In this document: piece by piece, positions 1-64,000 of the stretch
Numbering within the stretch: the first letter of the stretch is position 1
How the letters are laid out: each line of letters begins with the position of its first letter
Source: Elusimicrobiaceae bacterium
GTDB lineage: Bacteria; Elusimicrobiota; Elusimicrobia; Elusimicrobiales; Elusimicrobiaceae
NCBI GenBank assembly: GCA_045593185.1
Contig: JAZNWD010000016.1
Span: forward strand, 21,781-85,780
Reading direction: 5' to 3'
DNA length: 64,000 nt
Notes under the pieces: model-generated
Databases searched by the model: none
What the model saw: the letters and a program-made list of their open reading frames with translations, nothing else
What the model was told of the DNA's origin: nothing
Made by a program: the position numbers and the translations under genes

Positions 1-98
1 CCATTAATCCAATTAAAGAATTAGTCGCCAAAAGCCCCAAAGTAAAATGTGCACTCAATAAAAAGAAAAATCCAGGCCAAAATAAACGTTAAATTTTT

Positions 99-1289
99 CT
101 ACAAATACATCTCAAATTTGTCTAATTGTTTGCCCGTATCGCTATATACGGTAAAGGTAAGTTTGCGGTCTACGATTTTGCCCACTGCATAATGCCGGGC
201 AGATACAAACCGCGCGGTATAAGAATCTTCATACACACGCTTGGTAGGAGTGGGGGCGGCTGTCCCCAACGTAACATACGTCACCCCGCGGGAATGGGTT
301 TCCCCATTACGCAAAGGGAAAGTGCGTTCGTAATTGGTATCCCCGCCTTGGAGCACAAGGTTGACGCCGTACGTCTCAAATAATTTTACCCACGCGGCAG
401 CCACTTCCAAATTGGAGCCGTTTACCCCGGTAGAGTAAGCCGGTGCGTTCATGACTACAATTTTCCATTTGTCGCCCGCTGAAGAAAGCGTGGTTTTAAG
501 CCATTTGGTTTGGGCGGATTCTTCGTTAATGTCCGGCGCCCATACGGCCCCTTGAGAGATATTGGTATCCAACACAATAAAACGGGCGTTAGCCGTATCA
601 AAGTAATAATACTTGGGGGTGGCGTTGCTCCACGTCATATCGTGGTAACGTGTATAATTATTATACAGGAAGGATTTGCTATCACTTTGAGCGCGTTGGG
701 CGCCATACTCCTGCGGCCCTAACGCCACAAATAAAGGGGTATTACGCAAAACAGAGGCAAACGGCCTAAAAAGGGACTCGTCCGCTTGTGTGTTTAAACC
801 ATCCGGGGTGATATTGCCGGTATGAAGCACAAAATCCGCTTTTTCTTTAGCCATAAACCCGGCCAACGCTTGCCGGCCAACGGCCCCGGCAGAAGGGTCC
901 GTCAAAGCATCATCCCCGGTGCTCCCCAACGCCAAAAACGTAACCACTTTGCGCTCCGGCGAAAATAACGTGCGAAACGTACCGTTAATGGGTTCTTGCA
1001 CGCCGTTTTTGGAAGCATTTTCTACGTAGAGATGATAGCAAAAATCTTGATTGGGCACCAACCCATATAGCACTACTTTGTGGTTGCTAACAGCCGGGGT
1101 TAACGTCATAATTTGGTTGCACCGCGGGGCCGGCCCATACTCCAACCACGAAACGGCCGGGGCATCGGTTTGCCAACGCAGGGTCATAGAAGTGGGAGTG
1201 GCATTTTCTAAATAAGGCCCACGCACTATATGAGCCCCTTGGACATCAAGCGCGCAAAACAAAATGACTAAAAAAAGGATTCGTCTCAC
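99..1289 (-). CDS. Secreted purple-acid-phosphatase-like (calcineurin-like fold) protein with N-terminal FN3-like domain; metal ligands degenerate
   Basis: Signal peptide; 'RGPYL...SMTLRWQT' PAP N-domain; 'NATPKYYYFD...FIVLDTN', 'WLKTTL', 'NYER' match the PAP layout, but the DxG/GD/GNH/H/GHxH motifs are substituted. Confidence 0.75.
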   Translation of the reverse strand: MRRILFLVILFCALDVQGAHIVRGPYLENATPTSMTLRWQTDAPAVSWLEYGPAPRCNQIMTLTPAVSNHKVVLYGLVPNQDFCYHLYVENASKNGVQEPINGTFRTLFSPERKVVTFLALGSTGDDALTDPSAGAVGRQALAGFMAKEKADFVLHTGNITPDGLNTQADESLFRPFASVLRNTPLFVALGPQEYGAQRAQSDSKSFLYNNYTRYHDMTWSNATPKYYYFDTANARFIVLDTNISQGAVWAPDINEESAQTKWLKTTLSSAGDKWKIVVMNAPAYSTGVNGSNLEVAAAWVKLFETYGVNLVLQGGDTNYERTFPLRNGETHSRGVTYVTLGTAAPTPTKRVYEDSYTARFVSARHYAVGKIVDRKLTFTVYSDTGKQLDKFEMYL

Positions 1290-1370
1290 AAATTTATTGT
1301 ACCAAAATATAAGAAACTATTTACGAAAAATTTTGCCGCAAATGCTTTAAATTTTGTTAAATGAAGTTAT

Positions 1371-2240
1371 ATGAAAAAATTATTCTTTCTTTTAGTAGTG
1401 TTAGGGTTTAGTTCCCTGTCTGTTTCTGCCGGAGAAATCACCGGCACAGCCGATTATACCGGCGCTTCCGCTTTCCAACAAGTAAAGGTAGGAGGGCTTT
1501 GGCAATTTGCACTAAATTGGGCCGCTGGTTTAGAAACAAAAATGGCTGACGAAAAAGCATTTAAAAACAATGTTTACGAAGTAAAAATCCCATTTCAATT
1601 TTCCAGCGATGCATTGTCTTTTTCCCTAACGCCTTTTTACTACCTCAAAAACACAAGTGACGCCAAAGATTACAACGCTTTTGGTATTTCCGGCCAGTTT
1701 ATTTTGACGCTTGAAGATAACGCCGTAGATGAAATGTATTCCCACGTTTTTATGGGGGCTGCGTTTGCGCGGCAAGAAGGGTTCTTGCTTGCCGAAGGCG
1801 GGGACGTGCACCATCAGTATTATTCGCAAGCTGCGTACACGTTGGGCTTGCACAAAAATTTCTTCCGTGCTTTTAGCTTCGAAGCCATCGGCGCAGTGTT
1901 TCAATACCCGGACGGCGTTTCGCACGTAGATGGCTGGCGCGGGATATTGGACCAACAAGATTTAGTTTCTTTGCAAACTTATGAAATTGTCCATGAATTA
2001 CCGAAATATGCCTTCGGCGGACGCATGACACGTATGTGGGCGGATAGACGCGCCACTTTATATTTGGGTTACCGATTTGGGGAGTTTCATACCGCCGATC
2101 CGGAACATTCCTTTATAGTGGGAAATAGCTTCGCGCTGACTTCGTGGGCCTCGTGTGATTTAGGTTACAACCACTTGCGCACGGTGCACAACAGCCACAA
2201 ACGCGACATTTTCCACGCCCAGTTAAAGTTCGTTTTTTAG
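1371..2240 (+). CDS. Hypothetical exported protein, probable outer-membrane beta-barrel
   Basis: Signal peptide, aromatic-rich amphipathic strands, C-terminal ...LKFVF. Confidence 0.55.
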   Translation: MKKLFFLLVVLGFSSLSVSAGEITGTADYTGASAFQQVKVGGLWQFALNWAAGLETKMADEKAFKNNVYEVKIPFQFSSDALSFSLTPFYYLKNTSDAKDYNAFGISGQFILTLEDNAVDEMYSHVFMGAAFARQEGFLLAEGGDVHHQYYSQAAYTLGLHKNFFRAFSFEAIGAVFQYPDGVSHVDGWRGILDQQDLVSLQTYEIVHELPKYAFGGRMTRMWADRRATLYLGYRFGEFHTADPEHSFIVGNSFALTSWASCDLGYNHLRTVHNSHKRDIFHAQLKFVF

Positions 2241-2249
2241 GAGTGTGAC

Positions 2250-2990
2250 ATGACTAATAACGAAGCTCTTTCCGCTAAGGCGCTAACGTTGATTTCACAC
2301 AAATTGCGCACCCCTTTATCCATCATCAATGGATATTCCGAGGCGGTGCTCTCTCAAGCGGAAAAAGAAAATTTCTCCCCTTTTACCACCAAGGCACTGG
2401 GGGAAATTAACAAACAAGGTACGCGGATGTCCGCCTTGGTAGACAAGTTAATGGCTTTTAACCAGGCCATGACGGCCGATGCTTCTTCGTTGGAGAAACA
2501 AACCGTCACTTTAAAACCTCTGATTAAAGAGTGCGCAACCAAAGCCATATCGCTGGAGGGAGATGAAGCCCTCCCCACCCAATCCAAAGAGAAAGGTGTT
2601 AAGCGGGGCACTTTCATTGAAATTGATTGCTCCACGCAACTTACTTTGCAAGCCAACGAACCGATGTTGCGCTCGTGCGTGTGTGAACTGCTGGCCAATG
2701 CTATCAAATTTAATACCAAGCTGGAAAAAATCATCAAAGTGCAAGGGGTACATCATGGCGATAGCATCTCCATTTCCGTGCGTGATTACGGCATTGGTAT
2801 CCGCCCGCAAGACGTAGCCAAAATTTTTGAACCGTTTTACCAAGTGGATGATTATTTTACCGGACAAGTAACTGGTTGGGGGCTGGGGCTTGCCATGGTC
2901 CAACGTATTTTGGATTTACACCACGGCTCTATTAGTGTTGTTTCCGATAGAGGGCTAGGGTCCATTTTTACCCTTTCATTCCCTGTATGA
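2250..2990 (+). CDS. Histidine kinase (HisKA + HATPase_c), no sensor or TM domain
   Basis: SHKLRTPL H-box, ELLANAIKF N-box, DYGIGI G1, IFEPFYQV F-box, GWGLGL G2. Confidence 0.85.
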   Translation: MTNNEALSAKALTLISHKLRTPLSIINGYSEAVLSQAEKENFSPFTTKALGEINKQGTRMSALVDKLMAFNQAMTADASSLEKQTVTLKPLIKECATKAISLEGDEALPTQSKEKGVKRGTFIEIDCSTQLTLQANEPMLRSCVCELLANAIKFNTKLEKIIKVQGVHHGDSISISVRDYGIGIRPQDVAKIFEPFYQVDDYFTGQVTGWGLGLAMVQRILDLHHGSISVVSDRGLGSIFTLSFPV

Positions 2991-3508
2991 CCGCCGAAGA
3001 ATTATTGGAACAAACTTCGCAGCAATGCGAAAGCTACCGTTTATTGCTCTTGCCTGCGATCACTGCGCTGGGTGATTTTGGCCGCCGGTTGTTGCAAATT
3101 AATCAGCAAATCCGCAAAAATTTAGAAGTAAGAGATAACGAATTTACAGAACAATTTAACAATTATGTGGCCCACCTGCGCAATTTACTGGACAAACGGG
3201 AACCGGTTTGGACGGAGCTGCGCAACCAAATCCGCCAAGTGCCGCCCTCGTCCTGGACGGCCGATCTGGCCCTGGATGCCAAGGGGCTCAATAGCCGGGC
3301 AAAGGCCCTTTCCCGTGCGTGCGATGATTTTAATATGCAGTATGACACTTTTTGTAAACACTACAAAATTTTTACGGCTGCCAAATTAAATGTATGGTTG
3401 CTAACTGCTTGCCAAAATGATATTACTAATTTAACCGGAAAAATACTTTTATTGGCACGTGAAATTGCCCGTAAAACTGAGCAAAAAAGGAGCCCCCATG
3501 CAGAATAA
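2987..3508 (+). CDS. Hypothetical helical protein
   Basis: 173-aa ORF with a 4-nt overlap with the kinase stop, co-oriented. Confidence 0.6.
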   Translation: MTAEELLEQTSQQCESYRLLLLPAITALGDFGRRLLQINQQIRKNLEVRDNEFTEQFNNYVAHLRNLLDKREPVWTELRNQIRQVPPSSWTADLALDAKGLNSRAKALSRACDDFNMQYDTFCKHYKIFTAAKLNVWLLTACQNDITNLTGKILLLAREIARKTEQKRSPHAE

Positions 3509-4514
3509 ACCTCTCTATTATTTTTCCAAATCCAGCACGGTATGTTTGATTATCATTGCCGCTGGCGTAGTAACTGCGTTTTTAGTGTACACAAAAGCGC
3601 TGATGATCCCGCTGGTTATTTCCATCTTTTTCTATACGATCTTGGCACAAATGACGTTGTTCTTGCGGCAAAAATTTTCTTTTCCAAAATGGCTTGCTCT
3701 TACCGCCGCCATTTTATTATTTATTGCGTTTTTTATCGGCGTGATTGTATTTACTGCCAACTCTGTAGAAGAGTTTCTAAAGGGAAGTGAAATTTACCGC
3801 CAAAATTTGATTGTTACCGTGTCTGACATATTGGCCCGCTTGCGCGAACACGGCTTGGCATTGGACGCGCACTTTATTGAAAACTACTTGCGCGAAGTGC
3901 CGCTATTTGACTGGGTACGCAATTTGGGCGGACGGTTATTTAGCGTGTTTTCCAGCTTTACGCTAATCATTTTATTTATGGTGTTCTTTTTGTTTGGCAG
4001 CAAGAAAACCCCGCCTATTACCAACCCCGCTATTAAAGAAATGTTGGCCAATGTCTCCGTGTATTTGTCCGTCAAATTGATGGCCTCTATTATTACGGGG
4101 ATATTGGTTTTTACCGTCCTTTTTAGCTTTCAAGTAAAATTAGCTGTGTTATTTGCGTTTTTTGCTTTCTTGCTAAACTTTATCCCCAGTGTGGGGTCTA
4201 TCGCAGCGGTGCTCATTCCGTTGCCTATCTTGTTTTTGCAATTTGGGTTAGGGCCAAAATTCTTTGTGATATTGGCATTGCTGAGTACCATTGAATTTGT
4301 TATTGGCAACCTGGTGGAACCGCGCTTTTTGGGCGAAGGGATGGACTTGCACCCCGCCGCAGTGGTAGGGTCCCTAATTTTTTGGACGCTGGTGTGGGGA
4401 GCCCCCGGGGCGTTTTTGTCCGTACCGATTACGGCCTCGGTGAAAATTGTGCTCAGCAAAATGAAACTAACCCGCCCGGTGGCTGAATTTTTAGCCGGCC
4501 GGCTGCCGAATTAG
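3498..4514 (+). CDS. AI-2E family transporter (PerM/TqsA-like)
   Basis: Multiple TM helices; LNFIPSVGS and GNLVEPRFLG...LHP motifs; start moved to ATG 3498 after GGAG. Confidence 0.85.
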   Translation: MQNKPLYYFSKSSTVCLIIIAAGVVTAFLVYTKALMIPLVISIFFYTILAQMTLFLRQKFSFPKWLALTAAILLFIAFFIGVIVFTANSVEEFLKGSEIYRQNLIVTVSDILARLREHGLALDAHFIENYLREVPLFDWVRNLGGRLFSVFSSFTLIILFMVFFLFGSKKTPPITNPAIKEMLANVSVYLSVKLMASIITGILVFTVLFSFQVKLAVLFAFFAFLLNFIPSVGSIAAVLIPLPILFLQFGLGPKFFVILALLSTIEFVIGNLVEPRFLGEGMDLHPAAVVGSLIFWTLVWGAPGAFLSVPITASVKIVLSKMKLTRPVAEFLAGRLPN

Positions 4515-4533
4515 TTATTTATTTCTACAATAC

Positions 4534-4564
4534 AAAACCCGCCACGGATTGGGTGGCGGGTTTT
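4534..4564. terminator. Bidirectional intrinsic terminator
   Basis: AAAACCCGCCAC-7-GTGGCGGGTTTT between convergent genes. Confidence 0.8.
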
Positions 4565-4581
4565 CATTTTGCGTAAATTAC

Positions 4582-5178
4582 TTATTTGGCGGCTTGTTCT
4601 TGGCGGACTTTTTCAAACAAATTATCCGCAGTGGCACGCTGTAAGAAAGTTTCCCATTCGGCCGGGGTGAGTTCAAAATCATCCATTACGATGTATGAAA
4701 TATCCTTAGCGGCATTTTTCATATCTTTCTTTTGATTCTTATACTCATTTTCCAGTTCTACATAGCGGCTGGCAATGGCGTAGTCAATATCCGCTTGGGT
4801 ATAGCTTTGTGTAGCGGCCGGGGCCGGTTGCTGCTCCTGGGAAGCAGCGGCATTTTCATCCCCTTGAGCCGGTTGCTCTTCCGCCGCCGGCTGCGCTTCT
4901 TGAGAAGCACTTTCCTCTTGCGCAGGTTGAGCATAGGTGCTGTCCTGCGTTGCGGTAGAGGTAGTTTCTTCATCTGTGCGCAAGGGTTTGTCTCCCGCGG
5001 GGGTTAAGAGTTCCTGGTGCGGATCTTTATCTTGAGGAACAAATACAGGTTCCTGTTTATCCATTGAATTTACCACCCGTCCATTTATCAAATTGGAGCA
5101 AGCGGAAGGATTTACAATAAAATAAATGCTTAAAATAATACAGACTAGAATAGCGGCTTTTACTAAAATTTTAATCAT
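4582..5178 (-). CDS. Hypothetical membrane-anchored protein with Q/E/A-rich linker
   Basis: N-terminal hydrophobic segment, low-complexity middle, GGAGG RBS. Confidence 0.65.
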   Translation of the reverse strand: MIKILVKAAILVCIILSIYFIVNPSACSNLINGRVVNSMDKQEPVFVPQDKDPHQELLTPAGDKPLRTDEETTSTATQDSTYAQPAQEESASQEAQPAAEEQPAQGDENAAASQEQQPAPAATQSYTQADIDYAIASRYVELENEYKNQKKDMKNAAKDISYIVMDDFELTPAEWETFLQRATADNLFEKVRQEQAAK

Positions 5179-5219
5179 ACGGGTACGCCTCCTTTCCTAT
5201 AGCATATCATATTTTGGGC

Positions 5220-5792
5220 CTAGTGGGCTGTATTGTTTGGCGGCGTGTTGGGCTGTTGTAGTTTTTTGACACTTTGCTGGAACTGCGGATTGGAAAAAAT
5301 TTCCTCAATAGCGGCAGCAAAATCTTGGTTTTTTAAGTGTTTTTGCACAACACCTTGTATTTGCGGGTTTTTTTCTATAATTTGTGCCAAATTTTGGGTG
5401 CTCAAATCAGCCAAATCTTTTACTTCGCCCTGGGAAGCTTCTTGCAATTCTTCATTGAACTGCTCTACAGCCGGGTCTTGATTAAAATCTTGCACAATAG
5501 AGGCAACTGTATCTTGGGCCTGCTGCTGTTGTTGTTGCGGGGTAAGGGGGGCATCTTCTAAATAAATTTGCGTGGATTGCGGCCGATACGGAATGGGCTC
5601 TTGCTGAAATTCGGCCTGGGCGGCTGCTAACGATACCGGAATATGCTGAAACGAAAAGGGCTCGCCATCTTGCATAGCGGCGGCTTCTTGGGCAGCTTGT
5701 TTACGTTCTTGCCGCTGATGCCAACGGACCGCCCCCATATATATAAGGGCGGCCCCCATCACGGCAATTAAAACGTAACTTACCTTAGACAT
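5220..5792 (-). CDS. Hypothetical membrane-anchored Gln-rich protein
   Basis: N-terminal TM; start overlaps the stop of the upstream PPIase. Confidence 0.65.
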   Translation of the reverse strand: MSKVSYVLIAVMGAALIYMGAVRWHQRQERKQAAQEAAAMQDGEPFSFQHIPVSLAAAQAEFQQEPIPYRPQSTQIYLEDAPLTPQQQQQQAQDTVASIVQDFNQDPAVEQFNEELQEASQGEVKDLADLSTQNLAQIIEKNPQIQGVVQKHLKNQDFAAAIEEIFSNPQFQQSVKKLQQPNTPPNNTAH

Positions 5793-6472
5793 TATTTTAC
5801 GTCCGTTACTTCTATATCAAACACAAGCACGGAATTGGGCGGAATTTGACCCACCGGGCGGTTGCCGTACGCTGTATCGGCCGGGCAAACTACCGTACCG
5901 CGCGAGCCGGGTTTCATTTGCTGAAGCGCTTTCGTCCAGCACGGGATCACTTGCGAAAGCCCAAACGTAGCGGCTTGTCCGCGGTCGCGCGAGCTATCAA
6001 ATTTTGTTCCGTCAATTAACGTCCCTGTATAGTGGACGGTAACGGTCCCATTGGCGGTGGGGGTTTTCCCCTTCCCCGGGCGGGACAATTTAATCATCGC
6101 ACCGTTATCAAGAACTTTAACCCCTTTTTCTTTTTGGAACGCCTCTAAATATTCTTTTTGCTCTGCTTCGCGGCGTTGGGAAATCAGCAAAGCATCATCT
6201 TGATATTTTTGGATGATTTGGGGTTTATAGCTTTCCACATCCGTTTGCGCTTTTTTATTGAGCAAGCTATCGCGCATCCCTTGAGAAACGGCTTTATAAT
6301 CGTCCTCGTTATCCAAAATAAGTTGCTTTTTTAAGTTATCCCCCAACAAAAACCCTAACGAATAGAGCATTTTGTTGCGTTGGGCCGGATCGTTAGCGGC
6401 AGGAGCGGTTTTCTCTTGCGCTAAAGCCGGCAGTGCGATACATAAACTGAGTAGAATTACTAATTTTTTCAT
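5792..6472 (-). CDS. fkpA: FKBP-type peptidyl-prolyl isomerase (FkpA/Mip-like)
   Basis: Signal peptide, YSLG N-domain, VTVHYTGTLIDGTKFDSS, VIPCW, IPPNSVLVFDIE. Confidence 0.9.
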   Translation of the reverse strand: MKKLVILLSLCIALPALAQEKTAPAANDPAQRNKMLYSLGFLLGDNLKKQLILDNEDDYKAVSQGMRDSLLNKKAQTDVESYKPQIIQKYQDDALLISQRREAEQKEYLEAFQKEKGVKVLDNGAMIKLSRPGKGKTPTANGTVTVHYTGTLIDGTKFDSSRDRGQAATFGLSQVIPCWTKALQQMKPGSRGTVVCPADTAYGNRPVGQIPPNSVLVFDIEVTDVK

Positions 6473-6482
6473 TATTTTCCCT

Positions 6483-7418
6483 CTATTTTGTTTTTAAATA
6501 ATTTTCTAACCGTGTAGAAATCTGCGCAGCGGCCTGACGGCCCACCCCTTGCATGCTGCGGCGTACCGAATCGTTAATGCGCGTTGTACCAGCGCGATCC
6601 TGCACGTTAAAGCGGGCAAAAGTAACATCCCGCTGGGCATCGATTAAGCTAACGGCCGCACTGCTGGAGCACCAAATCAACCCATCTACTTTTTTGGAAG
6701 AATAGTTATCCACCTCGGTAACGATTTGAACCGATACTACTTGGTCCGGGTCCGCGGCGTCCACCACGCCTAAACCCATTTTGTTAAGAGCGTCTATCAC
6801 ATAGGTAACCATGGTTTCGCTCTCTACCCCATTTACTTTTACCCCCACCAATACAGCGGCCATTTTTTCTTTAAAAATATTTTTGTAAGGTGCAAATGTT
6901 TCGGGCATATAGCTGGAACGGTCCGCCTGGATGAACTGATATAAATCGTCCAACGCGGCGCGACGTTGAATAAGGGGCTGCATTTTGTAGGCCACTTTTA
7001 AATCCGCCAACGGATCGGCCGGCGTAGAAAATTGCTGTGCCAAACCGGTTAATTGAGCATCGGCGTTATTTAAAAGAGGAACCACCACGGCATTGGCTTT
7101 TTCACGCGGCAGAACGGCCAACGCATAGTAATGTTTGGCTTGGGATTCTTTATCACGCCATACTTTTTCTACTTTGGCATTGGCTAATACATCGTCAAGT
7201 ACCTGGGTTCCGGCCGCTTGCGGGGTATGGGCCTGCAATTCTTTTTGCAAAGCAGAAAATGCTTGCTCCGAAGCGGCTTTTTTAGTAGCTCCGTCACCGG
7301 CTACTACATAGTACGCTTGTGTATCGTACTTAGACATTTGGTAGCTAATTGTATTTTTATTGAGCCCGCCGCAGGCCACCAACCCCAGCGCGCAACATAG
7401 TGTTATTAGTTGTTTCAT
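6483..7418 (-). CDS. Lipoprotein (LPP20-like)
   Basis: Lipobox LVAC; located in the lpoB cluster. Confidence 0.6.
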   Translation of the reverse strand: MKQLITLCCALGLVACGGLNKNTISYQMSKYDTQAYYVVAGDGATKKAASEQAFSALQKELQAHTPQAAGTQVLDDVLANAKVEKVWRDKESQAKHYYALAVLPREKANAVVVPLLNNADAQLTGLAQQFSTPADPLADLKVAYKMQPLIQRRAALDDLYQFIQADRSSYMPETFAPYKNIFKEKMAAVLVGVKVNGVESETMVTYVIDALNKMGLGVVDAADPDQVVSVQIVTEVDNYSSKKVDGLIWCSSSAAVSLIDAQRDVTFARFNVQDRAGTTRINDSVRRSMQGVGRQAAAQISTRLENYLKTK

Positions 7419-7432
7419 AATTTTTTACCTCC

Positions 7433-8743
7433 CTATAGTCCGCTGCGGTGATGCAGGAACACTCTGCCCCCCGCAGGTACCTCTACGTTTGCAAAAGTAT
7501 GTTCTCCTATTATACTACCATTTTTGGCCTGCAACAAAAGCCGAATATTTTGTGTGCCGGGGGTTACAAATACCCGTGTCATGTATATTTGCGCCGGCAA
7601 GGTAAACCACTGGCGGGTATCGGCCCTTTCGGTAGCGGCCCCCAAAATACTGACAAACAGCTCCGCTAATTGGCCCAGGGTATCCGCGTGGGGGTTATCG
7701 GACGATGAACGAACCGCGTGGCGGGCTTGTACAGCCGCCGTCCGTTTCAGGATCGCCCGTGTAGCTAACCGGAACCAAATGCCGGGTAATTTCATTTCTA
7801 AATCCTGTGTAGCCAGTTCGGCAATGTCGCTCACTTTTTGTAAGGGAACGCGTACCCCGGCTATATCCACGGTAGAGGACTCCACCAAATAGGACTGCGG
7901 TTCCAAAACGGGGTAAGCCACTGTAATAGCGGAACCGGTCAGCCCGGCATAGAGGGCATTTTGCAACTCGGGCGAAACAGGCCCCTCATCTTCCACCGGA
8001 GTGCTGGCAAAGGCCCAAATATCGTTCCACGCTACTTGAATAGTTTGGCTCTTTTTGAGCGGCACTTGCCCCACGTAATGAAATACAATTACCTCTGCGT
8101 ATTGTTGGGCATGAGAGGGAACGTCAAAGGAAGGGGCGGGCCACCCGCGTTTTTGGTATGCATTGAAAGCGTTTTCCCGTGCGATGCGCGCATCGGAAAG
8201 CTCTCCGGCCGACTCAAAAATAAGACTGGACACATACTGCACAAAGGGGTCATCGTTATATCCCTTTTGGGTAGAGCCGCGCAGATGATCCAAGAAGAAT
8301 ACCGCTTTGCGTGCCTCTACCGCGGCGGCGGAAATATCGTTTAATTGCAAAAAATTTAGCGCACGGTAAAAAAACGTTAACGCGGTTTCGTAATAGGATG
8401 CGTAATAGGGGGTAGTTAAATCATTGATAAGCAAACGCGCACCGGAGGCAGAAATACTTTTGGTGTAAGAATCCGTAATTTTTTGTTGCGCCACTGCAAA
8501 CAGCGCATCACTTTGGGCGGGTTGCTGGGCATCGTGTAATAAAGTCCCGCGGTCCAACGCATAGAGCAGCTCATCGCGCTTGCCATACATTTTACGCGCC
8601 TTGGACTCTACCAAACCGGCCGCTTGGTCAAATTTTCCCTGAGCGACTAAATTATTTACTTCGTGTTTATAGCGTAAAGAAGGCGCCCCACAGGCGGAGC
8701 AACATACAATTGCCACCAACCCCCAGAGCGCATTCTTTTTCAT
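7433..8743 (-). CDS. COG3014-type TPR-like lipoprotein
   Basis: Lipobox CSAC; ERADTRQWFTLPAQI motif typical of this lpoB-associated family. Confidence 0.75.
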   Translation of the reverse strand: MKKNALWGLVAIVCCSACGAPSLRYKHEVNNLVAQGKFDQAAGLVESKARKMYGKRDELLYALDRGTLLHDAQQPAQSDALFAVAQQKITDSYTKSISASGARLLINDLTTPYYASYYETALTFFYRALNFLQLNDISAAAVEARKAVFFLDHLRGSTQKGYNDDPFVQYVSSLIFESAGELSDARIARENAFNAYQKRGWPAPSFDVPSHAQQYAEVIVFHYVGQVPLKKSQTIQVAWNDIWAFASTPVEDEGPVSPELQNALYAGLTGSAITVAYPVLEPQSYLVESSTVDIAGVRVPLQKVSDIAELATQDLEMKLPGIWFRLATRAILKRTAAVQARHAVRSSSDNPHADTLGQLAELFVSILGAATERADTRQWFTLPAQIYMTRVFVTPGTQNIRLLLQAKNGSIIGEHTFANVEVPAGGRVFLHHRSGL

Positions 8744-9333
8744 TAGAAAGAAACCTTGCTGCGTTTAACGTATTTTTTAATTTTTTGTTGTCCGTTCCAT
8801 GCAATTTGGTTTGTTTCAATATCAATTAGTTTCAAGTTAGCTTGATAATATACAACGGCTTTGCTACCGGCTTGATCTACTACGCTGTTAAGTACGCCAC
8901 TAAGCATATAATCGGCCCCTACTTCACGGCCGAAGGCCTTGCGGCTTTCTTCGCTGGCAAATTCATCCTGTTCCAGGCGTTCGGTGCGCACTTCGCCGCG
9001 TTCATCCCTAGAGGCCACAAAATCCACTTTGCCCGAATTGATCAGTGCACGTTGCATTTCTTCCACAAATACATCTGTATTGATGTGTTCCATGGTTTTG
9101 TTGCTTACCGTGCCGACGATAAGCGTTGGCTCTTTCCCGTTTTTAGAAACAAACTTTGTATACCAACCACTGTTTAAACAATCGGTAATCATTTCCTGCG
9201 CAACCATCTGCGCATCGGTATCGTTCCAACCGCCGCTCACGTCTTTGACCAAGTTTGTCTCTACGCGTTTTACTTTGGGAGCACACGCAAACACAAACGG
9301 TAAAACCAACAATACTGCCAGTAGTTTTTTCAT
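8743..9333 (-). CDS. lpoB: Penicillin-binding protein activator LpoB family lipoprotein
   Basis: Lipobox VFAC; WNDTDAQMVA, N.T.EHI, GADYMLSG, IDIETNQIAW. Confidence 0.8.
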   Translation of the reverse strand: MKKLLAVLLVLPFVFACAPKVKRVETNLVKDVSGGWNDTDAQMVAQEMITDCLNSGWYTKFVSKNGKEPTLIVGTVSNKTMEHINTDVFVEEMQRALINSGKVDFVASRDERGEVRTERLEQDEFASEESRKAFGREVGADYMLSGVLNSVVDQAGSKAVVYYQANLKLIDIETNQIAWNGQQKIKKYVKRSKVSF

Positions 9334-9370
9334 AGTTTCTCCTTAAATATATCTATGTTACTTTATTGTA

Positions 9371-9802
9371 TCAAATTGTACTCAAACGGCCACATAATTC
9401 TTGCCCGGCCCAATCTTCGGTTTCGTACTTGCACTGCACAGCGCCGTTGGCAATATCCACTTCCAGCCATACCGGCAACGTTTTATGTTCTACCCAAATA
9501 ATGCCGTTTTCCAAACGGTAGGTATAGTCTTTGCAATCCAATACCAAGCCGGTTTTCCCTTGTACAAGCGGGCAGGAAAGCGTTACTTCCAGTTGGCGGA
9601 AATCGGGCGTATACGCCCCGTGAGAGGCCCGGTAAGATTCTTGCGCAAAGGCCAGCGCGCGGGCTAACTCGGCCGCTTGACGGGCGTGAGAAGCGTCGCG
9701 ACGTTTGCTATATTGCGGCCAAGTTAAGGCAAAAACAAACGCACACGCAATTAAACACGCTAAAACAATACGAGAAATAGATCCAACCTTTGAATGTAAC
9801 AT
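9371..9802 (-). CDS. Degenerate type IV pilin-like protein
   Basis: Hydrophobic N-helix then PQY, AQESY..HGAY...F..LE and C-terminal Cys pairs; no GFTLIE motif. Confidence 0.55.
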   Translation of the reverse strand: MLHSKVGSISRIVLACLIACAFVFALTWPQYSKRRDASHARQAAELARALAFAQESYRASHGAYTPDFRQLEVTLSCPLVQGKTGLVLDCKDYTYRLENGIIWVEHKTLPVWLEVDIANGAVQCKYETEDWAGQELCGRLSTI

Positions 9803-9815
9803 ATATTTATTCTCC

Positions 9816-10880
9816 TTACAAAAACACGGACAGCGCTATAAAATATCCCCCCATAAGTACTAACCCGGTAGGCACCGCTATCCGGGCCCATTCCCGGCTT
9901 TTAATACCCAGCTTTTCGGCAGCCACAATATTGGGTAAATTCCCCTGCACTAACATACTGCCAAAAGCCGCCAGCCCTATTACCATATATACCAAATCTG
10001 TTGATGAAATAGTGGGAAGAATTTCTATGGCGGCCAAAGTAGCATTATCGATAATGACCGACACGGCATTGGCTAAAAATAATATCTTCCCTCCCAGGTG
10101 CGTAATGGTACTTTGCGCCAAGGGCCTAAGCCCCGTGCTAATTAAGGTCAAAGCGGCCACAAACATATAGATGTGCCAGGTGCGACGTAAAATAGAGGAG
10201 TAGGTTTCTTTATCTTCGCGGATTTGCATCTGCAGGGTGGTTCCTGCCTCACGCGCGCAATACCCGGCCGCAGCGGCCAAGGCACAAACCGCAGGCGCGA
10301 TCCACATAAAAAAATGACGCAGCAGGAAGAAAAAATCCGCATGGTGCGGCGGCCCGGACAATGCGTTGCTGATAACTAACCCCATCGGCTCGGCTAGGGG
10401 GGTCAGCACGGCCCCCAGGCCAATGGCGTAGCAAGCAAATACAGTAATTTTAACGGTGGTATCATGCCCCAAGTTAACTACTTTTAATACCTCAGCAAGT
10501 ACCAGGGCGGATACGGTTACACTCACCAAAGAGGACGTCATCCCCAACAGCAACACAAGCAGCGCAAAACTGTAGCGCGGTTCTAACGTGCGGAAAAACG
10601 CAAAAAGCACACGGAAAATATAACGGGAATAATTGTTGAAAATAATGCTTACTACAACTACAATAAAAGATACATATACCGGGGCCGCCAGCATTTTGCG
10701 GATGAGTTCAAAGCTCCAATTCCCGCTTACCGTTACTGCGCTGGCCCCAATGAGCAAGAGAAAAATTTCCAAATGGCTCTCTACCCAACGTACCGTTAGC
10801 GGCATTACCAAAAGGCATAACGCCACTACACTCAAGAGCAGGTTCATCCACAACGGGGTTTGGGCTACAACCGTTTCCAT
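9816..10880 (-). CDS. DUF1646 family / ion-transporter superfamily membrane protein
   Basis: About 10 TM helices; GAVLTPLAEP, DNATLAAIE, GSMLVQGNLPNI motifs. Confidence 0.75.
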   Translation of the reverse strand: METVVAQTPLWMNLLLSVVALCLLVMPLTVRWVESHLEIFLLLIGASAVTVSGNWSFELIRKMLAAPVYVSFIVVVVSIIFNNYSRYIFRVLFAFFRTLEPRYSFALLVLLLGMTSSLVSVTVSALVLAEVLKVVNLGHDTTVKITVFACYAIGLGAVLTPLAEPMGLVISNALSGPPHHADFFFLLRHFFMWIAPAVCALAAAAGYCAREAGTTLQMQIREDKETYSSILRRTWHIYMFVAALTLISTGLRPLAQSTITHLGGKILFLANAVSVIIDNATLAAIEILPTISSTDLVYMVIGLAAFGSMLVQGNLPNIVAAEKLGIKSREWARIAVPTGLVLMGGYFIALSVFL

Positions 10881-10975
10881 AGTTATATTTTAGCAAAATA
10901 GAGCTGTTGAGCCCAAGCCCCGTTTTTTAGTACAATGAGGTGTAAGTTATTTTTAAAAACTGAGGAGACCAACAC

Positions 10976-11611
10976 ATGAAGAAAGTATTATTTGTAGCGT
11001 TTGTGGCTGCCGTTACCTTGGCCTGGCCGACGAACGTAAGCGCGGCTGATGATTGCGGCTGCGACATGGCGGATGTAGTCTGTGTAAACCAATGCACCTT
11101 GAACAAAGTAACCGCATTTAAACAAAACATTCAAGCCAAACATCAAGACGCGGCCAAAAAAGTAAAAGCCGCGCAATCCAAAGCCCAAGCTAAAGCAAAA
11201 GCTGCCGCTGACGCCAGCGTAGCGGAAGATGCCAAAGCCATCGCCAAAGCCCAAGCCAAAGCCGCTAAAGAGCAAGCTAAAGAAGAAGCCGCAGCCAAAA
11301 AACAAGCCTTGAAAGACGAAGCTGCCGCTAAGAAACAAGCTTTGAAAGACGAAGCCGAGGCCAAAAAAGCCGCTGCTAAACAAGCTAAAGAAGATGCCAA
11401 AGCCCAAGTAGCCGCTCAAAAAGAAGCTGCCAAAGCGCAAGCCGAAGATGCCAAAGCCCAAGCCAAACAAGCCAAGGCCGACGCCAAAGCTCAAGCCGCC
11501 AAGGCCAAAGCGGACGCTAAAGCCCAAAAAGAAGAAGCCAAAAAAGCCGCTAAAGATGCAAAAGCCGCTTTGAAAGCCGAAAAAGAAGCTTGGAAAAACT
11601 TAGCCAAATAA
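10976..11611 (+). CDS. Exported Ala/Lys/Glu-rich coiled-coil protein
   Basis: Signal peptide, four-Cys cap, repeated EAAAKKQALKD / AKAQA units; GGAG RBS. Confidence 0.75.
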   Translation: MKKVLFVAFVAAVTLAWPTNVSAADDCGCDMADVVCVNQCTLNKVTAFKQNIQAKHQDAAKKVKAAQSKAQAKAKAAADASVAEDAKAIAKAQAKAAKEQAKEEAAAKKQALKDEAAAKKQALKDEAEAKKAAAKQAKEDAKAQVAAQKEAAKAQAEDAKAQAKQAKADAKAQAAKAKADAKAQKEEAKKAAKDAKAALKAEKEAWKNLAK

Positions 11612-11637
11612 GTTTGAATTAGCTTTTAGCTGTAGAA

Positions 11638-11665
11638 AACCGGGGTTCTTAAATGAACCCCGGTT
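11638..11665. terminator. Bidirectional intrinsic terminator
   Basis: AACCGGGGTTC-6-GAACCCCGGTT between convergent genes. Confidence 0.75.
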
Positions 11666-11686
11666 CTATTTTGACACCTATTAATT

Positions 11687-12178
11687 TTATAGCTTATATA
11701 CATTTTCCTGTCCGGTCACCAACTTTGCTCCTAATGCTTTGCATAATTTCTCCCCGCTGTCATTGTATCCTAGGCAATAACGGCCATTAGGTTTTTTACC
11801 TAATCCTCCCTCGTAATCAGGACCGGTGAAGTGAAGGGAATAATCAAAGGCAGAGTTCCGACGTACAGCATAGGGACTACTTTCCCCTCCATCATCCGTA
11901 TAATACGCAAACGTATCACTATAACAGTAATCATCTTCACAGTCCAAAGAGCCCGAAAACTCAATGTCGGAATTCCACCAACCGCAGCCATCCCCATCAC
12001 TTAAACGTTGCATTTCGCATAACAAACCGGCCTGTTGAAAATTTTTCAACAACATCAACGCTTCTGCCGAACGGCTCTTTTCCACAGCTAACTGATATTG
12101 CGGCAACGCCACCGCCGCCAAAATACCAATGATTAAGACAACTACTAATAGTTCTATTAATGTGAATCCGTTTTTCAT
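11687..12178 (-). CDS. Type IV pilin-like protein (prepilin methylation motif)
   Basis: MKNG|[24 protein letters not shown]; Cys pairs in globular domain. Confidence 0.9.
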
Positions 12179-12286
12179 AACTCCCTCCTATTTTGTGTCA
12201 CTTAATAGTATAGAGGAAAATCGCCCAAAAAACAAGGCCCATTTTAGACCTACCTTTAATTTTATCAAACACTTTTATAATGAAAA

Positions 12287-12311
12287 CCCGGGGCTGTGTA
12301 AAAGCCCCGGG
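12287..12311 (-). terminator. Intrinsic terminator
   Basis: CCCGGGGCT-7-AGCCCCGGG with T-tract on the minus strand. Confidence 0.7.
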
Positions 12312-12333
12312 CTGGTTAACATTAAAATAACGT

Positions 12334-12780
12334 TTATTTTACGCTGCGCATTTGCGCTTTCCATGCTTTGCGGGCGGCTTTCTGTTTCTTTTTGGCCGCG
12401 CCGGAAAGTAAATCTTCTACCCGGCGCGCTTTGACGGCGTCCAGGTTGGCCTGGTCGGCCTTGATTTTAGCTTCCCAATTATCTAAATTGGCACGTTCCT
12501 GTGCAATGCGGTTTTCCATATACACCATTTGTGCGTCTATGTGTTCCCCCACTACTTGGGACAACTGCGCTTTGATAGCCGGTTTTTCGGCCTCAGGTGC
12601 TTTTTTGTATTTTTTGATCAGCTGTTTGACCAATTTGCGCCGGGCTTTAAAGTTTTGTTTTTCTTGCGCCTGGGTTTGAGCCGTTGGCGTAGCCGTATTT
12701 GCCACCGAAACAGGCGCCGCCACACACGGCCATGCCAATGCCAACACTAACATCATGATTAAAATTCTTTTCATAAACAT
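12334..12780 (-). CDS. Hypothetical exported coiled-coil protein
   Basis: Signal peptide; Lys/Ala-rich helices; GGAGG RBS. Confidence 0.7.
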   Translation of the reverse strand: MFMKRILIMMLVLALAWPCVAAPVSVANTATPTAQTQAQEKQNFKARRKLVKQLIKKYKKAPEAEKPAIKAQLSQVVGEHIDAQMVYMENRIAQERANLDNWEAKIKADQANLDAVKARRVEDLLSGAAKKKQKAARKAWKAQMRSVK

Positions 12781-12784
12781 CCTC

Positions 12785-13513
12785 CTAATCTAAAGACGTA
12801 TCTTTTACGCCGGCTTCTTCAAATCCTTTTGCGCGCAATTTGCAAGAGTCGCACACGCCGCAAGGTTTATCCCCCCCGGCATAACAGCTCCACGTGAGTT
12901 CAAAAGGCACTTTTAAACTGGCCGCCAAACGCACAATATCCGCCTTGTTTAAGTGCATCAGCGGGGCTAGTACTTCTATCCCATCGCCCACGCCTTTTTG
13001 CGTGCCACGGTTGAGGGCCTGGGCGGCGGCTTGATAAAACGCGGGGGTACAATCCGGATAGCCCGAAAAATCCACCGCGTTGGGCCCGGCAATAATGGTG
13101 TCCGCCCCAATACTGTCAAGTAATGAACCGGCTAACGCCAAAAATAACAAGTTGCGTCCCGGCACGTACGTAGAAGGAATAGCATGACGCTCAATTTCTT
13201 CCACCCGGTGTACCGGTAACGGCTGCGCCGGATCCACCAACGAACTGGATACCAACCAAGGCAATTTTAGGTCTAAAAAATGAGTCTTTATCTGCAATTT
13301 TTCTGCAATTTTTTGCGCGGATTTAATTTCCCGCGCGTGCTTTTGGCCGTACGTAACCGTTAATGTTTCGCACGTATATCCGTTGGCCAATGCCCAATAC
13401 AAACAGGTGGTGGAATCCAACCCGCCCGAAAACAAAACAATCGCTTTTTTGTGGGCTTTGGGCTTATTTTGCACGGCAAAAGGCGCTGCTACTTCAATCT
13501 TGGGAGCGTTCAT
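12785..13513 (-). CDS. queC: 7-cyano-7-deazaguanine synthase
   Basis: SGGLDS, YVPGRNLLF, GYPDC, TWSCY..G..PCGVCDSC. Confidence 0.95.
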   Translation of the reverse strand: MNAPKIEVAAPFAVQNKPKAHKKAIVLFSGGLDSTTCLYWALANGYTCETLTVTYGQKHAREIKSAQKIAEKLQIKTHFLDLKLPWLVSSSLVDPAQPLPVHRVEEIERHAIPSTYVPGRNLLFLALAGSLLDSIGADTIIAGPNAVDFSGYPDCTPAFYQAAAQALNRGTQKGVGDGIEVLAPLMHLNKADIVRLAASLKVPFELTWSCYAGGDKPCGVCDSCKLRAKGFEEAGVKDTSLD

Positions 13514-13928
13514 TCAAAATACCCATTACATCAAAATCTTCCATGGCTTTGACATCTTTGTCGTTTACCGTATCCATGTACTTAATAGCGTAGATAATAA
13601 GTGTTACACGCGGATCTTGCGCACCGTCGCTTGCACTGTTATATTGGCCCAGCAAAATAGCGTCCGCCCCTTTCGAAGCCGCCACCTTTTTGCCACGTTC
13701 CACCCCCATTTTAAGCACTTCCGGGTCCGGCTTGAGGTTTTTGATACGCAAAAGGCCAATATTCCCATAAGGTTGGGTGATTTCCCGGGCGCTGGCTAAC
13801 ACTTCTACATCTTGCGGCTTAGTGGGCGAAAACTCCGGCCCAATAGCAATCCAATCCTGCGTGCTGGTATCTAACGTAGCACATCCCGCAAGCATACATA
13901 ATGCAAACAAAAGTCCTAATTTTTTCAT
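13494..13928 (-). CDS. Lipoprotein, hypothetical
   Basis: Lipobox LAGC; start moved to ATG 13928 after AGGAGG; GADAILL motif. Confidence 0.7.
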   Translation of the reverse strand: MKKLGLLFALCMLAGCATLDTSTQDWIAIGPEFSPTKPQDVEVLASAREITQPYGNIGLLRIKNLKPDPEVLKMGVERGKKVAASKGADAILLGQYNSASDGAQDPRVTLIIYAIKYMDTVNDKDVKAMEDFDVMGILNERSQD

Positions 13929-13936
13929 AATTCCTC

Positions 13937-14959
13937 CTATCGTTTTTGCGCGGCCAATTGCCCGCACGCGGCCAGGATATCGTTGCCCATACTCTTACGA
14001 ATGGTTACACCAATACCCATGGCTTTTAACCCGGCAGCAAAATCTTTAACTAACCGTTCATCGGTCTTTTCGCCCCGGCCCAAATTGCACGCAATTAAAT
14101 TTACATGCAACAGATAATTATCCTTGATACTATAAATCCAATCCGCCAATTTGCGGATATGTTCCGGGCGGCTGTTGATGTTTTCCAACACGGAATATTC
14201 CAGAAACACTTGCCGCCCCGTCATGGCAATATACTCTTCCAACGCTTTTCTGAGGTCTTCCAAATCAAATTTGCGGTTGACGGGCATCATTTTAGAGCGC
14301 TCGCTATTATCGGCATTGTGCAAGGAAACAGCCAAATTGGCCTGGGGCAAATCCACCGCCAGTTTGTGCAATTTATCGGCAATACCCGAGGTAGAAATGG
14401 AAATATGCCGCGCCCCGATATTGAGGTGATTTTCGCTGGAAAGTTCGCGCGCGGCCTTAATCACATTGAGGTAATTTAAAAGCGGCTCGCCCATGCCCAT
14501 AAACACTACGCTAGCAATACGTTCGCCTAATTTTTCTTGGTGCAGGTATTGAAACCAAAAAAGCACCTGGTCGGTAATTTCTTCGGTGGTTAGATCGCGC
14601 TTAAAGCCCATTTTTCCCGTGGAGCAAAATGAACAACGCAACGCACAGCCCACTTGGCTGGATACGCACACGCTCCAACTTTCCTGCGGTTTTAATAAAA
14701 CGGTTTCTATTTGAAGCCCGTCGTGCAAGGTAAGCAGGGCCTTGGCCACTTTGTCTTTTTTGGACACCACCACCTTGGCTACCTGAAAGCTTAAAATGGG
14801 GCAATCTTTGGCAAGCTGTGCGCGCAAATCCGCGGGCAGGTTAGTGGCCTGCTCCCAAGAGGAAATCCCTTTTTTAAACACGGCCTCTTGCACCTGTTTA
14901 ATGCGAAAGTTGGGCAGCCCGGCCTGCTTAATATACGCTTTGACGGTTTCAAAATTCAT
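13937..14959 (-). CDS. rlmN: 23S rRNA m2A2503 / tRNA methyltransferase (radical SAM)
   Basis: CVSSQVGC...CSFC, VFMGMGEPL, AACGQL. Confidence 0.95.
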   Translation of the reverse strand: MNFETVKAYIKQAGLPNFRIKQVQEAVFKKGISSWEQATNLPADLRAQLAKDCPILSFQVAKVVVSKKDKVAKALLTLHDGLQIETVLLKPQESWSVCVSSQVGCALRCSFCSTGKMGFKRDLTTEEITDQVLFWFQYLHQEKLGERIASVVFMGMGEPLLNYLNVIKAARELSSENHLNIGARHISISTSGIADKLHKLAVDLPQANLAVSLHNADNSERSKMMPVNRKFDLEDLRKALEEYIAMTGRQVFLEYSVLENINSRPEHIRKLADWIYSIKDNYLLHVNLIACNLGRGEKTDERLVKDFAAGLKAMGIGVTIRKSMGNDILAACGQLAAQKR

Positions 14960-15049
14960 ATACCTATTATATTATATTTGGCAAGGCAGTGGGCGTGCAC
15001 ACAAGCCCCGTTTCCAAAACTTGCCTTTTTTTAGTATAATATCCGCACA

Positions 15050-16537
15050 ATGAGTGAGAATATCAAATTTAGCACGGCCGGTTTCCGCGCCGTTACCGCA
15101 GACGGGCTTACTGCCCTGAATGTACAGCGTTTAGCTTACGGGATTTCCGAACATATTTTGGAGCATCCCTTCTATGGTTTTGAAGGAGAAGGATACAAAA
15201 AGCATTGCCAAGCCCAGGGCAAAAAAATGAAAAAACCGTTAGTAATTGTGGGCTTTGATACGCGCTTTTTGTCCAAACAGCTGGCTTATGTAGCCGCCAA
15301 TGCATTTGTACAAAACGGAATTTCCGTTAAAATAGCCGAATTGCCGCTGCCCACCCCGGTGGCGGAATGGAACGTGGTGAATGAATGTGCCGTGGGCGGC
15401 CTGGTAATTACCGGTAGCGAAGGGGAATATTTTGTAAACGGCGTTAAATGGATTGCCTACTACGGCGGCATTGCCAATAACGAAATCATGGCCGATATCG
15501 CCCAACGCATCCCCTCGCCCAATGCGCAAATTTTAAAAGCTTCCTCTACGGAATTTGGGGAACTCAACTCCGCCGTTGTGGTCAGTAAAGATTTCCGCAA
15601 AGCGTACCTGGCCCGCATGGCAAGTCTTATCAATACCCGCGCGCTCAAAACGGCCAAACTCAAAGTAGCGGTGGACCCGCTGTTTGGCTCGGCCAAGAAC
15701 TATTTCCGCGCGTTTTTGGAAAAATACGGCGTAACCGTGGAAGGGATTCACGAAGAGGATGACGTGCTTTTTGGCGGCAAAACACCCAACGCCGGCCCGG
15801 TCAGCTTGCAAGAATTATCTAAGCTAGTAACCAGCAAAAAAATGCACCTGGGCATTGCCTGCAACCCCGATTGTGATAAATTTGGCATCATTGACGCCGA
15901 GGGGAATTGGGTTTCCTCTAACGAAATTGCCCCCATGCTTTTGGACCATTTGGTGCGTAACAAAAAACAAAAGGGCCGCGTGTGCCGCAGTGTCATTACT
16001 TCCAACTTAGTGGACCAGGTAGCCAAGGCCCACGGGCTTATGCTGCGCGACACCCCGGTAGGATTTAAATATATTACCGAACTAATGACCAGCGGGCAAT
16101 ATGTAATGGGAATGGAAGAATCCGGCGGGATTGCCATTTCCAACCATATCCCGGATAAAGACGGGCTGCTGGCGTGTTTGCTCGTTATCGATATGCTGGC
16201 TACCGAGAAGAAAAATCTCAAGCAAATCAAAAAAGAGTTTTACAAAAAGTACAAACAGCTCTTTGATCAAAAAGTCAGCATCCCCAAAACCGAGACGGAA
16301 ATCAACCGCATTATGGAGCGTTTGGATATCAAGCCCCCGCTGAGCATTCATAAAATGTCCGTATGGCGCATTGATTCCACCGATGGTTTTAAATTTATTT
16401 TAAAAGGTGGCAGTTGGCTGGCGATACGCCCCTCCAGCACCGAACATCTTATCCGCTTGTATGCCGAAGCTACCGACGAAAAACTCCCGGCCGCGTTGAT
16501 TAAAGAAGGAAAGAAAATTATAGACAGCATTGTCTAG
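15050..16537 (+). CDS. Phosphoglucomutase/phosphomannomutase family protein (divergent active site)
   Basis: Overall PGM layout; EESGG...DKDG and RPSSTE motifs; TASHN reads TGSEG and DxDxD reads NPDCD. Confidence 0.8.
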   Translation: MSENIKFSTAGFRAVTADGLTALNVQRLAYGISEHILEHPFYGFEGEGYKKHCQAQGKKMKKPLVIVGFDTRFLSKQLAYVAANAFVQNGISVKIAELPLPTPVAEWNVVNECAVGGLVITGSEGEYFVNGVKWIAYYGGIANNEIMADIAQRIPSPNAQILKASSTEFGELNSAVVVSKDFRKAYLARMASLINTRALKTAKLKVAVDPLFGSAKNYFRAFLEKYGVTVEGIHEEDDVLFGGKTPNAGPVSLQELSKLVTSKKMHLGIACNPDCDKFGIIDAEGNWVSSNEIAPMLLDHLVRNKKQKGRVCRSVITSNLVDQVAKAHGLMLRDTPVGFKYITELMTSGQYVMGMEESGGIAISNHIPDKDGLLACLLVIDMLATEKKNLKQIKKEFYKKYKQLFDQKVSIPKTETEINRIMERLDIKPPLSIHKMSVWRIDSTDGFKFILKGGSWLAIRPSSTEHLIRLYAEATDEKLPAALIKEGKKIIDSIV

Positions 16538-16562
16538 GGCGCGCAAGCCGGGCAGGAGGTTT

Positions 16563-17831
16563 ATGGCACACATTACAAAAATTACCGCGCGCGAGATTTT
16601 GGACTCGCGCGGCTATCCCACCGTATCCGCAACGGTTTTTCTTTCAGACGGCTCCTGCGCAAGCGCCGCCGTACCCAGCGGAGCTTCTACCGGTTCACAC
16701 GAGGCGTTGGAATTGCGCGACGGGGGCACCCGTTATAACGGAAAGGGAGTGCTAAAAGCTGTAGCAAACGTAGAAAGCTTAAGCCCGCTTTTAGCCGGTA
16801 TGGACGCCATGGACGTGCGCACCATTGACCAAAAGATGCTTGCGGCCGATGGCACGGAAAATAAAACCCGCTTGGGGGCCAACGCCACGCTAGCTGTTTC
16901 AATGGCCGTTTTGCGCGCCGGAAGTGTAAGCACCAAAACCCCGCTATACCAACATTTGCGCCAAGTTTATGCCCTGCCGGATTCAACCTATATTTTACCC
17001 ACTCCCATGCTCAATATCATTAACGGCGGCAAGCATGCCGATTCGGGGCTGGATATTCAAGAATTTATGATCGTTCCCGCGCAAAAACCGTCCTTTAAAG
17101 AAGCCCTGCGCGCCGCCAGCGAAACGTATCATTCCCTGCGCAATCTGTTAAAGCAACAAGGGCAGGTAATCGCGGTGGGAGATGAAGGCGGGTTTGCCCC
17201 CAAAATTGCCAAACATGAAGATGTATTAAAAACCATTTTGCAAGCAGCCAAACACGCCGGTCACAGCGACATGGCCCTGGCTATGGACTGCGCCGCCAGC
17301 GAATTTTATAAGGACGGAAAATATCACTTTGAAGGTAAAAATTTATCCTCTCAAGAAATTTCCGACATTTACGCCAAATGGTGCCAAATGTATCCGATCC
17401 TTTCTATTGAAGACCCCCTGCACGAAGACGATTGGTCCGGCTGGGAACATATTACGCAATCCTTGGGGGCCAAAATCCGTTTAGTAGGGGATGATTTGTT
17501 TGTTACCAACCCCAAACGCCTGCAACGGGGGATTGAACACCACGCCGCCAACGCTATTTTGATTAAAGTAAACCAAATCGGCACGGTAAGCGAAACGATA
17601 GAGGTAATGAATTTAGCCAAGCAACACGGTTATACGTGTATTGTTTCGCACCGCTCCGGCGAAACGGAAGACACTTTTATTGCGGACTTAGCCGTGGCCA
17701 CCAACGCAGGGGCCATTAAAACCGGGGCCCCGGCCCGCGCAGAACGCACTGCTAAATACAACCGTCTGTTACAAATTGAAGCTCAATTGGGAGAAAAGGC
17801 CCTCTACGCGCAAGACCGTGCCTTTAAGTAA
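16563..17831 (+). CDS. eno: Enolase
   Basis: REILDSRGYPTV, VPSGASTG, GDEGGF, SHRSGETED; start moved to ATG 16563. Confidence 0.97.
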   Translation: MAHITKITAREILDSRGYPTVSATVFLSDGSCASAAVPSGASTGSHEALELRDGGTRYNGKGVLKAVANVESLSPLLAGMDAMDVRTIDQKMLAADGTENKTRLGANATLAVSMAVLRAGSVSTKTPLYQHLRQVYALPDSTYILPTPMLNIINGGKHADSGLDIQEFMIVPAQKPSFKEALRAASETYHSLRNLLKQQGQVIAVGDEGGFAPKIAKHEDVLKTILQAAKHAGHSDMALAMDCAASEFYKDGKYHFEGKNLSSQEISDIYAKWCQMYPILSIEDPLHEDDWSGWEHITQSLGAKIRLVGDDLFVTNPKRLQRGIEHHAANAILIKVNQIGTVSETIEVMNLAKQHGYTCIVSHRSGETEDTFIADLAVATNAGAIKTGAPARAERTAKYNRLLQIEAQLGEKALYAQDRAFK

Positions 17832-17836
17832 TAAAT

Positions 17837-18133
17837 ATGTTTAAAAAATTATCCGCCAAACAAAAAGTATTGTTTACATTCGTCGCTGCGGTGGCATTGG
17901 TAGGGCTTTTGCTGGGCGGAAGTATTTTCAATTTAATACACAATAAATTGGAATTACGCCGCCTGACCAAACGGCGTGAATATTTGGACACACAATACCA
18001 GCAACTCCTGGCTGAGAAAAAACTCCTGCAAGAGCAGGACCCGGCCTATATGGAATTATTGGCCCGCACACGTTTCCACATGGTGAAACCCGGCGAAATT
18101 GAATTTAGGTTTTCAAACGATGATAAACATTGA
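17837..18133 (+). CDS. Septum formation initiator FtsB/DivIC family
   Basis: TM plus coiled coil, ELLAR...MVKPGE; position after eno is typical. Confidence 0.8.
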   Translation: MFKKLSAKQKVLFTFVAAVALVGLLLGGSIFNLIHNKLELRRLTKRREYLDTQYQQLLAEKKLLQEQDPAYMELLARTRFHMVKPGEIEFRFSNDDKH

Positions 18134-18728
18134 TGTTCTTAATTTAGGCCCTATGGATAATTGCACCTACCTGGTAACACAGGGGGCAGATGCGCTGCTC
18201 ATTGACCCCGCGTGGGATCCGCAATTTATCATTCACACGCTGGAGCAAAAACAATTACACCTTTGGGCTGTTCTTTTTACCCACGGCCATTTTGACCACG
18301 TCAAATTTTCGCAAACTCTGCTAAAACACTTTGGCGTAAAAGCATATTTAGAAGAAAGTGATGTCCCGTTAGCCGGCATTCCCCCTGAACTATTACACAC
18401 ATACCGCGGGGATCAACAGACTAAAATTGGTCCGTTTAAGGTAAAAATTCTAACTACCCCCGGCCACACGGCGGGCGGCGTATGTATTTTGATAGAGGAC
18501 GCTTTGTTTACGGGAGACACCTTATTCCCCGGTGCGTGCGGACGAGTAGATTTACCCTCTTCCAACCCGCGCGATATGTTGGCCAGTTTGCGCCGCATTG
18601 CCGCCTTGCCCGAAGATACCCGCATCTTTGCCGGGCACAGCTACGGCGGGCGTTGCAGCTCTACCGTGGCGGACGAAAAATTACATAACCCCTACATGCG
18701 CAACGCACTGCGCTGGGAGGAAAAATAA
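18120..18728 (+). CDS. MBL-fold metallo-hydrolase (glyoxalase II-like)
   Basis: THGHFDH, TPGHT, FTGDTLF; start moved to ATG 18120. Confidence 0.85.
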   Translation: MINIDVLNLGPMDNCTYLVTQGADALLIDPAWDPQFIIHTLEQKQLHLWAVLFTHGHFDHVKFSQTLLKHFGVKAYLEESDVPLAGIPPELLHTYRGDQQTKIGPFKVKILTTPGHTAGGVCILIEDALFTGDTLFPGACGRVDLPSSNPRDMLASLRRIAALPEDTRIFAGHSYGGRCSSTVADEKLHNPYMRNALRWEEK

Positions 18729-19519
18729 TGCATCCTGTTTTACTGCACATTGGTAATTTTGAACTGGCCAGCTACGGGTTGATGACCGCACTGGGATATA
18801 TTGCCGCAACCAGTTATTTGCTCCCCCGCTTAAAAACGTGCGGGATTAAGGGACTCACCAAAGATATTTTTTGGAATTTAATTTTTATCACATTTGTGGG
18901 GGCAATTGTAGGCGGCAAACTCCTTTTTATTATGGTTTCCTGGTCACAATTAGGCCCCACGTTCGCTGAAAAAATATCTTACATTGTGCACAATTTACGC
19001 TATGGGTTTGTGTTCTTTGGCGGGATGTTGGTGGCAGTAGGTGCGCTCATAGCATATATCCGCTATAAAAATTTACCTCTTTTAAAAACAGCGGACTTTT
19101 TGATAGTCGGCCTGCCTTTAGGGCATGCCCTGGGACGCATTGGTTGTTTTTTGGCAGGATGCTGCTACGGCAAACCGACCACGTTGCCGTGGGGCGTTAC
19201 GTTTACCGATCCGCACGCTTTGGTGGCGCCGGAACTAATCGGCGTGCCGCTACACCCTACCCAACTCTACGAGTCCGCCCTCAACTTTGCCTTATTTTTG
19301 CTGCTACATTATGCTTCTAAAAAACCGCACAAAGACGGTAAAATTTTAGTGGAATATGTATGGTGCTATGCGCTGTTGCGATTTGTAGTGGAATTTTTCC
19401 GTGGCGATTTTAGAGGCGGATTTTTGCTGGGGTTATCGCCCTCGCAAGTGATTTCACTGCTCATAGCCGGTGCAGCATTTTATGTGTGGGCACGTTATTT
19501 AAGGGGCACGCATGAGTAA
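18728..19519 (+). CDS. lgt: Prolipoprotein diacylglyceryl transferase
   Basis: MHP start, GRIGCFLAGCCYG, HPTQLYE, RFVVEFFR. Confidence 0.95.
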   Translation: MHPVLLHIGNFELASYGLMTALGYIAATSYLLPRLKTCGIKGLTKDIFWNLIFITFVGAIVGGKLLFIMVSWSQLGPTFAEKISYIVHNLRYGFVFFGGMLVAVGALIAYIRYKNLPLLKTADFLIVGLPLGHALGRIGCFLAGCCYGKPTTLPWGVTFTDPHALVAPELIGVPLHPTQLYESALNFALFLLLHYASKKPHKDGKILVEYVWCYALLRFVVEFFRGDFRGGFLLGLSPSQVISLLIAGAAFYVWARYLRGTHE

Positions 19520-20420
19520 TAAACAAACTTTTGTTTTTGACGGTTACACGCGGCGGCTGGATGTATTTGCGGCCGATGCGCTGCCCGATTTATCGCGCGC
19601 GCTGGTGCAAAAAATGATTAAAGAGGGCCGCATTACCGTCAACGGGAAAACGGTTAAACCTTCCTGGCCGTTAACACGCGGCGAAACGGTAGAAATCACG
19701 CTCCCGCAGGCACACACGCAAACCCCGCTCAAAGATTTGCTTATTCACGACGGTAAAGATTTTTTTGTGGTGATTAAGCCCGCCGGGCTTTTGGTGCATC
19801 CGCAAAGCCCTATTTGGGAGGAACACCCCGAAACAGTTTTTTCTTCGGATGAAACGCTGGTATCTATTATTTTGGCTAACCCGCCTAAAGGGTTTGACAA
19901 AAGTACTCCACGCGCCGGGCTGGTGCACCGCTTGGACCGCGAAACCAGCGGCGTAATGGTGGTAGCCAAAACGCCCGAGTTTCAAGCCGAAATGGTAGCC
20001 CTGTTTGCCAACCGCGAGGTACACAAAACCTATCACTCCATTGCCTGCGGCGAAGTGCCCGATGACAAGGGTACTATTGACGTGCCCATCGGACGCGTGG
20101 CGGGCGGCAAGATAAAAGCGTCTGAAATCGGCCGGGAGGCCGTTACTGATTACAAAGTTTTAGAACGCAAGAACGGGTTTACGTATATTGAGCTTTACCC
20201 GCGCACCGGGCGTACCAATCAGCTGCGCGTGCACTTAAATTGGCTGGGATACCCCGTACTGGGCGACTGGCTTTATAAGGGGGCCACGGCCGACCGCTTG
20301 ATGCTCCACGCCCGCAAAATTGAATTTAAACACCCCTTAACGGGCAAGAAATTGCAATTTGAAGCCCCCGTGCCGGACGACTTTTTAGCCGCGTGGAAAC
20401 GAGTGACAAAAGGAAAATAA
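19512..20420 (+). CDS. RluA/RluD family pseudouridine synthase with S4 domain
   Basis: RLD S4 start, KPAGLLVHP, HRLDRETSG. Confidence 0.9.
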   Translation: MSNKQTFVFDGYTRRLDVFAADALPDLSRALVQKMIKEGRITVNGKTVKPSWPLTRGETVEITLPQAHTQTPLKDLLIHDGKDFFVVIKPAGLLVHPQSPIWEEHPETVFSSDETLVSIILANPPKGFDKSTPRAGLVHRLDRETSGVMVVAKTPEFQAEMVALFANREVHKTYHSIACGEVPDDKGTIDVPIGRVAGGKIKASEIGREAVTDYKVLERKNGFTYIELYPRTGRTNQLRVHLNWLGYPVLGDWLYKGATADRLMLHARKIEFKHPLTGKKLQFEAPVPDDFLAAWKRVTKGK

Positions 20421-20446
20421 GGGTCAATTATATCCTGCAAAAGAAT

Positions 20447-21553
20447 TTATAAGTCTTTTTGGTACACGCGGTAGCGTTTGCTAAAGTGGCCGCCACATTC
20501 TTCAATGCCGCGCAACATACCCACGTTATCTTCCAGCACCCAGGAAAGCTCAGCCCAATCCCACACGGCCACACCATACGTGACGATATGCTTAATCAAA
20601 ATTAAATCAATACCGTGTTTGCGAAACTCGGGCAAGACGCCCAACATAATTAAGCGCGAATCTTTAATCTTTTTCCACGCCAGCACGGCCTTTAAAAGCC
20701 GCCACGGGTTGTATAAAGACCCCCGCAAAATTTTGAGCACATGGTTCATATTGGGGATGCAAATATAAAACCCCGCCGGCACGCCGTTTTCTTCCAGCAC
20801 GCAGGTCCCTTCCACACGCACAATGGATTTAAGCTCGTTTACAATGTCGGCCATTTCTTGCTTATCCAGCGGCACAAAACCCCAATTTTCCGCCCAGGCC
20901 TTGTTGTAAATCTCGCGGATAATCTCGGCCTCTTGGTCCAAATTTTTGAGGTTCAACCGGCGTAGCGTAATGCCTTCTTTTTTCTCACACCGGGAACATA
21001 TCTTTAAAAACCGCTCGGAGAATTTATCATCGCGGCTGCGCTCATACGCCAACAAATCTTTGGCTTTGGTAAAGCCGGCCTTCTCAATTAAATCTGCGTA
21101 GTAGGGGTAGTTATAGGGCATCATGATAGACGGCATGGAGTTAAAACCGTCCACCAATAGCCCATACGTGTGATTACTGGAGGGATTGGCCGGGCCGCGC
21201 ACCGCTGCAACGCCCTGTGTGCGTAAATAATCTTGCGCGGCTTTAAAAAGTGCGTTGGAAACTTCCTCATCGTTTACACAATCAAAAAAACCAAAAAAAC
21301 CGATATTTTCGTGGCGGTAATCGTTATATTTCCGGTTAACAAGCGCACAAATACGGCCCACGGGTTTGCCGTCTTGGTACGCCATAAATAATTTGCGCAC
21401 GGCGTGTTGCCAAAAGGGGTTATCCAGCCGCAAGAGTTTGCGGGTTTCTTCTTTTAAATCGCCCACCCAATAAGGGTCTTGTTTGTACAATTCAAATGAA
21501 AAATTGATAAAGCTGTTTAATTCTTTTTGGGTAACTTCGCGAATTTCTACCAT
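20447..21553 (-). CDS. GNAT-family protein resembling bacterial ceramide synthase (YghO-like)
   Basis: F...LY...PYW, GRICA, FFGFF, YNYPYY, ELSWVLEDN motifs; adjacent to spt. Confidence 0.7.
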   Translation of the reverse strand: MVEIREVTQKELNSFINFSFELYKQDPYWVGDLKEETRKLLRLDNPFWQHAVRKLFMAYQDGKPVGRICALVNRKYNDYRHENIGFFGFFDCVNDEEVSNALFKAAQDYLRTQGVAAVRGPANPSSNHTYGLLVDGFNSMPSIMMPYNYPYYADLIEKAGFTKAKDLLAYERSRDDKFSERFLKICSRCEKKEGITLRRLNLKNLDQEAEIIREIYNKAWAENWGFVPLDKQEMADIVNELKSIVRVEGTCVLEENGVPAGFYICIPNMNHVLKILRGSLYNPWRLLKAVLAWKKIKDSRLIMLGVLPEFRKHGIDLILIKHIVTYGVAVWDWAELSWVLEDNVGMLRGIEECGGHFSKRYRVYQKDL

Positions 21554-21573
21554 AAATCCCCCTAAAAAAAGAA

Positions 21574-21591
21574 CCCCGCGCCAAGGCGGGG
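21574..21591 (-). terminator. Hairpin plus T-tract between spt and the GNAT gene
   Basis: CCCCGC-6-GCGGGG followed on the minus strand by TTCTTTTTTT, directly before the GNAT RBS. Confidence 0.6.
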
Positions 21592-21600
21592 CTATTTGAA

Positions 21601-22791
21601 TTATTTGATAATTCCCACCGCACGGCCCGCCTGTGCAAAACTATCAATAATTTTTTGCACATGTTCTTCTGTATGCGTGGCCATCAGCGTCAAGCGAATG
21701 AGCGCGCGGCCGGGCGGCACCGCCGGGCTGACCACCGGGTTGGCAAAGATGCCCATCTCGTGCAAGGCGCGCCACATTCTAAAGCAGTTTTCGTTGCTGC
21801 CTACGTGCACGGGCAAGATAGGCGTAGTGCTTGTACCTAAATCGTAGCCCAAGTCTTCAAGGCCTTTTTTAAGAAGTGCCGTCAAGCGGAACAAATTATC
21901 GCGCCGGGAAGTATCTTTAGAAATCAAATCTACAGCTTTGGAAATGGAAGCAATGCACGAAGGCGGCATAGAGGCCGAGAAGATTTGGCTGCGTGCGTTG
22001 TGGCGCAAATAGTGGATGATTTCTTCGTCGCCCACTACAAATCCACCCACCGTGGCAAACGTTTTAGAACATGTTCCTACAATTAAATCCACTTCGCCGT
22101 TTTCCAGGCCGAAATATTCGCACGTACCGCGCCCGGTTTTGCCGATAATACCCGTAGCGTGGGCATCGTCCACAATAATGCGCGCGCCGTATTTCTTGCC
22201 GATTTTGACCACTTCCGGCAGCGGGCAGATATCCCCTTCCATGCTAAACACACCGTCCACAATGATAAGCTTGCCGGCATCGGCGGGGAGTTTAGCCATT
22301 ACGCGTTCCAAATCAGCCATGTCATTGTGTTTAAAGCGGGCCATTTCCGCCCCGGAAAGGCGCACCCCGTCCAAAATACTGGCGTGATCTAATTTGTCCA
22401 CAATAGCGTAGTCGCCTTTTCTCAGTAACGAGGAAACAACCCCCAAATTCATTTGATACCCGGTTGCAAACAACAACCCGGCTTGTTTACGTTTAAACGC
22501 GGCAATTTTCTTTTCCAACTCGTCGGCTAATTTGGTATTGCCGTTTAAAAGGCGGCTGCCGGCCACCCCGGTACCGTATTTTTTTACGGCATCCAACGCG
22601 GCCTGTTTCATTTCCGGGTCGTTGGCTAACCCCAAATAGTTGTTGGAACCTGCCATGATGTAGGTTTTCCCTTCTAACACAACCTCGGGCCCTTGGGCAG
22701 ATTCAATGGGCTGGAAATAGCCGTAAACACCCATTTCCATGGCCAGTTTAGCATCTTTGTAATTGCGGCACTTTTCAAAAATATCAGACAT
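21601..22791 (-). CDS. spt: Serine palmitoyltransferase-like alpha-oxoamine synthase (PLP class II)
   Basis: GSNNYLGL, GTGVAGSRLLNG, DKLDHASI, DGVFSMEGDI, GTCSKT (PLP Lys), YLRHNARSQIFSAS; matches my recollection of Bacteroides SPT better than BioF or Kbl. Confidence 0.8.
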   Translation of the reverse strand: MSDIFEKCRNYKDAKLAMEMGVYGYFQPIESAQGPEVVLEGKTYIMAGSNNYLGLANDPEMKQAALDAVKKYGTGVAGSRLLNGNTKLADELEKKIAAFKRKQAGLLFATGYQMNLGVVSSLLRKGDYAIVDKLDHASILDGVRLSGAEMARFKHNDMADLERVMAKLPADAGKLIIVDGVFSMEGDICPLPEVVKIGKKYGARIIVDDAHATGIIGKTGRGTCEYFGLENGEVDLIVGTCSKTFATVGGFVVGDEEIIHYLRHNARSQIFSASMPPSCIASISKAVDLISKDTSRRDNLFRLTALLKKGLEDLGYDLGTSTTPILPVHVGSNENCFRMWRALHEMGIFANPVVSPAVPPGRALIRLTLMATHTEEHVQKIIDSFAQAGRAVGIIK

Positions 22792-22815
22792 AATTTCCTC
22801 GTGGACAAATTCCGC

Positions 22816-23289
22816 TTATTGCGGTTTACAACTTGCTTTTTTAATAATTCCGGTAGTGCTCCTGCCTTTAAGCAAGGCAAAACGTACCACTTTGCCGGCA
22901 AATTCACGTCCTACAATTTCTGTAGGTTTATAGTCCCCCCCCTTTACAAGTACATCCGGGCGAACAACTTGAATCAAATTGTAGGGGGTATCTTCCTCAA
23001 ATATGCACACATAGCTTACGCTCTCCAACGCGGCCAGCACCAAGGCACGGTCTTGCTGTTTATTAATCGGGCGGGAAGGGCCTTTGAGGCGGCGCACAGA
23101 AGCATCGCTATTTAACCCCACCACTAGAATATCGCCTTTGGCGCGGGAAAATTCCAACACGCTCACATGGCCTGCGTGCAAAATATCAAAGCATCCGTTG
23201 GTAAATACAATTTTCTTTTTGGCTTTGCGCGCGGCGGCCAGTTTGGCTTTAAGCGCACGCAAGCTGACAATTTTATTTTTTGCTTTCAT
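22816..23289 (-). CDS. rfaE2: D-glycero-beta-D-manno-heptose 1-phosphate adenylyltransferase
   Basis: [40 protein letters not shown]. Confidence 0.9.
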
Positions 23290-24652
23290 TTTCCTGCATC
23301 ATCCGTTCAATTAAACCGGTATCTATGTTCCCGTTGCGAAAGTCTTCATGCACTAAAATTTTTTGATGAAAGGGAATAGTAGTTTTGACCCCTTCAATGA
23401 CAAATTCACTAAGGCACCGCTCACTGCGTTTTAACAGTTGGGCACGGCTTGGGGCAGTTACAATCAGTTTGGCAATCAAGCTGTCGTAATAGCTGGGGAT
23501 GGTATAGCCGCAATACATGTGGCTATCTACCCGCACGCCGAGCCCGCCGGCAGGAACCCATTCCGAAATGGTACCCGGGCAAGGCATAAAATTATGCGCG
23601 GCGTCTTCGGCATTAATGCGGTGCTCAATTGCGTGGCAGCGCACTTTGCCGGCTTCTTCCTGGGTAATATGCAAGGGTTCGCCCTGTGCAATTTGAATTT
23701 GCATTTTTACAAGGTCCACCCCGCCTACGGCCTCGGTAATGGGGTGCTCCACTTGCAAGCGGGTATTTACTTCCATAAAGTAAAATTCCTTCGTGGGAGC
23801 CATCAAAAATTCTACGGTACCTACCCCGCGGTATTGGGCGGCCTTAATCACTTTGGCGGCAGCGGTCTGCAATTTCTGGCGGGTTTGCACGTCCACAAAC
23901 GGGGAAGGAGATTCCTCCACCAATTTTTGATGCCGCCGCTGCATGCTGCAATCGCGCTCGGCAAATGCCACTACGTTGCCATAGTTATCGGCGGCCACTT
24001 GCACTTCAATATGGCGTGGGTTTAAAACTAATTTTTCAAAATAGACCCGGTCATCGCCAAAGTTGGCGCGGGCCTCGGCCTGCGCGGTTTTGAGCATGCG
24101 GTCCAAATCTTTTTCTTCATAGCAAGCGCGCATCCCTTTTCCGCCGCCACCCAAAGTAGCTTTAATCATTATAGGGAAGCCGATTTTGCGTGCTACTTCG
24201 TGATAATCTTTACCTACAACGCCCTGGGAACCGGGGGTAATGGGTACGCCGGCTTTAAGGGCAATTTCGCGCGCGGTAGATTTAACCCCCAACATTTCAA
24301 TGGCTTGCGGTGTGGGGCCGATAAACGTCATCCCGGCGTTGGTTACCGCTTGGGCAAATTCTGCATTTTCGGAAAGGAAGCCATACCCCGGGTGCACGGC
24401 ATCGGCACCGGTCAGTTTGGCGGCGGTTACCAGCGCGTCTATGTTCAAATAGCTCATGGAAGACGGCGCCGCCCCAATACAAACGGCCTCGTCGGCCATA
24501 CGCACGTGTAAGCTGTTACGGTCCGCTTCGGAGTAAACCGCCACGGAGCGGATGTTCATTTCTTTGAGGGTACGAATCACACGCAGGGCAATCTCGCCCC
24601 GGTTAGCAATTAAAACTTTGTGAAAAGCGTTGATTTTAACAGAATCGGACAT
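23273..24652 (-). CDS. accC: Biotin carboxylase
   Basis: [51 protein letters not shown]. Confidence 0.95.
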
Positions 24653-24654
24653 AG

Positions 24655-25029
24655 TTATTTCTCAATAAAAAATAGCGGCAAGCCAAATTCCACTACCGCG
24701 CCTTCTTGGGCGGTTACTTTGCGCAATTTGCCTGAGATCGGCGCTGTGATTTTGTGCTTTTTAGAGGCCGTTTCCACCCAACCCAATGGGTCGCCTTCCT
24801 GCACGGTTTGTCCTTCGCTCAAGGTCAAATTTTGGCCTTTGGCGGCGGCGTGATAAACCCCGATAGCCGGGGCCGTTACCGCCGTGAGCGAGCATTCAAA
24901 CTGAGCCGGCTCGGGCAGGGCTTCTTGGGTTTTGATTTCAATACAATTGCCGTTGTCTTCGTAACAAAATTCAGCCAAATCGGTGGTTTTCATCCATTGC
25001 GTTACTTGGGAAATGAGTTTTGTGTCCAT
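24655..25029 (-). CDS. accB: Biotin carboxyl carrier protein-like protein lacking the EAMKM biotinylation motif
   Basis: BCCP layout (VTAPAIG.Y...V.EGD.L..VE...I.AP.SG...V.FG.PLF) directly upstream of accC; VETASK in place of VEAMKM. Confidence 0.7.
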   Translation of the reverse strand: MDTKLISQVTQWMKTTDLAEFCYEDNGNCIEIKTQEALPEPAQFECSLTAVTAPAIGVYHAAAKGQNLTLSEGQTVQEGDPLGWVETASKKHKITAPISGKLRKVTAQEGAVVEFGLPLFFIEK

Positions 25030-25176
25030 AATCTCCTCAATAAAACCAGGAATAAAATGTATATTGTTATTTTACCATTTTTGCCAGGGCCCGTGCTACT
25101 TTCCTACGCGTAAAGAGGCAACTAATCAATTTTGTCCCCTGGGCAGGTGTTCCTTGCACCCGTAGACTAAGAGTGT

Positions 25177-25650
25177 ATGAACACACTAATACATGCGTCA
25201 AGGGTTGTTTTTTGGCTGGCCGTGTGTCAGCTACCCATGCTAGTTAGTGTCCCGTTTGTGGACCCCAACATGGCATGGTATCACACGTTGGCAAAACCGC
25301 CGTTTGTACCGCCGGATATGATATTCGGCATGGTATGGGGGGTGTTGTATTTGCTACTGGGTATTGCCGCGGTGATGGTGTTTCATCGGGGGGTAAGTAA
25401 AGAGTTGCGCCCTGCTGCATGGCTGCTGGCGGGTCAATTGGTGCTCAACGCACTGTGGACGCCGGTATTTTTTGGCATGCATCATTTGCCCGGGGCGTTA
25501 ACCATTGTGGTGCTGATGCTGCTGGAGGGGTTATTTCTGCACCGTGCATTTGCCAAACGGAGTAAATGGGCGGCGCGGATGTTAATCCCTTATTGGCTGT
25601 GGCTGGGGTTTGCCACTTACTTAACTGCCGGTTTTATGATGCTCAACTAA
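25177..25650 (+). CDS. tspO: TspO/MBR family tryptophan-rich sensory protein
   Basis: WY..L.KP...PP...FG.VW, QLVLNALWTPVFFG, PYWLWLGFATYL. Confidence 0.9.
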   Translation: MNTLIHASRVVFWLAVCQLPMLVSVPFVDPNMAWYHTLAKPPFVPPDMIFGMVWGVLYLLLGIAAVMVFHRGVSKELRPAAWLLAGQLVLNALWTPVFFGMHHLPGALTIVVLMLLEGLFLHRAFAKRSKWAARMLIPYWLWLGFATYLTAGFMMLN

Positions 25651-25671
25651 AGAGCAAGGGGGTAAAAATAC

Positions 25672-25698
25672 AAACCCCGCGCGGATTGCGCGGGGTTT
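25672..25698. terminator. Bidirectional intrinsic terminator
   Basis: AAACCCCGCGC-5-GCGCGGGGTTT between convergent genes. Confidence 0.8.
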
Positions 25699-25738
25699 TG
25701 TAATGCTCAATTTTATCAAAAAAGCGACCGGGAAGGAA

Positions 25739-26611
25739 TTATGCTGTAATTTGCCAGCAATTACACTGCCCCCCTTCGCTACATCCGCCTTCATACCCAC
25801 TTGGGCAAGAAGGACAATCCGAATTAGACGAGCATGGACTCCCTTCATTGCCACCGGCACTTTGTCCGGAACATCCTCCTTCGTATTGATTGCAATCGTT
25901 AGGATCCGGATATACAACTCCCCCTGCCCCCCAACAATAGCAAGTGTTCTCTATACACATTGCAGAGGTGGCGACAAACCCCAAATCAGAGTAAGAACAA
26001 GAACAATCTGCAACCGTTGAACATGTTTGAGGTGGAACTGGAGTTGGTTCCGGCTCAGGTTCCGGTTCCGGCTCTAAATCCGGATACAAACTGGCTAGAT
26101 TAGGGTCAGTTTGCCATCCTTGCTTTTCTAAAGAAGCACAGATACGTTCTCCCACGCTATCATACGGATAGCATGCAAGAGTCCAATTGTTGTTGGCAAC
26201 GGAAGATTTTACAGCACCAAGATCATAAGGCCAATCCTCCCCGCACGAACTTTCCGTATTTGCACAGCGAGCCAACCATATTTCACACACTCCTTCTCCG
26301 CAATAGGCACTGTAACTAAAAAATTTATCGTAGCAGCTCCAATCGTTACACGCATCAAATGAATGATTTAAATTTATATTGAAAGATTCATCATGAGGCT
26401 CCGCAGCCAAATCAACATATCCAACACTGGGATATCCTTTTTCCAATACGTAGACGTCCAATGCTTTTTGCGTATCTGCAATTAAAGATAACTTAGGAGC
26501 CAAGCGGCTTTTTTCTACTGCAAACCGATATTGTGGCAAGGCCACCGCCGCCAAAATACCAATGATTAGTACTACTACCAATAGCTCTATGAGCGTGAAT
26601 CCTCTATTCAT
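25739..26611 (-). CDS. Type IV pilin-like protein with EP linker and Cys-rich C-terminal extension
   Basis: MNRG|FTLIELL...; (EP)n-TPVPP linker; two CSxxxDC...CxCW modules. Confidence 0.85.
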   Translation of the reverse strand: MNRGFTLIELLVVVLIIGILAAVALPQYRFAVEKSRLAPKLSLIADTQKALDVYVLEKGYPSVGYVDLAAEPHDESFNINLNHSFDACNDWSCYDKFFSYSAYCGEGVCEIWLARCANTESSCGEDWPYDLGAVKSSVANNNWTLACYPYDSVGERICASLEKQGWQTDPNLASLYPDLEPEPEPEPEPTPVPPQTCSTVADCSCSYSDLGFVATSAMCIENTCYCWGAGGVVYPDPNDCNQYEGGCSGQSAGGNEGSPCSSNSDCPSCPSGYEGGCSEGGQCNCWQITA

Positions 26612-26669
26612 ACACAGTACTCCTGTAACAATTTTATTTGAAACACGTCCCTTCTATTGTAACTTATTT

Positions 26670-27293
26670 TTAAATTTCTTTGTGCAGCACTTTGAGGGTG
26701 GCTTTTTCTTTGGCTACGGGCAAGCACTCTTGCACTTTGTAGTTTTGACCGTCCACCGCTTGGGAAATAGCGGCAATATCATCGTCGTTCAAAATCTCTT
26801 TGTCATACGTGGTACGGAATTGATAAGGTAAGCCGCTTTGCAGGATTAAATCCATAGAGTGGCGCAACACGGCCATATTGGCTTCCACCCCTGTAATGGC
26901 GGCATACTTCTTAGGTGGGGCCTTTAAATCCATGGCAATAAAATCTACCAGTTTTTTGTCAATGAGTTCTTTGAGCACTTCGGGGCGGGTGCCATTGGTA
27001 TCCAGTTTGGTTTTGTACCCTAGGGCCTTTACATCCGCCATAAAGCGAATTAAATCTTCCTGCAAGGTGGGTTCCCCGCCAGAAATAACAACGCCCTCCA
27101 GGGTGCCCTGGCGGCGTTTTAGAAAAGTCATGATTTCTTCTTCGGGCACGGACGGAGAAAACAAGTGTGGGTAAACTAATTCGGGGTTGTGGCAATAGCG
27201 ACAGCGGAAATTGCATCCTTGCGTAAACACAATAGCCGCCGGGCACCCCGGAAAATCAATCAAGGTAAACTTGACCAGCCCCCCCAGTTTCAT
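26670..27293 (-). CDS. nrdG: Anaerobic ribonucleotide reductase activating protein (radical SAM)
   Basis: GCNFRCRYCHNP, VVISGGEPT, KLDTNG; downstream of nrdD. Confidence 0.92.
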   Translation of the reverse strand: MKLGGLVKFTLIDFPGCPAAIVFTQGCNFRCRYCHNPELVYPHLFSPSVPEEEIMTFLKRRQGTLEGVVISGGEPTLQEDLIRFMADVKALGYKTKLDTNGTRPEVLKELIDKKLVDFIAMDLKAPPKKYAAITGVEANMAVLRHSMDLILQSGLPYQFRTTYDKEILNDDDIAAISQAVDGQNYKVQECLPVAKEKATLKVLHKEI

Positions 27294-27320
27294 ACGTCCG
27301 TAACCCGAAATGAGGTTAAA

Positions 27321-27545
27321 CTATTTATCGCTGGCGCAATCGCAACCGCAGCTGCAGCCACCTTCTACGTTCAAGGTTTTGCGCATAGCAAATTCTTCTT
27401 TTTTACCCTTGTTCCAGTTTTGCACCGGGCGCAAATAACCCACTACGCGGGAATATACTTCACATTTAGAACCTTGTACTTCGTTTAGTTCTTTTTTAAG
27501 ATCCGAAATCTTAGTTTCTACAGCTTGTCTTTCTTGTGCAGTCAT
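27321..27545 (-). CDS. Stand-alone NrdD C-terminal glycyl-radical domain
   Basis: CEVYSRVVGYLRPVQNWNKGKKEEF; own RBS AGGAGGAGG. Confidence 0.85.
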   Translation of the reverse strand: MTAQERQAVETKISDLKKELNEVQGSKCEVYSRVVGYLRPVQNWNKGKKEEFAMRKTLNVEGGCSCGCDCASDK

Positions 27546-27679
27546 AATTGTCCTCCTCCTACAGAGTAAATATTTTTAAATGGCAATGAGCCCGTGAAAA
27601 CCCATTACTGTTAATTATGGCAATTTGCCAAATCGATTTCAAGCCCTTTTTAAGGTTAGCTTATACCCACCTAAAAGGG

Positions 27680-29740
27680 TTATTTGCTATACAATTGCTC
27701 CTCCAGCAGCGCAATTTTGCGTTGCAATTCTTGCATACGCTCGGCCTTGCACTTGGGGCATTCAAAATGTTCCCCGGCAATGTAGCCGCATTTGGGGCAC
27801 ACGCTAAATGTAGGCGTGATCGAGAAATACGGCAGCGTGTAGCGTTCGCACACAGTTTTGATAAAGCGTTTCATCGCTTCCAAATCTTTAATCCGTTCCC
27901 CGGTAAAGATGTGCTGCACCGTTCCGCCCGTATATTTGGACTGAATGGTACTTTGCAAATCCAACATTTCAAAAACGTCGTCGGTATAGTTTACCGGCAG
28001 TTGGGACGAGTTGGTATAGAACGGTTGGTGCCCTTGTTTGTACAGAGCCTCATTGGCGCAGATGATTTCGGGGTAGCGTTCTTTATCCAGCTTAGCCAAG
28101 CGGTAGGAAGTTCCTTCCGCCGGGGTGGCTTCCAGGTTGTAGTTATTGCCGGTTTCTTCCTGGAATTTAACTAGCGTTTCGCGCATAAACGTAAGTACTT
28201 TTTCAGCAAATTTGCGGCCTTTTTCCGTGCCGATATCTTCGCCAATTAAATTGAGGGCACATTCGTTCAAGCCCACCAGTCCGATGGTAGAAAAGTGGTT
28301 TTTCCAAAATTCGCCAAAGCGTTGGCGGATAGAACGCAGGTAAAAGCTCATGTATGGGTACAAATTCCCCTTGGTAAAGCGCTCAATCACTTTGCGCTTA
28401 ATCTCCAAGCTGGTGCGGGCTACTTCCATGCGGTCTTTCAAGTTGGCAAAGAATTCATCTTCGTCTTTAGACAGATATCCTAAGCGCGGCAAATTGATGG
28501 TTACCACCCCAATGGAACCCGTCAGCGGGGCCGAACCGAACAACCCACCGCCACGTTTGCGCAGCTCGCGGTTATCAATACGCAAACGGCAACACATCGA
28601 GCGGGCATCTTCGGGGTTCATATCCGAATTGATGAAGTTGGCAAAATACGGGATCCCGTACTTAGCCGTCATTTCCCACAGTGGGGTCAATTTGTCATTA
28701 TTCCAATCAAAATCTTTGGTGATGTTATAGGTCGGGATTGGGAATGTAAACACACGGCCTTTGGCGTCACCGGCCAACATAACCTCGCAGAAAGCGCGGT
28801 TAAGCATATCCATTTCTTCTTGGAATTCGCCGTAAGTTTTATCCTGCAATTTCCCACCAATGATTACCGGCTGGTCCTTATAGTAAGAAGGCACCGTTAA
28901 ATCCAAGGTTAAATTGGTAAACGGCGTTTGGAACCCCACGCGGGTGGGAACGTTGACGTTGAACAAAAATTCTTGCAGGGCTTGTTTGACTTCTTCATAA
29001 GAAAGTTTATCATAATAGATAAACGGTGCAAGCAGCGTATCAAAATTGCTAAACGCTTGGGCGCCGGCACTTTCGCCCTGTAATGTATAGAAAAAGTTGA
29101 CTACTTGGCCCAGTGCCGTGCGGAAGTGCTTGGCCGGTTTGCTTTCTGCTTTACCGACAACCCCCGTAAACCCGCTTAAGAGCAAATCTTGCAAGTCCCA
29201 CCCCACACAATAGGCACCTAACAAGCCCAAATCGTGCAAGTGAAAATCCCCTTCGCTATGCATACGGCGGACGTTTTCGGGGTAAATTTTATTGAGCCAA
29301 TATACTTTGCTGATTTCCGATGAAATATAGTTGTTTAACCCTTGGAGCGAGTAGCCCATATTGCTGTTTTCGTTGACTTGCCAGTCAATCTTCTGCAAAT
29401 ATTGGTCTACCAAATCCACGTTAAATTTAGAAGAAATTTCACGCATGCGGGCGTGCTGGTCGCGATAGAGGATATAGGCCTTGGCCGTTTTATGGTAATT
29501 GGAAGTTAATAACACATCTTCCACAATATCCTGTACGTTTTCCACATTGGGGATGGTATCGCAGTAAAGCTGTTGGATAATGTTAATTGCGCGAATCGTT
29601 AGTTTTTTGGCGGTTTCGGCATCAAACTCTCCGGTAGTTTGGGCGGCCTTGGTAATGGCGTTGGTAATTTTTTTCGGTTCAAACCGTTCGGTAGTTCCAT
29701 CGCGCTTGACGATGTGGGTAATCACTTCTGCGTTTTCCAT
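27680..29740 (-). CDS. nrdD: Class III ribonucleotide reductase large subunit with ATP-cone, lacking the RxxGY tail
   Basis: VKRDG ATP-cone, YCVGWD, SMCCRL, LEATPAE, YTGGTV.H, CPKC..CPKC; ends before the glycyl-radical motif. Confidence 0.92.
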   Translation of the reverse strand: MENAEVITHIVKRDGTTERFEPKKITNAITKAAQTTGEFDAETAKKLTIRAINIIQQLYCDTIPNVENVQDIVEDVLLTSNYHKTAKAYILYRDQHARMREISSKFNVDLVDQYLQKIDWQVNENSNMGYSLQGLNNYISSEISKVYWLNKIYPENVRRMHSEGDFHLHDLGLLGAYCVGWDLQDLLLSGFTGVVGKAESKPAKHFRTALGQVVNFFYTLQGESAGAQAFSNFDTLLAPFIYYDKLSYEEVKQALQEFLFNVNVPTRVGFQTPFTNLTLDLTVPSYYKDQPVIIGGKLQDKTYGEFQEEMDMLNRAFCEVMLAGDAKGRVFTFPIPTYNITKDFDWNNDKLTPLWEMTAKYGIPYFANFINSDMNPEDARSMCCRLRIDNRELRKRGGGLFGSAPLTGSIGVVTINLPRLGYLSKDEDEFFANLKDRMEVARTSLEIKRKVIERFTKGNLYPYMSFYLRSIRQRFGEFWKNHFSTIGLVGLNECALNLIGEDIGTEKGRKFAEKVLTFMRETLVKFQEETGNNYNLEATPAEGTSYRLAKLDKERYPEIICANEALYKQGHQPFYTNSSQLPVNYTDDVFEMLDLQSTIQSKYTGGTVQHIFTGERIKDLEAMKRFIKTVCERYTLPYFSITPTFSVCPKCGYIAGEHFECPKCKAERMQELQRKIALLEEQLYSK

Positions 29741-29828
29741 AAATACATGTCCTGATTAAAAAATTGCCGCATAGCGCGGTAAGGTAAATTAAAACAAAAA
29801 CAAACTAAAATTGCAAATCTTTTTATGA

Positions 29829-29995
29829 GGGCCTACATTTTACGTCGAAGAACGACCTAAGCGCGGTTTCCAAAAAACTGCAAACAGTCTGCTTAATAAT
29901 AATTATTACTAATAAGCACGTTTGTGTCAAATATTTTGAGGACCTATATTTTTTTATATAAAAAATAAGCAAATCCCCAAAAGGGCCTAGGCCCT
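29829..29995. promoter_or_regulatory. Cluster of GGNCCTA half-sites upstream of nrdD
   Basis: GGGCCTA 29829, GGACCTA 29940, perfect palindrome AGGGCCTAGGCCCT 29982-29995. Confidence 0.45.
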
Positions 29996-30091
29996 CAAAT
30001 AGCTTGCCAAAACCATAAACTTCATTTTTTATTCGCCCCTTGACGAACGGCCCAAAACTGATTACAATAGTAGAGTATCAAGGAGGAACTT

Positions 30092-30346
30092 ATGGATTTC
30101 TATCAAGTTTGTGTACTCATCGCTGTAGTGGCGTTTGTCGTATTGGTGGTAGTGGCTGTACGCGCTATTTTGCAAATTACCAAAACGGCCCAAGCCGCCG
30201 AATACTTAGTGCTCACCACCGCTGAGAAAGTGGATAAAACCCAAAGCACGTTTGAACTTTTGGACAAAGCGTCCACGTTTGTGGATTCGGGCGTGTACCG
30301 CACCATAGCCATGGGAATTGATTTATTTAAGCGGCTTAAAAAATAA
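30092..30346 (+). CDS. Small membrane protein (DUF948-like)
   Basis: N-terminal TM plus amphipathic helix; AAGGAGG RBS. Confidence 0.65.
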   Translation: MDFYQVCVLIAVVAFVVLVVVAVRAILQITKTAQAAEYLVLTTAEKVDKTQSTFELLDKASTFVDSGVYRTIAMGIDLFKRLKK

Positions 30347-30360
30347 ACTGTTTTGCGCAC

Positions 30361-30391
30361 AAAAATCCCCGGTTTAAGACCGGGGATTTTT
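30361..30391. terminator. Bidirectional intrinsic terminator
   Basis: AAAAATCCCCGGT-5-ACCGGGGATTTTT. Confidence 0.8.
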
Positions 30392-30408
30392 TTAACTTAA
30401 ACTATCTT

Positions 30409-31413
30409 TTAGAACCATTCCGCTTCCATATCGGGTTGTTCTTCTTGGGCCGCTTGGCTTTTGATGTATTTTACATCGTCTATAATGCTTTGTTCAAACT
30501 CTTCAAAAGCACCGCGGGTATTGATGTACTCTCTATATTTTTGCAAGAATTCGGCAATGGTAAAAGTGCCCCCTTGCACATGCACAGCGTGTGCCGCCAA
30601 ATAAGCCCCGGCATAATGAGCCGTTGTGGGGTTTTGTTGTTTAAGCACTTCATAACGTCTTTGTGCACCGGAAACCACCGGCAAAATAGCATCAATGGCT
30701 TTGTGATCTATAACGCCTTGCGGCATGCGGGCATCTTGCAAGAATTCTTTTTCACTGCCTTCTTGATCTTGCACAAACTTGATCAGCAACGGATCAACTT
30801 GGCCAAAATTTTCAATTTGCTCTAACAGCCTTTGCGCAAGGACGGGGTTCGTTACGCGGGCTCCTTCAATCGCAACACGACCGATGCGAGCTTTTCCGCT
30901 GGCAACTACCAGCCGTTCTACGCGGTTGGCAAAGTCTTCAAGTTCGCCTTGTTCTTTCGGGCGGAAGCGCGGGGCTTGTGTGCGTACAAACGGGATGAAC
31001 CCTTGCCCTTTAATTTGATAAGACGCATAGCACAACGCTTTAGGGGTGGCTTCTTCATCCGTCATAAGAGCCATCGGGTCCGCCATTTGAATAAGGATAT
31101 ATTGCGCGATGTAATAATTGTTTGCCTGTTTAGCTACGCTTTCTAAAAAGTACTCATCTTCCGCGCAACGTTTTTGGATTGAATGCGAAGCTAATGCTTT
31201 GGCTACAACCTGAGGACGTGCCTTGCTTATGTGACGTCCAAGACCAGCAATGACGTTACGTTGTATATTTGTATTCTCTATCGGCCCCAGGGATTTCATT
31301 TCAGAGGTTAAAGCCGGTTGTTTTGCAGGATTCTTGCGAACCTGCCAACGAGCTTGGGCCATCACTGTAGTGGATAAACAGATCAGACCAACCAGGATTG
31401 CTACTCTTTTCAT
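30409..31413 (-). CDS. Secreted hypothetical protein, paralog 1 of a tandem family
   Basis: Signal peptide identical to paralog 2; C-terminal GAYLA...FTI.EF domain. Confidence 0.75.
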   Translation of the reverse strand: MKRVAILVGLICLSTTVMAQARWQVRKNPAKQPALTSEMKSLGPIENTNIQRNVIAGLGRHISKARPQVVAKALASHSIQKRCAEDEYFLESVAKQANNYYIAQYILIQMADPMALMTDEEATPKALCYASYQIKGQGFIPFVRTQAPRFRPKEQGELEDFANRVERLVVASGKARIGRVAIEGARVTNPVLAQRLLEQIENFGQVDPLLIKFVQDQEGSEKEFLQDARMPQGVIDHKAIDAILPVVSGAQRRYEVLKQQNPTTAHYAGAYLAAHAVHVQGGTFTIAEFLQKYREYINTRGAFEEFEQSIIDDVKYIKSQAAQEEQPDMEAEWF

Positions 31414-31527
31414 ACATGTTCTCCTTTGTTGCTGCTTTCTAAATTACCTTACACTATTAGTATAGTGGTTTTTCTTCAAAAAATCCATAGGTCAAAGGGC
31501 CTAATGGGGTATAGGTCTTTGTACCCA
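31354..31527. repeat. Duplicated promoter + signal-peptide module, copy 1
   Basis: Near-identical to 32175-32346 (signal-peptide DNA 59/60 identical). Confidence 0.9.
31488..31527. promoter_or_regulatory. Tandem 16-bp operator-like palindromes
   Basis: TAGGTC-AAAG-GGCCTA (31488) and TAGGTC-TTTG-TACCCA (31512), upstream of a minus-strand TATACT. Confidence 0.6.
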
Positions 31528-31554
31528 TAAAAGCCACCTGTTTTCCCATAAAAA

Positions 31555-31579
31555 AGCACCCCGGAGGAATGGGGGTGCT
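31555..31579 (-). terminator. Intrinsic terminator
   Basis: AGCACCCC...GGGGTGCT with T-tract on the minus strand. Confidence 0.65.
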
Positions 31580-31601
31580 ATAGCATAGTGTTTCGCCTTA
31601 C

Positions 31602-32234
31602 TTACGGCTGCGCACGATGGGGTACATTCTCCAACTGTCTAAGCAGTTTGGCGGCCTCCGGCTTTAGGCGTTGTTCTTCGTTTAAATCCTCCACCAGCTG
31701 ATCGGCAAACTGAAGGGTTTCTTCGTCTTGTTGCTCAATCTTATCCCGGTTGCGGTCTACAAATTCCGGGATGGTAAACTCGTACCCGTCCGGCCCCACA
31801 AACTTGTGTACGGCCAGGTAGGCCCCGGCATCCCGCCCTACTTCTGGGTCGCTCTCTTGCAGCAACCGGTAATCCACCTTAAGGGCCGTCACCAGGTTCA
31901 TCTCATCAATCATTCCTTCCTTCAGGGCGGCCTCGTGCTTTTTTACTTCCTGCACAAACTTTTTAAACAGGTTGATCTTTACTTGCTTAGGCGCCATTTT
32001 CATCTTTTCTCCGTGCGACGTACCGCGTTGCATTTCGGTCACGAGCTGTCTGAGAGTCTCTTTATCTAGTAGAGCCGACGACCGGCCTACCAGCATGCCC
32101 GTCTGGGGATCCACCATAAACTGGGGAGTCTCAACAATACGCGAGTTCCTCGGCAGTTGTGGAGTTCCTATCCGTTGGGCCATCACTGTAGTAGATAAAC
32201 AGATCAGACCAACCAGGATTGCTACTCTTTTCAT
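31602..32234 (-). CDS. Secreted hypothetical protein, paralog 2
   Basis: MKRVAILVGLICLSTTVMAQ signal; KVDYRLL...GAYLAV...FTIPEF...QQDEETLQFADQLVED domain. Confidence 0.75.
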   Translation of the reverse strand: MKRVAILVGLICLSTTVMAQRIGTPQLPRNSRIVETPQFMVDPQTGMLVGRSSALLDKETLRQLVTEMQRGTSHGEKMKMAPKQVKINLFKKFVQEVKKHEAALKEGMIDEMNLVTALKVDYRLLQESDPEVGRDAGAYLAVHKFVGPDGYEFTIPEFVDRNRDKIEQQDEETLQFADQLVEDLNEEQRLKPEAAKLLRQLENVPHRAQP

Positions 32235-32346
32235 ACGTTATCTCCTTTCTGCTTCTTTCTAAATTATCTTACACTATTAGTATAGTGGTTTTTCTTCAAA
32301 AAACCATAGGTCAAAGGACCTAATAAGCCCTAGGTCTTTGTACCTA
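32175..32346. repeat. Duplicated promoter + signal-peptide module, copy 2
   Basis: Near-identical to 31354-31527. Confidence 0.9.
32307..32346. promoter_or_regulatory. Tandem 16-bp operator-like palindromes
   Basis: TAGGTC-AAAG-GACCTA (perfect arms, 32307) and TAGGTC-TTTG-TACCTA (32331), 24 bp apart. Confidence 0.65.
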
Positions 32347-32422
32347 GGGTTTTGCAGTAAATTTTCCACAAAAAAGCGCCCCCCAAAGGGGGAGCGCATA
32401 TACTTCTACAGGAGGAAAGAAC

Positions 32423-32875
32423 TCACGGATTAAATCTTCCATTTGTTTCTTTTAAAAGATTTTTAGCTGCGGAGGTCGGTTTGTTTGCAGCGTTAAAATC
32501 TTCCACCAGTTGTTCAGCAAAATCAAGGGTATCTTCATCTTGCTGCGCAATAACATCTCGGTTCTGATCAATAAACTCCAAGATTGTAAATAACCGACCG
32601 TCACTCGTTTCAAACTTGGTGTCCACGGCCAGTTTGGCTCCCACGCGATGGGCCTCTTTGGGATCTTCGCGAAGTAACAACCGGTATTCCACTTTTACTG
32701 CGGTTACAAAGTTCATTACGGTAATTCGGTTGTCTTTCAATTCTTGTTGCAAGTTGGCTACCGCCTCAGCAAACGCCTTGGTATGCGCTTTGGGGTGCAA
32801 AAGCGTCATTTCTTGTGCCAGAGCCGCAGGGGCCAATAACGCCATGGCACACAATACAAACAGTACTTTTTTCAT
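32423..32875 (-). CDS. Secreted hypothetical protein, paralog 3
   Basis: Start moved to ATG 32875 after AGGAGG; KVEYRLL...GAKLAV...FTILEF...QQDEDTLDFAEQLVED domain. Confidence 0.75.
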   Translation of the reverse strand: MKKVLFVLCAMALLAPAALAQEMTLLHPKAHTKAFAEAVANLQQELKDNRITVMNFVTAVKVEYRLLLREDPKEAHRVGAKLAVDTKFETSDGRLFTILEFIDQNRDVIAQQDEDTLDFAEQLVEDFNAANKPTSAAKNLLKETNGRFNP

Positions 32876-32949
32876 AACCAACACCTCCTGTAGTGGTTTT
32901 CCCGTATATTGATAGTATAAGCGTTTTTTGAAAAATTTCAAGGCCCAAA

Positions 32950-32981
32950 AAGCAGGCCCCCTTTTTTGAGGGGGCCTGCTT
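32950..32981 (-). terminator. Intrinsic terminator after the aminopeptidase gene
   Basis: AAGCAGGCCCCCT...AGGGGGCCTGCTT. Confidence 0.75.
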
Positions 32982-32997
32982 GGGAAAACTGGGGCAA

Positions 32998-34200
32998 TTA
33001 GTACTTGAACTGTCCGTTTTCGTACACCACTTTTTTAGTACCGTTTTTAAGCGTAGCGGTAACGGTTTTATTCTCGGTATTGATTAAATCCCAATGCAAA
33101 GAGGAATCATTAAACCCAAGTTTTTCTTTGGCCTTTTTATCCAATTTGCTTTGTGGGCCGGCAAATGTATCGGCATAGCTGGCGCCCACGGCTACGTGGC
33201 AGTTGCCGTATTTGCCGCCAAAGTTTTCATCGTAAAGAATATCGGCCATAAACTTGGTAATTTTAGAAAACCGCCGGTCCGTGAGTGAAAATTCGCCAAT
33301 TTGGCTGGCGCCTTTGTCCATAGCCAACATTTTGCGCACAAATTCGGCCCCTTGCTCGGCCCCGGCCTTTATCACACGCCCGTTTTTAAATTCCAATTTA
33401 ACGCCTTTGACGTAATTGCCACTCCGGTAGGAAGACAAATCGGCAAAGTACACGCCGCGGGTACCGCGCCAATCGGGCGAGGTAAAAATTTCAAACGACG
33501 GGATATTGCACCCACCGCCCGCAATAAAACGGCGTTTTTCACCCAGCAGTACTTCAAAATCCATGTGTTGGGTTTGTACCCGCAGGGTTTTAATCGGCAA
33601 GGCGGAAAGCCATGCACCGATTTCGTTAATTTGTCGGGTAACTTCCTTCCATTTTTTAACGGGATCTTTTTCGTTTAAAAAGCATGCGCGTGCCACTTGG
33701 TTGGCATATTCTTTGACGGATAGCCCCGCCCGTTTGGCCAGTTCTGCCGTGGGGTAATTGCACAATGTCCACGAAAAAAGCCCCTTTTGCTCACGTGCGT
33801 CCAAAATTTCGCGCACGGGTTTGCGGGCCACGGCACTTTTGGCCAATTTAGCCGGATCCACCTTTTTAAGGTGCGTTAAATCCAACGGGGCGTGCAATGC
33901 AATCAGCCCATTGATATTGCCCTGGATTTCTTTTTCCCCCACCGGCAAATAGGCCAGCTGTTTGTCATCAGCTAGTTGATAAAAATCCGTCGTAAAATCT
34001 TCCGGTGCCATCCAACGCAACAACACATTGTAACGTTGTGCCAAAAGCTTGCTGTAAACGGCTTTGGCCAACGGCGCGGCGGCCATATCGGTACGCAACA
34101 AAACGCTATCGTACTTTTTAAATTTTCCGTTGCGCCGGGCCGCTTGCAGGGCCCAAATGAGCACATCGGCATATTTTTGAAGTTGCGAGTTTGTAAACAT
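32998..34200 (-). CDS. Aminopeptidase, family M29 (AmpS/PepS-like)
   Basis: NIPSFEIFTSP, GEFSL, LYDENFG...HVAVG.SY, S.LHWDLI. Confidence 0.9.
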   Translation of the reverse strand: MFTNSQLQKYADVLIWALQAARRNGKFKKYDSVLLRTDMAAAPLAKAVYSKLLAQRYNVLLRWMAPEDFTTDFYQLADDKQLAYLPVGEKEIQGNINGLIALHAPLDLTHLKKVDPAKLAKSAVARKPVREILDAREQKGLFSWTLCNYPTAELAKRAGLSVKEYANQVARACFLNEKDPVKKWKEVTRQINEIGAWLSALPIKTLRVQTQHMDFEVLLGEKRRFIAGGGCNIPSFEIFTSPDWRGTRGVYFADLSSYRSGNYVKGVKLEFKNGRVIKAGAEQGAEFVRKMLAMDKGASQIGEFSLTDRRFSKITKFMADILYDENFGGKYGNCHVAVGASYADTFAGPQSKLDKKAKEKLGFNDSSLHWDLINTENKTVTATLKNGTKKVVYENGQFKY

Positions 34201-34256
34201 AAAAAAGTTCCCCCTTTGCTTATTTAATGATATAATAGCAAATATAGAGGTTTTTT

Positions 34257-35009
34257 ATGAAGAAAATTGCACTTATTTTACTCACTGTTTTGGCATACCT
34301 TCCCGGCTGGGCGACCATTACCCCCCTGCCCGAAATTCAGTTTGACCTTATCTATAACACACAAGGCCACCCGCTGATTCAACCCACACAAAGCGAGCTG
34401 GTTTTGTGTCAGGATCGCTTGTGTATGCAGGCAGCTGCGCTGGGCACGTATGGTGCACAGAAATTTTCCTGCGGGCCCGGGGCCTGCCACGCTACCGCGT
34501 ACGAGTTTTCCCCTTTTGCGCGCTTGGTTTTGATGTTTGAAGACGGCTCCGTACGTACCAGCCAAATTTTCTCCATTCCGGACGGACTTATCACTCCGTT
34601 CAACGTGTACGTCAACGATAAAGAATTATCCGTACAAGCGGTGGATACCCCTCCGCATGAGTTCCTGTGGAAACGCCCGCAGGCATGGGGTTCGCTCGTA
34701 TTGATTTTGATCTTGGAAGTACTCTGCGCCGCCGCGTACGTACTCTATACCAAAAAGAGCTTTGCCATTTTGTACGGCGTAGCGATTGCCAACGTAGTGA
34801 CCACTTTTATTACGTGGGGTTTTTTGGCTCATTGGATTACCCAAAGCGCATTGTTGTGGGTTTTCTGCGTGGTGGTAGAAGCTGTGCTAATTGGGCTTAT
34901 CAACCGCAAGGACCTTTTGCCCAAAGAAGCTGCCCTGCTTAGCGTGATTGTTAACGTAACCAGCTACACACTGGGGATGATTATTTCTTTTACGCTGGCC
35001 CAAATCTAA
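34257..35009 (+). CDS. Hypothetical membrane protein (exported N-domain plus C-terminal TM helices)
   Basis: Signal peptide, Cys pairs, about four C-terminal TMs; GAGG RBS. Confidence 0.7.
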   Translation: MKKIALILLTVLAYLPGWATITPLPEIQFDLIYNTQGHPLIQPTQSELVLCQDRLCMQAAALGTYGAQKFSCGPGACHATAYEFSPFARLVLMFEDGSVRTSQIFSIPDGLITPFNVYVNDKELSVQAVDTPPHEFLWKRPQAWGSLVLILILEVLCAAAYVLYTKKSFAILYGVAIANVVTTFITWGFLAHWITQSALLWVFCVVVEAVLIGLINRKDLLPKEAALLSVIVNVTSYTLGMIISFTLAQI

Positions 35010-35776
35010 AAAATCAGTAATACTACGGCCATGAGTGCCATGCCGCTCAGCACGCCGCTAATCACTTGGTGCCCGTGACCGTAATCGTGCGCGGTGGGCA
35101 ACAATTCATCTAGGGCCAAATACACCATAATCCCGGCCACGGCAGCAAATAGTACGCCCAAAATAGCTTCATGCAAGAAGTAATCTAAAATAAAATATCC
35201 AACCACTGCGCCCACCGGTTCGGCCATGCCGCTGGCCGCACTGGCCCAAAATGCCTTTTTACGGCTGCCGGTAGAGTGATAGACGGGCAACGCCACAGCC
35301 ATACCTTCGGGAATGTTGTGAATAGCCACAGCCAGTGCAATGGAAATTCCCAACGTCAAATTGTCTAGCGCAGAGAAAAACGTGGCCAGCCCCTCCGGAA
35401 AGTTGTGCAGTGTAAGTGCCAAGGCCGTAAACAGTCCGGTCTGTTTAAGTTTAGCGGTTTGTTTAAGTGTTTCTTCTTTTACATGTAACGGCGGCAGGCA
35501 GCGGTCCACCCCAAAAGCCAACATCATCCCCACAAAAAACAGCCCCACACACCCCCACGCACCCGTGCTTGGGCCGTACAAACCACTTAATGTAGTTTTG
35601 GCGTGGGGCAAAATTTCCATAAACGAAACATACAACATCACCCCGGCCGAAAATCCTAGCCCTATTGCGAGGGCTGAAAAATTTTCTTTCTTCATAAAAA
35701 AGGACAACAGTCCCCCCACCGCACTGGCGGCACCGGCAAAAAAACTAAGTAAAAAAGCTATAGTTAAAGCAGTCAT
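35006..35776 (-). CDS. zupT: ZIP-family zinc transporter
   Basis: GFSAGVMLYVSF.EI, LHNFPEGLA, IHNIPEG, LDELLP. Confidence 0.92.
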   Translation of the reverse strand: MTALTIAFLLSFFAGAASAVGGLLSFFMKKENFSALAIGLGFSAGVMLYVSFMEILPHAKTTLSGLYGPSTGAWGCVGLFFVGMMLAFGVDRCLPPLHVKEETLKQTAKLKQTGLFTALALTLHNFPEGLATFFSALDNLTLGISIALAVAIHNIPEGMAVALPVYHSTGSRKKAFWASAASGMAEPVGAVVGYFILDYFLHEAILGVLFAAVAGIMVYLALDELLPTAHDYGHGHQVISGVLSGMALMAVVLLIF

Positions 35777-35824
35777 GGTTTAACTATAGCAAATTGCACG
35801 CCAAAACGGCACTCGTTTTTAAGG

Positions 35825-36400
35825 TTAGAGCAAATAACAAACCATTCCGTCTTCCAAGTCCTGTCCCCTACATGCTACTTGATTACTAGAGAAAGATTTA
35901 CAAAGTTTTTCTGCATCCGAATCCGGAAAACTTACGCAAAGGTTCTGTTTGGTATCAAACGTGTGGTTAAACCAAACGCTCTTGTTTTCATACTCTTCAT
36001 CTTCTCCGTAACGCGACACGCCAACCGAGTCAATTTCCTGAGAATCCAATGTGGTTCCCACTGACATACTATACCCAAAAGGCAAGGGCGGAAAGGTAAC
36101 ATCCAAATCGTTAAAACGAGCCGTATATTTGCCGTTTGCTAAATAGTAAGCTTCCTCCGCTTGAGCAAACGTCTGCAAAATAGCCAAGGCCTGCACCGCG
36201 CGACTTTTTTCCACCGCCTTTTGGTATTGCGGCAACGCCACCGCCGCCAAAATACCAATGATTAACACAACTACTAATAATTCAATTAGTGTGAACGCAC
36301 AGTTGCTAAACAAGGGCGTCATTCCCGAAATTTGTAATCGGGGATGACATCTTGTTATATTTTCTTTTAACCCTAAACGGCTTTGTACTGCATTTTTCAT
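35825..36400 (-). CDS. Type IV pilin-like protein with extended leader containing a palindromic repeat
   Basis: 35-aa leader then A|[31 protein letters not shown]; AAGGAGG RBS. Confidence 0.85.
   Translation of the reverse strand: MKNAVQSRLGLKENITRCHPRLQISGMTPLFSNCAFTLIELLVVVLIIGILAAVALPQYQKAVEKSRAVQALAILQTFAQAEEAYYLANGKYTARFNDLDVTFPPLPFGYSMSVGTTLDSQEIDSVGVSRYGEDEEYENKSVWFNHTFDTKQNLCVSFPDSDAEKLCKSFSSNQVACRGQDLEDGMVCYLL
36317..36347. repeat. CGTC-type palindromic repeat, in frame within the pilin leader
   Basis: CGTCATTCCCGA-AATTTGTAA-TCGGGATGAC; similar to the copy at 48584-48616. Confidence 0.65.
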
Positions 36401-36436
36401 ACATCCTCCTTATGTTTTAATGTCCAGCATAAAAAT

Positions 36437-36465
36437 AGTGTAACAAAAAAAAAAAAACGAAACAA
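36437..36465 (-). promoter_or_regulatory. Putative sigma70 promoter with T13 tract in the spacer
   Basis: Minus strand TTGTTT-cg(T13)gt-TACACT; spacer exactly 17 nt; 36 nt upstream of the pilin ATG. Confidence 0.6.
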
Positions 36466-36686
36466 CCCCCCAGTCAAAAAACGGCCTTTGCAATTAGGCA
36501 AAACTTCCGTTCATCCCCCGATGGATTTTATTAGTGTCACCCTGAATCGCGGCCTTTACCGCTGGGCCGCGCCCCGTAAGGTCGTAATACGGGGTCTGTG
36601 TCATAGGTTTCACGATCTTCCACGCAGGTCGTTGCCGTTCATCGTTCATTAATGATTGTCGGCCCCAGCAATTGGTATAATAAAGT

Positions 36687-37985
36687 ATGCCCGCAGAACA
36701 ACCCCCCATTTTAACTGACGAATTTAAAGACGCGCTATCCTTGCTGGAAAGCAAGCCCGCCATCAAGCCGCTTATTTTTATCACAGGGCGCGCGGGCACC
36801 GGCAAAACCACCCTTTTAAAATACTTCGCCCAGCACACCGCGCAAAACGTAGTGGTACTGGCTACCACCGGGCTGGCGGCCATCAACGTGCACGGGCAGA
36901 CTGTCCATTCGTTTTTCCGCTTAAAGCCAGGCAATTTGCTTGATTTGAACACCCTGCGCCGTCTGCCGCGCAAAACGGTGGAAAGTTTTGACACCCTGAT
37001 TATAGACGAAGCCTCCATGCTCCGCGCTGACCTCTTGGACGCACTGGACCACATCCTGCAAATTTCTACCCGTTGCGAGGAACCCTTCGGCGGCAAGCAA
37101 GTCATTTTATTTGGCGATTTATTTCAACTTCCCCCCGTAGAAGAAAACGAGCAAAGCGGCCTGTTTGATTATTTTGAAGCGCGCTACAAAAGCCCGTACT
37201 TTTTTGATGCGCAGGTGCTTAGCCGTCTGCCGTTGGAAGTGTTTGAATTAAAGCGCATTTTCCGCCAGCGGGCTGATAAAGATTATGCCGCCCTCTTAAA
37301 CGCCATTCGTGAGGGACACGTCTCGCAACCGCAGCTAGACAGCCAGCTCAACGGGCGCGTATCGGCCGAAACCCCGGCCATTTTGCAGGACAGCATCCTC
37401 TTGGCCACCACCAACCAAAGTGCCATGTGGCGCAACCGTAGCCAACTGGCCAAATTGCCCGGGGAAGAATTTGTTTACACCGCTACAGCGGACGATACTT
37501 TTACCAAAACCCCGCCGGCTGACCGTGAATTGCACCTTAAAAAAGGCGCTAAAATTATGATGCTCGTTAACAGTGATAATTGGGTCAATGGCGATATCGG
37601 CACCGTGCACGACTTGGGGCCCGATTTTATCCAGGTAGAATTAAAGGGTATTGTGTACGAGGTGCAACCCCATGTGTGGGACGAAGTACGCTACGAATTT
37701 AACCCCTTAACGCAAAAACTTACCCCGCACGTAAAAGGGTTTTTCAAGCAATACCCACTTAAATTGGCGTGGGCCATTACCGTGCACAAATCCCAGGGGC
37801 TTACGTTTGACAATATTTATTTGGATATGGGGCGCGGTGCGTTTGCCCCGGGGCAAACGTATGTGGCTTTGAGCCGCTGCCGCACGTTGGCGGGGGTACA
37901 CTTAAAGCGCCCCATTTTCACTTCGGACGTGCAATGTGATGCACGCGTGCAACACTTCTTTGAGCAAGTAAAAGGGGCCCGGTAA
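36687..37985 (+). CDS. PIF1/RecD-like SF1B helicase
   Basis: ITGRAGTGKT, IIDEASM, FGDLFQLPPV, IFRQ, QYPLKLAWAITVHKSQGLT, YVALSR. Confidence 0.92.
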   Translation: MPAEQPPILTDEFKDALSLLESKPAIKPLIFITGRAGTGKTTLLKYFAQHTAQNVVVLATTGLAAINVHGQTVHSFFRLKPGNLLDLNTLRRLPRKTVESFDTLIIDEASMLRADLLDALDHILQISTRCEEPFGGKQVILFGDLFQLPPVEENEQSGLFDYFEARYKSPYFFDAQVLSRLPLEVFELKRIFRQRADKDYAALLNAIREGHVSQPQLDSQLNGRVSAETPAILQDSILLATTNQSAMWRNRSQLAKLPGEEFVYTATADDTFTKTPPADRELHLKKGAKIMMLVNSDNWVNGDIGTVHDLGPDFIQVELKGIVYEVQPHVWDEVRYEFNPLTQKLTPHVKGFFKQYPLKLAWAITVHKSQGLTFDNIYLDMGRGAFAPGQTYVALSRCRTLAGVHLKRPIFTSDVQCDARVQHFFEQVKGAR

Positions 37986-37998
37986 AAGAGCCCCTTTT
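37970..37998. terminator. Bidirectional intrinsic terminator
   Basis: AAAAGGGGC...GCCCCTTTT between convergent genes. Confidence 0.7.
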
Positions 37999-38017
37999 GT
38001 CAGATGTTTTCCCCTCT

Positions 38018-39232
38018 CTATTTGCGGTACGGATGCAAGGACTCCTTATAAATAGCCCATACCGTGTCTTTGCTGGCTTGCGTCGGTGCAAGGCCCAGTA
38101 GCCCGCCCAATGACGGCGTTTCAAAGGCAAGGCACACTAATTTTTCTACATCTTGCTCCGTAAAGCCCTCGTCTGCCAGTTTATGGGTAGCCCCCACACT
38201 AAAGAGCCATTTCTCGATGCCGTGCGCAGCCAGGTCGGCTTCCTCTGCGTTCCCTTTTAAGCCGGGCACCATGGGCTTTAGCACTTCGGCCAAGGTCTTG
38301 GGCTTGGCCTTATAGATTTGCTTGATAACCGCCGGCAGCAGCATCGCCAACCCTAGCCCGTGCGTCAGGTTCGGGTTCACACCCGAAAGCGGATGCTCCA
38401 GCGCGTGGGTATAGTGCAACAGCCCGTTATCAAAGCTTAGCCCCGCAATCAGCGCGGCATACGTTAAAAAGTAACGCGCCTCCAAATTCTGAGGGTCTTT
38501 TAACGCCACGGGCAGATATTTGTACACTAACCATGTCACCGCAATAGCCAGGTCCACCGCGTAGGGCGAGGTGGTTTTGGTAGTGGCGGCTTCTACCACG
38601 TGATTAACCGCATCGATGGACACGTAGCGCGTTTGCTCCTCACTAAGCCCGGTCATTAACGCCGGGTCATCAATGGCATAGAGCGGGTAAATACACGGCA
38701 GCGCAATAGCGGGCTTGTAGTTTTTTTCCTCAATAGAAACTACGGCAAACTGGTTGGCCTCGGACCCGGTTCCGTGTGTTAAGTTGATCGCCACAATGGG
38801 CGCGGCCTGCGTGGGCGTAAATTTAAACTCGTAAAGTTCCTCGGCCGTTTTCCCGGGATACTTCATCAAGATTGCCACACTTTTGCCCGCGTCAATGGCG
38901 GACCCGCCCCCTATAGCCAATACGGCTTGCGCGCCAAAGTCGTGCGCCATTTGGGCGGCCTGATTAACGTGATGTGTATTGGGGTTGGGCGTTACTTTGT
39001 CGTAATGTACATAGGTGATGCCATGCTTGGCAAACGCTTTCACCACGTGATCCCACGCCCCGGTTTTTTTGTAGGCACCTTTACCGGTAACCACCATCAG
39101 TTTGGTTAAACCGCGGGCCTTGAGATCGGCACAAATGTCATCTATTTTTTCAATGGCACCCACGCCCAAAAATACGGTGGTGCGGGCGCGAATTTCGCGG
39201 ATTTGGCGAATATCAATTTCTTGTTCCCACAT
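38018..39232 (-). CDS. Iron-containing alcohol dehydrogenase
   Basis: AIGGGSAIDAGK, THGTGSE, DAVNHVVEA, HALEH...HG.GL. Confidence 0.92.
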   Translation of the reverse strand: MWEQEIDIRQIREIRARTTVFLGVGAIEKIDDICADLKARGLTKLMVVTGKGAYKKTGAWDHVVKAFAKHGITYVHYDKVTPNPNTHHVNQAAQMAHDFGAQAVLAIGGGSAIDAGKSVAILMKYPGKTAEELYEFKFTPTQAAPIVAINLTHGTGSEANQFAVVSIEEKNYKPAIALPCIYPLYAIDDPALMTGLSEEQTRYVSIDAVNHVVEAATTKTTSPYAVDLAIAVTWLVYKYLPVALKDPQNLEARYFLTYAALIAGLSFDNGLLHYTHALEHPLSGVNPNLTHGLGLAMLLPAVIKQIYKAKPKTLAEVLKPMVPGLKGNAEEADLAAHGIEKWLFSVGATHKLADEGFTEQDVEKLVCLAFETPSLGGLLGLAPTQASKDTVWAIYKESLHPYRK

Positions 39233-39324
39233 AATATACCTCCTTAGGTAAAGTGCTATACTGTAGCTTAAGAGGTTTCTTTGCGCAAGCGCAGAAATTA
39301 ATTAGAAACAATCAGCGTGATACC

Positions 39325-39355
39325 CAAGGGATAGCCCAAAGTTTACTGCGCCCCA
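39325..39355. repeat. Outermost att copy (tRNA 3' end plus downstream flank)
   Basis: CAAGGGATAGCCCAAAGTTTACTGCGCCC is 27/29 identical to 45504-45532. Confidence 0.85.
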
Positions 39356-39486
39356 AGCGTTGGACTACCGACGGAGCATGTACGAATTTTCTGCCATACT
39401 TTTCCCAAGTCTGCCAAAGACAGGATTTTTCTGCCATATACATGTGCTGCCATCTTCGAGTGGTTCAAGTTTTTCTAGCGCAGATA

Positions 39487-39525
39487 TAGGCCTTTTTCCT
39501 AGGCGCAAATAGGTCTTTTGGCCCT
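39487..39525 (+). promoter_or_regulatory. Tandem TAGGYC operator-like sites
   Basis: TAGGCC-TTTT at 39487 and TAGGTC-TTTT-GGCCCT at 39510; ATAGGYCTTTTGGCCCTGGTTTT matches the reverse complement near 62860-62882 at 22/23 positions. Confidence 0.6.
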
Positions 39526-39573
39526 GGTTTTATTTTAGATTACTTTTATATTGTAGGTAGAGGAGGGTCTCTT

Positions 39574-40947
39574 ATGAAAGAATTAATAAAAAAGATTGCT
39601 TTTTTATTGAGTTTATTTTTGTGGATTCATATTGCTGCTGCGGCAGGAACCTTTTCGGTATCTTCCGGTTTAGTCCAACCAACCATTTTGCAAAATCAAT
39701 TAACCAAGCAAATTGAACAACAAATTCAAGAGAAAACAGATCGTCCTTGGCAGCTGGCCATCATTTCTGTTTCGCACCCAACAGCAGGAGAATTGGAAAA
39801 ATCGGTTCTTGAAGCTATGGGGAAAAATAGCGCTTTAAAACAAGTTGTTTTGGTAAGAGTATCGTCGGTCCCTTACGCAACGGAATTTAAGAGGGATTTA
39901 AATACAAAACGCATTATTAAAATAAATCTTTCTTCCAGAATTCCCCGGTCTTTTTCTTTATCATCTATACGCCAAGTGCTCAGACGCTTAGATCACTCCA
40001 ATTCAAAATTTTATACGGGCCTGGTAATTGATGCCCATGGTACCGGCAATGCCATGAGTACTATGATGGAAAGTGATAACAAAATCTCTATTCGGAAACT
40101 GTTTGAGGAAATAAAACAGGAAGGAATAAAAATAGATGTATTGGAATTAAAATCTTGTTCCATGGGATCTATTTCCACCTTGTATCACGCAACTAAAAGT
40201 GGCATGGTGGATTATTTGCTCGCTTCACCACCTGTGCTTTTTCAATCTTCTACGGATGTGGGATTGTTGTTTGCGGCCTCGCAAGTCCCGGGGGCACTTT
40301 CTCGCCCGGAGACAGCCGCACGAGCGGCCCTTACAGTGGGGGGAAAGGTTTTTGTTGAAAATATAGAAAAAAATTTAGGAAAGACCATTCCCCCGTTCGC
40401 TACCGCTACAGTAGGTTATTACTTACCGGAGCTATATCCTCTCCTAAGAAACTGGGGAGAATCTTTGTTGGGGATAGAAATTGCTGCAGTGGTTGAAAGG
40501 GAGTCTTTACTTCTTAAAAATGAGTTGTGGCCTATTGATCCGTCGCCTCGTTCTTCTGAGGAAGGAATAATGGTGAGTGAATTGTCTCAAAGGAGAAAAA
40601 GTGCAATGTCTTTTGATTCTTTTTTGAAGAATATACTTAACTATTCTATGGATACCAGCACCTGGGCGGAGGAGAATAAAGAAGCGTATGAGAAAGCATT
40701 TGTGCTGTTCTCAAATGATTCTGCCACATTGCAACGCCATTTAAATACTGCTATTAAGTTTGGACTGTGTTACAAAAATAGGGATTTTTATCCGGCAGCT
40801 AAGGCAGAGGATATAGATAGCTGGCCTGAAGAATGTTTGGGGAAGTTTTCACTTAATTTCGAACAGATGTTGGACCTGACAATTGAGGTACAATCTCATT
40901 TTTCACTTGAAAACTACAAAGAACGCCTTAAATCTACCGACCCATAG
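39574..40947 (+). CDS. Secreted clan CD (clostripain/C11-like) cysteine peptidase
   Basis: Signal peptide; VIDAHGTG (His), LELKSCSMG (Cys) and DYLLAS in the C11 order. Confidence 0.55.
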   Translation: MKELIKKIAFLLSLFLWIHIAAAAGTFSVSSGLVQPTILQNQLTKQIEQQIQEKTDRPWQLAIISVSHPTAGELEKSVLEAMGKNSALKQVVLVRVSSVPYATEFKRDLNTKRIIKINLSSRIPRSFSLSSIRQVLRRLDHSNSKFYTGLVIDAHGTGNAMSTMMESDNKISIRKLFEEIKQEGIKIDVLELKSCSMGSISTLYHATKSGMVDYLLASPPVLFQSSTDVGLLFAASQVPGALSRPETAARAALTVGGKVFVENIEKNLGKTIPPFATATVGYYLPELYPLLRNWGESLLGIEIAAVVERESLLLKNELWPIDPSPRSSEEGIMVSELSQRRKSAMSFDSFLKNILNYSMDTSTWAEENKEAYEKAFVLFSNDSATLQRHLNTAIKFGLCYKNRDFYPAAKAEDIDSWPEECLGKFSLNFEQMLDLTIEVQSHFSLENYKERLKSTDP

Positions 40948-41272
40948 TCTTTGTTCATTTGTGGGGGCATCAATAAGCCCTTCTGTAACGGCAGGGCTCA
41001 AAATTTTTCCTAGTTTCCCGGGTTTATATTGTTATTTCGATTTATCCCTGCTTCCAATTAGATGGACCTTTACTATGAACAGAAACCATTGCCGCTTTCC
41101 TTATAGTTTACTACCCTTAACTTTGCTTATTTTGCCAAAGTTCTCGTCGGAGGGTCAAAATAGAAATTTTGCGGAGCGGACTTGAACCGAAATTTTGCTA
41201 ATTTTTGGGGATAAAATGGATTAGTTCTCGACGAGAAAAATTTAGGCCCCGCGATTGCGGAGCCTAAAATTT

Positions 41273-41285
41273 ACTTCGCCCACCA
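41273..41285. repeat. att copy (tRNA 3' end)
   Basis: ACTTCGCCCACCA vs ACTGCGCCCACCA, next to a terminator hairpin at 41240-41270. Confidence 0.8.
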
Positions 41286-41448
41286 AGCGGTGTTCTACCG
41301 ACGATGGAGTGACTAAAATAGTGCCCTATTTCCGTATAGTCCTCTATCGTAAACTTTGCTAAATTTATGTGTGTTTTTGTGGTTCCACGTTTACTAGCGC
41401 GGATAGCTAGGTTTTAAAATATGTTACAATGCAACAAGGGAGAAAATT

Positions 41449-42204
41449 ATGAAAAAATTGATATGCTATATAATTTCGTTTCTAATTATACTGCTTGTAA
41501 TTGGTATACGGATATGGTTAGATAAGGACAATCAGTTGCTTAGAGCCTCTAAAAGAGGAGATCAAAACAAAGTAGTCAACTTGTTGAAGCGGAAAGCCGA
41601 CGTTAATATTAAATCGATAGATGGACAAACTCCTCTATTATTTGCTAGTCAAAATGGCCACTTAGAGATGGTAAAGGTTCTAATAGAAAAAGGAGCCGAT
41701 GTTAATGCTAAAAATAAAGGAGATATTACGCCTTTAATGTGTGCTGTCGGATATGGCCACTTAGAAATAGCAAAATATTTAGTAGATCATGGAGCAAAGA
41801 TAAATGCTAGAGATAAACATGGGGAGACTCCATTGAGAATTGCTGGTCAAAATGGCCGTCTGGAAATAATAGAATATTTGGTAGAGCAGGGAGCCGATGT
41901 TAATGCTAAAAATACTGCAGGAATGACTCCATTGTTAGGTGCGGTTATGACATGCCCCCTGGAAACAATAAAATATCTAGTAACCCATGGGGCGGATATC
42001 AATGCCAAAGACCAAAATAGTGTTACTCCTTTAATGTTAGCCACTTTATATGGCCAACCAGAGGTAGTAAGATATTTGATAGAACAAGGGGCGGATATTC
42101 ATGCCAAAGCCAAAGATGGTAACACCGCTATTGAATTAGCTAGACAAACGGGGGATAATGCAAAAGTAGAGTTGCTTCAAAAAGCGGAAGAAACAAAAAA
42201 ATGA
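41449..42204 (+). CDS. Ankyrin-repeat protein with N-terminal signal/TM
   Basis: About six GxTPL..A...GH.E.VKYL.E.GADVNAK repeats. Confidence 0.92.
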   Translation: MKKLICYIISFLIILLVIGIRIWLDKDNQLLRASKRGDQNKVVNLLKRKADVNIKSIDGQTPLLFASQNGHLEMVKVLIEKGADVNAKNKGDITPLMCAVGYGHLEIAKYLVDHGAKINARDKHGETPLRIAGQNGRLEIIEYLVEQGADVNAKNTAGMTPLLGAVMTCPLETIKYLVTHGADINAKDQNSVTPLMLATLYGQPEVVRYLIEQGADIHAKAKDGNTAIELARQTGDNAKVELLQKAEETKK

Positions 42205-42260
42205 AATATTTGTTTTTATCATAAACCGCTCCTAATTGGGGCGGTTTTTTCTACCCAAAA

Positions 42261-42320
42261 GCATAAAAAGAGGCCCGCTCTCTTCTGAGAACGGGCCTTC
42301 GTCAATCACTACGCCCACCA
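42261..42320. repeat. Direct repeat (terminator + att copy), copy 1
   Basis: GCATAAAAAG(AG)GCCCGCTCTCTTCTGAGAACGGGCCTTCGTCAATCACTRCGCCCACCA, repeated at 45271-45328. Confidence 0.9.
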
Positions 42321-42447
42321 AGCGATGTTTTCTCGACGGGTATGTACGAATTTTCTGCCATACTTTTTTTGAACTTGCCAAAATTAGTTTTTAAATGCGC
42401 ACAAGATATATATCTATCGTCGACAGGTTCAAGTCGTTACAGCACAG

Positions 42448-43458
42448 TTAATCTACATTCGCCTTCTTTGGAATATATTTAATGGCATCGTGAAGCGTTT
42501 TCGGAGTAAGATGGGCGTAGATTTCAGTCATTTTGATGCTGCTATGACCTAATAATTTACTTACCCTGTACAAATCCACCCCGTTCTGCACAAGGTGACT
42601 CGCAAAGGTATGACGCAATTTGTGCAAGAAACTGGCAACCTTAGCTTTCTTGGCGATTTTTCTGTAAAAGGCCGTTAGGAAATATTGACTTCCACGAGAA
42701 TGCCCCACATTGACAACGAACTCGTTTTTAGCGGACTTTTTAGCTTTTTTTAGGGCTTCCCTTAATTCTTTGCTCATTGGGACAAAACGGTGGTTTTCCG
42801 TTTTGGCAGGAGCAATATAGAGTTGTCTATTTCTAAAATCGACGTCTTGCCAACGCAGTTGCACCATTTCTCCTCTCCGCAATCCAGCATCAACCCCCAA
42901 AAGAACAACTAATTTCCAAGCCGGAGAAGGGCAAACTGCAAGTATTTTGTTTATTTCTTCTACAGAATGGAATACAATTCGTCCTCTAGGAGTTTTAATT
43001 TTAGTTATCCCCGACCAATCTTGCTTAGGAATAAATTCCCATCTTTCAGCATGGTGCATGATTGCTTTAAGGCATTGAATCAGGCGGTTAATATTGTGCT
43101 TCCCCAAATTTTTATGAAGCATATACTCTTTAACTTTTTGTAGAGTGGTTGGTGTTATTTCATGTAAAAACCTAGGACAATCTACTTCTTCCAAGCATCT
43201 AATGGCAATATGTGTCCTTTTAATTGTATTCTTGGCACGTTCTAAAGCCATAAATTGAAACAATCTGTCTTTAAAATGTTCCCAGGTCATTTCTACAACT
43301 ATCTTTTCTTTTAAAGCATTTCTCCTCTCAATTAATTTGGAATACTTTAATTGGGCTATCCTTAATTTAGAGGTTTGGAGAGATATTCTGTGTCGATGAC
43401 CTAATGCGTCGTGATAGTCTGCATAGTAAATATTCCCATGTAATTTTTTTATTGCCAT
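42448..43458 (-). CDS. Tyrosine recombinase / phage-type integrase
   Basis: GLRRGE (R), HKLRHTFAS (HxxR), LLGHSSIKMTEIYAH (H, Y); short N-terminal arm-binding-like region; start moved to ATG 43458 after GGAGG. Confidence 0.92.
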   Translation of the reverse strand: MAIKKLHGNIYYADYHDALGHRHRISLQTSKLRIAQLKYSKLIERRNALKEKIVVEMTWEHFKDRLFQFMALERAKNTIKRTHIAIRCLEEVDCPRFLHEITPTTLQKVKEYMLHKNLGKHNINRLIQCLKAIMHHAERWEFIPKQDWSGITKIKTPRGRIVFHSVEEINKILAVCPSPAWKLVVLLGVDAGLRRGEMVQLRWQDVDFRNRQLYIAPAKTENHRFVPMSKELREALKKAKKSAKNEFVVNVGHSRGSQYFLTAFYRKIAKKAKVASFLHKLRHTFASHLVQNGVDLYRVSKLLGHSSIKMTEIYAHLTPKTLHDAIKYIPKKANVD

Positions 43459-43546
43459 ACTATTTCCTCCCTTATTGCGCAAACTTGGCTATTTGCGTTG
43501 TATGGTGTATATTGTAGGGAATATTTGTGTTTAATTTAGCAATTCG

Positions 43547-44053
43547 TTATAAAATATCGCTAAATATTTTATTCACGCGTTGCAAGATTATCAACATTGT
43601 GTGAAAGAAAAGTACAATTAGTCCAAAATAAATCATGGACATGAAAAAGCGTATGAATGCGAACGTTGTTCCTATGGTTGATGCTTTAAAAAGGATAAAA
43701 AAGAGGGACAAAACAATTATAAACACTCCAATTAAAATTCCAAAAGAGATATTATAGATTGTTTCCTTGATTATTTGAAAATCTTTTCCTTCTGGTTTGT
43801 CAATCTTGTCAACAAGTAAAAATAATGCACTAATTAAAAATCCTGATAAAATTGAAAAAGCTGTCAACATTATTTCAATAACAGATTCTTTGAGACAGTG
43901 AAAACACGTTGCAACACTTGCAAGTAGTATTATGAATACTACTGTTATGCCAATTTCTATCCACGACGTTTGCTGAGTAGTATTGTCGTAAAAGGTTTTG
44001 CAATGGTTTTTAACAATATTCCAACAGTTTAATCTAGAAAAAAATAATTTCAT
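43547..44053 (-). CDS. Four-TM membrane protein, island cargo
   Basis: Four hydrophobic helices; AT-rich; 11 bp downstream of its partner gene. Confidence 0.7.
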   Translation of the reverse strand: MKLFFSRLNCWNIVKNHCKTFYDNTTQQTSWIEIGITVVFIILLASVATCFHCLKESVIEIMLTAFSILSGFLISALFLLVDKIDKPEGKDFQIIKETIYNISFGILIGVFIIVLSLFFILFKASTIGTTFAFIRFFMSMIYFGLIVLFFHTMLIILQRVNKIFSDIL

Positions 44054-44064
44054 TTATTTCTCCT

Positions 44065-45006
44065 TTAGTCAATATATTGTCGTAATTCGGTAATAATATT
44101 TTCTTCTTCTTTTTTTAAATCGCTCAGATTAGGGTGACAACCATCTTCTCTTTTAAGATGGCTAAGATCGAAACGTAAAACACTATTTTCAGGGTGCATC
44201 ACATCGATAACTCTTTGGGTTTTCCCTACCTGAATAGCACATTTTAAATCTTCAAAATCATAAAGATCAATGCCTGTAAGATTTTTAATTTTTATCAAAG
44301 CCTTGTCTTTGTCTTGTTCAAGCAATATGTCGTTAACATCCGAGGAAAATGCACCTGGTTTGATGGGAGAAATATTCAATTCACACCGAGCCTGTGAAGT
44401 ATTAGAAGCGGAGATATTAGATGTCTGCTTGAAATTGGTAGCTGTAATTCGCTTAATTTTCCCATTTTTAATATATTCTTTCATGGAACGGGTTCTCAAT
44501 GTAATATTTTCTTGTTCTACATTGATTTGTTGGCTTGCATAAATTTCTCTGAATTTTCGTAGTAAAGCATTAACGAAAGGTCTGGTAATACTATTAACCC
44601 CCAATGTTTGTGTCAATAAAATTGCATTTTGTTTATTAGGAGCTAAATGAAATAAAAAATGCAATTTGATAAGTTCAACATCATTTACGCTTCGATGATA
44701 GCTACTTTGGGAAGTGGGTTTAATAATTTCTGAATCAATCCCATTATTACCGGCAATAATATATCCGGAAATAAAATCTCGCTTGGGAGCAAGCAACAAA
44801 TCTTTTTTTGAGATGTAAAATTGGCACTGCAATCCTGTTTCTAAAGGAATAAGGTCGTTCTTCTGGGTGGGCAAATGTGTACGTAAAATTTCATCAACAG
44901 TCTCAAATAAATTAATTGGAAGTTTATCAATCTTATAGGAGATCGGATTTTTACTAATAGTTGAAAACCTAAAAATATTCGCTACACAACCAATTTTTTG
45001 TGACAT
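44065..45006 (-). CDS. Soluble hypothetical protein, island cargo
   Basis: 313 aa, AT-rich, GAGG RBS, operonic with the 4-TM gene. Confidence 0.75.
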   Translation of the reverse strand: MSQKIGCVANIFRFSTISKNPISYKIDKLPINLFETVDEILRTHLPTQKNDLIPLETGLQCQFYISKKDLLLAPKRDFISGYIIAGNNGIDSEIIKPTSQSSYHRSVNDVELIKLHFLFHLAPNKQNAILLTQTLGVNSITRPFVNALLRKFREIYASQQINVEQENITLRTRSMKEYIKNGKIKRITATNFKQTSNISASNTSQARCELNISPIKPGAFSSDVNDILLEQDKDKALIKIKNLTGIDLYDFEDLKCAIQVGKTQRVIDVMHPENSVLRFDLSHLKREDGCHPNLSDLKKEEENIITELRQYID

Positions 45007-45270
45007 ATATCACCTCATTTATTAATATAAAATAATTATACTATTTTAATATATAATTATTAATTTATTTTATGAAAAATGAAAATGAATATGTGTATAT
45101 TAAAGAAAACACACTGTAGATATTAGATATTTCTAAAATTGATGGGGTTTATAGAAGACATCATGAACTAATTAATAGTGCCCAAAATAGTGCCTAAAAA
45201 ATGCCACCTTCCTGTACAGCTTAACCTCCTTAACTTTGCTAATCTTGCCAAGATTTTTCGTCATAGAAAG

Positions 45271-45330
45271 GCATAAAAAGGCCCGCTCTCTTCTGAGAAC
45301 GGGCCTTCGTCAATCACTGCGCCCACCAGG
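45271..45330. repeat. Direct repeat (terminator + att copy), copy 2
   Basis: See 42261-42320; ACTGCGCCCACCAGG is identical to 45524-45538. Confidence 0.9.
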
Positions 45331-45452
45331 GGACTTGGTCACAAGTCCGCTCGTTGACCCTCGCGGCTCGCGACCCCGCCTCGCCATGCTCGCCTTTCGC
45401 CCGCGCTCTGCGCGACCTCAAACTCGCATAAGGTTCCGGCTTTCAAGTCCTG
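45327..45452. other. GC-rich structured mini-element bounded by inverted tRNA T-arm-like ends
   Basis: CAGG(GG)ACTTG ... CAAGTCCTG ends; internal hairpin GGACTTG-GTCA-CAAGTCC; CTCGC repeats. Confidence 0.55.
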
Positions 45453-45490
45453 TCGCGCATAAAGCAGTTTATGCGCTGTGGGCATAAAAA

Positions 45491-45519
45491 TTTGGGCTAT
45501 CCGCAAGGGATAACCCAAA
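45491..45519 (-). terminator. Terminator downstream of tRNA(CAT)
   Basis: TTTGGGCTATCC...GGATAACCCAAA with T-tract on the minus strand. Confidence 0.7.
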
Positions 45520-45525
45520 TTTTAC

Positions 45526-45599
45526 TGCGCCCACCAGGACTTGAACCTGGAACCCATCGATTATGAGTCGATTGCTCTAACCAATTGAGCTATAGGCGC
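45526..45599 (-). tRNA. tRNA with CAT anticodon, probably tRNA-Ile2 (lysidine); elongator Met not excluded
   Basis: GCGCCTA acceptor, AGCTCAATTGGTTAGAGC D-arm, ATCGA-CTCATAA-TCGAT anticodon arm, GGTTCAAGTCC T-arm; C4-G69 and C5-G68 as in TilS substrates; no encoded CCA. Confidence 0.9.
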
Positions 45600-45668
45600 T
45601 AATATAGTTATTATAACAAATTGCCACTCGGACAACAAACTCAAAATGTGCTATAATATACGTGTTAC

Positions 45669-45739
45669 TCCGGGATGGTGTAATGGTAACACGGGTGCCT
45701 CTGGAGCATTAATTCTAGGTTCGAATCCTAGTCCCGGAA
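45669..45739 (+). tRNA. tRNA-Gln (CTG)
   Basis: TCCGGGA/TCCCGGA acceptor with U1-A72, anticodon loop CTCTGGA, GGTTCGAATCC T-arm. Confidence 0.9.
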
Positions 45740-45826
45740 AATTTAAACCTCGCTTTTGGCGGGGTTTTATTTTTGCTAGCTGTTTGTTCGCTAAAAGTTC
45801 CCAAGTAACCGGAAAATTTAAATTTG

Positions 45827-46759
45827 TCAGTTTCCCTGATCAACGCTCCCTTCTTTTGCCTGTTCCTCAACGGCTGTTTCAGTGCCTTGAGCGACGGGCA
45901 GTTCCTCTTGCGTTTTGGCAGGGGCTAATTGAGTAAGCGGCCCTTGATCGGTGGGTTTAGGATCTGCCTGCAGCGGGGAATCCATCTTTTCTTCCGCACG
46001 CTGTCCCTCAGCGGCTTTTTCTAAACTTTCCGTCTGTTTGAGTACTTTTTGAAAGATATTTTCCATCTCGGTGGGGGCGGTGTTTTCCTCGCTGCGCTTG
46101 CCCGTTTGTTTTTCTTTAGAGACCCGGGCTAAAGGCATAAATTGTTTAAATTGTTCGCGCGCCTCTAACACTTCCAACATGAGTAACACTTGGTGCCATT
46201 CCGTTTTTTCCTGAGCGGATAATTGTTCGTTTTCGTTGAGTAACTCCGCCGCTGTTTTTCCGTTTCCATCCTTTGCCGCAGGGCTGGCGTGAGCGGCCAA
46301 CAATACTTTAATAACCGGGGCTATGTTATGCCGGGCCGCTAGCAAAAGTGCTTGATTTTTATTTTCCGTTTGCGCGGCGCTGTTTCCCCCGTGTTTGGCC
46401 AATGCCAACACAATTTCCGGTTGCGTATTATACTGTGCGGCAATCATCAGCGGGGTAAAACCGTGTTTATCTTTAGCAAAGGGATCCGCCCCGGCCACAA
46501 TCAGTTTTTGCAACAATACCGGCTCGGTGGCGTACCTGGCCGCGTACGAAAGCGCCGTTTGGCCGGATTTATCGCGTGCGTTCACATCCGCGCCGCCTTC
46601 TAAAAGTTGGCGTGTTTTTGACACGTCATTTTCTTCCAGTGCGCGCATCAAGCGTGTTGTTCCGCGCCAGTCCACTTCTTGCGCAAAATGCCGGTAGAGT
46701 AATCCCCCGGCAACCAAACCGATACACACCCCTAACCAAATCCACGTAGTTTTTTTCAT
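45827..46759 (-). CDS. Ankyrin-repeat protein with N-terminal TM and low-complexity tail
   Basis: GADVNARDKSGQTALSYAA, KDKHGFTPLMIAA, KDGNGKTA. Confidence 0.88.
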   Translation of the reverse strand: MKKTTWIWLGVCIGLVAGGLLYRHFAQEVDWRGTTRLMRALEENDVSKTRQLLEGGADVNARDKSGQTALSYAARYATEPVLLQKLIVAGADPFAKDKHGFTPLMIAAQYNTQPEIVLALAKHGGNSAAQTENKNQALLLAARHNIAPVIKVLLAAHASPAAKDGNGKTAAELLNENEQLSAQEKTEWHQVLLMLEVLEAREQFKQFMPLARVSKEKQTGKRSEENTAPTEMENIFQKVLKQTESLEKAAEGQRAEEKMDSPLQADPKPTDQGPLTQLAPAKTQEELPVAQGTETAVEEQAKEGSVDQGN

Positions 46760-46829
46760 ACTTGTATTTTAGCACATTGCGCCCCTTAAATTGCTAAAAT
46801 ATAGGTAATTACTTTTATTGAGGTATCTT

Positions 46830-48335
46830 ATGTCCGAACAACAACACAACACCGCCCTGGACGGCATTATCAAGCAACGCTATGCCGAGGTGGAAGAAAT
46901 CCGCCAAATGGGCATTACCCCCTATCCCAACCGCTGTGAGAAACAAATTTCGTGCGCGGCTGCCAAAGAATTGGCCGAAAACGCGGACGCCGTAACCGCC
47001 GGCCGCCTGATGCAAATCCGCTTGATGGGCAAAGCTGCGTTTGCACACTTGCGCGATTTTTCCGGCCGCATTCAGCTTTACGTGGCCAAGGATAATTTAG
47101 GCGAAGAGGCCTACGCCTTCTTCAAAAAACACATTGCCGTGGGGGATTTTGTATCGGTAAGCGGGCATATTTTTGTTACCAAAACCGGCGAGAAGACAAT
47201 TAAAGTAACCAAGATGACCTTGCTCTCCAAGGCCATCCGCCCCATGCCCGAGAAATACCACGGCTTGCAAGATACCGAGGTCCGCTTCCGCAAACGCCAC
47301 TTAGATTTAATTGCTAACGAAGAAGTTAAAGATATTTTTGTCAAACGCGCCAAAATTATTTCTTCCATCCGCAAAACGTTGGACGAAAAAGGTTTTTTGG
47401 AAGTGGAAACCCCTATTTTAAATCCGTCCTCCGGCGGGGCCATTGCGCGCCCGTTTGAAACCTTTCACAACGCGCTTAAAATGCCGCTTTACATGCGCAT
47501 TGCCTTGGAATTGCACCACAAACGCCTCATCATCGGCGGGCTGGACCGCATTTACGAAATTGGGCATATGTTCCGCAACGAAGGGATTGATACCACCCAC
47601 AACCCCGAATTTACCATGATGGAACTCTATCAGGCATACGGGGACGTAAACACCATGGCCGATTTGTTTGACGAAATTTTGGGCAACGCTGCCAAAGCTA
47701 TTGGCGTGGAAAAAGTGCAATTCCGCGGGTATGAAGTCGATTTGCGCCCGCCGTATAAACGGCTTTACATCCCCGTGGCCTGGCAGGAAAAATTCGGCCA
47801 TGATATTCACGAAGTGCTAGACGGCCGCAAATTCAACCGCGCCAAATTGGAAGAAGTAGCCAAAGAGCAAGGCGTTAAATTCTCGGCCGATGATTCCGAC
47901 GGTGCAATTTTTGACGAACTTTTTGAAGGCAAATTATTGGCCGACTATCACAACCCTGTCATCGCGCTAGATTATCCCACGGCCGTAAGCCCGTTCTCTA
48001 AAACCAAACCCGGCGATCCGGAACTGGTGGAACGCTTTGAAGTGTTTGTAAACGGGCAGGAACTCGGCAACGCTTATACCGAGCTTAACGACCCGGCCGA
48101 CCAACTCCAACGCCTAAAAGATCAAGCCGCCGCCAAAGCCATTGCCAAAGGCGAAGATGCCGAAAATGCCGACATTTTAGACGCCGATTACATTGAAGCC
48201 ATGGAATCGGGCATGCCACCCACAGGGGGTATGGGCATTGGCATTGACCGCATCATTATGATGCTTACCGGGCAAGACTCCATCCGCGAAATTATTTTCT
48301 TCCCCACCTTGAAAAAGTTAGACGAAGAACAATAA
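46830..48335 (+). CDS. lysS: Lysine--tRNA ligase (class II)
   Basis: AGRLM..R.MGKAAF, FLEVETP, FRNEGID.THNPEFT, GMPPTGGMGIGIDR; start moved to ATG 46830. Confidence 0.97.
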   Translation: MSEQQHNTALDGIIKQRYAEVEEIRQMGITPYPNRCEKQISCAAAKELAENADAVTAGRLMQIRLMGKAAFAHLRDFSGRIQLYVAKDNLGEEAYAFFKKHIAVGDFVSVSGHIFVTKTGEKTIKVTKMTLLSKAIRPMPEKYHGLQDTEVRFRKRHLDLIANEEVKDIFVKRAKIISSIRKTLDEKGFLEVETPILNPSSGGAIARPFETFHNALKMPLYMRIALELHHKRLIIGGLDRIYEIGHMFRNEGIDTTHNPEFTMMELYQAYGDVNTMADLFDEILGNAAKAIGVEKVQFRGYEVDLRPPYKRLYIPVAWQEKFGHDIHEVLDGRKFNRAKLEEVAKEQGVKFSADDSDGAIFDELFEGKLLADYHNPVIALDYPTAVSPFSKTKPGDPELVERFEVFVNGQELGNAYTELNDPADQLQRLKDQAAAKAIAKGEDAENADILDADYIEAMESGMPPTGGMGIGIDRIIMMLTGQDSIREIIFFPTLKKLDEEQ

Positions 48336-48352
48336 GCGGTTGCGATAATTTA

Positions 48353-48388
48353 AACAACAAAGCCCGGCGTTTACCGGGCTTTGTTGTT
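48353..48388 (+). terminator. Intrinsic terminator after lysS
   Basis: AACAACAAAGCCCGG-6-CCGGGCTTTGTTGTT. Confidence 0.8.
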
Positions 48389-48471
48389 ATAGCAACACAC
48401 AAAAAATTATTCTAAATAAACAAGGCCTATTTTGGGCCCATATTCAAAATCGCCGTCGTATAACATTAAGT

Positions 48472-48616
48472 GTCATTCCGTACTTGATACGGAATCTTCC
48501 ACGCACGCCGTTTGCCGTTATTACATTAGACGTCATTCCGTACTTGATACGGAATCTTCCACGCACGCCGTTATCATATCAAGCGTCATCCCCAAAGGTT
48601 GTAATTGGGGATCCCC
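48472..48616. repeat. Cluster of three (C/T)GTC-type palindromic (REP-like) repeats
   Basis: 41-bp unit GTCATTCCGTA-CTTGA-TACGGAATCTTCCACGCACGCCGTT identical at 48472 and 48532; third variant GTCATCCCCAA...TTGGGGATCC at 48585. Confidence 0.8.
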
Positions 48617-48637
48617 ACCGCGCTACCCTTCCCAACA

Positions 48638-48665
48638 AAAGCACCCCGCTTGTGCGGGGTGCTTT
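48638..48665 (-). terminator. Intrinsic terminator after rpsT
   Basis: AAAGCACCCCGC-4-GCGGGGTGCTTT. Confidence 0.8.
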
Positions 48666-48680
48666 AGACATTAAAACTGC

Positions 48681-48959
48681 TTATTTGCCGGCTTTATTAG
48701 CGGCTTTGGCTAAGCGGGATTTCTTGCGCGCAGCCGTTTTCCAGTGGATTACTTTCTTTTTGGCGGCTTTGTCAATGCAAGCATTCGCTTTCTTCAAGTC
48801 TTCTTTCAAGGTTTTGGCTTTCGTGGAGGCGGAAGCTTTTACCGTTTTGGTCGCCACGCGGACTTTTTTAATAAGCCCCTTGTTGGCGGAGTTTCTTTTT
48901 TCAGCTTGGCGCTGAGCTTTGAGGGCGCTGGTGTGGCGGCCCGTTTTTAATTTTGCCAT
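48681..48959 (-). CDS. rpsT: 30S ribosomal protein S20
   Basis: SALKAQRQAEKR...N, IDKAAKKKVIHWKTAARKKSRL. Confidence 0.92.
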   Translation of the reverse strand: MAKLKTGRHTSALKAQRQAEKRNSANKGLIKKVRVATKTVKASASTKAKTLKEDLKKANACIDKAAKKKVIHWKTAARKKSRLAKAANKAGK

Positions 48960-49054
48960 GTTTACTAATACCTCTTATCAAAAAATCGATTATATATATT
49001 ATACTTTTTAGCGCGGGAATTGGTCAACGGGTTTTTATTTGTTACAATAAAGTT

Positions 49055-50404
49055 ATGGATGAGCGTATTCATATTTTGCCCCATTCGCCCGGCGTGTATG
49101 TCATGCGCGGCAAGGACGGCACCATTCTCTACATCGGCAAAGCGAAAAACTTGTCGGACCGCGTGAAACAGTATTTCCAAGAGTCCAACTTGTATTCGCG
49201 CGGGTGGAAGTTGCCCAGTTTGCTGCCGCTGATTGCCAAGATAGACTACGTCGCCTGCTCGAGTGAGCGCGACGCCCTGGTGCTGGAAGAAAAGCTCATC
49301 AAAGAATATCAGCCGTTTTTTAACTCCATGGGTAAAGACGGCAAAACCTACCCCTATTTAAAACTATCCTTAAGCGAGGATTTCCCCCGCCTGCAACTGG
49401 TACGCAAAAGTGCCGCCGATGCCGGTAAAAATTCCGCGGACGCGTACTACGGGCCGTACCCCAAATCGTACATTGTAAAAAGCTTGATGCGTTTTTTATG
49501 GCGCAGCCAGTACGCACCGCTGCGCTTATGCAAGTGGAAGTTTTCACGTGAAAACAAGCTTGCCGCGCAAAAAATCAACACCTGCATTTATTATCACACC
49601 GGCCAGTGCCCGGCCCCGTGCGCGGGTAAAATTTCGTATGAAGACTACCAAAAAAATGCTCGGCGCATGGCTGATTTTTTAGACGGCAATTTTGGCAATT
49701 TGCAAAGCACGCTGGAAAAGCTGATGAAAACCCACTCCCAGCGTTTGGAATATGAACAGGCCGCCGTATACCGTAATTTTTTACACGCGCTTAGTCACAT
49801 GAAAGAGCGCGTGCTGGTGGGCCGCTTTAAGGACGACTACATCACCACTGCCCTTGAAAATACCGACAAGCTAAAACGCCTGGCCGAAGTGATTGGCCTC
49901 AAAAAATTGCCCACGCACATTGAAGCGTTTGATAACTCGCACCTCTTCGGGCGCGAAGCCGTGGGCTGTATGGTTTGCTTTGTAAACGGCGAGAAAAACC
50001 ACGAGCACTACCGCCGTTTTAAAATCCGCTCTAAGCTGCCCGAAAAAGGCGGCAGCGATTTTGCCATGATGGAAGAAAGTGTCTACCGCCGTCTGCGTCA
50101 ATTAAAGCGCGACCCAGCCCAAACCCCCGATCTCATTTTATTAGACGGTGGGAAAAGCCAAATCCACGCGGCCCTTAACGCCTTTGAACGCGCGGATATG
50201 TATATCCCGTTTATTGCATTGGCCGAAACGCACGAGGGCATCTACCTGCCCGGCGCCAAGGAAAGCATCAAGCTGCCTATCGGGGACCCGGCTTTGAATT
50301 TGCTCATGGAAATACGCGATGAAGTGCACCGCTTTGCCATTACCTATCATCGTAAACTGCGCGATAAAGCCCAGTTGCAAGAGACTCACAAACCTACAGT
50401 TTAA
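49055..50404 (+). CDS. uvrC: Excinuclease ABC subunit C, lacking the C-terminal HhH domain
   Basis: PGVY.M....ILYIGKAK.L..RV.QYF (GIY-YIG), IEAFDNSH, PDLILLDGG..Q, RDEVHRFAI; start moved to ATG 49055. Confidence 0.9.
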   Translation: MDERIHILPHSPGVYVMRGKDGTILYIGKAKNLSDRVKQYFQESNLYSRGWKLPSLLPLIAKIDYVACSSERDALVLEEKLIKEYQPFFNSMGKDGKTYPYLKLSLSEDFPRLQLVRKSAADAGKNSADAYYGPYPKSYIVKSLMRFLWRSQYAPLRLCKWKFSRENKLAAQKINTCIYYHTGQCPAPCAGKISYEDYQKNARRMADFLDGNFGNLQSTLEKLMKTHSQRLEYEQAAVYRNFLHALSHMKERVLVGRFKDDYITTALENTDKLKRLAEVIGLKKLPTHIEAFDNSHLFGREAVGCMVCFVNGEKNHEHYRRFKIRSKLPEKGGSDFAMMEESVYRRLRQLKRDPAQTPDLILLDGGKSQIHAALNAFERADMYIPFIALAETHEGIYLPGAKESIKLPIGDPALNLLMEIRDEVHRFAITYHRKLRDKAQLQETHKPTV

Positions 50405-51485
50405 GCCATTTAAATTCCAGGAAGACTGCTACCGAGAAGAGAAGCACCGGGCCCCAACCGGCCAAATAGGGGTTTAAGTACCCATTTTGGCCCATGGAGT
50501 TTACCATAGACATAATCCACCAAAACGCAAACGCAATTACTAAGGAGGCAATGATATTTAAAATTTTACTTTTGCGCCGCGTGCTAATGGCAAAGGGCAT
50601 CCCCAGCAGGCACATAATCACCGTGACAAACGGAGTGGCCAGTTTGGATTGGCGGACTGTTTCGGCCGCATAATGAGAAAGGCCGCTACGCCCGTAAAAA
50701 TTGATTTTAGTGCTTAAGGCACGAATGCTTAACAATTTATCCTCTGCTTTGCTTACCGCCATCTTTTGCGGAGGAATTGTGAAAGGGGCCTCTTGGCTGA
50801 CGAAGGATTCCTCCGTCGTATCCATATCCGTCAAAAAAGTGCGCAAAATACCGTTTTTAAAAGTCCAGTGGTGGGTAGCTTGATCCCAACTCATCCCCTG
50901 AGCGATTACTTGCGTGGCGATGTTCCATTCGCCGTTTTGGTCGTTATAAGTATCGAGGGATACTTGATGCATGACCCCGTTTTTCAAATCCACCTGTTTG
51001 GCAAAAAGCATCTGCGTGGGAGAAATTTTAATGACTACATCATTTTCCGCATGGGGATTAAAATCGGCCGTCGGTTTAATGCGGGTATAATAAATAGCAT
51101 CTGCTTTGAGGTTGAGCCCGGGGACAATAAATTCTTGCACCCCCATAGTAGCCAAAACCACAAGCAAAACACACGCAATAATGGGCTTAAATAAATCTTT
51201 GGGAGCAAATCCGCCCGCCACGCAGGCGGTCCATTCGCCGTTGGAAACCATTTCGGAAATAACTGAAATAGCCCCCAGCAAACAGGCCACCGGAACGATA
51301 GTAGTCAGCCAATTAGGAAACGTGCACGCCGCATAAGCCAACAAATCCCACATAGTAGTGGTGCCGTTGGAAAGATTTTTTAGCTTTTCGAAAATATCCC
51401 CCAACACCACCAACGTAGTAAAAATACCCAGTGCAAAAAAGAACGGTCCCCAAAATTTGCGGGCTATATAATAGTATAGGCGCAT
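50394..51485 (-). CDS. lptG: LPS export ABC transporter permease LptG
   Basis: YjgP/YjgQ TM pattern; follows lptF with TAATG coupling. Confidence 0.8.
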   Translation of the reverse strand: MRLYYYIARKFWGPFFFALGIFTTLVVLGDIFEKLKNLSNGTTTMWDLLAYAACTFPNWLTTIVPVACLLGAISVISEMVSNGEWTACVAGGFAPKDLFKPIIACVLLVVLATMGVQEFIVPGLNLKADAIYYTRIKPTADFNPHAENDVVIKISPTQMLFAKQVDLKNGVMHQVSLDTYNDQNGEWNIATQVIAQGMSWDQATHHWTFKNGILRTFLTDMDTTEESFVSQEAPFTIPPQKMAVSKAEDKLLSIRALSTKINFYGRSGLSHYAAETVRQSKLATPFVTVIMCLLGMPFAISTRRKSKILNIIASLVIAFAFWWIMSMVNSMGQNGYLNPYLAGWGPVLLFSVAVFLEFKWLKL

Positions 51486-52579
51486 TAGATATTTAACCTC
51501 TTTTTCCACAAATAGTAGCCCGCCCCGATACCGACCAATACCGGCAACCAGGGGGCCGGGTAAGCCAATACACCGTATTTTTTACCCAGCGAAATCCCCA
51601 ACGTCATCAGCAAATAGAACGAGAAGATAATCACTACACTAAAGAGCATCCCCCACCCCTTGTTGGTCCGTTTCCCCAAGGAAAACCCAATCGGGCAACT
51701 GACGAACAATAAAATAAGCGGCGAAAGTGCCATTACGTTGCGCATGCTGATTTCGGTGCGATATTCGTTGCGGGTGGCTTTATCAAGTGGCATTTTTTTA
51801 AGGCGGCGCAACAATTTGGTAGTAGTCATTTCCCCTACACGAAGGCGCCGTTGCTGATTGCGAAAAAGCGATATATGCATCGTATAATCATCAAAATTGG
51901 CCGCGATGAAAGAGGAGGGGTCTTTCCCGTCCAAACGGCGCATTTGCCCGTCGTGCAGTTGCAAACCGATAGAGCTCTCGTTCAAAAGAACCCGGCCCCG
52001 CGCGGCATTGACGGTGGTGGACTGCGCCCCTGCATCATTTTTGCGCAGAAGCTGTATTTGTTTGGCCTCGCCTGTTTTGGGATCTAAATCCTCTACATAA
52101 AGTTCCCATTCGCCCAAGTTCAAAAAAGTTTTAGGTTCCAAATTCACTTTAGTAATTTTGCTGCGCGCTTCGGTACGCAAATTAAGCACTTTTTGATAGC
52201 TGTGCGGCGTAACCCAATTGCTCATAATGACCAAAATAACAGCCAATACAATCGCGCAACCCGCCAACGGGCGGACAATCTCTTTAAACGAAAATCCGGC
52301 AGCCCGCAAAGCAATCAGCTCCCCTTGTTCACTCATACCCGTCAATGTAAGTAAGATGGCAATTTGAAACGCCATCGGTGCGCTCAAACAAAAAACATCA
52401 GGCACCAGGTTTAATAAGGAGGAAGCCACCCACGTCCAGCTGGTTCCGTACGTCATGGCCATATTCATCACGCGGATGAAATGGTTCATAAAAATGACAA
52501 ACGTCAGTATCCCCAACACACCCGCAAATAACGTAAGCAAGCTCTTGGCAATATAACGCGTAAAAATACGTACGTGCAT
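51485..52579 (-). CDS. lptF: LPS export ABC transporter permease LptF
   Basis: RYIAK, ELIALRAAG.S, P.SY, IIFSFYLL motifs. Confidence 0.82.
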   Translation of the reverse strand: MHVRIFTRYIAKSLLTLFAGVLGILTFVIFMNHFIRVMNMAMTYGTSWTWVASSLLNLVPDVFCLSAPMAFQIAILLTLTGMSEQGELIALRAAGFSFKEIVRPLAGCAIVLAVILVIMSNWVTPHSYQKVLNLRTEARSKITKVNLEPKTFLNLGEWELYVEDLDPKTGEAKQIQLLRKNDAGAQSTTVNAARGRVLLNESSIGLQLHDGQMRRLDGKDPSSFIAANFDDYTMHISLFRNQQRRLRVGEMTTTKLLRRLKKMPLDKATRNEYRTEISMRNVMALSPLILLFVSCPIGFSLGKRTNKGWGMLFSVVIIFSFYLLMTLGISLGKKYGVLAYPAPWLPVLVGIGAGYYLWKKRLNI

Positions 52580-52693
52580 ATTTATATTTTAGCAAAATAG
52601 ACCTGTTAATGAACGGCCGTCCTCGGAAAGTTATTTTTTAGTGGCGCGCGTACGCGATAATTTATAAAATAAAGTGAGGGTTTATTGCTTCTT

Positions 52694-55600
52694 ATGAAAG
52701 CATTGCGGCTAGTACTGGCTTCTATACTATTGTTACAGGTATTTTTTGCTCCTATGGCGGGGGCAGAAACGTTGCCGTATAGTTTGGTAGATAAAAACCA
52801 ATACGAAATTTTTGAAGAAGAACAACAAGCCCAACTGGAAAAAGAACTCACACTGGAAGACCCCCCCGATGACGCCCAATTGCTTAAATATTCCACCGAT
52901 TTTTGGCGCCAGGCGGTAACCTCCGTGGAAGGGGCGTATACACTGGATAAAGAGCCCGAGCCCATCCCCGATTTAACCCTACTCAACCCCACCTTATCCC
53001 TGCCGCTTTACGGCACCAGCATTGCCTTGACCGGGCGCTACGTGCTGGGCGTGAAAATGGCAGCCAAAAAGTTCAAGTCCGACCCGAACAGCACCGTGGA
53101 AGACCGTAACGATCGCTCCGTGCAAATGGATCAACAGCTGCAATTAAAAATGCAGGGAAAAATTTTGGACCGCGTATTTGTGGATATTGATTACGACGAT
53201 CAACGCGAAGACGAAAAAACCATCTCCGTGGCTTACCGCGGCAAACCCGGCGAATTTGTACAACTGGCCGAATTTGGCGATATTACTCTATCCCTGCCGC
53301 AAACGGAGTTTATTTCGTACGAGAAACAACTCTTTGGGGCCAAAATGCACCTGCAACATAAAAATGCTAACCTGTATTTAATCGGTTCGCAAACCAAAGG
53401 TTCCAGCAAACAAAAGCAATTTATAGGAAGCAGCGTTTCGGAAATTGTTTCATTAGAAGATAAAAACTACATCCGCCGCACGTATTACGATTTAACATTC
53501 GGCGGGAACATAAAACCTACGAAAAAAGCCGACGGCAGCGAAACTTCTAACGTCAGCGGGGTGGCGTATAACGACTGGCGCAGCGCAATGGGTAATATAT
53601 CCCCAGGGACAGAAGAAATTTATTTGGATAACAATGCTACTTCTTATACATACGTGCCGGTAGACAAAACCGCTGAAGATGTATTAGGGGGCGGCGATTA
53701 TCCCGCCAAGTGGGAATTACTAACCCGCGGGATTGACTACACCATTGATTACACGCGCGGGATTATCCAATTCAAACGCAATATCAAGGCCGATGCGGCT
53801 ATCGCCGTGGATTATTTGGATACCCGCGGCCAACGCCTCAGCCAAACCATGGGAACGCCCGGGTATATCAAATTTATTAAAACGTCCAATGACCGCTCTG
53901 TAGCAACCAGCGCCGATGAAACCGCCAACAAAATGGAACTAAAAACTTACTACAACATTGGCGCACAAAAAATTACACCTGATAACGGAAAGGGGAATTT
54001 CATTCTGCAATTACAAGATGCCAACGGTCAGCCGCTAAACAATCCCTATTTTGTTTATCCCAATTACATGGAAATTGATTTCAACGCCGGTATCTTTAAT
54101 TTGGACTACCGCCTAGACGACGCAAGACTTTACGATCCCACGCCGGTTTCGTCGCGCAACTTAAAATTTAAAATCCAATACCAAAGCACCGTTAAAACGT
54201 ATTTTGTGGAAGCGGGCATTGTGGTCCAATCCGAAACGGTCAAGCTAAACGGACGCACCCTGGCACGCAATAACGACTACTATATTGACTATACCTCCGG
54301 CTTTATTACCTTCTACAAAGGCGACACTATTACCGAAAATTCCGTCATTGATATTACTTACGATACCACGGCCGGGGATAATTCCAACAACACCGTGGTC
54401 GGCGGACGGTTGGATTACAAACTCTTTGATAAAGTTGTCATGGGGACTACTGTCATTAAAGAAGGCGGCGAGAAGCCCAAATCCGTCCCGCAAGTGGGCG
54501 CATATTCCAAAGATTTGCTCGTATACGGGGCGGACATCAACGGAAAAGACATTAAACTGGCAGAGCCCTTATCGGTGGACTTTAGTGTGGAAGCCGCACG
54601 CAGCGTGAAAAAACAAAACCTCTACGGCTACGCGATGATCGACAGCATGAACGACGCCAGCACGCAAGTGGGCGGAAGTATGGTGTTCCGGGACTGGATT
54701 TTTGCTTCCAACCCCACCAAGCCCTCTACCTTCTTAAACACTTTACGCTGGGACACGCAGGATGTACCTTCTTTGCAAATTAACCCCAAAGCCGCTGCCA
54801 ATTACAATGATAAACAACAGGTGCTTGTGTTAAATTACGACTTTACCCAAGCGCGGGATTATGACCCGAACTTGGACGAAGTTTCTATCGTCTATCCGTT
54901 AAGTACCGTGGGGATTGATTTGTCGGATAAAACTTCGTTCCAAGTAACCATGCTGGGCGAAGAAGGCGGCCCGCAAGTAAACTTTACGTTTGGGGATATT
55001 TCGGAATATTCGGATAACAGTTCCGGCATGACCACCCAATGCAGTGCGGGCGGTTTGGTCCCCAAAACCGAAGACGTGTATTGCCGCAACAGTTTAGCAC
55101 CTAACGAAGATATCGGCTGGGAATTTATCAACCCGGACGGATCCTCACAGCGTTATAATCCCTTTACGCAAAACGTATATAACTATGAGACCCAACCCAA
55201 TGGCCGCATTGACACGCAGGACCTCAACGGAAACGGAAAATATGACCCGGAAAATATCCCCACCAACGGGAACTTCGGATTCGCCGGAACCCCTATTACC
55301 CCCGCCCCGGAACAACAAGAGCCCGGCCTCAACACCACCTGGCAAACCTATTCCGTACCGCTGGAAATTACAAATAAAGCCGAATGGACAGCTGTGCACC
55401 ATTTGCGTATTACCCTTAAAAAAGGAGCCAACCTAAAAGGGCAAATTAAAATTGCCGGGGTAGGGCTGTCCGGCACTGCGTGGAACCCCAATAACGTGCC
55501 TAACGTCAACAATTTTGCCATATCCGGCATTAATAACGTAGATAATGCTAACTACGACCCCATTTTTAGTTCCCCCGGCGACGGTCAACGCGTATTCAAC

Positions 55601-58063
55601 TACTTGTACGGTTCTATTGATAATTACCGCGAAAACAACCAAACTACCACCGCACAGGACCAAGCCCTGCGTATGAAGTTTAACACCGTCAGCACAGACT
55701 GCGACGGGGAGGCCTGCTATGCTAACCGCAACTTCCGCACGATGGACTTTAGCCAACACAAAGAAATGCGCTTCCTGCTGCATGGGGCCGGGGAAAGCGC
55801 GGTGGCCGAATCCGAATTTTTCTTAAAGGTGGGTACCGAAAAAAATTACGACAAAATTATTGTGCCGGTCAATTACAAGGGTTGGCGTTTGATTTCTGTT
55901 AAAATGATTGATACCAACGGGGACGGCATCACCGACACGTTCCAAAATGTGTCCGACCCCAGTTATGGGGTACGGGTGGATTCCACGCGCGCGCCCAACG
56001 GGCTGGTCAACTTCCGCGAAATCAGTTTGATTTTAGCCGGGGTAGAAAAGGCAACTACTAAAGATGAAGACGGCAACATTCAGGTAACCGGCGGGGGTAG
56101 CTCGGGCGAAGTGTGGTTAAACGTCATCCACTTGGCCGAAGCCATCACGCTAACCGGCGATGCTTACAAAGGCGATGTGGTGGTACGCTTGGACAATTGG
56201 GGTAGCGCCGGGGCCAAATACGTCCACAAAGATGCCGATTTTGAAACCCCGCTGGCCGTTTCCAAGCAGCAAGAAACCACCCAAGAAGAATATTTTGTCA
56301 AAATGACGCGCATTAAAGAATTCCCGATGGAAGCCAATTTGACGCGTTCTACCGTAACGACCCCCGTCATTTCGGACAGTACCAACTACAACACGGTGAG
56401 CATGTTGGATAAAGGCCGCGTACAAAGAGAATTGGCCGTAGTACGCGGGGATTTTATCAAAGAGAAATACCCCAATATCGGTTTGGAATATACGCAAGAC
56501 AGCACCACTTACGATTTAATGCAGCGCAAAGACGATACCCATACCTACGGGGCTACGCTTTCCCATACAGCCGGAGCATTTAAAAATATTCAAGCCGGGT
56601 ATCACTATACTACCTCGTCTATAGACTACGCGCGCGAACGGCAAATTTCCTCGGGCGGTACGTATTACAATACGGACGAAGAAACCCAAAAAGTGAATGC
56701 AAAAGTTACGTTCCAACCGTCTAACCGTTTCCACTTTACCCCCTCTTACAGTTTGAGCAAGAGCAAAGAAGACCGCACCCAATACACAGAACTGACCGAG
56801 GATTCCCGCAAATACCCCAAGGCCCTTACCCAAAATACCGGGTTTAACTCCACCTGGAAAATTACTAAATGGTTGGCCCCGTCGGTCAGCTATAACATCA
56901 ACACGCAAGAAAACAATAACTTAAGCAAACGGAAAAGCCACAACAATTTAACTTCGTTTGAAATTGGCGAAGTAAAAACCGTTACGCGCAGTTCGGACGG
57001 GGGCGTTACCCTTACGTTAAGCGGAAATGAATTACTCCCCAAGAGCAAACTGTTTAACACGTTGGTAGTTTCTTCAAGCTATCGTTTACAAGATGCCGAC
57101 ACGTGGGATGACGTAGACAGCGGCTTTGATTCCCGCAAAGAGTTGTGGATCCGCGGTTCGCTAAAAGATACAGGACGGTTTGGTTACCGCCGCAGCCTTA
57201 CTTTGCGCGATACCTTTATGTCCACCCAACGCTGGAGTCCGCTTTCTAAATACCAATTACGCGGCATGTTGGCCCCGCTGCAAACGCTTACGCTGATCAA
57301 TAATTTCTCCCGAACGCTGCAAAACAACGAACAGACCGGTACGAAATTTGATTCCACCAGTTCAACCCTTCCGGATGCCACGCTATCCATTTCCGACTGG
57401 GAAAAATTCTTCTTTGCGGGGCGATGGCTTAGCGATACAAACCTCAAATTGCGCTACAACAGAGTGAAGCAAACCAATATTGATGTGGACGAAAAAACAA
57501 CCACCCAATACGGCGGCGATTTGCGCTTTATGTTGTTGCGCCGTTTTGACACCGTGCTTAATTATACGCGCAACGAGTCCGACACGTGGGACCTGTACGC
57601 GGATTACAGCTTACAACGCACCAAAGATGATGATGTATCGGTGCAGACTTCGTTCTATATCAAATCGTTACGTATTACCCCTAAAGTGCTTTATAATAAG
57701 CATAACAAATGGCTGGTACGCGGCCTCATCAGCGAAAGCTCCACCCAGTGGACCCCCAGCTTAAATTTACGGTGGGACTTTAACTTGCCGCGCGGATTTA
57801 CATTGCCGTTTATCAACCGGGTTTATAAAACCACCAACCGCATTATTTGGAATACCACCTTCTCTTACACGGATAAAAAATCCCCTGTGGAAGTAAAAGA
57901 CAATTACCGTCTGTTTGATGCTACCACGTCGCTGGATTATGAACTTTCGCAAAACTTGCGCTTAACGCTTAGCGGCGGGCTGTCGGTAATGGATCACGCA
58001 TACGTGGAGAGCGAAGACTATACTGCTTACAATGTGGCTGCCAATGTTACCGTCCAATTTTAA
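52694..58063 (+). CDS. Very large outer-membrane protein, SprA/Sov-like
   Basis: About 1790 aa, signal peptide, GDITLSLP.TEF...QLFG, DYTIDY..G twice (SETVKLNG..L...DYYIDYTSG), long beta-strand-rich C-half ending VTVQF; ATG 52694 (TTG 52685 possible). Confidence 0.65.
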   Translation: MKALRLVLASILLLQVFFAPMAGAETLPYSLVDKNQYEIFEEEQQAQLEKELTLEDPPDDAQLLKYSTDFWRQAVTSVEGAYTLDKEPEPIPDLTLLNPTLSLPLYGTSIALTGRYVLGVKMAAKKFKSDPNSTVEDRNDRSVQMDQQLQLKMQGKILDRVFVDIDYDDQREDEKTISVAYRGKPGEFVQLAEFGDITLSLPQTEFISYEKQLFGAKMHLQHKNANLYLIGSQTKGSSKQKQFIGSSVSEIVSLEDKNYIRRTYYDLTFGGNIKPTKKADGSETSNVSGVAYNDWRSAMGNISPGTEEIYLDNNATSYTYVPVDKTAEDVLGGGDYPAKWELLTRGIDYTIDYTRGIIQFKRNIKADAAIAVDYLDTRGQRLSQTMGTPGYIKFIKTSNDRSVATSADETANKMELKTYYNIGAQKITPDNGKGNFILQLQDANGQPLNNPYFVYPNYMEIDFNAGIFNLDYRLDDARLYDPTPVSSRNLKFKIQYQSTVKTYFVEAGIVVQSETVKLNGRTLARNNDYYIDYTSGFITFYKGDTITENSVIDITYDTTAGDNSNNTVVGGRLDYKLFDKVVMGTTVIKEGGEKPKSVPQVGAYSKDLLVYGADINGKDIKLAEPLSVDFSVEAARSVKKQNLYGYAMIDSMNDASTQVGGSMVFRDWIFASNPTKPSTFLNTLRWDTQDVPSLQINPKAAANYNDKQQVLVLNYDFTQARDYDPNLDEVSIVYPLSTVGIDLSDKTSFQVTMLGEEGGPQVNFTFGDISEYSDNSSGMTTQCSAGGLVPKTEDVYCRNSLAPNEDIGWEFINPDGSSQRYNPFTQNVYNYETQPNGRIDTQDLNGNGKYDPENIPTNGNFGFAGTPITPAPEQQEPGLNTTWQTYSVPLEITNKAEWTAVHHLRITLKKGANLKGQIKIAGVGLSGTAWNPNNVPNVNNFAISGINNVDNANYDPIFSSPGDGQRVFNYLYGSIDNYRENNQTTTAQDQALRMKFNTVSTDCDGEACYANRNFRTMDFSQHKEMRFLLHGAGESAVAESEFFLKVGTEKNYDKIIVPVNYKGWRLISVKMIDTNGDGITDTFQNVSDPSYGVRVDSTRAPNGLVNFREISLILAGVEKATTKDEDGNIQVTGGGSSGEVWLNVIHLAEAITLTGDAYKGDVVVRLDNWGSAGAKYVHKDADFETPLAVSKQQETTQEEYFVKMTRIKEFPMEANLTRSTVTTPVISDSTNYNTVSMLDKGRVQRELAVVRGDFIKEKYPNIGLEYTQDSTTYDLMQRKDDTHTYGATLSHTAGAFKNIQAGYHYTTSSIDYARERQISSGGTYYNTDEETQKVNAKVTFQPSNRFHFTPSYSLSKSKEDRTQYTELTEDSRKYPKALTQNTGFNSTWKITKWLAPSVSYNINTQENNNLSKRKSHNNLTSFEIGEVKTVTRSSDGGVTLTLSGNELLPKSKLFNTLVVSSSYRLQDADTWDDVDSGFDSRKELWIRGSLKDTGRFGYRRSLTLRDTFMSTQRWSPLSKYQLRGMLAPLQTLTLINNFSRTLQNNEQTGTKFDSTSSTLPDATLSISDWEKFFFAGRWLSDTNLKLRYNRVKQTNIDVDEKTTTQYGGDLRFMLLRRFDTVLNYTRNESDTWDLYADYSLQRTKDDDVSVQTSFYIKSLRITPKVLYNKHNKWLVRGLISESSTQWTPSLNLRWDFNLPRGFTLPFINRVYKTTNRIIWNTTFSYTDKKSPVEVKDNYRLFDATTSLDYELSQNLRLTLSGGLSVMDHAYVESEDYTAYNVAANVTVQF

Positions 58064-58793
58064 AAATTGCCTGCACAAAACCGTACAATACACGCTGCAT
58101 TTTTTCTTTCCGCGCACGTGCTTTGCCTGCGGCAAAGACTTGCCGCATGACCGCCAAGCCCCTCTGTGCAACACGTGTGAAAACGGGCTTACTTTGCCCG
58201 GCCCGCTGATTTGCCAACGCTGCGGCGTGGTGCTAAAATCCGGCGGAGCACATTGTTATCATTGCCGCGGCAGCAAGGCCGAAACGTACAAGTGTAAAAT
58301 CATCCGCTCAGCTTGTAATTTTAATGAATTTTCCAGCGGGTTGGTGCACGCGTTAAAATACCAAGGGGCCGATTACGTGGCCCCTTATATGGGAAAACTG
58401 ATGGCGCGGCGGTTTAGTTTACTGGGCGAATTATCTGCAGCCAACTTGGTAATACCCGTTGCGCTATTTAAAAAACGCGAGAGGAAACGCGGCTATAACC
58501 AAAGCGAGCTGCTAGCCCGGACCTTTGCAACTCAAACCGGGCTGCCGCTCGATAGCACCTCTTTGGTGCGCGTGCACGATACAGGTTCTCAAACAAAACT
58601 GGGGCGCGCAGAGCGCCTTACCAATATGCTTGGCGCGTTTGTGGTCAAAAATCCGGCTGCCGTAAAAGGCAAAATTATTTTACTGATAGACGACGTAGCC
58701 ACTACAGGAAGCACGCTGGAAGCATGCGCGCAAGCTTTGCGCGCGGCCGGTGCCAAACGGGTGCTTGCCTACACGTTTGCGCGGGAAAATTAA
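58032..58793 (+). CDS. comF: ComF family double-zinc-ribbon / PRTase-like protein
   Basis: FFPRTCFACG, C..CG...CYHC, RGYNQSELLA, LIDDVATTGSTL; start may be ATG 58044. Confidence 0.88.
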   Translation: MWLPMLPSNFKNCLHKTVQYTLHFFFPRTCFACGKDLPHDRQAPLCNTCENGLTLPGPLICQRCGVVLKSGGAHCYHCRGSKAETYKCKIIRSACNFNEFSSGLVHALKYQGADYVAPYMGKLMARRFSLLGELSAANLVIPVALFKKRERKRGYNQSELLARTFATQTGLPLDSTSLVRVHDTGSQTKLGRAERLTNMLGAFVVKNPAAVKGKIILLIDDVATTGSTLEACAQALRAAGAKRVLAYTFAREN

Positions 58794-59473
58794 ATATGCC
58801 CGTTGGCATGCAAACTATAGTGAGAGCCGCCATTCCCTATAATAATGTGGTCATGTACACGAATGTTAAATAAGGCAGCCGCACGGATAACATCCTGCGT
58901 AAGGGAAATATCTTCTTTGGAAGGGGAAGCATCCCCCGAAGGATGGTTGTGTACTAAAATCACCGCACTGGCCTTGGCTGCCAAAGCACACTCCACAATC
59001 TTACGCGCCGAAACCGCCACCCGGTCGATGAGCCCCGTAGCTACCACCTGAGTACCGATTACCGTATTGCGGATAGACAAGAAAATCAGTTCCAAGCATT
59101 CTTCCGGCTTATCGGCCAGGGCCGCCTTGCAATAATCAATTACCTGCTCCGGCGATCGAATAGAAGTTTGCTTTTTGACCTTTTCGAGCGAATATTGTTT
59201 AAACACGGCCCGGATCAGTTTTAAAAACTGGGCGGTATGCGGGCCAATACCATCGACGGTTTGCAGATCCCGCTCATCCGCATCCAATACGCCGCGCAGC
59301 GAACCAAATTTCTTAAGCAACGCCCACGCAATGGGCTTGGTATCTTTGCGTGCAATACAATAAGTAAGCAGCATTTCTAGCACTTCGTGCGGCAAAAAAG
59401 CATCCAAATTGCGTTGGGTAAATTTGTTGCGCAAGCGTTCGCGGTGCCCTACAAAAGATGGTTTTTCGCTCAT
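58790..59473 (-). CDS. radC: RadC (HhH + JAB domain) protein
   Basis: GHRERLR, GIGP, HNHPSG...PS.ED, VHDHIII. Confidence 0.92.
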   Translation of the reverse strand: MSEKPSFVGHRERLRNKFTQRNLDAFLPHEVLEMLLTYCIARKDTKPIAWALLKKFGSLRGVLDADERDLQTVDGIGPHTAQFLKLIRAVFKQYSLEKVKKQTSIRSPEQVIDYCKAALADKPEECLELIFLSIRNTVIGTQVVATGLIDRVAVSARKIVECALAAKASAVILVHNHPSGDASPSKEDISLTQDVIRAAALFNIRVHDHIIIGNGGSHYSLHANGHI

Positions 59474-59535
59474 ACTATTTATCTATTATACTGTTTTTAA
59501 TGCTACAATAGATATAATCTATTTGGGGGATTTCT

Positions 59536-60903
59536 ATGAAACAAATCGTGGTAATTGGCGGGGGCCCTGCGGGATACCCGGCCGCGTTGGAAGCGGCACG
59601 TTTGGGCGCGCAAGTAACGTTAATTGAAAAAAATAAACTGGGCGGAGTGTGCTTAAATTGCGGATGCATCCCCTCAAAATCTTTGTTGGACAGCGCCCAT
59701 AAATTAACCGGCGTTTTAGCCGCCGGCCGTTTGTGCCTTGATGAGGCCGCTCCGCTAGCGCAAGCTTTGTTTGAAAAACGCGATTGGAAAAAAATTCAGG
59801 CCCGCCAACAAAAAGCTACCCAAAAATTAGTGCAAGGCATTGGCTTTTTGCTCAAAAAGGCCGGGGTCAATGTATTGCAAGGCGCGGCCAGTTTTGTGGA
59901 CGAGCATACCTTATCCGTAAAGACCGCCCAAGGTACGCAAACCTTAAGCGCACACGGCGTGATTATAGCTACCGGATCGAGTGCATTTTTCCCGGCACCG
60001 TTTGACGCAATTAAAGACCAAATTTACGATAATTCCACTCTCTTTGATATGCCCGCACTGCCGGCCAGTATCGCCGTTGTGGGCGGGGGTGTAATTGGGT
60101 GCGAAATGGCCGATTTTTTAAGTGCCCTTGGCGTAGAAGTACACGTGGTAGAAATGCAAGCGCGCATTTTGCCGCAGGAAGACGAAACCGCCGCGCGTAC
60201 CTTAGAGCGTGCCCTTACTAAACGCGGGGTTATCCTGCATACCGGGGTATCGGCCACGCAAGTACAGCTCAACGCCAAGCGGTGGAAATTAACCCTCTCG
60301 GACGGAAAAGAACTTCAAACTGAAAAAATTTTGGCCGCTATCGGGCGCACGGTGGACACAAGCGCCTTGCATTTGGAAAACATCGGTGTCAAGGCCACCC
60401 GCAAAGGCCTTAGCGTAAACCCGCAAACGTTGCAACTCAAAGACTCCATTTATGCCGCGGGCGACGTAACCGGGCTATGCCAATTGGCCCACGCCGCCAC
60501 CCGCCAAGGGGAAGTGGCCGCACGCAATTTGTGCGGACAAGCCGCCGTGTATCACAACGAAAGTGTACCGCGGGCTATTTATACCGAGCCCGAAATTGCC
60601 GGCGTAGGTTTAACAAAAGCCCAAGCGCAAACCCAAGGATTAAATGTGAAGGCACACAAAGCTTTCTTTTTAGCTAACGGCCGCGCCGTTGCGCAGGATC
60701 AAACCGACGGCTATGTGGAACTGCTTAGCGCGGCCGATACGGGCAAATTGGTAGGGGGCACTATCGTCGGGAAAAATGCCTCCGAACTTATTCATATCAT
60801 CAATGTGGCGTTGCAAGCCGGGTTGACCTTGGCGCAACTTAAAGAAGTAATTTTTGCACACCCCACTTTGGCAGAAACCGTTTTTGAGGCCACCCGCGTA
60901 TGA
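59536..60903 (+). CDS. lpdA: Dihydrolipoyl dehydrogenase
   Basis: GGGPAGY, GGVCLNCGCIPSK, GGGVIG, HPTLAE. Confidence 0.9.
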   Translation: MKQIVVIGGGPAGYPAALEAARLGAQVTLIEKNKLGGVCLNCGCIPSKSLLDSAHKLTGVLAAGRLCLDEAAPLAQALFEKRDWKKIQARQQKATQKLVQGIGFLLKKAGVNVLQGAASFVDEHTLSVKTAQGTQTLSAHGVIIATGSSAFFPAPFDAIKDQIYDNSTLFDMPALPASIAVVGGGVIGCEMADFLSALGVEVHVVEMQARILPQEDETAARTLERALTKRGVILHTGVSATQVQLNAKRWKLTLSDGKELQTEKILAAIGRTVDTSALHLENIGVKATRKGLSVNPQTLQLKDSIYAAGDVTGLCQLAHAATRQGEVAARNLCGQAAVYHNESVPRAIYTEPEIAGVGLTKAQAQTQGLNVKAHKAFFLANGRAVAQDQTDGYVELLSAADTGKLVGGTIVGKNASELIHIINVALQAGLTLAQLKEVIFAHPTLAETVFEATRV

Positions 60904-61604
60904 ATTTTTGCGTAGTACTCGTCCGCCCGCGCGACCCCAATAATATTGGGGCTTGTGCCCGTGCAATGGCTAACTTTGGGCTGGCCGACTTGCGCGTGGT
61001 GGATCCGTTCACCCCCGTCTGGCGCGAAGCCGTCAGCGCGGTAGGCGCCGAAGACCTTATGAAAAACGCCGCGCAACTGGGCACGCTTGATGAGGCCCTG
61101 AAAGATTGTACCTTTTCCTTGGCAGCTACGGCTTTGCGCAACCGCGGGGTTGTGCAAGAAGTTATTACGCTACCCCAATTAAACGAGCGCCTTAAAACGT
61201 GCGCCGATCAGCAAGTGGCGCTTGTGTTTGGGAACGAAAAAACAGGGCTTTCCAACGAAGATATTGAACGGTGCGACGCCATTTTAAATATTCCCACCGT
61301 CTCCAAACAGCCCTCTATCAATTTGGCCCAAGCCGTCATTTTGACGTGCTATGAACTTTCCCGCCGCAGTGATTTTACGCCGCTTCGCACAGTTAAAGCC
61401 CCTAACGACCAACCCACCGATGCCCAGCGCGAAATGTTTTTGGGCGCCGTGGAACAATTGTGCGAAAAAGTGGACCTGCGCAACGATTTGTCTTTGCAGC
61501 AACGAAAGGATTTCCTGCGCCATGCGTTGGCGCGCCACCCGCTTTCCACCGTGCAATTATTCTTCCTAAAAACCTTGGTGGACCGCCTAAACCAACGGCT
61601 GTGA
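60900..61604 (+). CDS. trmJ: TrmJ-like SPOUT tRNA methyltransferase
   Basis: NIGACARAMANFG, LVFGNEKTGLSNEDI, SINLAQAV. Confidence 0.85.
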   Translation: MNFCVVLVRPRDPNNIGACARAMANFGLADLRVVDPFTPVWREAVSAVGAEDLMKNAAQLGTLDEALKDCTFSLAATALRNRGVVQEVITLPQLNERLKTCADQQVALVFGNEKTGLSNEDIERCDAILNIPTVSKQPSINLAQAVILTCYELSRRSDFTPLRTVKAPNDQPTDAQREMFLGAVEQLCEKVDLRNDLSLQQRKDFLRHALARHPLSTVQLFFLKTLVDRLNQRL

Positions 61605-61623
61605 ATTAAAAATGATTAAGAAA

Positions 61624-61650
61624 CCGCCCTTTGCACAAAGCGAAGGGCGG
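61624..61650. terminator. Intrinsic terminator between convergent genes
   Basis: CCGCCCTTTGC-5-GCGAAGGGCGG. Confidence 0.65.
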
Positions 61651-61680
61651 GGTTGTATAGCTTTTACGTGGTGCTGGGAT

Positions 61681-62745
61681 TTATTTCTTTTTGGTCAATC
61701 CCTGTTTGATTTCCCGACGGTATGGGTTGGCATGCAAACCACCGCCATAGCCATATTCGTAAGCATTTCTGAGTATGTCTTCACAATCCCCAAAGACACG
61801 TTCAGCTTTCTTACATTCGCGATACCCTTCCGTGATAGCAAGCCCAATTCTCTTCGCTTGTAGTGTCCGAAGGCCTTCGGTGGGGGCAACCGGCGTTATG
61901 GCAAACAGTTCCCAAAAGCTACGCGTCATAAGCCATTCTTGTCTCCCTGCAAACCACCATGACTTTGTATTCGCGTTGTCTATTACCACATTTTCAAAAA
62001 GCGCCCATTTAACTTTGTAGAAAGTCTTTTTGTCGTTATAAACCTGGGTGGCTTCTTTCCACCACTGGTTCATCTTATGCATTGGACTCGGCTCGTAGTC
62101 AGAAGACATGAACTTTTTAACAATGTCTATTAAGTCCCAATGACGGATTGTAGGATAACTGGGTCCAGGTCCAGTTGCTTTATCAGGAGAAACATTAACT
62201 ATATGTACAACCGCAGCGTAATTCCCCAGGTTTCGCCTTGCCCAGCCGAACAACTGCCCATCTGCCCAAGTGCCTTCATATTTTTCTGCAAATTTTTGCA
62301 TTTTGTTATAATCTAGGTACTTAGGGTTCTTATTGAGGGTAATATAGGATGTTTCCTTTAGCGCCTGCATGAGAGCCTCGGCCGGGGAAACTAAGGCAAC
62401 CGTAGCGCCATCTTTTTTAAAAAAACCGGGTTGTGAAACAGATTCTATATCAATAGAAGGCGGGCATTTCACGTCGTCTCTTTCGTCTCTGTAAGCCCGG
62501 CATTTAGCAGGGATTTGATTTTCCTTGTATGATTTTTTTAATGCACGGCACTGTGGAATAGAATCAAACGCCTTTGGCAGATCCTTCACCCGCCCTTGAT
62601 TTAAATAGGTACGCATCTGTTTAACAAGCTCCTCTTGCGCTTTTTGAGAAGGGGCATGGTCGGTCCAGCAATCCCCTGCTGCAAAAACCGGGACCGCGGC
62701 ACATAAAGCAATGGCACCGATTACTATTTTCTTTATTGTGTTCAT
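61681..62745 (-). CDS. Secreted hypothetical protein
   Basis: Start moved to ATG 62745 after AAGGAG; signal peptide ending VFA; several Cys. Confidence 0.7.
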   Translation of the reverse strand: MNTIKKIVIGAIALCAAVPVFAAGDCWTDHAPSQKAQEELVKQMRTYLNQGRVKDLPKAFDSIPQCRALKKSYKENQIPAKCRAYRDERDDVKCPPSIDIESVSQPGFFKKDGATVALVSPAEALMQALKETSYITLNKNPKYLDYNKMQKFAEKYEGTWADGQLFGWARRNLGNYAAVVHIVNVSPDKATGPGPSYPTIRHWDLIDIVKKFMSSDYEPSPMHKMNQWWKEATQVYNDKKTFYKVKWALFENVVIDNANTKSWWFAGRQEWLMTRSFWELFAITPVAPTEGLRTLQAKRIGLAITEGYRECKKAERVFGDCEDILRNAYEYGYGGGLHANPYRREIKQGLTKKK

Positions 62746-62865
62746 CTTTTTCTCCTTTCCTTGCATACACAACACCTGAGCAAAACGCCGTATAAGCACA
62801 GCTGGTAATTCTCTCCACCCTTTGTAGGGTACATTTTTATTATATTTGTAAAGATACACAAAACC

Positions 62866-62922
62866 AGGGCCAAAAGGCCTATGTGAGGCCCTCTTTTGGG
62901 CCTAAGCAAAAATAGGTCCTAT
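62866..62922 (-). promoter_or_regulatory. TAGGYC operator-like sites
   Basis: AGGGCC-AAAA-GGCCTA (62866), GGCCTA again 23 bp later, ATAGGTCCTAT at 62912; minus-strand TATAAT at the same spacing as for the 39574 gene. Confidence 0.6.
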
Positions 62923-63058
62923 TTCCCATTTGTTATCATGGAGATTTGAATGGGTACTATCTTTCAAACTGCCCGGCTGGATGCCAGCCGCCCCTTATGA
63001 ATGCCACATTCACTGCCCAAACAGCTTATATTTTGCTAGAATATGGGTAGGAGGGTCT

Positions 63059-64000
63059 ATGGCGCATAACATCCTGGTTATCAACCCAGGGTCTACGTCG
63101 GATGATATCGGTTATTACCGCGGCAACAAAGCCGTGTTTGAAGTGACTATGCGCTATTCTATGACAGACCTGGAACCTTACGAGGGCCAAAACGTAACCG
63201 CCCAATTACCCTTGCGCCGTAAACTTATCTTAGATTATCTTTTGGATCATAAAATTCCCCTCAAAGAAATTGACGCCGTGATCGGGCGCGGGGGCTTGTT
63301 GCACGCCCTGGAAGGCGGCGTATACGCCGTCAATCAAAAAATGATACAGGATTTAACCTCCAGCAAATACGGCAATCACGCCAGCAATTTGGGCGGCATC
63401 TTGGCGCACGATATTGCCAAGTACGCCGGCTGCCCCAGCTTTATTGCCAACCCTGTGATCGTGGATGAATTTGAACCCGTGGCCCGCTACTCCGGCATGC
63501 CGGAAAATCCGCGCATTTCCATTTTCCACGCACTGAGCCAAAAACGGGTGGCCCGCTTGGTTGCCGAAAAACGCGGCAAAACGTACGAAGGAACGAACTG
63601 CATTGTCTGCCATGGCGGGGGCGGTGTATCGGTGGGAGCCCACCGGAAGGGGCGTGTTATCGACGTAACTAACGGATTTGAAGGCGACGGCCCCATGACC
63701 CCACAACGCAGCGGCAGCACCCCCGGTTCCAAACTGGTAGAGATGTGCTTTTCGGGAAAATATACCGAACAAGAATTGCGCTTAAAAATGTGCGGCAAAG
63801 GCGGGCTGGTGGCTTATACGGGCACTTCGGACGTAAAAGAATTGGAAGAATTTATTGCAACCGGCAAAAAACGCCCGGGCAGTATGATTACTTGCTCGCG
63901 CGCAAAAGCCAAACTGGCCTTGGAAGCCCTGATTTATCAGCTTTCCAAAGCCATTGGTGAAATGGCCGTAGTGCTGGAAGGCAAAGTGGATTTTATTGCG
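63059..64000 (+). CDS. buk: Butyrate kinase family protein (runs off the window end; not in the ORF track)
   Basis: Translated by hand: MAHNILVINPGSTS, DAVIGRGGLL, HASNLGGILA, SIFHALSQK, GGGVSVGAH, open to 64000; AGGAGG RBS. Confidence 0.88.
   Translation, partial: MAHNILVINPGSTSDDIGYYRGNKAVFEVTMRYSMTDLEPYEGQNVTAQLPLRRKLILDYLLDHKIPLKEIDAVIGRGGLLHALEGGVYAVNQKMIQDLTSSKYGNHASNLGGILAHDIAKYAGCPSFIANPVIVDEFEPVARYSGMPENPRISIFHALSQKRVARLVAEKRGKTYEGTNCIVCHGGGGVSVGAHRKGRVIDVTNGFEGDGPMTPQRSGSTPGSKLVEMCFSGKYTEQELRLKMCGKGGLVAYTGTSDVKELEEFIATGKKRPGSMITCSRAKAKLALEALIYQLSKAIGEMAVVLEGKVDFIA

Follow-up and report, generated by a model that had tools for sequence, protein, structure and literature searches.

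Neighboring serine palmitoyltransferase-type and ceramide synthase-like genes in an Elusimicrobiaceae operon suggest sphingolipid synthesis

To judge from two adjacent genes, one for a serine palmitoyltransferase-type alpha-oxoamine synthase (AOS) and one for a YghO-family GNAT N-acyltransferase, the gut Elusimicrobiaceae bacterium considered here is very likely to produce a sphingolipid. In bacteria, ceramides are known to be made by way of Spt, bCerS, and CerR. The interpretation we favor, and consider likely to be correct, is that the first two of these enzymes are encoded together in a five-gene operon, that the reductase is encoded elsewhere, and that the product is dihydroceramide. The substrates, the reductase, and the lipid product are proposed here, as is the order of steps, which follows work on Caulobacter and B. 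fragilis. That the organism makes ceramides, as suggested in a first-pass annotation of this DNA, is thus something we infer from its genes; at the gene level the interpretation is supported, and the pair appears to be a further member of a known pathway.

Within the window (the whole 64-kb stretch of DNA analyzed), the accB-like, accC, and rfaE2 genes and the putative spt and bcerS genes form a tightly packed run on the minus strand, with gaps or overlaps of at most 47 bp (Table 1). Both reading frames of the pair are present at the positions and lengths first given for them. Their placement downstream of the other three genes on the same strand, also noted in the first-pass annotation, agrees with the coordinates and with the model scores of accC (TIGR00514 cutoff 626.5 bits; 657 bits to NF006367) and rfaE2, both above cutoff. 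The rfaE2 product, D-glycero-beta-D-manno-heptose-1-phosphate adenylyltransferase, functions in LPS core heptose synthesis. The accB-like protein is less typical: it reaches only 40.7 bits against the BCCP model TIGR00531 (cutoff 115), and in an alignment with its Elusimicrobiota orthologues its hairpin motif is the non-canonical VETASKKHKI, versus VEAMKMMNQI in BCCP.

Table 1. Features of the five-gene run and of its last intergenic gap (positions within the window).
Feature	Position	Strand	Description	Basis
accB-like	24655..25029	-	biotin/lipoyl-domain protein, 124 aa, first in run	Pfam Biotin_lipoyl, 42 bits
accC	23273..24652	-	biotin carboxylase subunit of acetyl-CoA carboxylase, 459 aa	TIGR00514, 645 bits
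rfaE2	22816..23289	-	HldE domain II, 157 aa	TIGR02199, 188.5 bits (cutoff 181.5)
spt	21601..22791	-	putative serine palmitoyltransferase-type AOS, 396 aa	NF047600, phmmer, NJ tree
hairpin	21572..21593	-	GC-rich hairpin then U-run, terminator- or attenuator-like	inside 47-bp spt-bcerS gap
bcerS	20447..21553	-	putative YghO-family tandem-GNAT N-acyltransferase, 368 aa; starts 47 bp downstream of spt	homologue of bacterial ceramide synthase

The AOS carries the SPT signatures reported for it earlier: GSNNYLGL (residues 48-55), GTGVAGSRLLNG (73-84), and YLRHNARSQIFSAS (261-274). Its best NCBIfam match is to NF047600 (SerpalmtaseCFB, the Bacteroidota SPT model), at 505 bits, while all non-SPT models score 410 bits or less (gly_Cac_T_rel 410, bioF 395, Kbl 374). 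The AOS nevertheless stays below the equivalog cutoffs of the NCBIfam SPT models (NF047600, 505 bits with a cutoff of 640; NF047599, 386 with 500; NF047603, 340 with 670); since these models are specific to particular lineages (Bacteroidota and the beta- and alpha-Proteobacteria), such a miss is expected for an AOS from another phylum. Among PDB sequences, phmmer gives 396 bits to the crystallized SPT of Sphingobacterium multivorum (SmSPT) and about 300 to the Sphingomonas SPTs, versus 285 for the best non-SPT match (a Thermus BioF/Kbl), 239 for Kbl, 234 for a cysteate acyltransferase, and 216 for BioF. Identity to SmSPT is 47% over 382 residues, compared with 31% to E. coli BioF and 33% to Kbl.

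Residues Asn50, His136, Asp209/His212, Lys243, and Arg366 of the AOS align with their counterparts in SmSPT, so that all catalytic residues are conserved, and include the PLP Schiff-base Lys, the PLP-stacking His, and the carboxylate-binding Arg, with roles as described for this family (PMC9304779). Ala273, within the sequence IFSAS, lies 30 residues beyond Lys243, the same spacing as for the FSAS of SmSPT. It falls at the position of Lys281 in SulA, which is considered diagnostic (Ala in Spt, Lys in all known SulA; PMC9304779), and has the Spt state rather than that of a cysteate acyltransferase. A neighbor-joining tree (77 sequences and 393 columns, computed without bootstrap, with two non-SPT outgroups only and cysteate acyltransferase, or CFAT, left out) places the AOS inside a clade with SmSPT and with AOS genes that adjoin bCerS and CerR genes. 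Both Kbl and BioF branch outside this clade, so that the initial assignment to Spt rather than to BioF or Kbl holds up in this comparison. The sequence evidence therefore supports an Spt-type enzyme over BioF, Kbl, or a cysteate acyltransferase, and one that by the same comparisons is of the Bacteroidota rather than the alphaproteobacterial type.

Genetically validated bCerS enzymes include Caulobacter CCNA_01212 and B. fragilis BF9343_4218. The GNAT next to spt had been called YghO-like, and it does align with E. coli YghO over its full length (35% identity, E = 2e-62 to 2e-67). It is also 36% identical, end to end, to a Sphingomonas parapaucimobilis GNAT (E = 1e-70) that is encoded in a CerR-AcpR-Spt...LptF-LptG...GNAT cluster. 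Caulobacter CC_1154, yghO (ECD_02850), and S. paucimobilis DRN02_007910 have been described as one orthologue set (PMC9386255), and through its E. coli and Sphingomonas relatives the GNAT is supported as a YghO-family homologue of CC_1154. This connection came from tblastn against plasmid records; close-homologue searches with the AOS and the GNAT returned only near relatives in Elusimicrobiota, with uninformative names. No NCBIfam model matches the GNAT, and a sequence search of the PDB gave only spurious matches to designed repeat proteins. Pfam Acetyltransf_1 covers its C-terminal half, and family alignments show the motifs AWAENWGFVP (219-228) and ELSWVLEDN (335-343). The AF2 model (pLDDT 94.8, pTM 0.92) has two GNAT domains in tandem, and its best Foldseek matches are themselves tandem GNATs (MAB_4324, MshD, CBG, and GlcN N-acetyltransferase; E = 1e-15 to 1e-12, TM 0.55-0.68).

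The two genes are found together well beyond this genome. An Spt-like gene occurs in the flank of the GNAT gene in 68 of 80 GNAT-carrying genomes, and in 61 it is directly upstream on the same strand; a CerR-like reductase gene is found in the GNAT flanks in 48. In the remaining 12 YghO-family loci the flank lacks an Spt gene, and the family may therefore serve more than ceramide synthesis. There are also natural Spt::GNAT fusions (P0286 and P0378); in the flanks of P0286 are a PAP2 gene and one that is CerR-like (308 bits). Linkage of spt and bcerS across phyla is thus supported both by adjacency and by gene fusion. The full accB-accC-rfaE2-spt-bcerS arrangement is common to all nine Elusimicrobiota loci of the scan and to the cultured Elusimicrobium minutum Pei191, where it spans positions 1279246-1283885 of CP001055.1; adjacency of accBC to spt is confined to Elusimicrobiota, whereas that of the GNAT gene spans phyla.

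In the scheme proposed here, spt and bcerS, as the last two genes of an envelope-lipid operon, would supply the first two enzymes of the ceramide pathway. Spt, a soluble PLP enzyme, would form 3-ketodihydrosphingosine by condensing L-serine with a long-chain acyl thioester. Acyl-CoA or a housekeeping acyl-ACP is the probable acyl donor, because a dedicated AcpR/AasR gene is absent: tblastn of the window detected no AcpR, AasR, or second LptF/LptG copy near the pair. The YghO-type tandem-GNAT bCerS would then N-acylate 3-ketodihydrosphingosine to 3-oxo-dihydroceramide. A reductase encoded elsewhere, whether orthologous to CerR or a short-chain dehydrogenase (SDR) unrelated to it, would complete the synthesis of dihydroceramide, for which the outer membrane is the expected destination.

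The choice of substrate by an AOS is hard to read from sequence; the cysteate selectivity of SulA, for example, is described by its authors as unexplained (PMC9304779). It is conceivable that the enzyme uses alanine or glycine (leading to bases of the 1-deoxy type) or cysteate (leading to capnine), in which case the pathway would yield a sphingolipid-like N-acyl amino lipid in place of a true ceramide. The score below the SPT equivalog cutoff would be compatible with this, as would the report of 1-deoxyceramides from anaerobes (PMC11334938). We nevertheless consider it very unlikely, given the Spt state of Ala273 where all known SulA have Lys, a score to SmSPT that is some 160 bits above those to crystallized cysteate acyltransferases, and the nesting of the AOS with SmSPT in the tree. 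The accB-like and accC genes of the same operon might instead point to a BioF or Kbl that supplies biotin to the adjoining carboxylase, the GNAT then being unrelated. Orthologues do bear BioF-type names in the database, the E. minutum gene is annotated as a "putative 8-amino-7-oxononanoate synthase," and the bioF model TIGR00858 still scores 395 bits. This is, however, short of that model's cutoff (426.45) and 110 bits under the SPT model, and the low identities to E. coli BioF and to Kbl go with a position of both outside the clade. Neither the window nor any of 10 Elusimicrobiota loci contains a gene for BioB or Tdh, and it is the GNAT, not accBC, that stays beside spt in other phyla, up to gene fusion. 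By scores, tree, gene context, and fusions, identity as BioF or Kbl was rejected, and we regard it as extremely improbable.

A further question is the reductase step. The first-pass annotation remarked that CerR is missing from the window, and tblastn and a CerR profile search (profile built from 50 CerR-like neighbor proteins; positive controls 288-431 bits) agree on this. Across 10 Elusimicrobiota loci, the profile search likewise detected no CerR-like gene in the 10-kb flanks; by contrast, there is one near the pair in 48 of 71 loci of other phyla. Taken at face value, this would suggest a pathway of two steps, in which Elusimicrobiaceae have no ceramide reductase and 3-oxo-dihydroceramide either is the final lipid or itself receives a head group. 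This oxidized ceramide is a stable lipid, since it builds up in Caulobacter and B. fragilis when cerR is deleted (PMC11087976; bioRxiv 10.1101/2023.05.23.541633). One argument against a two-step pathway, which on balance seems unlikely, is that the search in the Elusimicrobiota relatives covered about 20 kb per genome and that in Bacteroidota the three ceramide genes are scattered in the genome (PMC11334938), so that absence of CerR near the pair is weak evidence for its absence genome-wide. Another is the non-orthologous 3-ketosphinganine reductase, BT_0972, that has been proposed as an alternative (PMC10865984). In a broader form, a CerR-less sphingolipid pathway encoded in a fatty-acid/LPS-core operon, with either 3-oxo-dihydroceramide as a functional lipid or an unrelated reductase in place of CerR, we consider rather doubtful, if somewhat less so. 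Were it true, gut Elusimicrobiota would be a second host-associated source of sphingolipids beside Bacteroidota, with a chemically distinct product. The steady lack of a nearby CerR in Elusimicrobiota bears on which reductase acts, and at which ceramide step; dihydroceramide, completed by a reductase encoded elsewhere, remains our preferred product.

The S. multivorum SPT (PDB 3A2B / 8GUH, NF047600 type) has the same length as the AOS, the same PLP-Lys, PLP-stacking His, Asp/His pair, Asn, and Arg, an Ala at the SulA Lys281 site, and no dedicated ACP gene alongside. The AOS differs from it in belonging to another phylum, in sharing an operon with accBC and rfaE2, and in scoring under the NF047600 cutoff. 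In Caulobacter crescentus, the pathway comprises Spt (CC_1162), bCerS (CC_1154 / CCNA_01212, of the E. coli YghO family), and CerR (CC_1164). The same two enzyme families, Spt and a YghO-type GNAT, are represented in the Elusimicrobiaceae pair, for which the same order of steps and cytoplasmic Spt and bCerS enzymes would be expected. Unlike in Caulobacter, CerR, AcpR, AasR, and a second LptF/LptG copy are not nearby, and spt and bcerS are directly adjacent rather than eight genes apart.

The nearest relatives outside Elusimicrobiota in the neighbor-joining tree are encoded in CerR-Spt-bCerS clusters (loci L013-L084) of Nitrospirota, Zixibacteria, Ignavibacteria, Gemmatimonadota, and Bacteroidota MAGs. 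These have spt followed by bcerS on one strand, as here, and together with the P0286 fusion they show 45-57% (Spt) and 38-43% (GNAT) identity to the window proteins. Most also have a CerR-like gene of the epimerase family immediately next to the pair, whereas in Elusimicrobiota accB-accC-rfaE2 lies upstream and no CerR gene is found within 10 kb. The Alistipes finegoldii SulA (cysteate acyl-ACP transferase, PDB 7U7H) shares its fold and catalytic residues with the AOS; as the first enzyme of sulfonolipid synthesis it provides a lipid of the outer membrane with its long-chain base, a role like that proposed for the AOS. It differs in having Lys281 in place of Ala273, and the AOS scores 228-234 bits to such enzymes by phmmer, compared with 396 to SPT.

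Sphingolipids of Bacteroidota enter host metabolism and modulate immunity. One study describes Bacteroidetes as alone among gut phyla in having SPT genes (bioRxiv 10.1101/632877); the Spt-bCerS pair is now seen in a second gut-associated phylum, including the cultured E. minutum Pei191, where the putative BioF annotation can be corrected to Spt-type. From gene-based surveys, some 40 bacterial phyla have already been predicted to synthesize sphingolipids (PMC11334938), and because the pathway is known and so widely predicted, the Elusimicrobiota pair extends rather than changes the picture. The text of a Black Sea survey covering 38 phyla does not name Elusimicrobiota, which may be among them. 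The first-pass annotation mentioned that no lipid-level demonstration is known in this phylum; among the papers searched, those on Elusimicrobia, Elusimicrobiota, or Elusimicrobium and sphingolipids were microbiome-correlation studies only, and none gave lipid data for the phylum.

As a separate observation, a terminator scan identified a hairpin of 8 pairs, 6 of them G-C, followed by CTTTTTTT, between spt and bcerS. This terminator-like structure lies between the two genes of the pair, a point against the preferred interpretation. Its folding energy is no better than that of shuffled sequence (z = -0.35), and the case for it lies instead in its conservation: the hairpin and T-run are kept in two further loci (L005 and L006) and in E. 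minutum, with different stem sequences.

The candidate sphingolipid genes lie in a minus-strand run of five ORFs, head to tail with gaps of no more than 47 bp; since the gene downstream of bcerS is on the opposite strand, the run ends there. This layout agrees with the first-pass annotation, which had placed adjacent Spt and GNAT genes downstream of accB-like, accC, and rfaE2, and the SPT-type motifs it had quoted from the alpha-oxoamine synthase (AOS) are found at residues 48-55, 73-84, and 261-274. The nearest homologues of both proteins are from Elusimicrobiaceae, Candidatus Avelusimicrobium, and uncultured Elusimicrobium (rumen MAGs), and the locus occurs in sequencing runs of gut and bovine-gut metagenomes. 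The operon groups spt and bcerS with genes for supplying malonyl-CoA (accC) and for activating the heptose of the LPS core (rfaE2), which suggests that envelope lipid functions are co-expressed.

Features of the five-gene run and other parts of the window
Feature	Position	Strand	Remarks
accB-like, biotin/lipoyl-domain protein, 124 aa	24655-25029	-	VETASKKHKI in place of canonical biotinylation motif
accC	23273-24652	-	TIGR00514, 645 bits, over cutoff
rfaE2 (rfaE/HldE domain II)	22816-23289	-	TIGR02199, 188.5 bits, over cutoff
spt, AOS, 396 aa	21601-22791	-	Class-I/II aminotransferase fold
GC-rich hairpin and T-run	21572-21593	-	Directly after spt stop codon
bcerS, GNAT, 368 aa	20447-21553	-	Sole Pfam match Acetyltransf_1
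Gene downstream of bcerS	19512-20420	+	
Two proteins with type IV pilin-like N-terminus	25739-26611 and 11687-12178	-	
Low-G+C region	40001-46000		G+C 0.36-0.40 (0.45-0.52 in rest of window)
344-aa ORF in low-G+C region	42448-43482		
lptF/lptG-like genes	50394-52579		
1,792-aa ORF	52685-58063	+	Signal-peptide-like start; adjoins lptF/lptG-like genes

By sequence, the AOS is of the Spt type. Among NCBIfam models it scores highest, at 505 bits, with NF047600, which represents Bacteroidota-type serine palmitoyltransferases, vs. 410 for a BioF/Kbl-related subfamily, 395 for bioF, and 374 for Kbl, the curated cutoff being reached for none of these. In a PDB search the top two matches were to the Sphingobacterium multivorum enzyme (SmSPT; 396 bits), followed by Sphingomonas SPTs at ~300; the best non-SPT match was a Thermus BioF/Kbl (285), then Kbl (239), cysteate acyltransferases (228-234), and E. 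coli BioF (216). Aligned with SmSPT (47% identity), it retains the catalytic residues Asn50, His136, Asp209/His212, the PLP-lysine Lys243, and Arg366. As to a sulfonolipid role, Lys281 of SulA (the Alistipes cysteate acyl-ACP transferase) is alanine in Spt, one active-site difference between sulfonolipid and sphingolipid enzymes (PMC9304779); SulA and SmSPT both have this position 30 residues beyond their PLP-lysine, and in the window AOS it is Ala273.

BioF is usually partnered by BioB and Kbl by threonine dehydrogenase; the window and ten related loci encode neither. In a neighbor-joining tree of 77 sequences, weighed as supporting evidence only since it has no bootstraps and few outgroups, the window AOS and all Elusimicrobiota orthologues fall in a clade with SmSPT and AOS genes adjacent to bCerS and CerR homologues, with E. 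coli Kbl (33% identity) and BioF (31%) outside. The sister group consists of proteobacterial SPTs (S. wittichii, S. parapaucimobilis, and an E. coli enzyme), the last with demonstrated 3-oxo-sphinganine formation (PMC9386255). The cultured type strain Elusimicrobium minutum Pei191 has a protein 79% identical to the window AOS; its name, “putative 8-amino-7-oxononanoate synthase,” is probably a misannotation.

No NCBIfam model matches the GNAT, and a PDB sequence search gave nothing meaningful; it is assigned to the YghO/bCerS family through its orthologues. The family comprises ~370-aa proteins (7,329 cluster representatives at E ≤ 0.001), with conserved motifs including AWxxNWGFVP and ExSWxLEDN. 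In tblastn searches of plasmid records, it is 35% identical over its full length to E. coli YghO, bearing out its earlier description as YghO-like, and 36% identical to a Sphingomonas parapaucimobilis “N-acetyltransferase.” The connection to bCerS runs through these matches and CC_1154 (CCNA_01212), the ceramide synthase described by Stankeviciute et al. CC_1154, “yghO ECD_02850,” and S. paucimobilis DRN02_007910 have been listed as one acyl-CoA N-acyltransferase gene (PMC9386255); deletion of the B. fragilis homologue, BF9343_4218, leads to loss of ceramide and buildup of 3-ketosphinganine (PMC10865984; bioRxiv 10.1101/2023.05.23.541633). Gene surroundings in E. coli (fatty acyl-AMP ligase, NAD-dependent epimerase-family gene, acyl carrier protein, AOS, and extra lptG and lptF) and Sphingomonas (where the GNAT is preceded by an NAD(P)H-binding protein, ACP, 420-aa Spt, lptF, lptG, and desaturase) agree with the Caulobacter sphingolipid region (PMC11324152). 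A confident AlphaFold2 model (from an alignment of 50 family members; pLDDT 94.8, pTM 0.92) predicts a tandem pair of GNAT domains, the closest solved structures being amine-acylating tandem GNATs: MAB_4324, MshD (mycothiol synthase), a clavulanate tandem GNAT, and a glucosamine N-acetyltransferase.

The functional link between spt and bcerS, judged from gene neighborhoods, extends to many other genomes. With the GNAT-family alignment as query, a scan that took a single genome for each GTDB species gave 80 loci from Elusimicrobiota, Zixibacteria, Ignavibacteria, Gemmatimonadota, Bacteroidota, Nitrospirota, Planctomycetota, and others. An Spt-like gene (39-92% identity to the window's) is in the flanks of 68, directly upstream of the GNAT on the same strand in 61; 48 have a CerR-like gene within 10-kb flanks (22-36% identity over ~320 residues to E. 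coli and Sphingomonas CerR). Natural fusion of an Spt-type AOS to this GNAT is seen in two database proteins: P0286 (780 aa, in several independent assemblies) and P0378 (partial, 648 aa). Immediately before the gene for P0286 lies a CerR-like gene (308 bits vs. the CerR profile), and after it a PAP2-family gene. These three form a compact cluster (locus L089, 5003-9258), which may be a minimal phosphosphingolipid cluster in a metagenomic bacterium.

The five-gene arrangement is found in all nine Elusimicrobiota-type loci of the scan and in E. minutum, none of which has a CerR-like gene. As a more sensitive check, a profile built from 50 CerR-like neighbors (positive controls 288 and 431 bits) gave nothing better than E = 0.4 in the 64-kb window and these ten loci; CerR is thus missing from the window, as previously noted, and no gene in these sequences accounts for the reductase step. 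Most likely the reductase is encoded elsewhere in the genome, the search having spanned the window and locus flanks. Bacteroidota likewise scatter ceramide-pathway genes (PMC11334938), and an alternative reductase has been proposed for them (PMC10865984). AcpR and AasR genes are also absent. Proteobacterial SPTs require both, so their absence fits a Bacteroidota-type Spt.

By analogy with Caulobacter and B. fragilis (PMC11087976; bioRxiv 10.1101/2023.05.23.541633), the most likely pathway would begin in the cytoplasm with condensation of serine and an acyl thioester by Spt to 3-ketodihydrosphingosine, which bCerS would N-acylate to 3-oxo-dihydroceramide; a reductase would then yield dihydroceramide, to be moved to the outer membrane. 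The pathway itself is already known, and gene-based surveys have widened its potential producers from 9 to ~40 phyla (PMC11334938); our literature search found no paper tying Elusimicrobiota to ceramide-pathway genes or lipids. Besides the misannotation, what is of value here is the lack of a clustered CerR across the lineage, and a directly testable prediction, lipidomics being feasible on an existing isolate.

The accB-like protein scores far under the BCCP cutoff (40.7 vs. 115 bits). The E. coli BCCP biotinylation motif is VEAMKMMNQI; Elusimicrobium-group proteins have the lysine one position out of register. Orthologues are found in E. minutum and loci L005, L007, L009, and L012. Deeper-branching Elusimicrobiota have an added ~554-aa ORF between accB-like and accC (L009, 5131-6795; similar spacing in L008, L010-L012, and L033), absent from the window and E. 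minutum; its position would allow a guess that it is a carboxyltransferase subunit.

The bcerS ribosome-binding site and ATG begin ~10 nt past the T-run that follows spt. A hairpin and T-run are also at this junction in L005, L006, and E. minutum, with varying stem sequence (GCCCCGC/GCGGGGT in the window, CCTCCCG/CGGGAGG in E. minutum); a terminator or attenuator seems to be conserved here, which would set the spt:bcerS expression ratio.

Elsewhere in the window, the low-G+C region, with several ORFs, may be a horizontally acquired island. The larger pilin-like protein has a Glu-Pro repeat run (EPEPEPEPEPEP) and a Cys-rich C-terminal part. Among the comparison loci, that of E. coli PN43 (NZ_MG591698.1) has AasR, CerR, AcpR, Spt, and a second lptF/lptG pair beside yghO; this non-K-12 cluster is complete and Caulobacter-like, and the same one has already been described in E. 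coli BL21 (PMC9386255). Although entered as a “plasmid” of 354 kb, the PN43 record bears the chromosomal genes glcABCDEFG.

What the first reader, a model, noticed from the sequence alone, without database searches (positions are those of the whole stretch)
31488..32346. Unrecognised 16-bp palindromic operator TAGGYC-N4-GRCCTA defining a candidate regulon of accessory secreted genes
Seen: copies at 31488/31512 and 32307/32331 (pairs 24 bp apart), 39487/39510, and 62866 plus 62899 (23 bp apart). Looser copies occur upstream of the pilin at 12234-12252 and of nrdD at 29829-29995. In four promoters the proximal TAGG lies 37-39 nt before a TATAAT/TATACT/TATATT hexamer with no canonical -35. The unlinked 39574 and 62745 genes share 22/23 bp. 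Inference: binding site of an activator, class II-like in position, controlling exported proteins. It does not match the NrdR, Rex, Fur, LexA, FNR or CRP consensus as I recall them.
Basis: partly seen in the sequence, partly recalled or inferred. Interest (0 to 1): 0.62.

Follow-up and report, generated by a model that had tools for sequence, protein, structure and literature searches.

The report
Conserved operator of secreted-protein promoters
A 16-bp palindromic DNA site, usually doubled 24 bp apart and set against the -35 position, heads about 50-60 promoters of mostly secreted, fast-evolving proteins in this gut Elusimicrobiaceae genome and across its family. It is almost certainly the docking site of one global regulator, which has not been identified experimentally.

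Summary
The four strong loci (31488/31512, 32307/32331, 39510, 62866) are real. The loose copies at the pilin gene and nrdD are not standard sites. The 31488 and 32307 pairs are one duplicated promoter.

Genome-wide, a matrix of the motif gives 83 hits, 78 of them intergenic, against 1-9 in simulated genomes. Units lie 23-25 bp apart. A -10 box starts 38±1 nt after TAGG, which puts the dyad centre near -42.5. The trailing TKG is the start of a weak -35.

42 of 50 target genes encode signal-peptide proteins, against 26% of other genes. Most have no Pfam family. The two tested are rare even within the genus, while the motif occurs in 33/33 genomes of the genus and in most other genera of the family.

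Best reading: a class II-type activator site for a dimer-of-dimers regulator. The motif fits the LiaR-type consensus T(X)4C(X)4G(X)4A. The best candidate regulator is a VraR/LiaR-like response regulator (G000 C32:94040-94741), which is more conserved than RpoD. Binding, activation and transcription starts are all untested.

This scan has noted the same motif in other Elusimicrobia genomes. No paper describing it was found.

The parts
31488..31503 (-). Proximal 16-bp dyad unit (minus strand TAGGCCCTTTGACCTA) of the promoter of gene 30409-31413
   Evidence: Exact pattern match; matrix score 23.1 bits; -10 hexamer 39 nt downstream on the minus strand.
31512..31527 (-). Distal unit, centre 24 bp upstream of the proximal one
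   Evidence: Matrix score 20.4 bits; spacing read from the sequence.
31459..31464 (-). -10 hexamer TATACT for gene 30409-31413
   Evidence: Sequence; lies at the genome-wide preferred offset.
30409..31413 (-). Target gene: 334-aa signal-peptide protein with no Pfam family
32307..32322 (-). Proximal unit (minus strand TAGGTCCTTTGACCTA) of the promoter of paralogous gene 31602-32234
   Evidence: Exact match; 23.9 bits. The promoter region is a duplicate of 31340-31530.
32331..32346 (-). Distal unit, 24 bp from the proximal one
32279..32284 (-). -10 hexamer TATACT for gene 31602-32234, offset 38
31602..32234 (-). Target gene: 210-aa signal-peptide paralogue with no Pfam family
39510..39527 (+). 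Proximal unit plus TKG (TAGGTCTTTTGGCCCTGG) of the promoter of gene 39574-40947
   Evidence: 27.3 bits, among the best sites in the genome.
39487..39502 (+). Degenerate distal unit TAGGCCTTTTTCCTAG, 23 bp upstream
   Evidence: In phase but below 7 bits.
39547..39552 (+). -10 hexamer TATATT, offset 37
39574..40947 (+). Target gene: 457-aa signal-peptide protein with a weak clostripain (C11) match. Only distant partial homologues in 3 of 30 genomes of the genus.
62864..62881 (-). Proximal unit plus TKG (minus strand TAGGCCTTTTGGCCCTGG) of the promoter of gene 61681-62745
   Evidence: 26.2 bits; 22/23 identical to the site at 39509-39531.
62889..62904 (-). Degenerate middle unit; only the right half, TTTTGGGCCTA, is kept. 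23 bp from the proximal unit.
   Evidence: below 7 bits.
62913..62928 (.). Third phased unit TAGGTCCTATTTCCCA, 24 bp further upstream
   Evidence: 21.1 bits.
62839..62844 (-). -10 hexamer TATAAT, offset 37
61681..62745 (-). Target gene: 354-aa signal-peptide protein with no Pfam family. Homologues in 2 of 30 genomes of the genus. The 38%-identical homologue in G003 keeps the motif.

Best explanation
The element is the binding site of one sequence-specific dimeric transcription factor. That factor works with the housekeeping sigma-70 polymerase at about 50-60 promoters.

Each unit is a 16-bp dyad, T-AGGN-C-N4-G-NCCT-A. The promoter-proximal unit ends one base into a weak -35 (TKGnnn) and is centred near -42.5. 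A second unit, often only its promoter-side half, sits 24 bp further upstream near -66.5. The pair spans 40 bp.

The most likely mechanism is as follows. Two dimers (or one tetramer) of the regulator bind cooperatively, and the proximal dimer recruits RNA polymerase. This is class II-type activation of promoters that lack a good -35. The result is that a set of Sec-exported, mostly lineage-specific proteins is switched on together. The set includes several peptidases, one small RNA candidate and two small cytoplasmic proteins.

The leading candidate regulator is the VraR/LiaR-like NarL-family response regulator at G000 C32:94040-94741. It is fed by the adjacent sensor kinase and hybrid kinase. 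This candidate is inferred, not shown.

Shown here: the motif, its geometry, its enrichment, its target class and its conservation. Inferred: protein binding, activation rather than repression, transcription start positions and the identity of the regulator.
For: Enrichment:
- TAGGTC is the second most intergenic-enriched hexamer, at 8.5x, against 1-3x for most other TAGGNN words.
- The matrix gives 83 hits at 14 bits or more, 78 of them intergenic. Three Markov-3 simulated genomes give 1-9.

Dyad character:
- Anchoring only on the proximal half plus a -10 gives a bimodal result. Eighteen sites have the full distal half, and 19 look like random background.

Geometry:
- Centre-to-centre spacing between neighbouring units is 24 bp (16 cases), 23 bp (4) or 25 bp (3).
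- A -10-like hexamer starts at offset 37-39 in 25 of 39 scored promoters.
- 22 of 32 strong proximal units have GNCCYA ending 8-9 nt upstream.
- Eight promoters have the ATG of a signal-peptide ORF 6-9 nt after the hexamer. These look like leaderless transcripts, which independently fixes the start site.

Targets:
- 42 of 50 have a signal peptide, against 338 of 1303 other genes (Fisher p = 6.5e-17).
- They are mostly not paralogous and mostly have no Pfam family.

Conservation:
- The strict pattern occurs in 33/33 genomes of the genus and 5/5 of a second genus, with reversed-pattern controls near zero.
- The same architecture and the same target class are seen in G004 and G020 and in a third genus, G059.
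- The motif is retained upstream of a 38%-identical homologue of the 62745 gene and a 58%-identical homologue of the 113-aa target.

Regulator candidate:
- The motif matches the LiaR consensus T(X)4C(X)4G(X)4A. The 40-bp pair matches the 42-44-nt footprint of a LiaR tetramer (PMC4482077).
- The genome has only two DNA-binding response regulators, both NarL type.
- C32:94040-94741 is closest to VraR, LiaR and DevR among solved structures (E = 1e-37). It keeps the K-T-I-K-N recognition helix.
- It is 80% identical between genera. That is the 96th percentile of 900 shared proteins, against a median of 53% and 76% for RpoD. It is about 70% identical across the order.
Against: - No transcription start, expression or binding data exist.
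- A repressor could also sit at a fixed position next to the -35.
- A minor set of promoters has the unit 6-7 bp closer to the -10 (offset 31-32).
- No motif lies upstream of either response-regulator operon, whereas LiaR, VraR and DevR regulate their own genes.
- The candidate regulator is also conserved in sister families where the strict pattern is near background, so its distribution across genomes does not single it out.
- The survey of regulator families was incomplete. MarR, GntR, TetR, ArsR, Rrf2, Fur and others were not scanned.
- A spacing of 24 bp is not a whole number of helical turns.
Confidence: 0.6

Rival explanations
1. The same site is bound by a repressor, or by a dual regulator. 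It occludes the -35 region and keeps the secretome genes off until a signal releases it.
For: The dyad overlaps the first base of the -35 and could block sigma region 4. A minority of promoters carry the unit at offset 31-32, fully over the -35. Many palindrome-binding families are repressors.
Against: The register with the -10 is strict in most promoters. The -35 hexamers are poor, TKGnnn. The upstream helper unit at -66.5 is the arrangement expected for an activator. Repressor operators usually vary in position between promoters.
Confidence: 0.22
2. The conserved block is the -35 or upstream recognition element of an alternative sigma factor. Candidates are one of the two ECF sigmas, or the 390-aa sigma with a lysine-rich tail. 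On this reading it is not a transcription-factor site.
For: Four sigma-70-family genes are present. ECF regulons typically cover envelope and exported proteins. The element is in fixed register with the -10.
Against: The -10 boxes are of the housekeeping TATAAT type. The element is a two-fold symmetric dyad whose halves co-occur. It repeats 24 bp upstream. It serves divergent promoters symmetrically, for example at G000 C34:10082/10108. The ECF sigmas are poorly conserved between genera, at 33-41%, while the motif is conserved.
Confidence: 0.06
3. The copies are non-functional repeated DNA: shared ancestry of duplicated upstream regions, or a small mobile repeat.
For: The 31488 and 32307 pairs are indeed one duplicated promoter plus signal-peptide module.
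Against: Elsewhere only the 18-40 bp motif and the -10 are conserved, while spacers, flanks and genes differ. The motif persists across genera upstream of diverged or unrelated genes. It is almost absent from coding DNA.
Confidence: 0.02

Closest known systems
LiaR/VraR (NarL/FixJ family) binding sites of Firmicutes: T(X)4C(X)4G(X)4A plus an adjoining secondary site, bound by an activated tetramer (PMC4482077)
   Same: A 16-bp dyad with T, C, G and A at the same four positions. A doubled site spanning 40 bp, against a 42-44-nt tetramer footprint. An envelope-related regulon. The genome encodes a VraR/LiaR-like regulator with the equivalent Lys-x-x-Lys recognition helix.
   Different: LiaR and VraR control a handful of operons, including their own, from sites further upstream. 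Here about 50-60 promoters carry the site against the -35, and none is at the regulator's own operon. The extra conserved bases (AGG/CCT) are specific to this motif. Binding is untested.
DevR/DosR Dev-box promoters of Mycobacterium tuberculosis (NarL family)
   Same: Tandem palindromic boxes with G-rich half-sites. The proximal box overlaps the -35 and is needed for activation (from my own knowledge of the literature). DevR is among the closest solved relatives of the candidate regulator.
   Different: Dev boxes are 20 bp long with a different sequence. That regulon covers hypoxia and dormancy genes rather than secreted proteins. devR regulates its own gene.
Lambda CI at OR1-OR2/PRM
   Same: Dyad operators of 16-17 bp, 23-24 bp apart. 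The proximal one is centred near -42 and activates through sigma region 4 (from my own knowledge).
   Different: The CI-like proteins of this genome (HTH_3 plus S24) are not conserved in the family, and one sits next to an integrase. No repressed divergent promoter is involved.
CRP/FNR class II promoters (including PrfA boxes ahead of Listeria secreted virulence factors)
   Same: A symmetric site centred near -41.5 or -42.5 that stands in for a weak -35. A regulon enriched in exported proteins, as for PrfA.
   Different: No Crp/Fnr-family protein was detected: no cNMP-binding domain, and only LexA gives a weak hit to the Crp-type helix-turn-helix (HTH) model. The half-site sequence is different.

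Membership tests
Class II (CRP/FNR-type) activator site | Dyad site centred about -41.5 relative to the transcription start | tested here: met
   The -10 box at offset 38±1 gives a centre of about -42.5. The start position is supported by 8 leaderless ATGs but has not been mapped.
Class II (CRP/FNR-type) activator site | A Crp/Fnr-family protein (cNMP-binding domain plus HTH_Crp_2) is encoded | tested here: not met
   PF00027 gives no hit. The only PF13545 hit (22.6 bits, below the cut-off) is LexA.
NarL/FixJ (LiaR/VraR/DevR-type) response-regulator site | A REC plus GerE response regulator is encoded | tested here: met
   Two are present: C21:20020-20664 and C32:94040-94741.
NarL/FixJ (LiaR/VraR/DevR-type) response-regulator site | Site fits the 16-bp dyad T(X)4C(X)4G(X)4A, with an extended footprint of about 42 nt for a tetramer | tested here: met
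   TAGGNC-N4-GNCCTA has T, C, G and A at those positions. Two units span 40 bp (PMC4482077).
NarL/FixJ (LiaR/VraR/DevR-type) response-regulator site | The regulator's own operon carries the site (autoregulation) | tested here: not met
   No matrix hit of 4 bits or more upstream of either response-regulator operon.
NarL/FixJ (LiaR/VraR/DevR-type) response-regulator site | Direct, phosphorylation-dependent binding of the regulator to the site | not testable with these tools
   Needs EMSA, footprinting or DAP-seq.
Lambda CI-type operator pair | Operators 23-24 bp apart, with the proximal one near -42 | tested here: met
Lambda CI-type operator pair | A cognate HTH_3 plus S24 regulator conserved wherever the operator is | tested here: not met
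   The C3 CI-like protein has no hit in 2 of 5 genomes from other genera, and matches only its N-terminal 67 residues in two of the other three.
LysR-type (LTTR) promoter | T-N11-A box, with a conserved LysR regulator | tested here: not met
   The motif is an even 16-bp dyad. The single LysR gene sits divergent from an aldo-keto reductase. It has no homologue in G059, which does carry the motif.
LexA/SOS box | Sites upstream of lexA, recA and repair genes | tested here: not met
   No site upstream of lexA. The targets are secreted proteins.
Alternative-sigma (ECF) promoter | An asymmetric -35/-10 pair specific to that sigma | tested here: not met
   The -10 is TATAAT-like, and the upstream element is a symmetric dyad that repeats.

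The most novel reading that the evidence does not exclude
The operator is one visible part of a lineage-specific secretome programme with three linked features. First, one envelope-sensing phosphorelay, encoded beside the Flp/Tad-like pilus genes, switches on dozens of fast-evolving exported proteins. Second, these proteins share a basic tag after the signal peptide (PKxPKK, then L-E-R-K-V-like), which might direct them to a dedicated sorting or retention route. Third, many are made from leaderless mRNAs. Alternatively, the regulator may not be a response regulator at all, but a DNA-binding family not yet described.
Probability: 0.15. Interest if true: 0.75.

Novelty: new member of a known kind. 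Interest (0 to 1): 0.55.

Why it matters
Elusimicrobiaceae are common gut bacteria, almost all uncultured, and nothing is known about how they regulate their genes. This motif gives three things.
- A ready-made predictor of a co-regulated set of exported proteins (peptidases and many proteins without known families). These are the likeliest host- or community-interaction factors.
- A promoter model, with leaderless starts, for improving annotation of these genomes.
- A concrete, testable pairing of a regulator with its site.

As a mechanism it is a familiar kind of circuit.

Tried and rejected
- Crp/Fnr regulator: no such protein.
- OmpR-type and AraC-type regulators: none detected.
- LexA box: rejected.
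- CI-like regulators: not conserved in the family.
- LysR: appears to be a local regulator, and is absent from G059.
- Sigma-54 promoter: no conserved GG-N10-GC in the promoter alignment.
- The conserved 113-aa target as an autoregulated transcription factor: no Pfam family, and the AlphaFold model is poor (pLDDT 53, one helix), so nothing could be inferred.
- Presence or absence across genomes to pick the regulator: uninformative, because both NarL-type regulators are present in every family genome searched.
- Rfam search of three motif-driven non-coding stretches: only sub-threshold chance hits.
- Literature: two searches on Elusimicrobium/Elusimicrobiaceae regulation found no description of the motif.
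- My automated target finder for G059 was too strict and returned only 6 promoters, so I rely on the matrix scan instead.

Full report
**Observation.** The strict pattern TAGGYC-N4-GRCCTA occurs twice in the window, at 31488 and 32307, against 0.01 expected. With mismatches allowed, the partners at 31512 and 32331 and the sites at 39510 and 62866 appear. Reading the sequence confirms spacings of 23-24 bp. A TATAAT-like hexamer lies 37-39 nt after the proximal TAGG in all four promoters. Three qualifications apply.
- 31340-31530 and 32160-32350 are one duplicated block, comprising the promoter, the signal-peptide codons and the 5' end of two paralogous genes.
- The distal copies at 39487 and about 62889 are degenerate.
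- The 'looser copies' near the pilin gene (12234) and nrdD (29829-29995) are an off-geometry copy and isolated half-sites. Both score below 7 bits with a matrix built from the genome's sites.

**Genome-wide test.** The window is G000:C16:21781-85780 in a 1.49-Mb, 41-contig assembly. I called genes crudely: 1353 genes covering 88.6% of the genome.
- TAGGTC is the second most intergenic-enriched hexamer after the Shine-Dalgarno word, at 8.5x. Most other TAGGNN words are at 1-3x.
- Aligning its intergenic copies gave the consensus TAGGYC-YWWW-GRCC(C/T). In the promoter-proximal unit TKG follows directly, and another unit lies 24 bp upstream.
- A 22-nt matrix gives 83 hits at 14 bits or more, 78 of them intergenic, although only 11.5% of the DNA is intergenic. 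Three third-order Markov genomes gave 9, 1 and 2 hits.
- The two halves of the dyad co-occur. Anchoring only on the proximal half plus a -10 splits the matches into 18 with 0-1 mismatches in the distal half and 19 that look random.

**Geometry.**
- Neighbouring units are 24 bp apart in 16 cases, 23 bp in 4 and 25 bp in 3. There are 28 two-unit clusters and 33 single units.
- Of 32 strong proximal units, 22 have GNCCYA ending 8-9 nt upstream. The distal unit is therefore often mainly its promoter-side half.
- The best -10-like hexamer starts at offset 37-39 in 25 of 39 promoters, with a minor group at offset 31-32.
- With a 17-bp spacer, the conserved TKG is the first three bases of the -35. 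The 16-bp dyad then covers about -50 to -35, centred near -42.5, and the second unit is centred near -66.5.
- Eight promoters have the ATG of a signal-peptide ORF 6-9 nt after the hexamer. These are probably leaderless mRNAs, which supports the inferred start site.

**Targets.** Fifty genes lie downstream of oriented sites.
- After correcting mis-called starts, 42 of 50 have a signal peptide by a crude test, against 338 of 1303 other genes (p = 6.5e-17).
- They fall into many unrelated groups.
- 20 were scanned against Pfam, and most have no family. The exceptions are an M20 peptidase, a trypsin-like protease, DUF885, a weak clostripain match, PGDYG, and two signal-peptide proteins with a receiver domain.
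- Targets are scattered singly between housekeeping genes.
- Two window targets were tested for distribution. The 62745 gene has homologues in 2 of 30 genomes of the genus, and the 39574 gene has distant partial ones in 3 of 30.
- Non-secreted members include a conserved 113-aa protein, a 38-aa ORF and a candidate small RNA of about 73 nt.

**Conservation.**
- The strict 18-mer occurs in 33/33 genomes of the genus, 5/5 of genus g14 (12-25 copies each), and in g12 and g13. It occurs in 26/32 genomes of g15 at low counts. Reversed-pattern controls are near zero.
- Other families of the order are near background for the strict pattern.
- In two other species (G004, G020) the same two-unit architecture, the same -10 offset and signal-peptide genes recur.
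- I fetched a whole g15 genome, G059. The matrix gives 34 hits at 14 bits or more, 33 of them intergenic. The proximal unit is more degenerate there, which explains the low strict-pattern counts.
- A 38%-identical homologue of the 62745 gene in G003 keeps the motif, as does a 58%-identical homologue of the 113-aa gene on an ENA contig. The flanking DNA differs in both cases.

**Who binds it.** Family scans of the genome found the following.
- No Crp/Fnr, OmpR-type or AraC-type regulator.
- LexA, two CI-like proteins, one LysR and four sigma-70-family proteins.
- Nine receiver-domain proteins, of which only two have a DNA-binding output. Both are NarL/GerE type.

The CI-like protein tested (C3), the LysR protein and the 113-aa protein are not conserved wherever the motif is. 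LexA's own promoter lacks the site. Between G000 and G059 the median protein identity is 53%. The regulator C32:94040-94741 is 80% identical, the 96th percentile, above RpoD at 76%. The other NarL-type regulator is 57% identical and the ECF sigmas 33-41%. The C32 regulator is a single-copy orthologue at 84-95% identity within the genus and about 70% across the order.

Its closest solved relatives are VraR, LiaR and DevR, and its recognition helix reads K-T-I-K-N-H. The LiaR study (PMC4482077) reports three relevant points.
- A 16-bp consensus T(X)4C(X)4G(X)4A, whose conserved G and C are contacted by the equivalent lysine.
- An activated tetramer covering 42-44 nt, made up of a consensus site plus an adjoining secondary site.
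- Contact between VraR and the sigma subunit.

The motif here, T-AGGN-C-N4-G-NCCT-A, fits that consensus. Two units 24 bp apart span 40 bp. This makes the C32 regulator the leading candidate; I put it at roughly 40%. The sensor kinase C32:95866-97731 and the hybrid kinase C32:94764-95882 lie next to it, upstream of Flp/Tad-like genes. Against it, there is no autoregulatory site. In addition, its distribution across genomes does not single it out, and several regulator families were not scanned.

**Rivals.** A repressor at the same site cannot be excluded without expression data. An alternative-sigma element is unlikely, given the housekeeping-type -10, the symmetry of the dyad, its repetition and its symmetric use at divergent promoters. 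Mere shared ancestry explains only the duplicated pair at 31488/32307.

**Comparison and novelty.** By position the element behaves like a class II activator site. By sequence geometry it resembles a LiaR/VraR/DevR-type NarL-family site. By spacing it resembles lambda OR1-OR2. It cannot be filed as a CRP/FNR, CI, LTTR or LexA site, because a defining feature failed in each case. Two literature searches found no description of it.

Earlier notes of this scan record the same motif in other Elusimicrobia genomes, with the regulator unknown. I derived the motif independently before reading those notes.

It is a new member of a known kind of system: a regulon operator in an uncharacterised phylum.

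Noticed in passing
G000 C30:51252+, C34:10082-, C28:9141+, C30:27426-, C22:8381-, C16:5673+ (outside the window): Eight motif promoters have the ATG of a signal-peptide ORF 6-9 nt after the -10 hexamer, so these mRNAs are probably leaderless. Standard gene calling that relies on a ribosome-binding site mis-starts or misses these genes.
   Followed up: partly
G000 C32:6360-6485 (locus L111 61-186): A canonical motif promoter (27 bits, TATAGT at offset 38) is followed by no ORF. Instead there is a transcript of about 73 nt ending in a 12-bp hairpin plus a U-run (z = -5.0). There is no Rfam match, and a separate promoter for the downstream glycosyltransferase follows. This is a candidate small RNA in the regulon.
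   Followed up: partly
G000 C4:62785-64979; ENA contig L025 1093-3345: A conserved 113-aa protein found only in Elusimicrobiaceae (invariant C-terminus GIPxPPxPGKIAYAVYQ, no Pfam family) is a non-secreted regulon member. In two species it lies divergent from an orphan dCache-HAMP-HisKA sensor kinase.
   Followed up: partly
N-termini of target proteins, e.g. window 30409-31413 and 31602-32234: The mature N-termini of regulon proteins are unusually basic. K+R is 18.6% in residues 23-62, against 10.1% in other signal-peptide proteins (p = 7e-8). They often show PKxPKK followed by an L-E-R-K-V-like motif (12/42 against 12/338, chosen after seeing the data). This may be a shared sorting or retention tag.
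   Followed up: partly
G000 C16:5726-6772 and C30:80606-82195: Two regulon members combine a Sec signal peptide with a C-terminal response-regulator receiver domain. That is an odd location for this domain.
   Followed up: no
window 48459-48572; about 45 intergenic copies genome-wide: A hairpin repeat family of REP (repetitive extragenic palindrome) type, GTCATCCTGAAC-TTGA-TTCAGGATCTC, with window variant GTCATTCCGTACTTGATACGGAATC in tandem. It is among the most intergenic-enriched words.
   Followed up: no
G000 C32:148522-149694: A second sigma-70-family protein (390 aa) carries a long Lys/Ala-rich tail resembling histone H1.
   Followed up: no
window 39307-39470, 41273-41303, 42246-42382, 45254-45333, 45486-45532: Repeated arm-like sequences (families D5, D10, D12, D13) flank the region immediately upstream of the 39487 operator. 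I did not examine this.
   Followed up: no

Follow-up and report, generated by a model that had tools for sequence, protein, structure and literature searches.

Tandem accretion of compact, CIME-like units at the 3' end of a tRNA-Met(CAT) gene in an Elusimicrobiaceae bacterium

Cis-mobilizable elements (CIMEs) and tandem accretion are known from the ICESt1/ICESt3-related elements of Streptococcus thermophilus, and IME/CIME tandems have been reviewed, with joint mobilisation with a neighbouring element and gene capture both proposed for CIME stacks (PMC5704250). The ssrA islands of Dehalococcoides carry direct repeats of about 20 bp with extra conserved sequence alongside, and for 15 of them, which have no integration module, CIME status was proposed (PMC3146451). 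For tycheposons, the tRNA-anchored islands of Prochlorococcus, our source of comparison is bioRxiv 10.1101/2020.12.28.424599.

The window, by which we mean the whole stretch of 64,000 nucleotides analysed here, belongs to an Elusimicrobiaceae bacterium from the ruminant gut (rumen). Downstream of its tRNA-Met(CAT) gene lies an array of units bounded by copies of the tRNA's last bases in direct orientation, which the preliminary description took for an integron-like array of att-flanked cassettes served by one integrase. We find that the locus arose by tandem site-specific accretion, that its units are CIME-like and that it is not an integron; the proposal made there that att-bounded units were stacked at the tRNA 3' end through site-specific recombination holds. 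The integrase-less one-gene units are of an already described kind, cis-mobilizable elements, in unusually compact form, and the concept itself is known from CIMEs with accretion and from those Dehalococcoides ssrA islands in which the integration module is missing. To the whole reading, in which the array stems from repeated site-specific recombination at the tRNA-Met(CAT) 3' end, unit 3 is autonomous, units 1 and 2 are CIME-like and units are shuffled by integrases, we assign a probability of roughly 0.7.

Cores and arms of the array

Upon searching the + strand, we found the 13-mer ACTGCGCCCACCA, consisting of the final 11 nt of tRNA-Met plus 2 nt, without mismatch at 45524 (the tRNA itself) and 45316, and with one mismatch each at 42308 and 41273 (Table 1). 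Six matches lie within two mismatches, a number reached in 0 of 100 shuffles, so that the tRNA-end repeats first noticed at 45316, 42308, 41273 and 39345 are real and non-random. At core D the tRNA homology reaches on to CAAGTCC with a 2-nt insertion, and about 20 nt of a residual tRNA-flank hairpin lie to the left of core A (39325-39344). Core A is intact in metagenome run X12, because CA is present at the same junction there. The last core of the array at L001, in another Elusimicrobiaceae genome, has a deletion too. In the window, the 2-nt deletion of core A could lock the distal unit in place. Units 4, 3, 2 and 1 measure 0.2, 3.0, 1.0 and 1.9 kb between core copies, sizes and gene content being as first described, and units 1-3 have a GC content of 34-40% against about 48% in the flanks and 57% in the gene-less unit.

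Table 1. Features of the tRNA-Met(CAT) array, in window coordinates, from the tRNA outward
Feature	Position	Strand	Remarks
tRNA-Met(CAT)	45526..45599	-	intact; integration target (attB); ARAGORN; Rfam RF00005, 72.9 bits
Core E	45524..45536	-	ACTGCGCCCACCA on + strand; tRNA 3' end + 2 nt
Unit 4, gene-less	45329..45523	-	~195 bp, 57% GC; F terminator hairpin 45491-45519; gamma arm ending ...GACCAAGTCC at core D
Core D	45316..45328	-	perfect 13/13 match
Unit 3 P' arm (tRNA-proximal)	45175..45315	-	terminator hairpin 45280-45305, then TTAGCAAAGTT, two tandem TTTTNGGCAC motifs
Unit 3 cargo, 313-aa protein	44065..45006	-	no family
Unit 3 cargo, 168-aa hydrophobic protein	43547..44053	-	no family above threshold
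Tyrosine integrase, 336 aa from ATG	42448..43458	-	ORF reaches 43482
Unit 3 P arm (distal), alpha type	42321..42447	-	integrase stop codon to core C; TATGGCAGAAAATTCGTACA, inverted T-arm box CAGGTTCAAGTC
Core C	42308..42320	-	12/13
Unit 2 short P' arm	42205..42307	-	only terminator hairpin 42271-42298 + T-run
Unit 2 cargo, 251-aa ankyrin-repeat protein	41449..42204	+	Ank 2e-52
Unit 2 P arm, beta type	41286..41405	-	TTAGCAAAGTT...GGGCACTATTTTAGTCAC...CGTCGGTAGAACACCG
Core B	41273..41285	-	12/13
Unit 1 long P' arm	40948..41272	-	terminator hairpin 41241-41268, CTCGTCGAGAAC, direct GGTTCAAGTCC box, TAAGCAAAGTT
Unit 1 cargo, 457-aa cysteine peptidase, clan-CD (C11/clostripain-like)	39574..40947	+	PF03415 match weak
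Unit 1 P arm, alpha-prime type	39356..39490	-	three TATGGCAG / TTTGGCAGA motifs
Core A	39345..39355	-	last copy, 2-nt deletion: ACTGCGCC--CCA

Terminator-like hairpins oriented with the tRNA adjoin cores B and C and, by sequence reading, D and E; the proposal that every core has a hairpin on one side and an arm on the other thus stands for the hairpins at these cores, whereas site A keeps half a hairpin. Homology between arms is likewise real. Within the window, 39378-39418 matches 42342-42382 at 83% (first 26 nt identical), 42246-42325 matches 45254-45333 at 83%, and 41095-41138 matches 45208-45251 at 75%, and BLAST matches between the window's arms and arms in further genomes have E-values of 1e-12 to 1e-38. 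Rather than one uniform family, the arms comprise several distinct types, and one array holds at least three or four of them; core D, for instance, bears a 'gamma' arm and not the CGTCG...GCTT arm. The hairpin-side arm of the ankyrin unit extends over only about 55 nt.

It is very improbable that the arm-core-hairpin block is a miniature repeat of dispersed type (MITE/REP-like), that it arose by local duplication of tRNA fragments among ordinary chromosomal genes, or that the arrangement is an assembly artefact at repeats. The block is compact (200-350 nt), it occurs without cargo in unit 4, an inverted pseudo-att box and a core delimit each arm, and the window comes from a metagenome-type contig. 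However, arm motifs are confined within the 64 kb to the tRNA-Met array, the block adjoins tRNA-Met or an integrase in all other loci, and the segments between repeats have foreign GC and differ wholly between close relatives. The longest exact repeat common to two junctions is 39 nt, junction A was independently confirmed in run X12, and independent contigs from eight runs reproduce the boundaries of unit 3.

Followed along the tRNA's direction, a unit runs from core through P' arm, cargo and P arm to the next core. The P' arm begins with a rho-independent terminator, re-supplying the end of the tRNA transcription unit whenever its unit is first, and the cargo consists of one or two genes in either orientation, each therefore needing its own promoter. 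The P arm, of about 135 nt, is full of repeated TTTGG-CA-type motifs, which are probably integrase arm-binding sites. In the mechanism that we propose, integrases of unit 3's family, coming from unit 3, a resident prophage or an incoming element, would recombine any two cores, so that single units or blocks would be excised, inserted and reshuffled, in cis with an integrase-bearing neighbour or in trans. If this holds, one-gene cargo turns over fast at a fixed chromosomal site.

Unit 3 and its integrase

Unit 3 (42321-45315, 3.0 kb) holds the integrase and two cargo genes. The integrase is intact and combines a phage-type catalytic domain (PF00589, 1.4e-32; phrog_1 integrase, 3e-57) with a SAM-like domain, and the R...HxxR...H...Y motifs are present. 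Among its 3,710 homologues those of Elusimicrobiaceae are closest, and its relatives close prophages and islands (L163, L167, L191, L003) and occur on viral contigs of 29-34 kb. No excisionase was found in unit 3. The 313-aa cargo protein has no match in Pfam, PADLOC, PHROGs, NCBIfam or PDB sequences, and the 168-aa protein, judging by its hydrophobicity, is probably a membrane protein.

Copies of unit 3, 96-99% identical and ending exactly at cores C and D, are present in eight metagenome runs (X1-X7, X9), with differing neighbours. On the left lies the ankyrin unit (window), a B-type hairpin (X4, X6), a GCCCGCAC hairpin (X7, X9) or a AGCCCTACC hairpin (L001); on the right, unit 4 (window) or the tRNA directly (X2, X3, X4, X9, L001). 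Between L001 and the window, the integrase and P arm share 95% nucleotide identity, whereas LysRS shares only 78%, and in L001 the near-identical integrase is accompanied by other cargo, a NYN/HEC-09 gene. The stretch that follows tRNA-Met immediately in L001 shares 93% with the P' arm of unit 3, and the arms of L001 and L006 share 97-98% with its integrase-linked alpha arm, even though the L006 integrase shares only 71%. On these comparisons, unit 3 is a discrete autonomous mini-element, clearly mobile and recently moved between strains and species.

Could the array nevertheless be a true integron-like platform, with one resident integrase whose evolved function is to take up single-gene cassettes and shuffle them at a fixed site? 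We consider this improbable, even though at least five genomes have arrays of one-gene units with very diverse cargo at this site, gene-less 'empty' units are found in the window, L184 (two copies) and L001, and arm boundaries are uniform. The integrase falls under every cut-off of the curated NCBIfam models, including that for the integron integrase (90 bits against the 265-bit IntI cut-off); it is an ordinary phage-type enzyme from prophage ends, sits inside a mobile unit and is missing from the L184 array. Furthermore, there is no attC-like folded site, no attI and no common promoter (Pc), cargo lies in both orientations with its own promoter region for each gene, and a single array mixes at least three or four arm types, so that membership of the integrons is rejected.

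The latter diversity makes it doubtful that one integrase serves all units, as had been claimed. The beta arm of unit 2 aligns with six other beta arms, two of which adjoin integrases of the L003/L163 subclade, about 71% identical to the window's integrase and absent from the window; this pairing with another integrase subclade raises the same doubt, and the gene-less unit adds a third arm type. The beta arm of unit 2 and the gamma arm of unit 4 may be non-substrates for the window's integrase.

Units without an integrase

Four further arrays with the same build and unrelated cargo were found in a close relative and other Elusimicrobiaceae, and no cargo is common to any two arrays. In the close relative (L184/L185; flanks 86-98% identical), the tRNA is followed by unit 4 and then by genes for 327, 196 and 159 aa, with all cores perfect, no integrase, and none of its three cargo units shared with the window. 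The L001 array holds NYN and integrase, a 129-aa protein and a 354-aa ankyrin protein; L163 a prophage with integrase, a Na/Pi transporter, and a racemase with NfeD; and L006 an integrase followed by a 514-aa ankyrin protein and a 506-aa protein. Cassette order and content, for which comparison with relatives had been suggested, therefore differ across genomes and samples: unit 4 is absent in runs X2, X3, X4 and X9, and the ankyrin unit in two runs, because core C is there joined to a B-type hairpin.

The P' arm of unit 2 adjoins the ankyrin gene's own terminator. Metatranscriptome contigs match this gene with 0-1 mismatches (X30, X31), and it is probably transcribed in vivo; copies about 95% identical in X8 and X13 have other flanks and match over the gene alone, not the arms. 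The hydrophobic N-terminal stretch of the protein is a probable anchor. In unit 1, the P' arm is homologous to those of L006 and L163, and the P arm is 77-79% identical to the integrase-less arms of L001, L163 and L184 and 66% to the integrase-linked alpha arms. Residues H155-G156 and S194-C195 of its peptidase are invariant in five homologues, and the best Foldseek matches of a mediocre model (pLDDT 61) are the C11 proteases 6mzo and 6nag (E = 1e-7). The peptidase is probably secreted, given the hydrophobic N-terminal leader read from the translation. We read units 1 and 2 as non-autonomous and CIME-like, with att arms, no integrase, and as cargo a C11-like peptidase and a membrane-anchored ankyrin protein.

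An 'empty' unit, unit 4 consists of arms only and is conserved in two relatives. The 3' half of tRNA-Met recurs in it, inverted and degenerate (~45412-45459, + strand; alignment score 39 against a shuffle maximum of 29). In L184 it is 92.7% conserved at the same position, and in L001 it lies at the far end of the array, not between unit 3 and the tRNA. Both its cores serve as targets, the window's array being inserted in the distal core and the L001 array in the tRNA itself.

The integrase-less units might instead be inert fossils, left by successive prophages or islands that each decayed internally to a remnant with both att ends and are now fixed, the genome differences coming from homologous-recombination replacement and vertical divergence and not from cassette mobility. 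This is unlikely. Integration, decay to a CIME and new integration is the published default route (PMC5704250), and the integrase's relatives close full prophages with moron-like cargo beside att (NYN, SNase, McrBC, a restriction-modification system). Additionally, the terminal arms of the window (W_A) and L184 are positional homologues (88.5% over 96 nt), W_A and the L001 terminal arm share 78%, equal to the LysRS identity between those genomes, small deletions mark the last cores of window and L001, and unit 4 is conserved as a vertically inherited remnant would be. For units 1 and 2, neither a circular junction nor an empty site turned up in the same strain (assembled Logan contigs, 2-10x depth), which also fits fossils, and no identical integrase-less unit was found in two different positions. 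'Goes back' joints in X1 and X8 were considered as circles and set aside; diverged linkers or unknown sequence separate their two sides, and other array orders fit better. Homologous recombination between conserved arms could give the same content polymorphism without an integrase, and units whose P' side is a hairpin alone, with no arm motifs (unit 2 and several in relatives), might be poor integration substrates as isolated circles.

Random deletion, however, should leave integrase or phage fragments and ragged boundaries. The small units retain their att arms, as first described, and tblastn found no integrase remnants in them; all five integrase-less alpha arms, of about 135 nt with repeated TTTGG-CA-type motifs, begin at one position, where the integrase stop codon would be. 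The alpha-prime arms form their own clade (77-86% identity inside, 66-67% to integrase-linked arms) with different cargo each time, and L184 shares no cargo unit with the window, yet has perfect cores in an integrase-free array. Arms in lineages of their own suggest a propagating family rather than one-off deletion products. Arms are also about 80% conserved across genomes whose coding DNA is 78-86% identical, more than neutral intergenic DNA would retain. Overall, these units look like a designed module and not debris, and their mobilisation in trans by an integrase is plausible.

Comparison with described systems

Like CIMEs, the integrase-less units contain no recombination genes, and their attL and attR are related to those of an integrase-bearing neighbour; site-specific integration into a resident att site has piled them up at a target gene's 3' end. 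They differ in that the integrase here is phage-type and prophage-linked, not that of an ICE or IME, with no conjugation or mobilisation genes, and in that the units are far smaller (0.2-3.6 kb, mostly one gene), without decay remnants and with one uniform arm boundary. The Dehalococcoides ssrA islands are similarly tandem islands behind one small RNA gene, with direct repeats of its 3' end and strain-specific content, but they involve a serine recombinase, a six-gene integration module, a tmRNA target and multi-gene cargo (rdhA operons), and belong to another phylum. Tycheposons also use tyrosine recombinases at tRNA 3' ends, newcomers pushing older ones inward, with partial tRNA repeats, degenerate remnants and niche-adaptive cargo; they measure 10-20 kb and are defined by modules for integration and replication (primase/helicase), and some resemble PICIs. 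Clear boundaries are said to be missing from their remnants, whereas the integrase-less units here have sharp boundaries and complete arms, and a replication module is absent.

The likeness to integrons is functional only: small, mostly single-gene units between recombination sites, occasionally empty, whose cargo varies greatly. Modules bounded by pdif/Xer sites show a functional resemblance too, being small units between recombination sites with variable cargo. Integrons have IntI, a folded single-strand attC substrate, attI, Pc and a uniform cassette orientation, all of which this locus lacks; its sites derive from a tRNA end with lambda-style arms, and its integrase lies inside one mobile unit.

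Layout of the tRNA-Met array and of related arrays

The array at 39325-45599 is built on direct copies of the 3' end of tRNA-Met, and the preliminary description of tRNA-end repeats that delimit discrete units is borne out, with five cores (E, the tRNA gene itself, then D, C, B and A) and four units located in the sequence. The core is a 13-mer consisting of the final 11 nt of tRNA-Met and the two following nucleotides (ACTGCGCCCACCA on the plus strand), and six matches with at most two mismatches were found, a number reached in 0 of 100 shuffles. Each junction directly repeats the tRNA-Met 3' end and has asymmetric arms (55-320 nt), and the GC content of the flanks is 0.48, against 0.34-0.40 in units 1-3. 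We read the locus as having arisen by tandem site-specific accretion at the tRNA end, with a probability of about 0.9. A core-like site at 35205-35217 (ACTGCGCCCACCG, one mismatch) was rejected as a chance match, being within a ZIP-family transporter gene whose coding is conserved in a close relative (L184).

Features of the tRNA-Met array and its surroundings, in order from the tRNA pair to the distal end
Feature	Position	Strand	Size	GC	Remarks
tRNA-Gln	45669-45739	+			
tRNA-Met(CAT), core E	45526-45599	-			integration target, 72.9 bits
Hairpin at core E (F hairpin)	45491-45519				by sequence reading
Unit 4			195 bp	0.57	gene-less
Inverted tRNA-Met copy in unit 4	45412-45459	+			degenerate, 3' two-thirds
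Core D	45316				13/13, direct
Hairpin at core D	45280-45305				by sequence reading
Unit 3			3.0 kb	0.34	313-aa protein, 168-aa hydrophobic (probably membrane) protein, tyrosine integrase
Inverted box, unit 3 arm	42423-42434				
Core C	42308				12/13, direct
Terminator	42298-42271	-			terminator scan
Unit 2			1.0 kb	0.38	251-aa ankyrin protein
Inverted box, unit 2	41380-41390				
Core B	41273				12/13, direct
Terminator	41268-41241	-			terminator scan
Unit 1			1.9 kb	0.40	457-aa protein
Inverted box, unit 1	39454-39483				
Core A	39345-39355				fifth copy, CA lost
Fe-ADH gene	38018-39232				between PIF1 and core A

Core A reads ACTGCGCC--CCA, and its deletion is recent, since metagenome run X12 has the same junction at >99% identity with CA retained. 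The distal-most core carries a small deletion in two genomes, the second being L001 (8330-8340; CA lost, TGGTGGGCG-GT), and this deletion might fix the last unit in position. After each core, in the tRNA direction, there is a hairpin with a T-run, and we read these hairpins as probable substitute terminators for tRNA-Met; a replacement terminator brought by each unit would explain how the tRNA gene stays functional through repeated insertion.

When comparing related genomes and metagenome runs, we find that unit order and content vary (X4/X6, X2/X3/X4/X9, L001, L184), as had been anticipated for this locus. The close relative L184/L185 (GCA_017963745.1; 98.6% identical over 34001-35795, 87% in PIF1 and 86% in LysRS) has an array of tRNA-Met, unit 4 (92.7% identical) and genes for 327, 196 and 159 aa, with five perfect cores and no integrase in the array. 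The L001 array carries an NYN gene with an integrase, a 129-aa gene, a 354-aa ankyrin gene and a unit-4-like block, that of L163 a prophage with an integrase, a Na/Pi transporter, and a racemase with NfeD, and that of L006 an integrase followed by a 514-aa ankyrin gene and a gene for a 506-aa protein. No cargo is common to any two of these arrays (window, L184, L001, L163, L006). The variable zone also reaches past the last recognisable core, because L184 differs in the position of a peptidase gene and in the Fe-ADH gene, which has no counterpart there. The L184 peptidase (8001-9341) is a 53% homologue of the C11-like peptidase of the window (39510-40947) and lies outside the array, directly after PIF1, with a homologous upstream region and without att arms; the window gene lies inside unit 1.

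In the window and in L184, unit 4 separates tRNA-Met from the array, whereas the unit-4-like block of L001 lies beyond the array, at its far end. We infer that it is an old unit consisting of arms only, with both cores usable as targets. Its inverted copy of tRNA-Met (alignment score 39; shuffles averaged 15 and peaked at 29) stands tail-to-tail with the real gene across the F hairpin, ~125 nt from core D. The GACAGGACTTGAAAG block of unit 4 is seen again twice in L184 and more weakly in L001, each time within unit-4-like sequence.

Unit 3 and its phage-type integrase

With an intact tyrosine recombinase, cores C and D at its ends and an intact tRNA-Met, unit 3 fits a tRNA-targeting integrative element of the tyrosine-recombinase kind. 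Eight metagenome runs from ruminant and other guts have it at ~96-99% identity in their Logan contigs, without the window neighbours, and in these copies, as in L001, the boundaries are cores C and D. Left of core C stands a B-type hairpin in X4 and X6 and a GCCCGCAC hairpin in X7 and X9; the X4 and X6 joints skip 1035 and 1039 nt and, being ambiguous by at most 4 nt, are not k-mer chimeras. Right of core D, tRNA-Met follows directly in X2, X3, X4 and X9, so unit 4 is absent in these runs. L001 is a syntenic tRNA-Met locus of another species (LysRS 78% nucleotide identity, tRNA region 84%), where the integrase with its P arm (the arm preceding the next core) is 95% identical to that of the window (the integrase also given as 97%) and the P' arm (the hairpin-side arm) 93%; the cargo beside the integrase differs, being an NYN-domain protein (4151-4903; PADLOC HEC-09 match, 5e-30). 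It is thus very probable that unit 3 is mobile now or has been so recently. In the L163 prophage, too, NYN and SNase genes adjoin the integrase.

Unit 3 yielded no excisionase candidate, and its two other proteins had no match in Pfam, PHROG, PADLOC or any other library tried; exact-sequence look-up gave no record for the 313-aa protein and one short Logan contig only for the 168-aa protein.

The integrase matches PF00589 (1.4e-32) and phrog_1 (3e-57), and among its 3,710 homologues the sole source-named one and the closest genome matches are Elusimicrobiaceae MAGs from rumen and gut. Integrases of 62-74% identity stand at the ends of prophages or large islands in L163 (M15 peptidase, NRDD, DUF4314, DUF2924, NYN, SNase), L167 (McrBC, methylases), L191 and L003 (UvrD, kinase, HSP70), relatives of 45-46% identity are found in 29-34 kb viral contigs, and remoter ones lie at tRNA-Arg and tRNA-Thr in convergent geometry. 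In L003, a 535-kb rumen contig, comparison with the window shows the block of integrase, arm, core and F hairpin (10001-15528) reversed with respect to ankyrin-LysRS, and no tRNA lies within 10 kb; this suggests that a segment was inverted between att sites or that the island is very large.

Integrase-less units, their cargo and their arms

Units 1 and 2 carry one gene each and no recombination or transfer genes. The 457-aa protein of unit 1 had been called protease-like, and the label is reasonable because the pairs H155-G156 and S194-C195 are invariant in its five homologues, Pfam gives a weak C11 match, and Foldseek, run on a model whose pLDDT is only 61, ranks C11 proteases first (6mzo, 6nag; E = 1e-7) and legumains next. 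We take the protein for a probable clan-CD cysteine peptidase. Its translation reads as having a hydrophobic N-terminal leader, and the upstream region moves together with the gene. The ankyrin gene of unit 2 matches metatranscriptome contigs with 0-1 mismatches, and a 95% copy occurs in runs X8 and X13, which an ankyrin homologue search dominated by generic ankyrin repeats did not return; exact-sequence look-up of the protein gave no record. Ankyrin proteins are cargo in several arrays (window unit 2, L001 unit 3, L006), and an ankyrin-repeat protein with a hydrophobic N-terminal leader is also a conserved chromosomal gene beside the tRNA pair (window 45827-46759, minus strand; L001 2820-3455; L003 13128-13943). 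This hints at selection for host-interaction proteins at the tRNA-Met locus.

A conserved ~135-nt arm precedes every core but D and E and ends in ...CGTCG(9-11 nt)GCT. Alignment of the window arms with those of five other loci gave two main types, alpha (...TATGGCAGAAAATTCGTACA...) and beta (...TTAGCAAAGTT...GGGCACTATTTTGGTCAC...), both dense in repeated TTTGG-CA-like motifs, and the arm at core D is a third type, gamma. P arms and long P' arms carry repeated TTTGGNCAC / TATGGCAG motifs, as does the att region of L167, a 62% relative, and it is plausible that these motifs are arm-type integrase binding sites, since related motifs (TTTGGACAC) crowd the att region of that relative. Long P' arms (~200-320 nt, same motifs as P arms) occur in unit 3, unit 1, L006 and L163; in unit 2, in L184 (twice) and in unit 2 of L001 the P' side consists of nothing but the hairpin. 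Across the 64-kb window the arm motifs are confined to this array, an IMG/VR search with them gave no match or chance matches only, and a metagenome-wide scan for the att pattern CGTCG-N10-11-GCTTGGTGGGCG returned mostly chance matches in unrelated soil contigs, L098 being the sole relevant one among the matches listed. The outer end of the P arm, at the integrase stop codon, reads AACTGCGCTGTAACGACTTGAACCTG in the tRNA sense and resembles an inverted tRNA 3' end (ACTGCGC...GACTTGAACCTGG). In the unit 3 arm the CAGGTTCAAGTC box matches 12/12, exceeding all shuffles, the inverted-box match is borderline in units 1 and 2, and a direct GGTTCAAGTCC box lies ~87 nt past the core in long P' arms.

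In integrase-bearing units the arm spans the integrase stop codon to the core, and in all integrase-less units the arm homology begins at the position of that stop codon. Integrase remnants were found by tblastn in none of units 1, 2 and 4 or the integrase-less units of L001, L006, L163 and L184, with nothing below E = 0.3 in units 1 and 2. The integrase-less alpha arms (W_A at core A, L001-8330, L163-15684, L184-12598), each with different cargo, share 77-86% identity with one another, whereas their identity to integrase-linked alpha arms is only 66-67%. The lack of remnants, the uniform boundary and this separate arm clade are compatible either with a single old deletion and later turnover of cargo, or with an independent origin. 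Integrase-linked alpha arms keep 97-98% identity across the window, L001 and L006; between window 42321-42447 and L006 1727-1853 this holds beside integrase genes of ~74% nucleotide (71% amino acid) identity, the identity dropping exactly at the stop codon, which points to either very strong constraint or recent arm exchange. Because alpha-arm identity outlasts integrase divergence in this way, the arms appear to act as discrete modules, exchangeable or strongly constrained.

Cores A, B and C, taken with the alpha-prime (the integrase-less kind of unit 1) and beta arms, show homology to integrase-adjacent arms in the window, L001, L003, L006 and L163. Unit 2 has no P' arm motifs, and the usual partner integrase of its beta arm (L003/L163 subclade) is absent from the window. 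In the low-depth assembled contigs of public runs, we saw no unambiguous composite circle and no case of unit 1 or unit 2 excising or integrating. Backward joints in X1 (45289 to 39353; 45319 to 41277) were weighed as candidate circular attP junctions and rejected, their linkers being diverged and the ankyrin gene absent in X1; those in X8, with diverged linkers or unknown intervening sequence, likewise more probably represent other array orders. Cassette exchange could also be imitated by homologous recombination between arms. We put the chance that the integrase-less units are still mobilisable at slightly short of even.

A less probable and more tentative reading is that these units are not debris and may be self-propagating minimal cassettes, each made up of a P' end with a terminator, a single gene and a 135-nt P arm bounded by an inverted pseudo-att box, passed between Elusimicrobiaceae and moved in trans by integrases of phage type. 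If that is true, tRNA-Met is a standing exchange site for single genes, lasting even where the array has no integrase (L184), and cargo would also enter prophages through fusions at the arm boundary, a route that L191 suggests. In L191 (2745-4990; also L192 and L193), a prophage with a 74% integrase carries a restriction-modification module (N6/N4 methyltransferase, TaqI-like endonuclease, HTH) that has the integrase stop codon and a partial boundary box on one side and a complete alpha-prime arm with core on the other. It looks as if a neighbouring integrase-less unit had been fused into the prophage through loss of the att site between them, which would amount to gene capture. Trans mobilisation of the small units would give a host-associated bacterium an easy way to trade individual secreted or surface proteins (C11-like peptidase, ankyrin) and defence genes (NYN/HEC-09, the restriction-modification system), and would tie phage integrases to cassette-like gene flow without integron machinery.

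Comparison with integrons, CIMEs and tRNA-anchored islands

The preliminary description had likened the array to an integron in function, and as a matter of class membership this likeness does not hold. Integrons are defined by an IntI-type integrase at threshold with the IntI-specific insertion, by folded single-strand attC sites with attI beside intI, and by promoterless one-way cassettes read from Pc; each of these was tested and none was found. The integrase falls under all curated NCBIfam cut-offs, scoring 90.3 bits against 265 for the integron integrase TIGR02249 and 41.6 against 435 for NF011946. In place of attC palindromes and attI there are direct copies of a tRNA end, and the hairpins are terminators with T-runs in the tRNA orientation. 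Instead of a uniform cassette orientation, units 1 and 2 run opposite to unit 3, and the L184 genes run -, -, +. The array is not an integron.

Tycheposons combine an integration module with one for replication (primase, helicase or polymerase) or have PICI-like packaging genes, whereas unit 3 has nothing beyond its integrase and the two proteins that match nothing in Pfam, PHROG or PADLOC. Like cis-mobilizable elements (CIMEs), units 1 and 2 have att sites related to those of an integrase-bearing element and no recombination or transfer genes. The array is one autonomous mini-element with CIME-like partners, a kind already known: CIMEs and tandem accretion have been described (PMC5704250), as have 15 Dehalococcoides ssrA islands without integration modules (PMC3146451) and tRNA-anchored islands made by tycheposons (10.1101/2020.12.28.424599). 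We found no literature description of such arrays in Elusimicrobiaceae, a gut and rumen family that is largely uncultured, in which the pattern recurs in five arrays from different genomes or metagenome contigs. Descriptions of CIMEs and tandem accretion usually concern large decayed islands, but in this array the non-autonomous partner consists of arms with one gene, or of arms alone, and is sharply bounded. Compared with all three systems, the array is extremely compact, with no decay remnants and a single uniform arm boundary, and it has "empty" units, a separate integrase-less arm lineage and a link to phage-type integrases in Elusimicrobiaceae.
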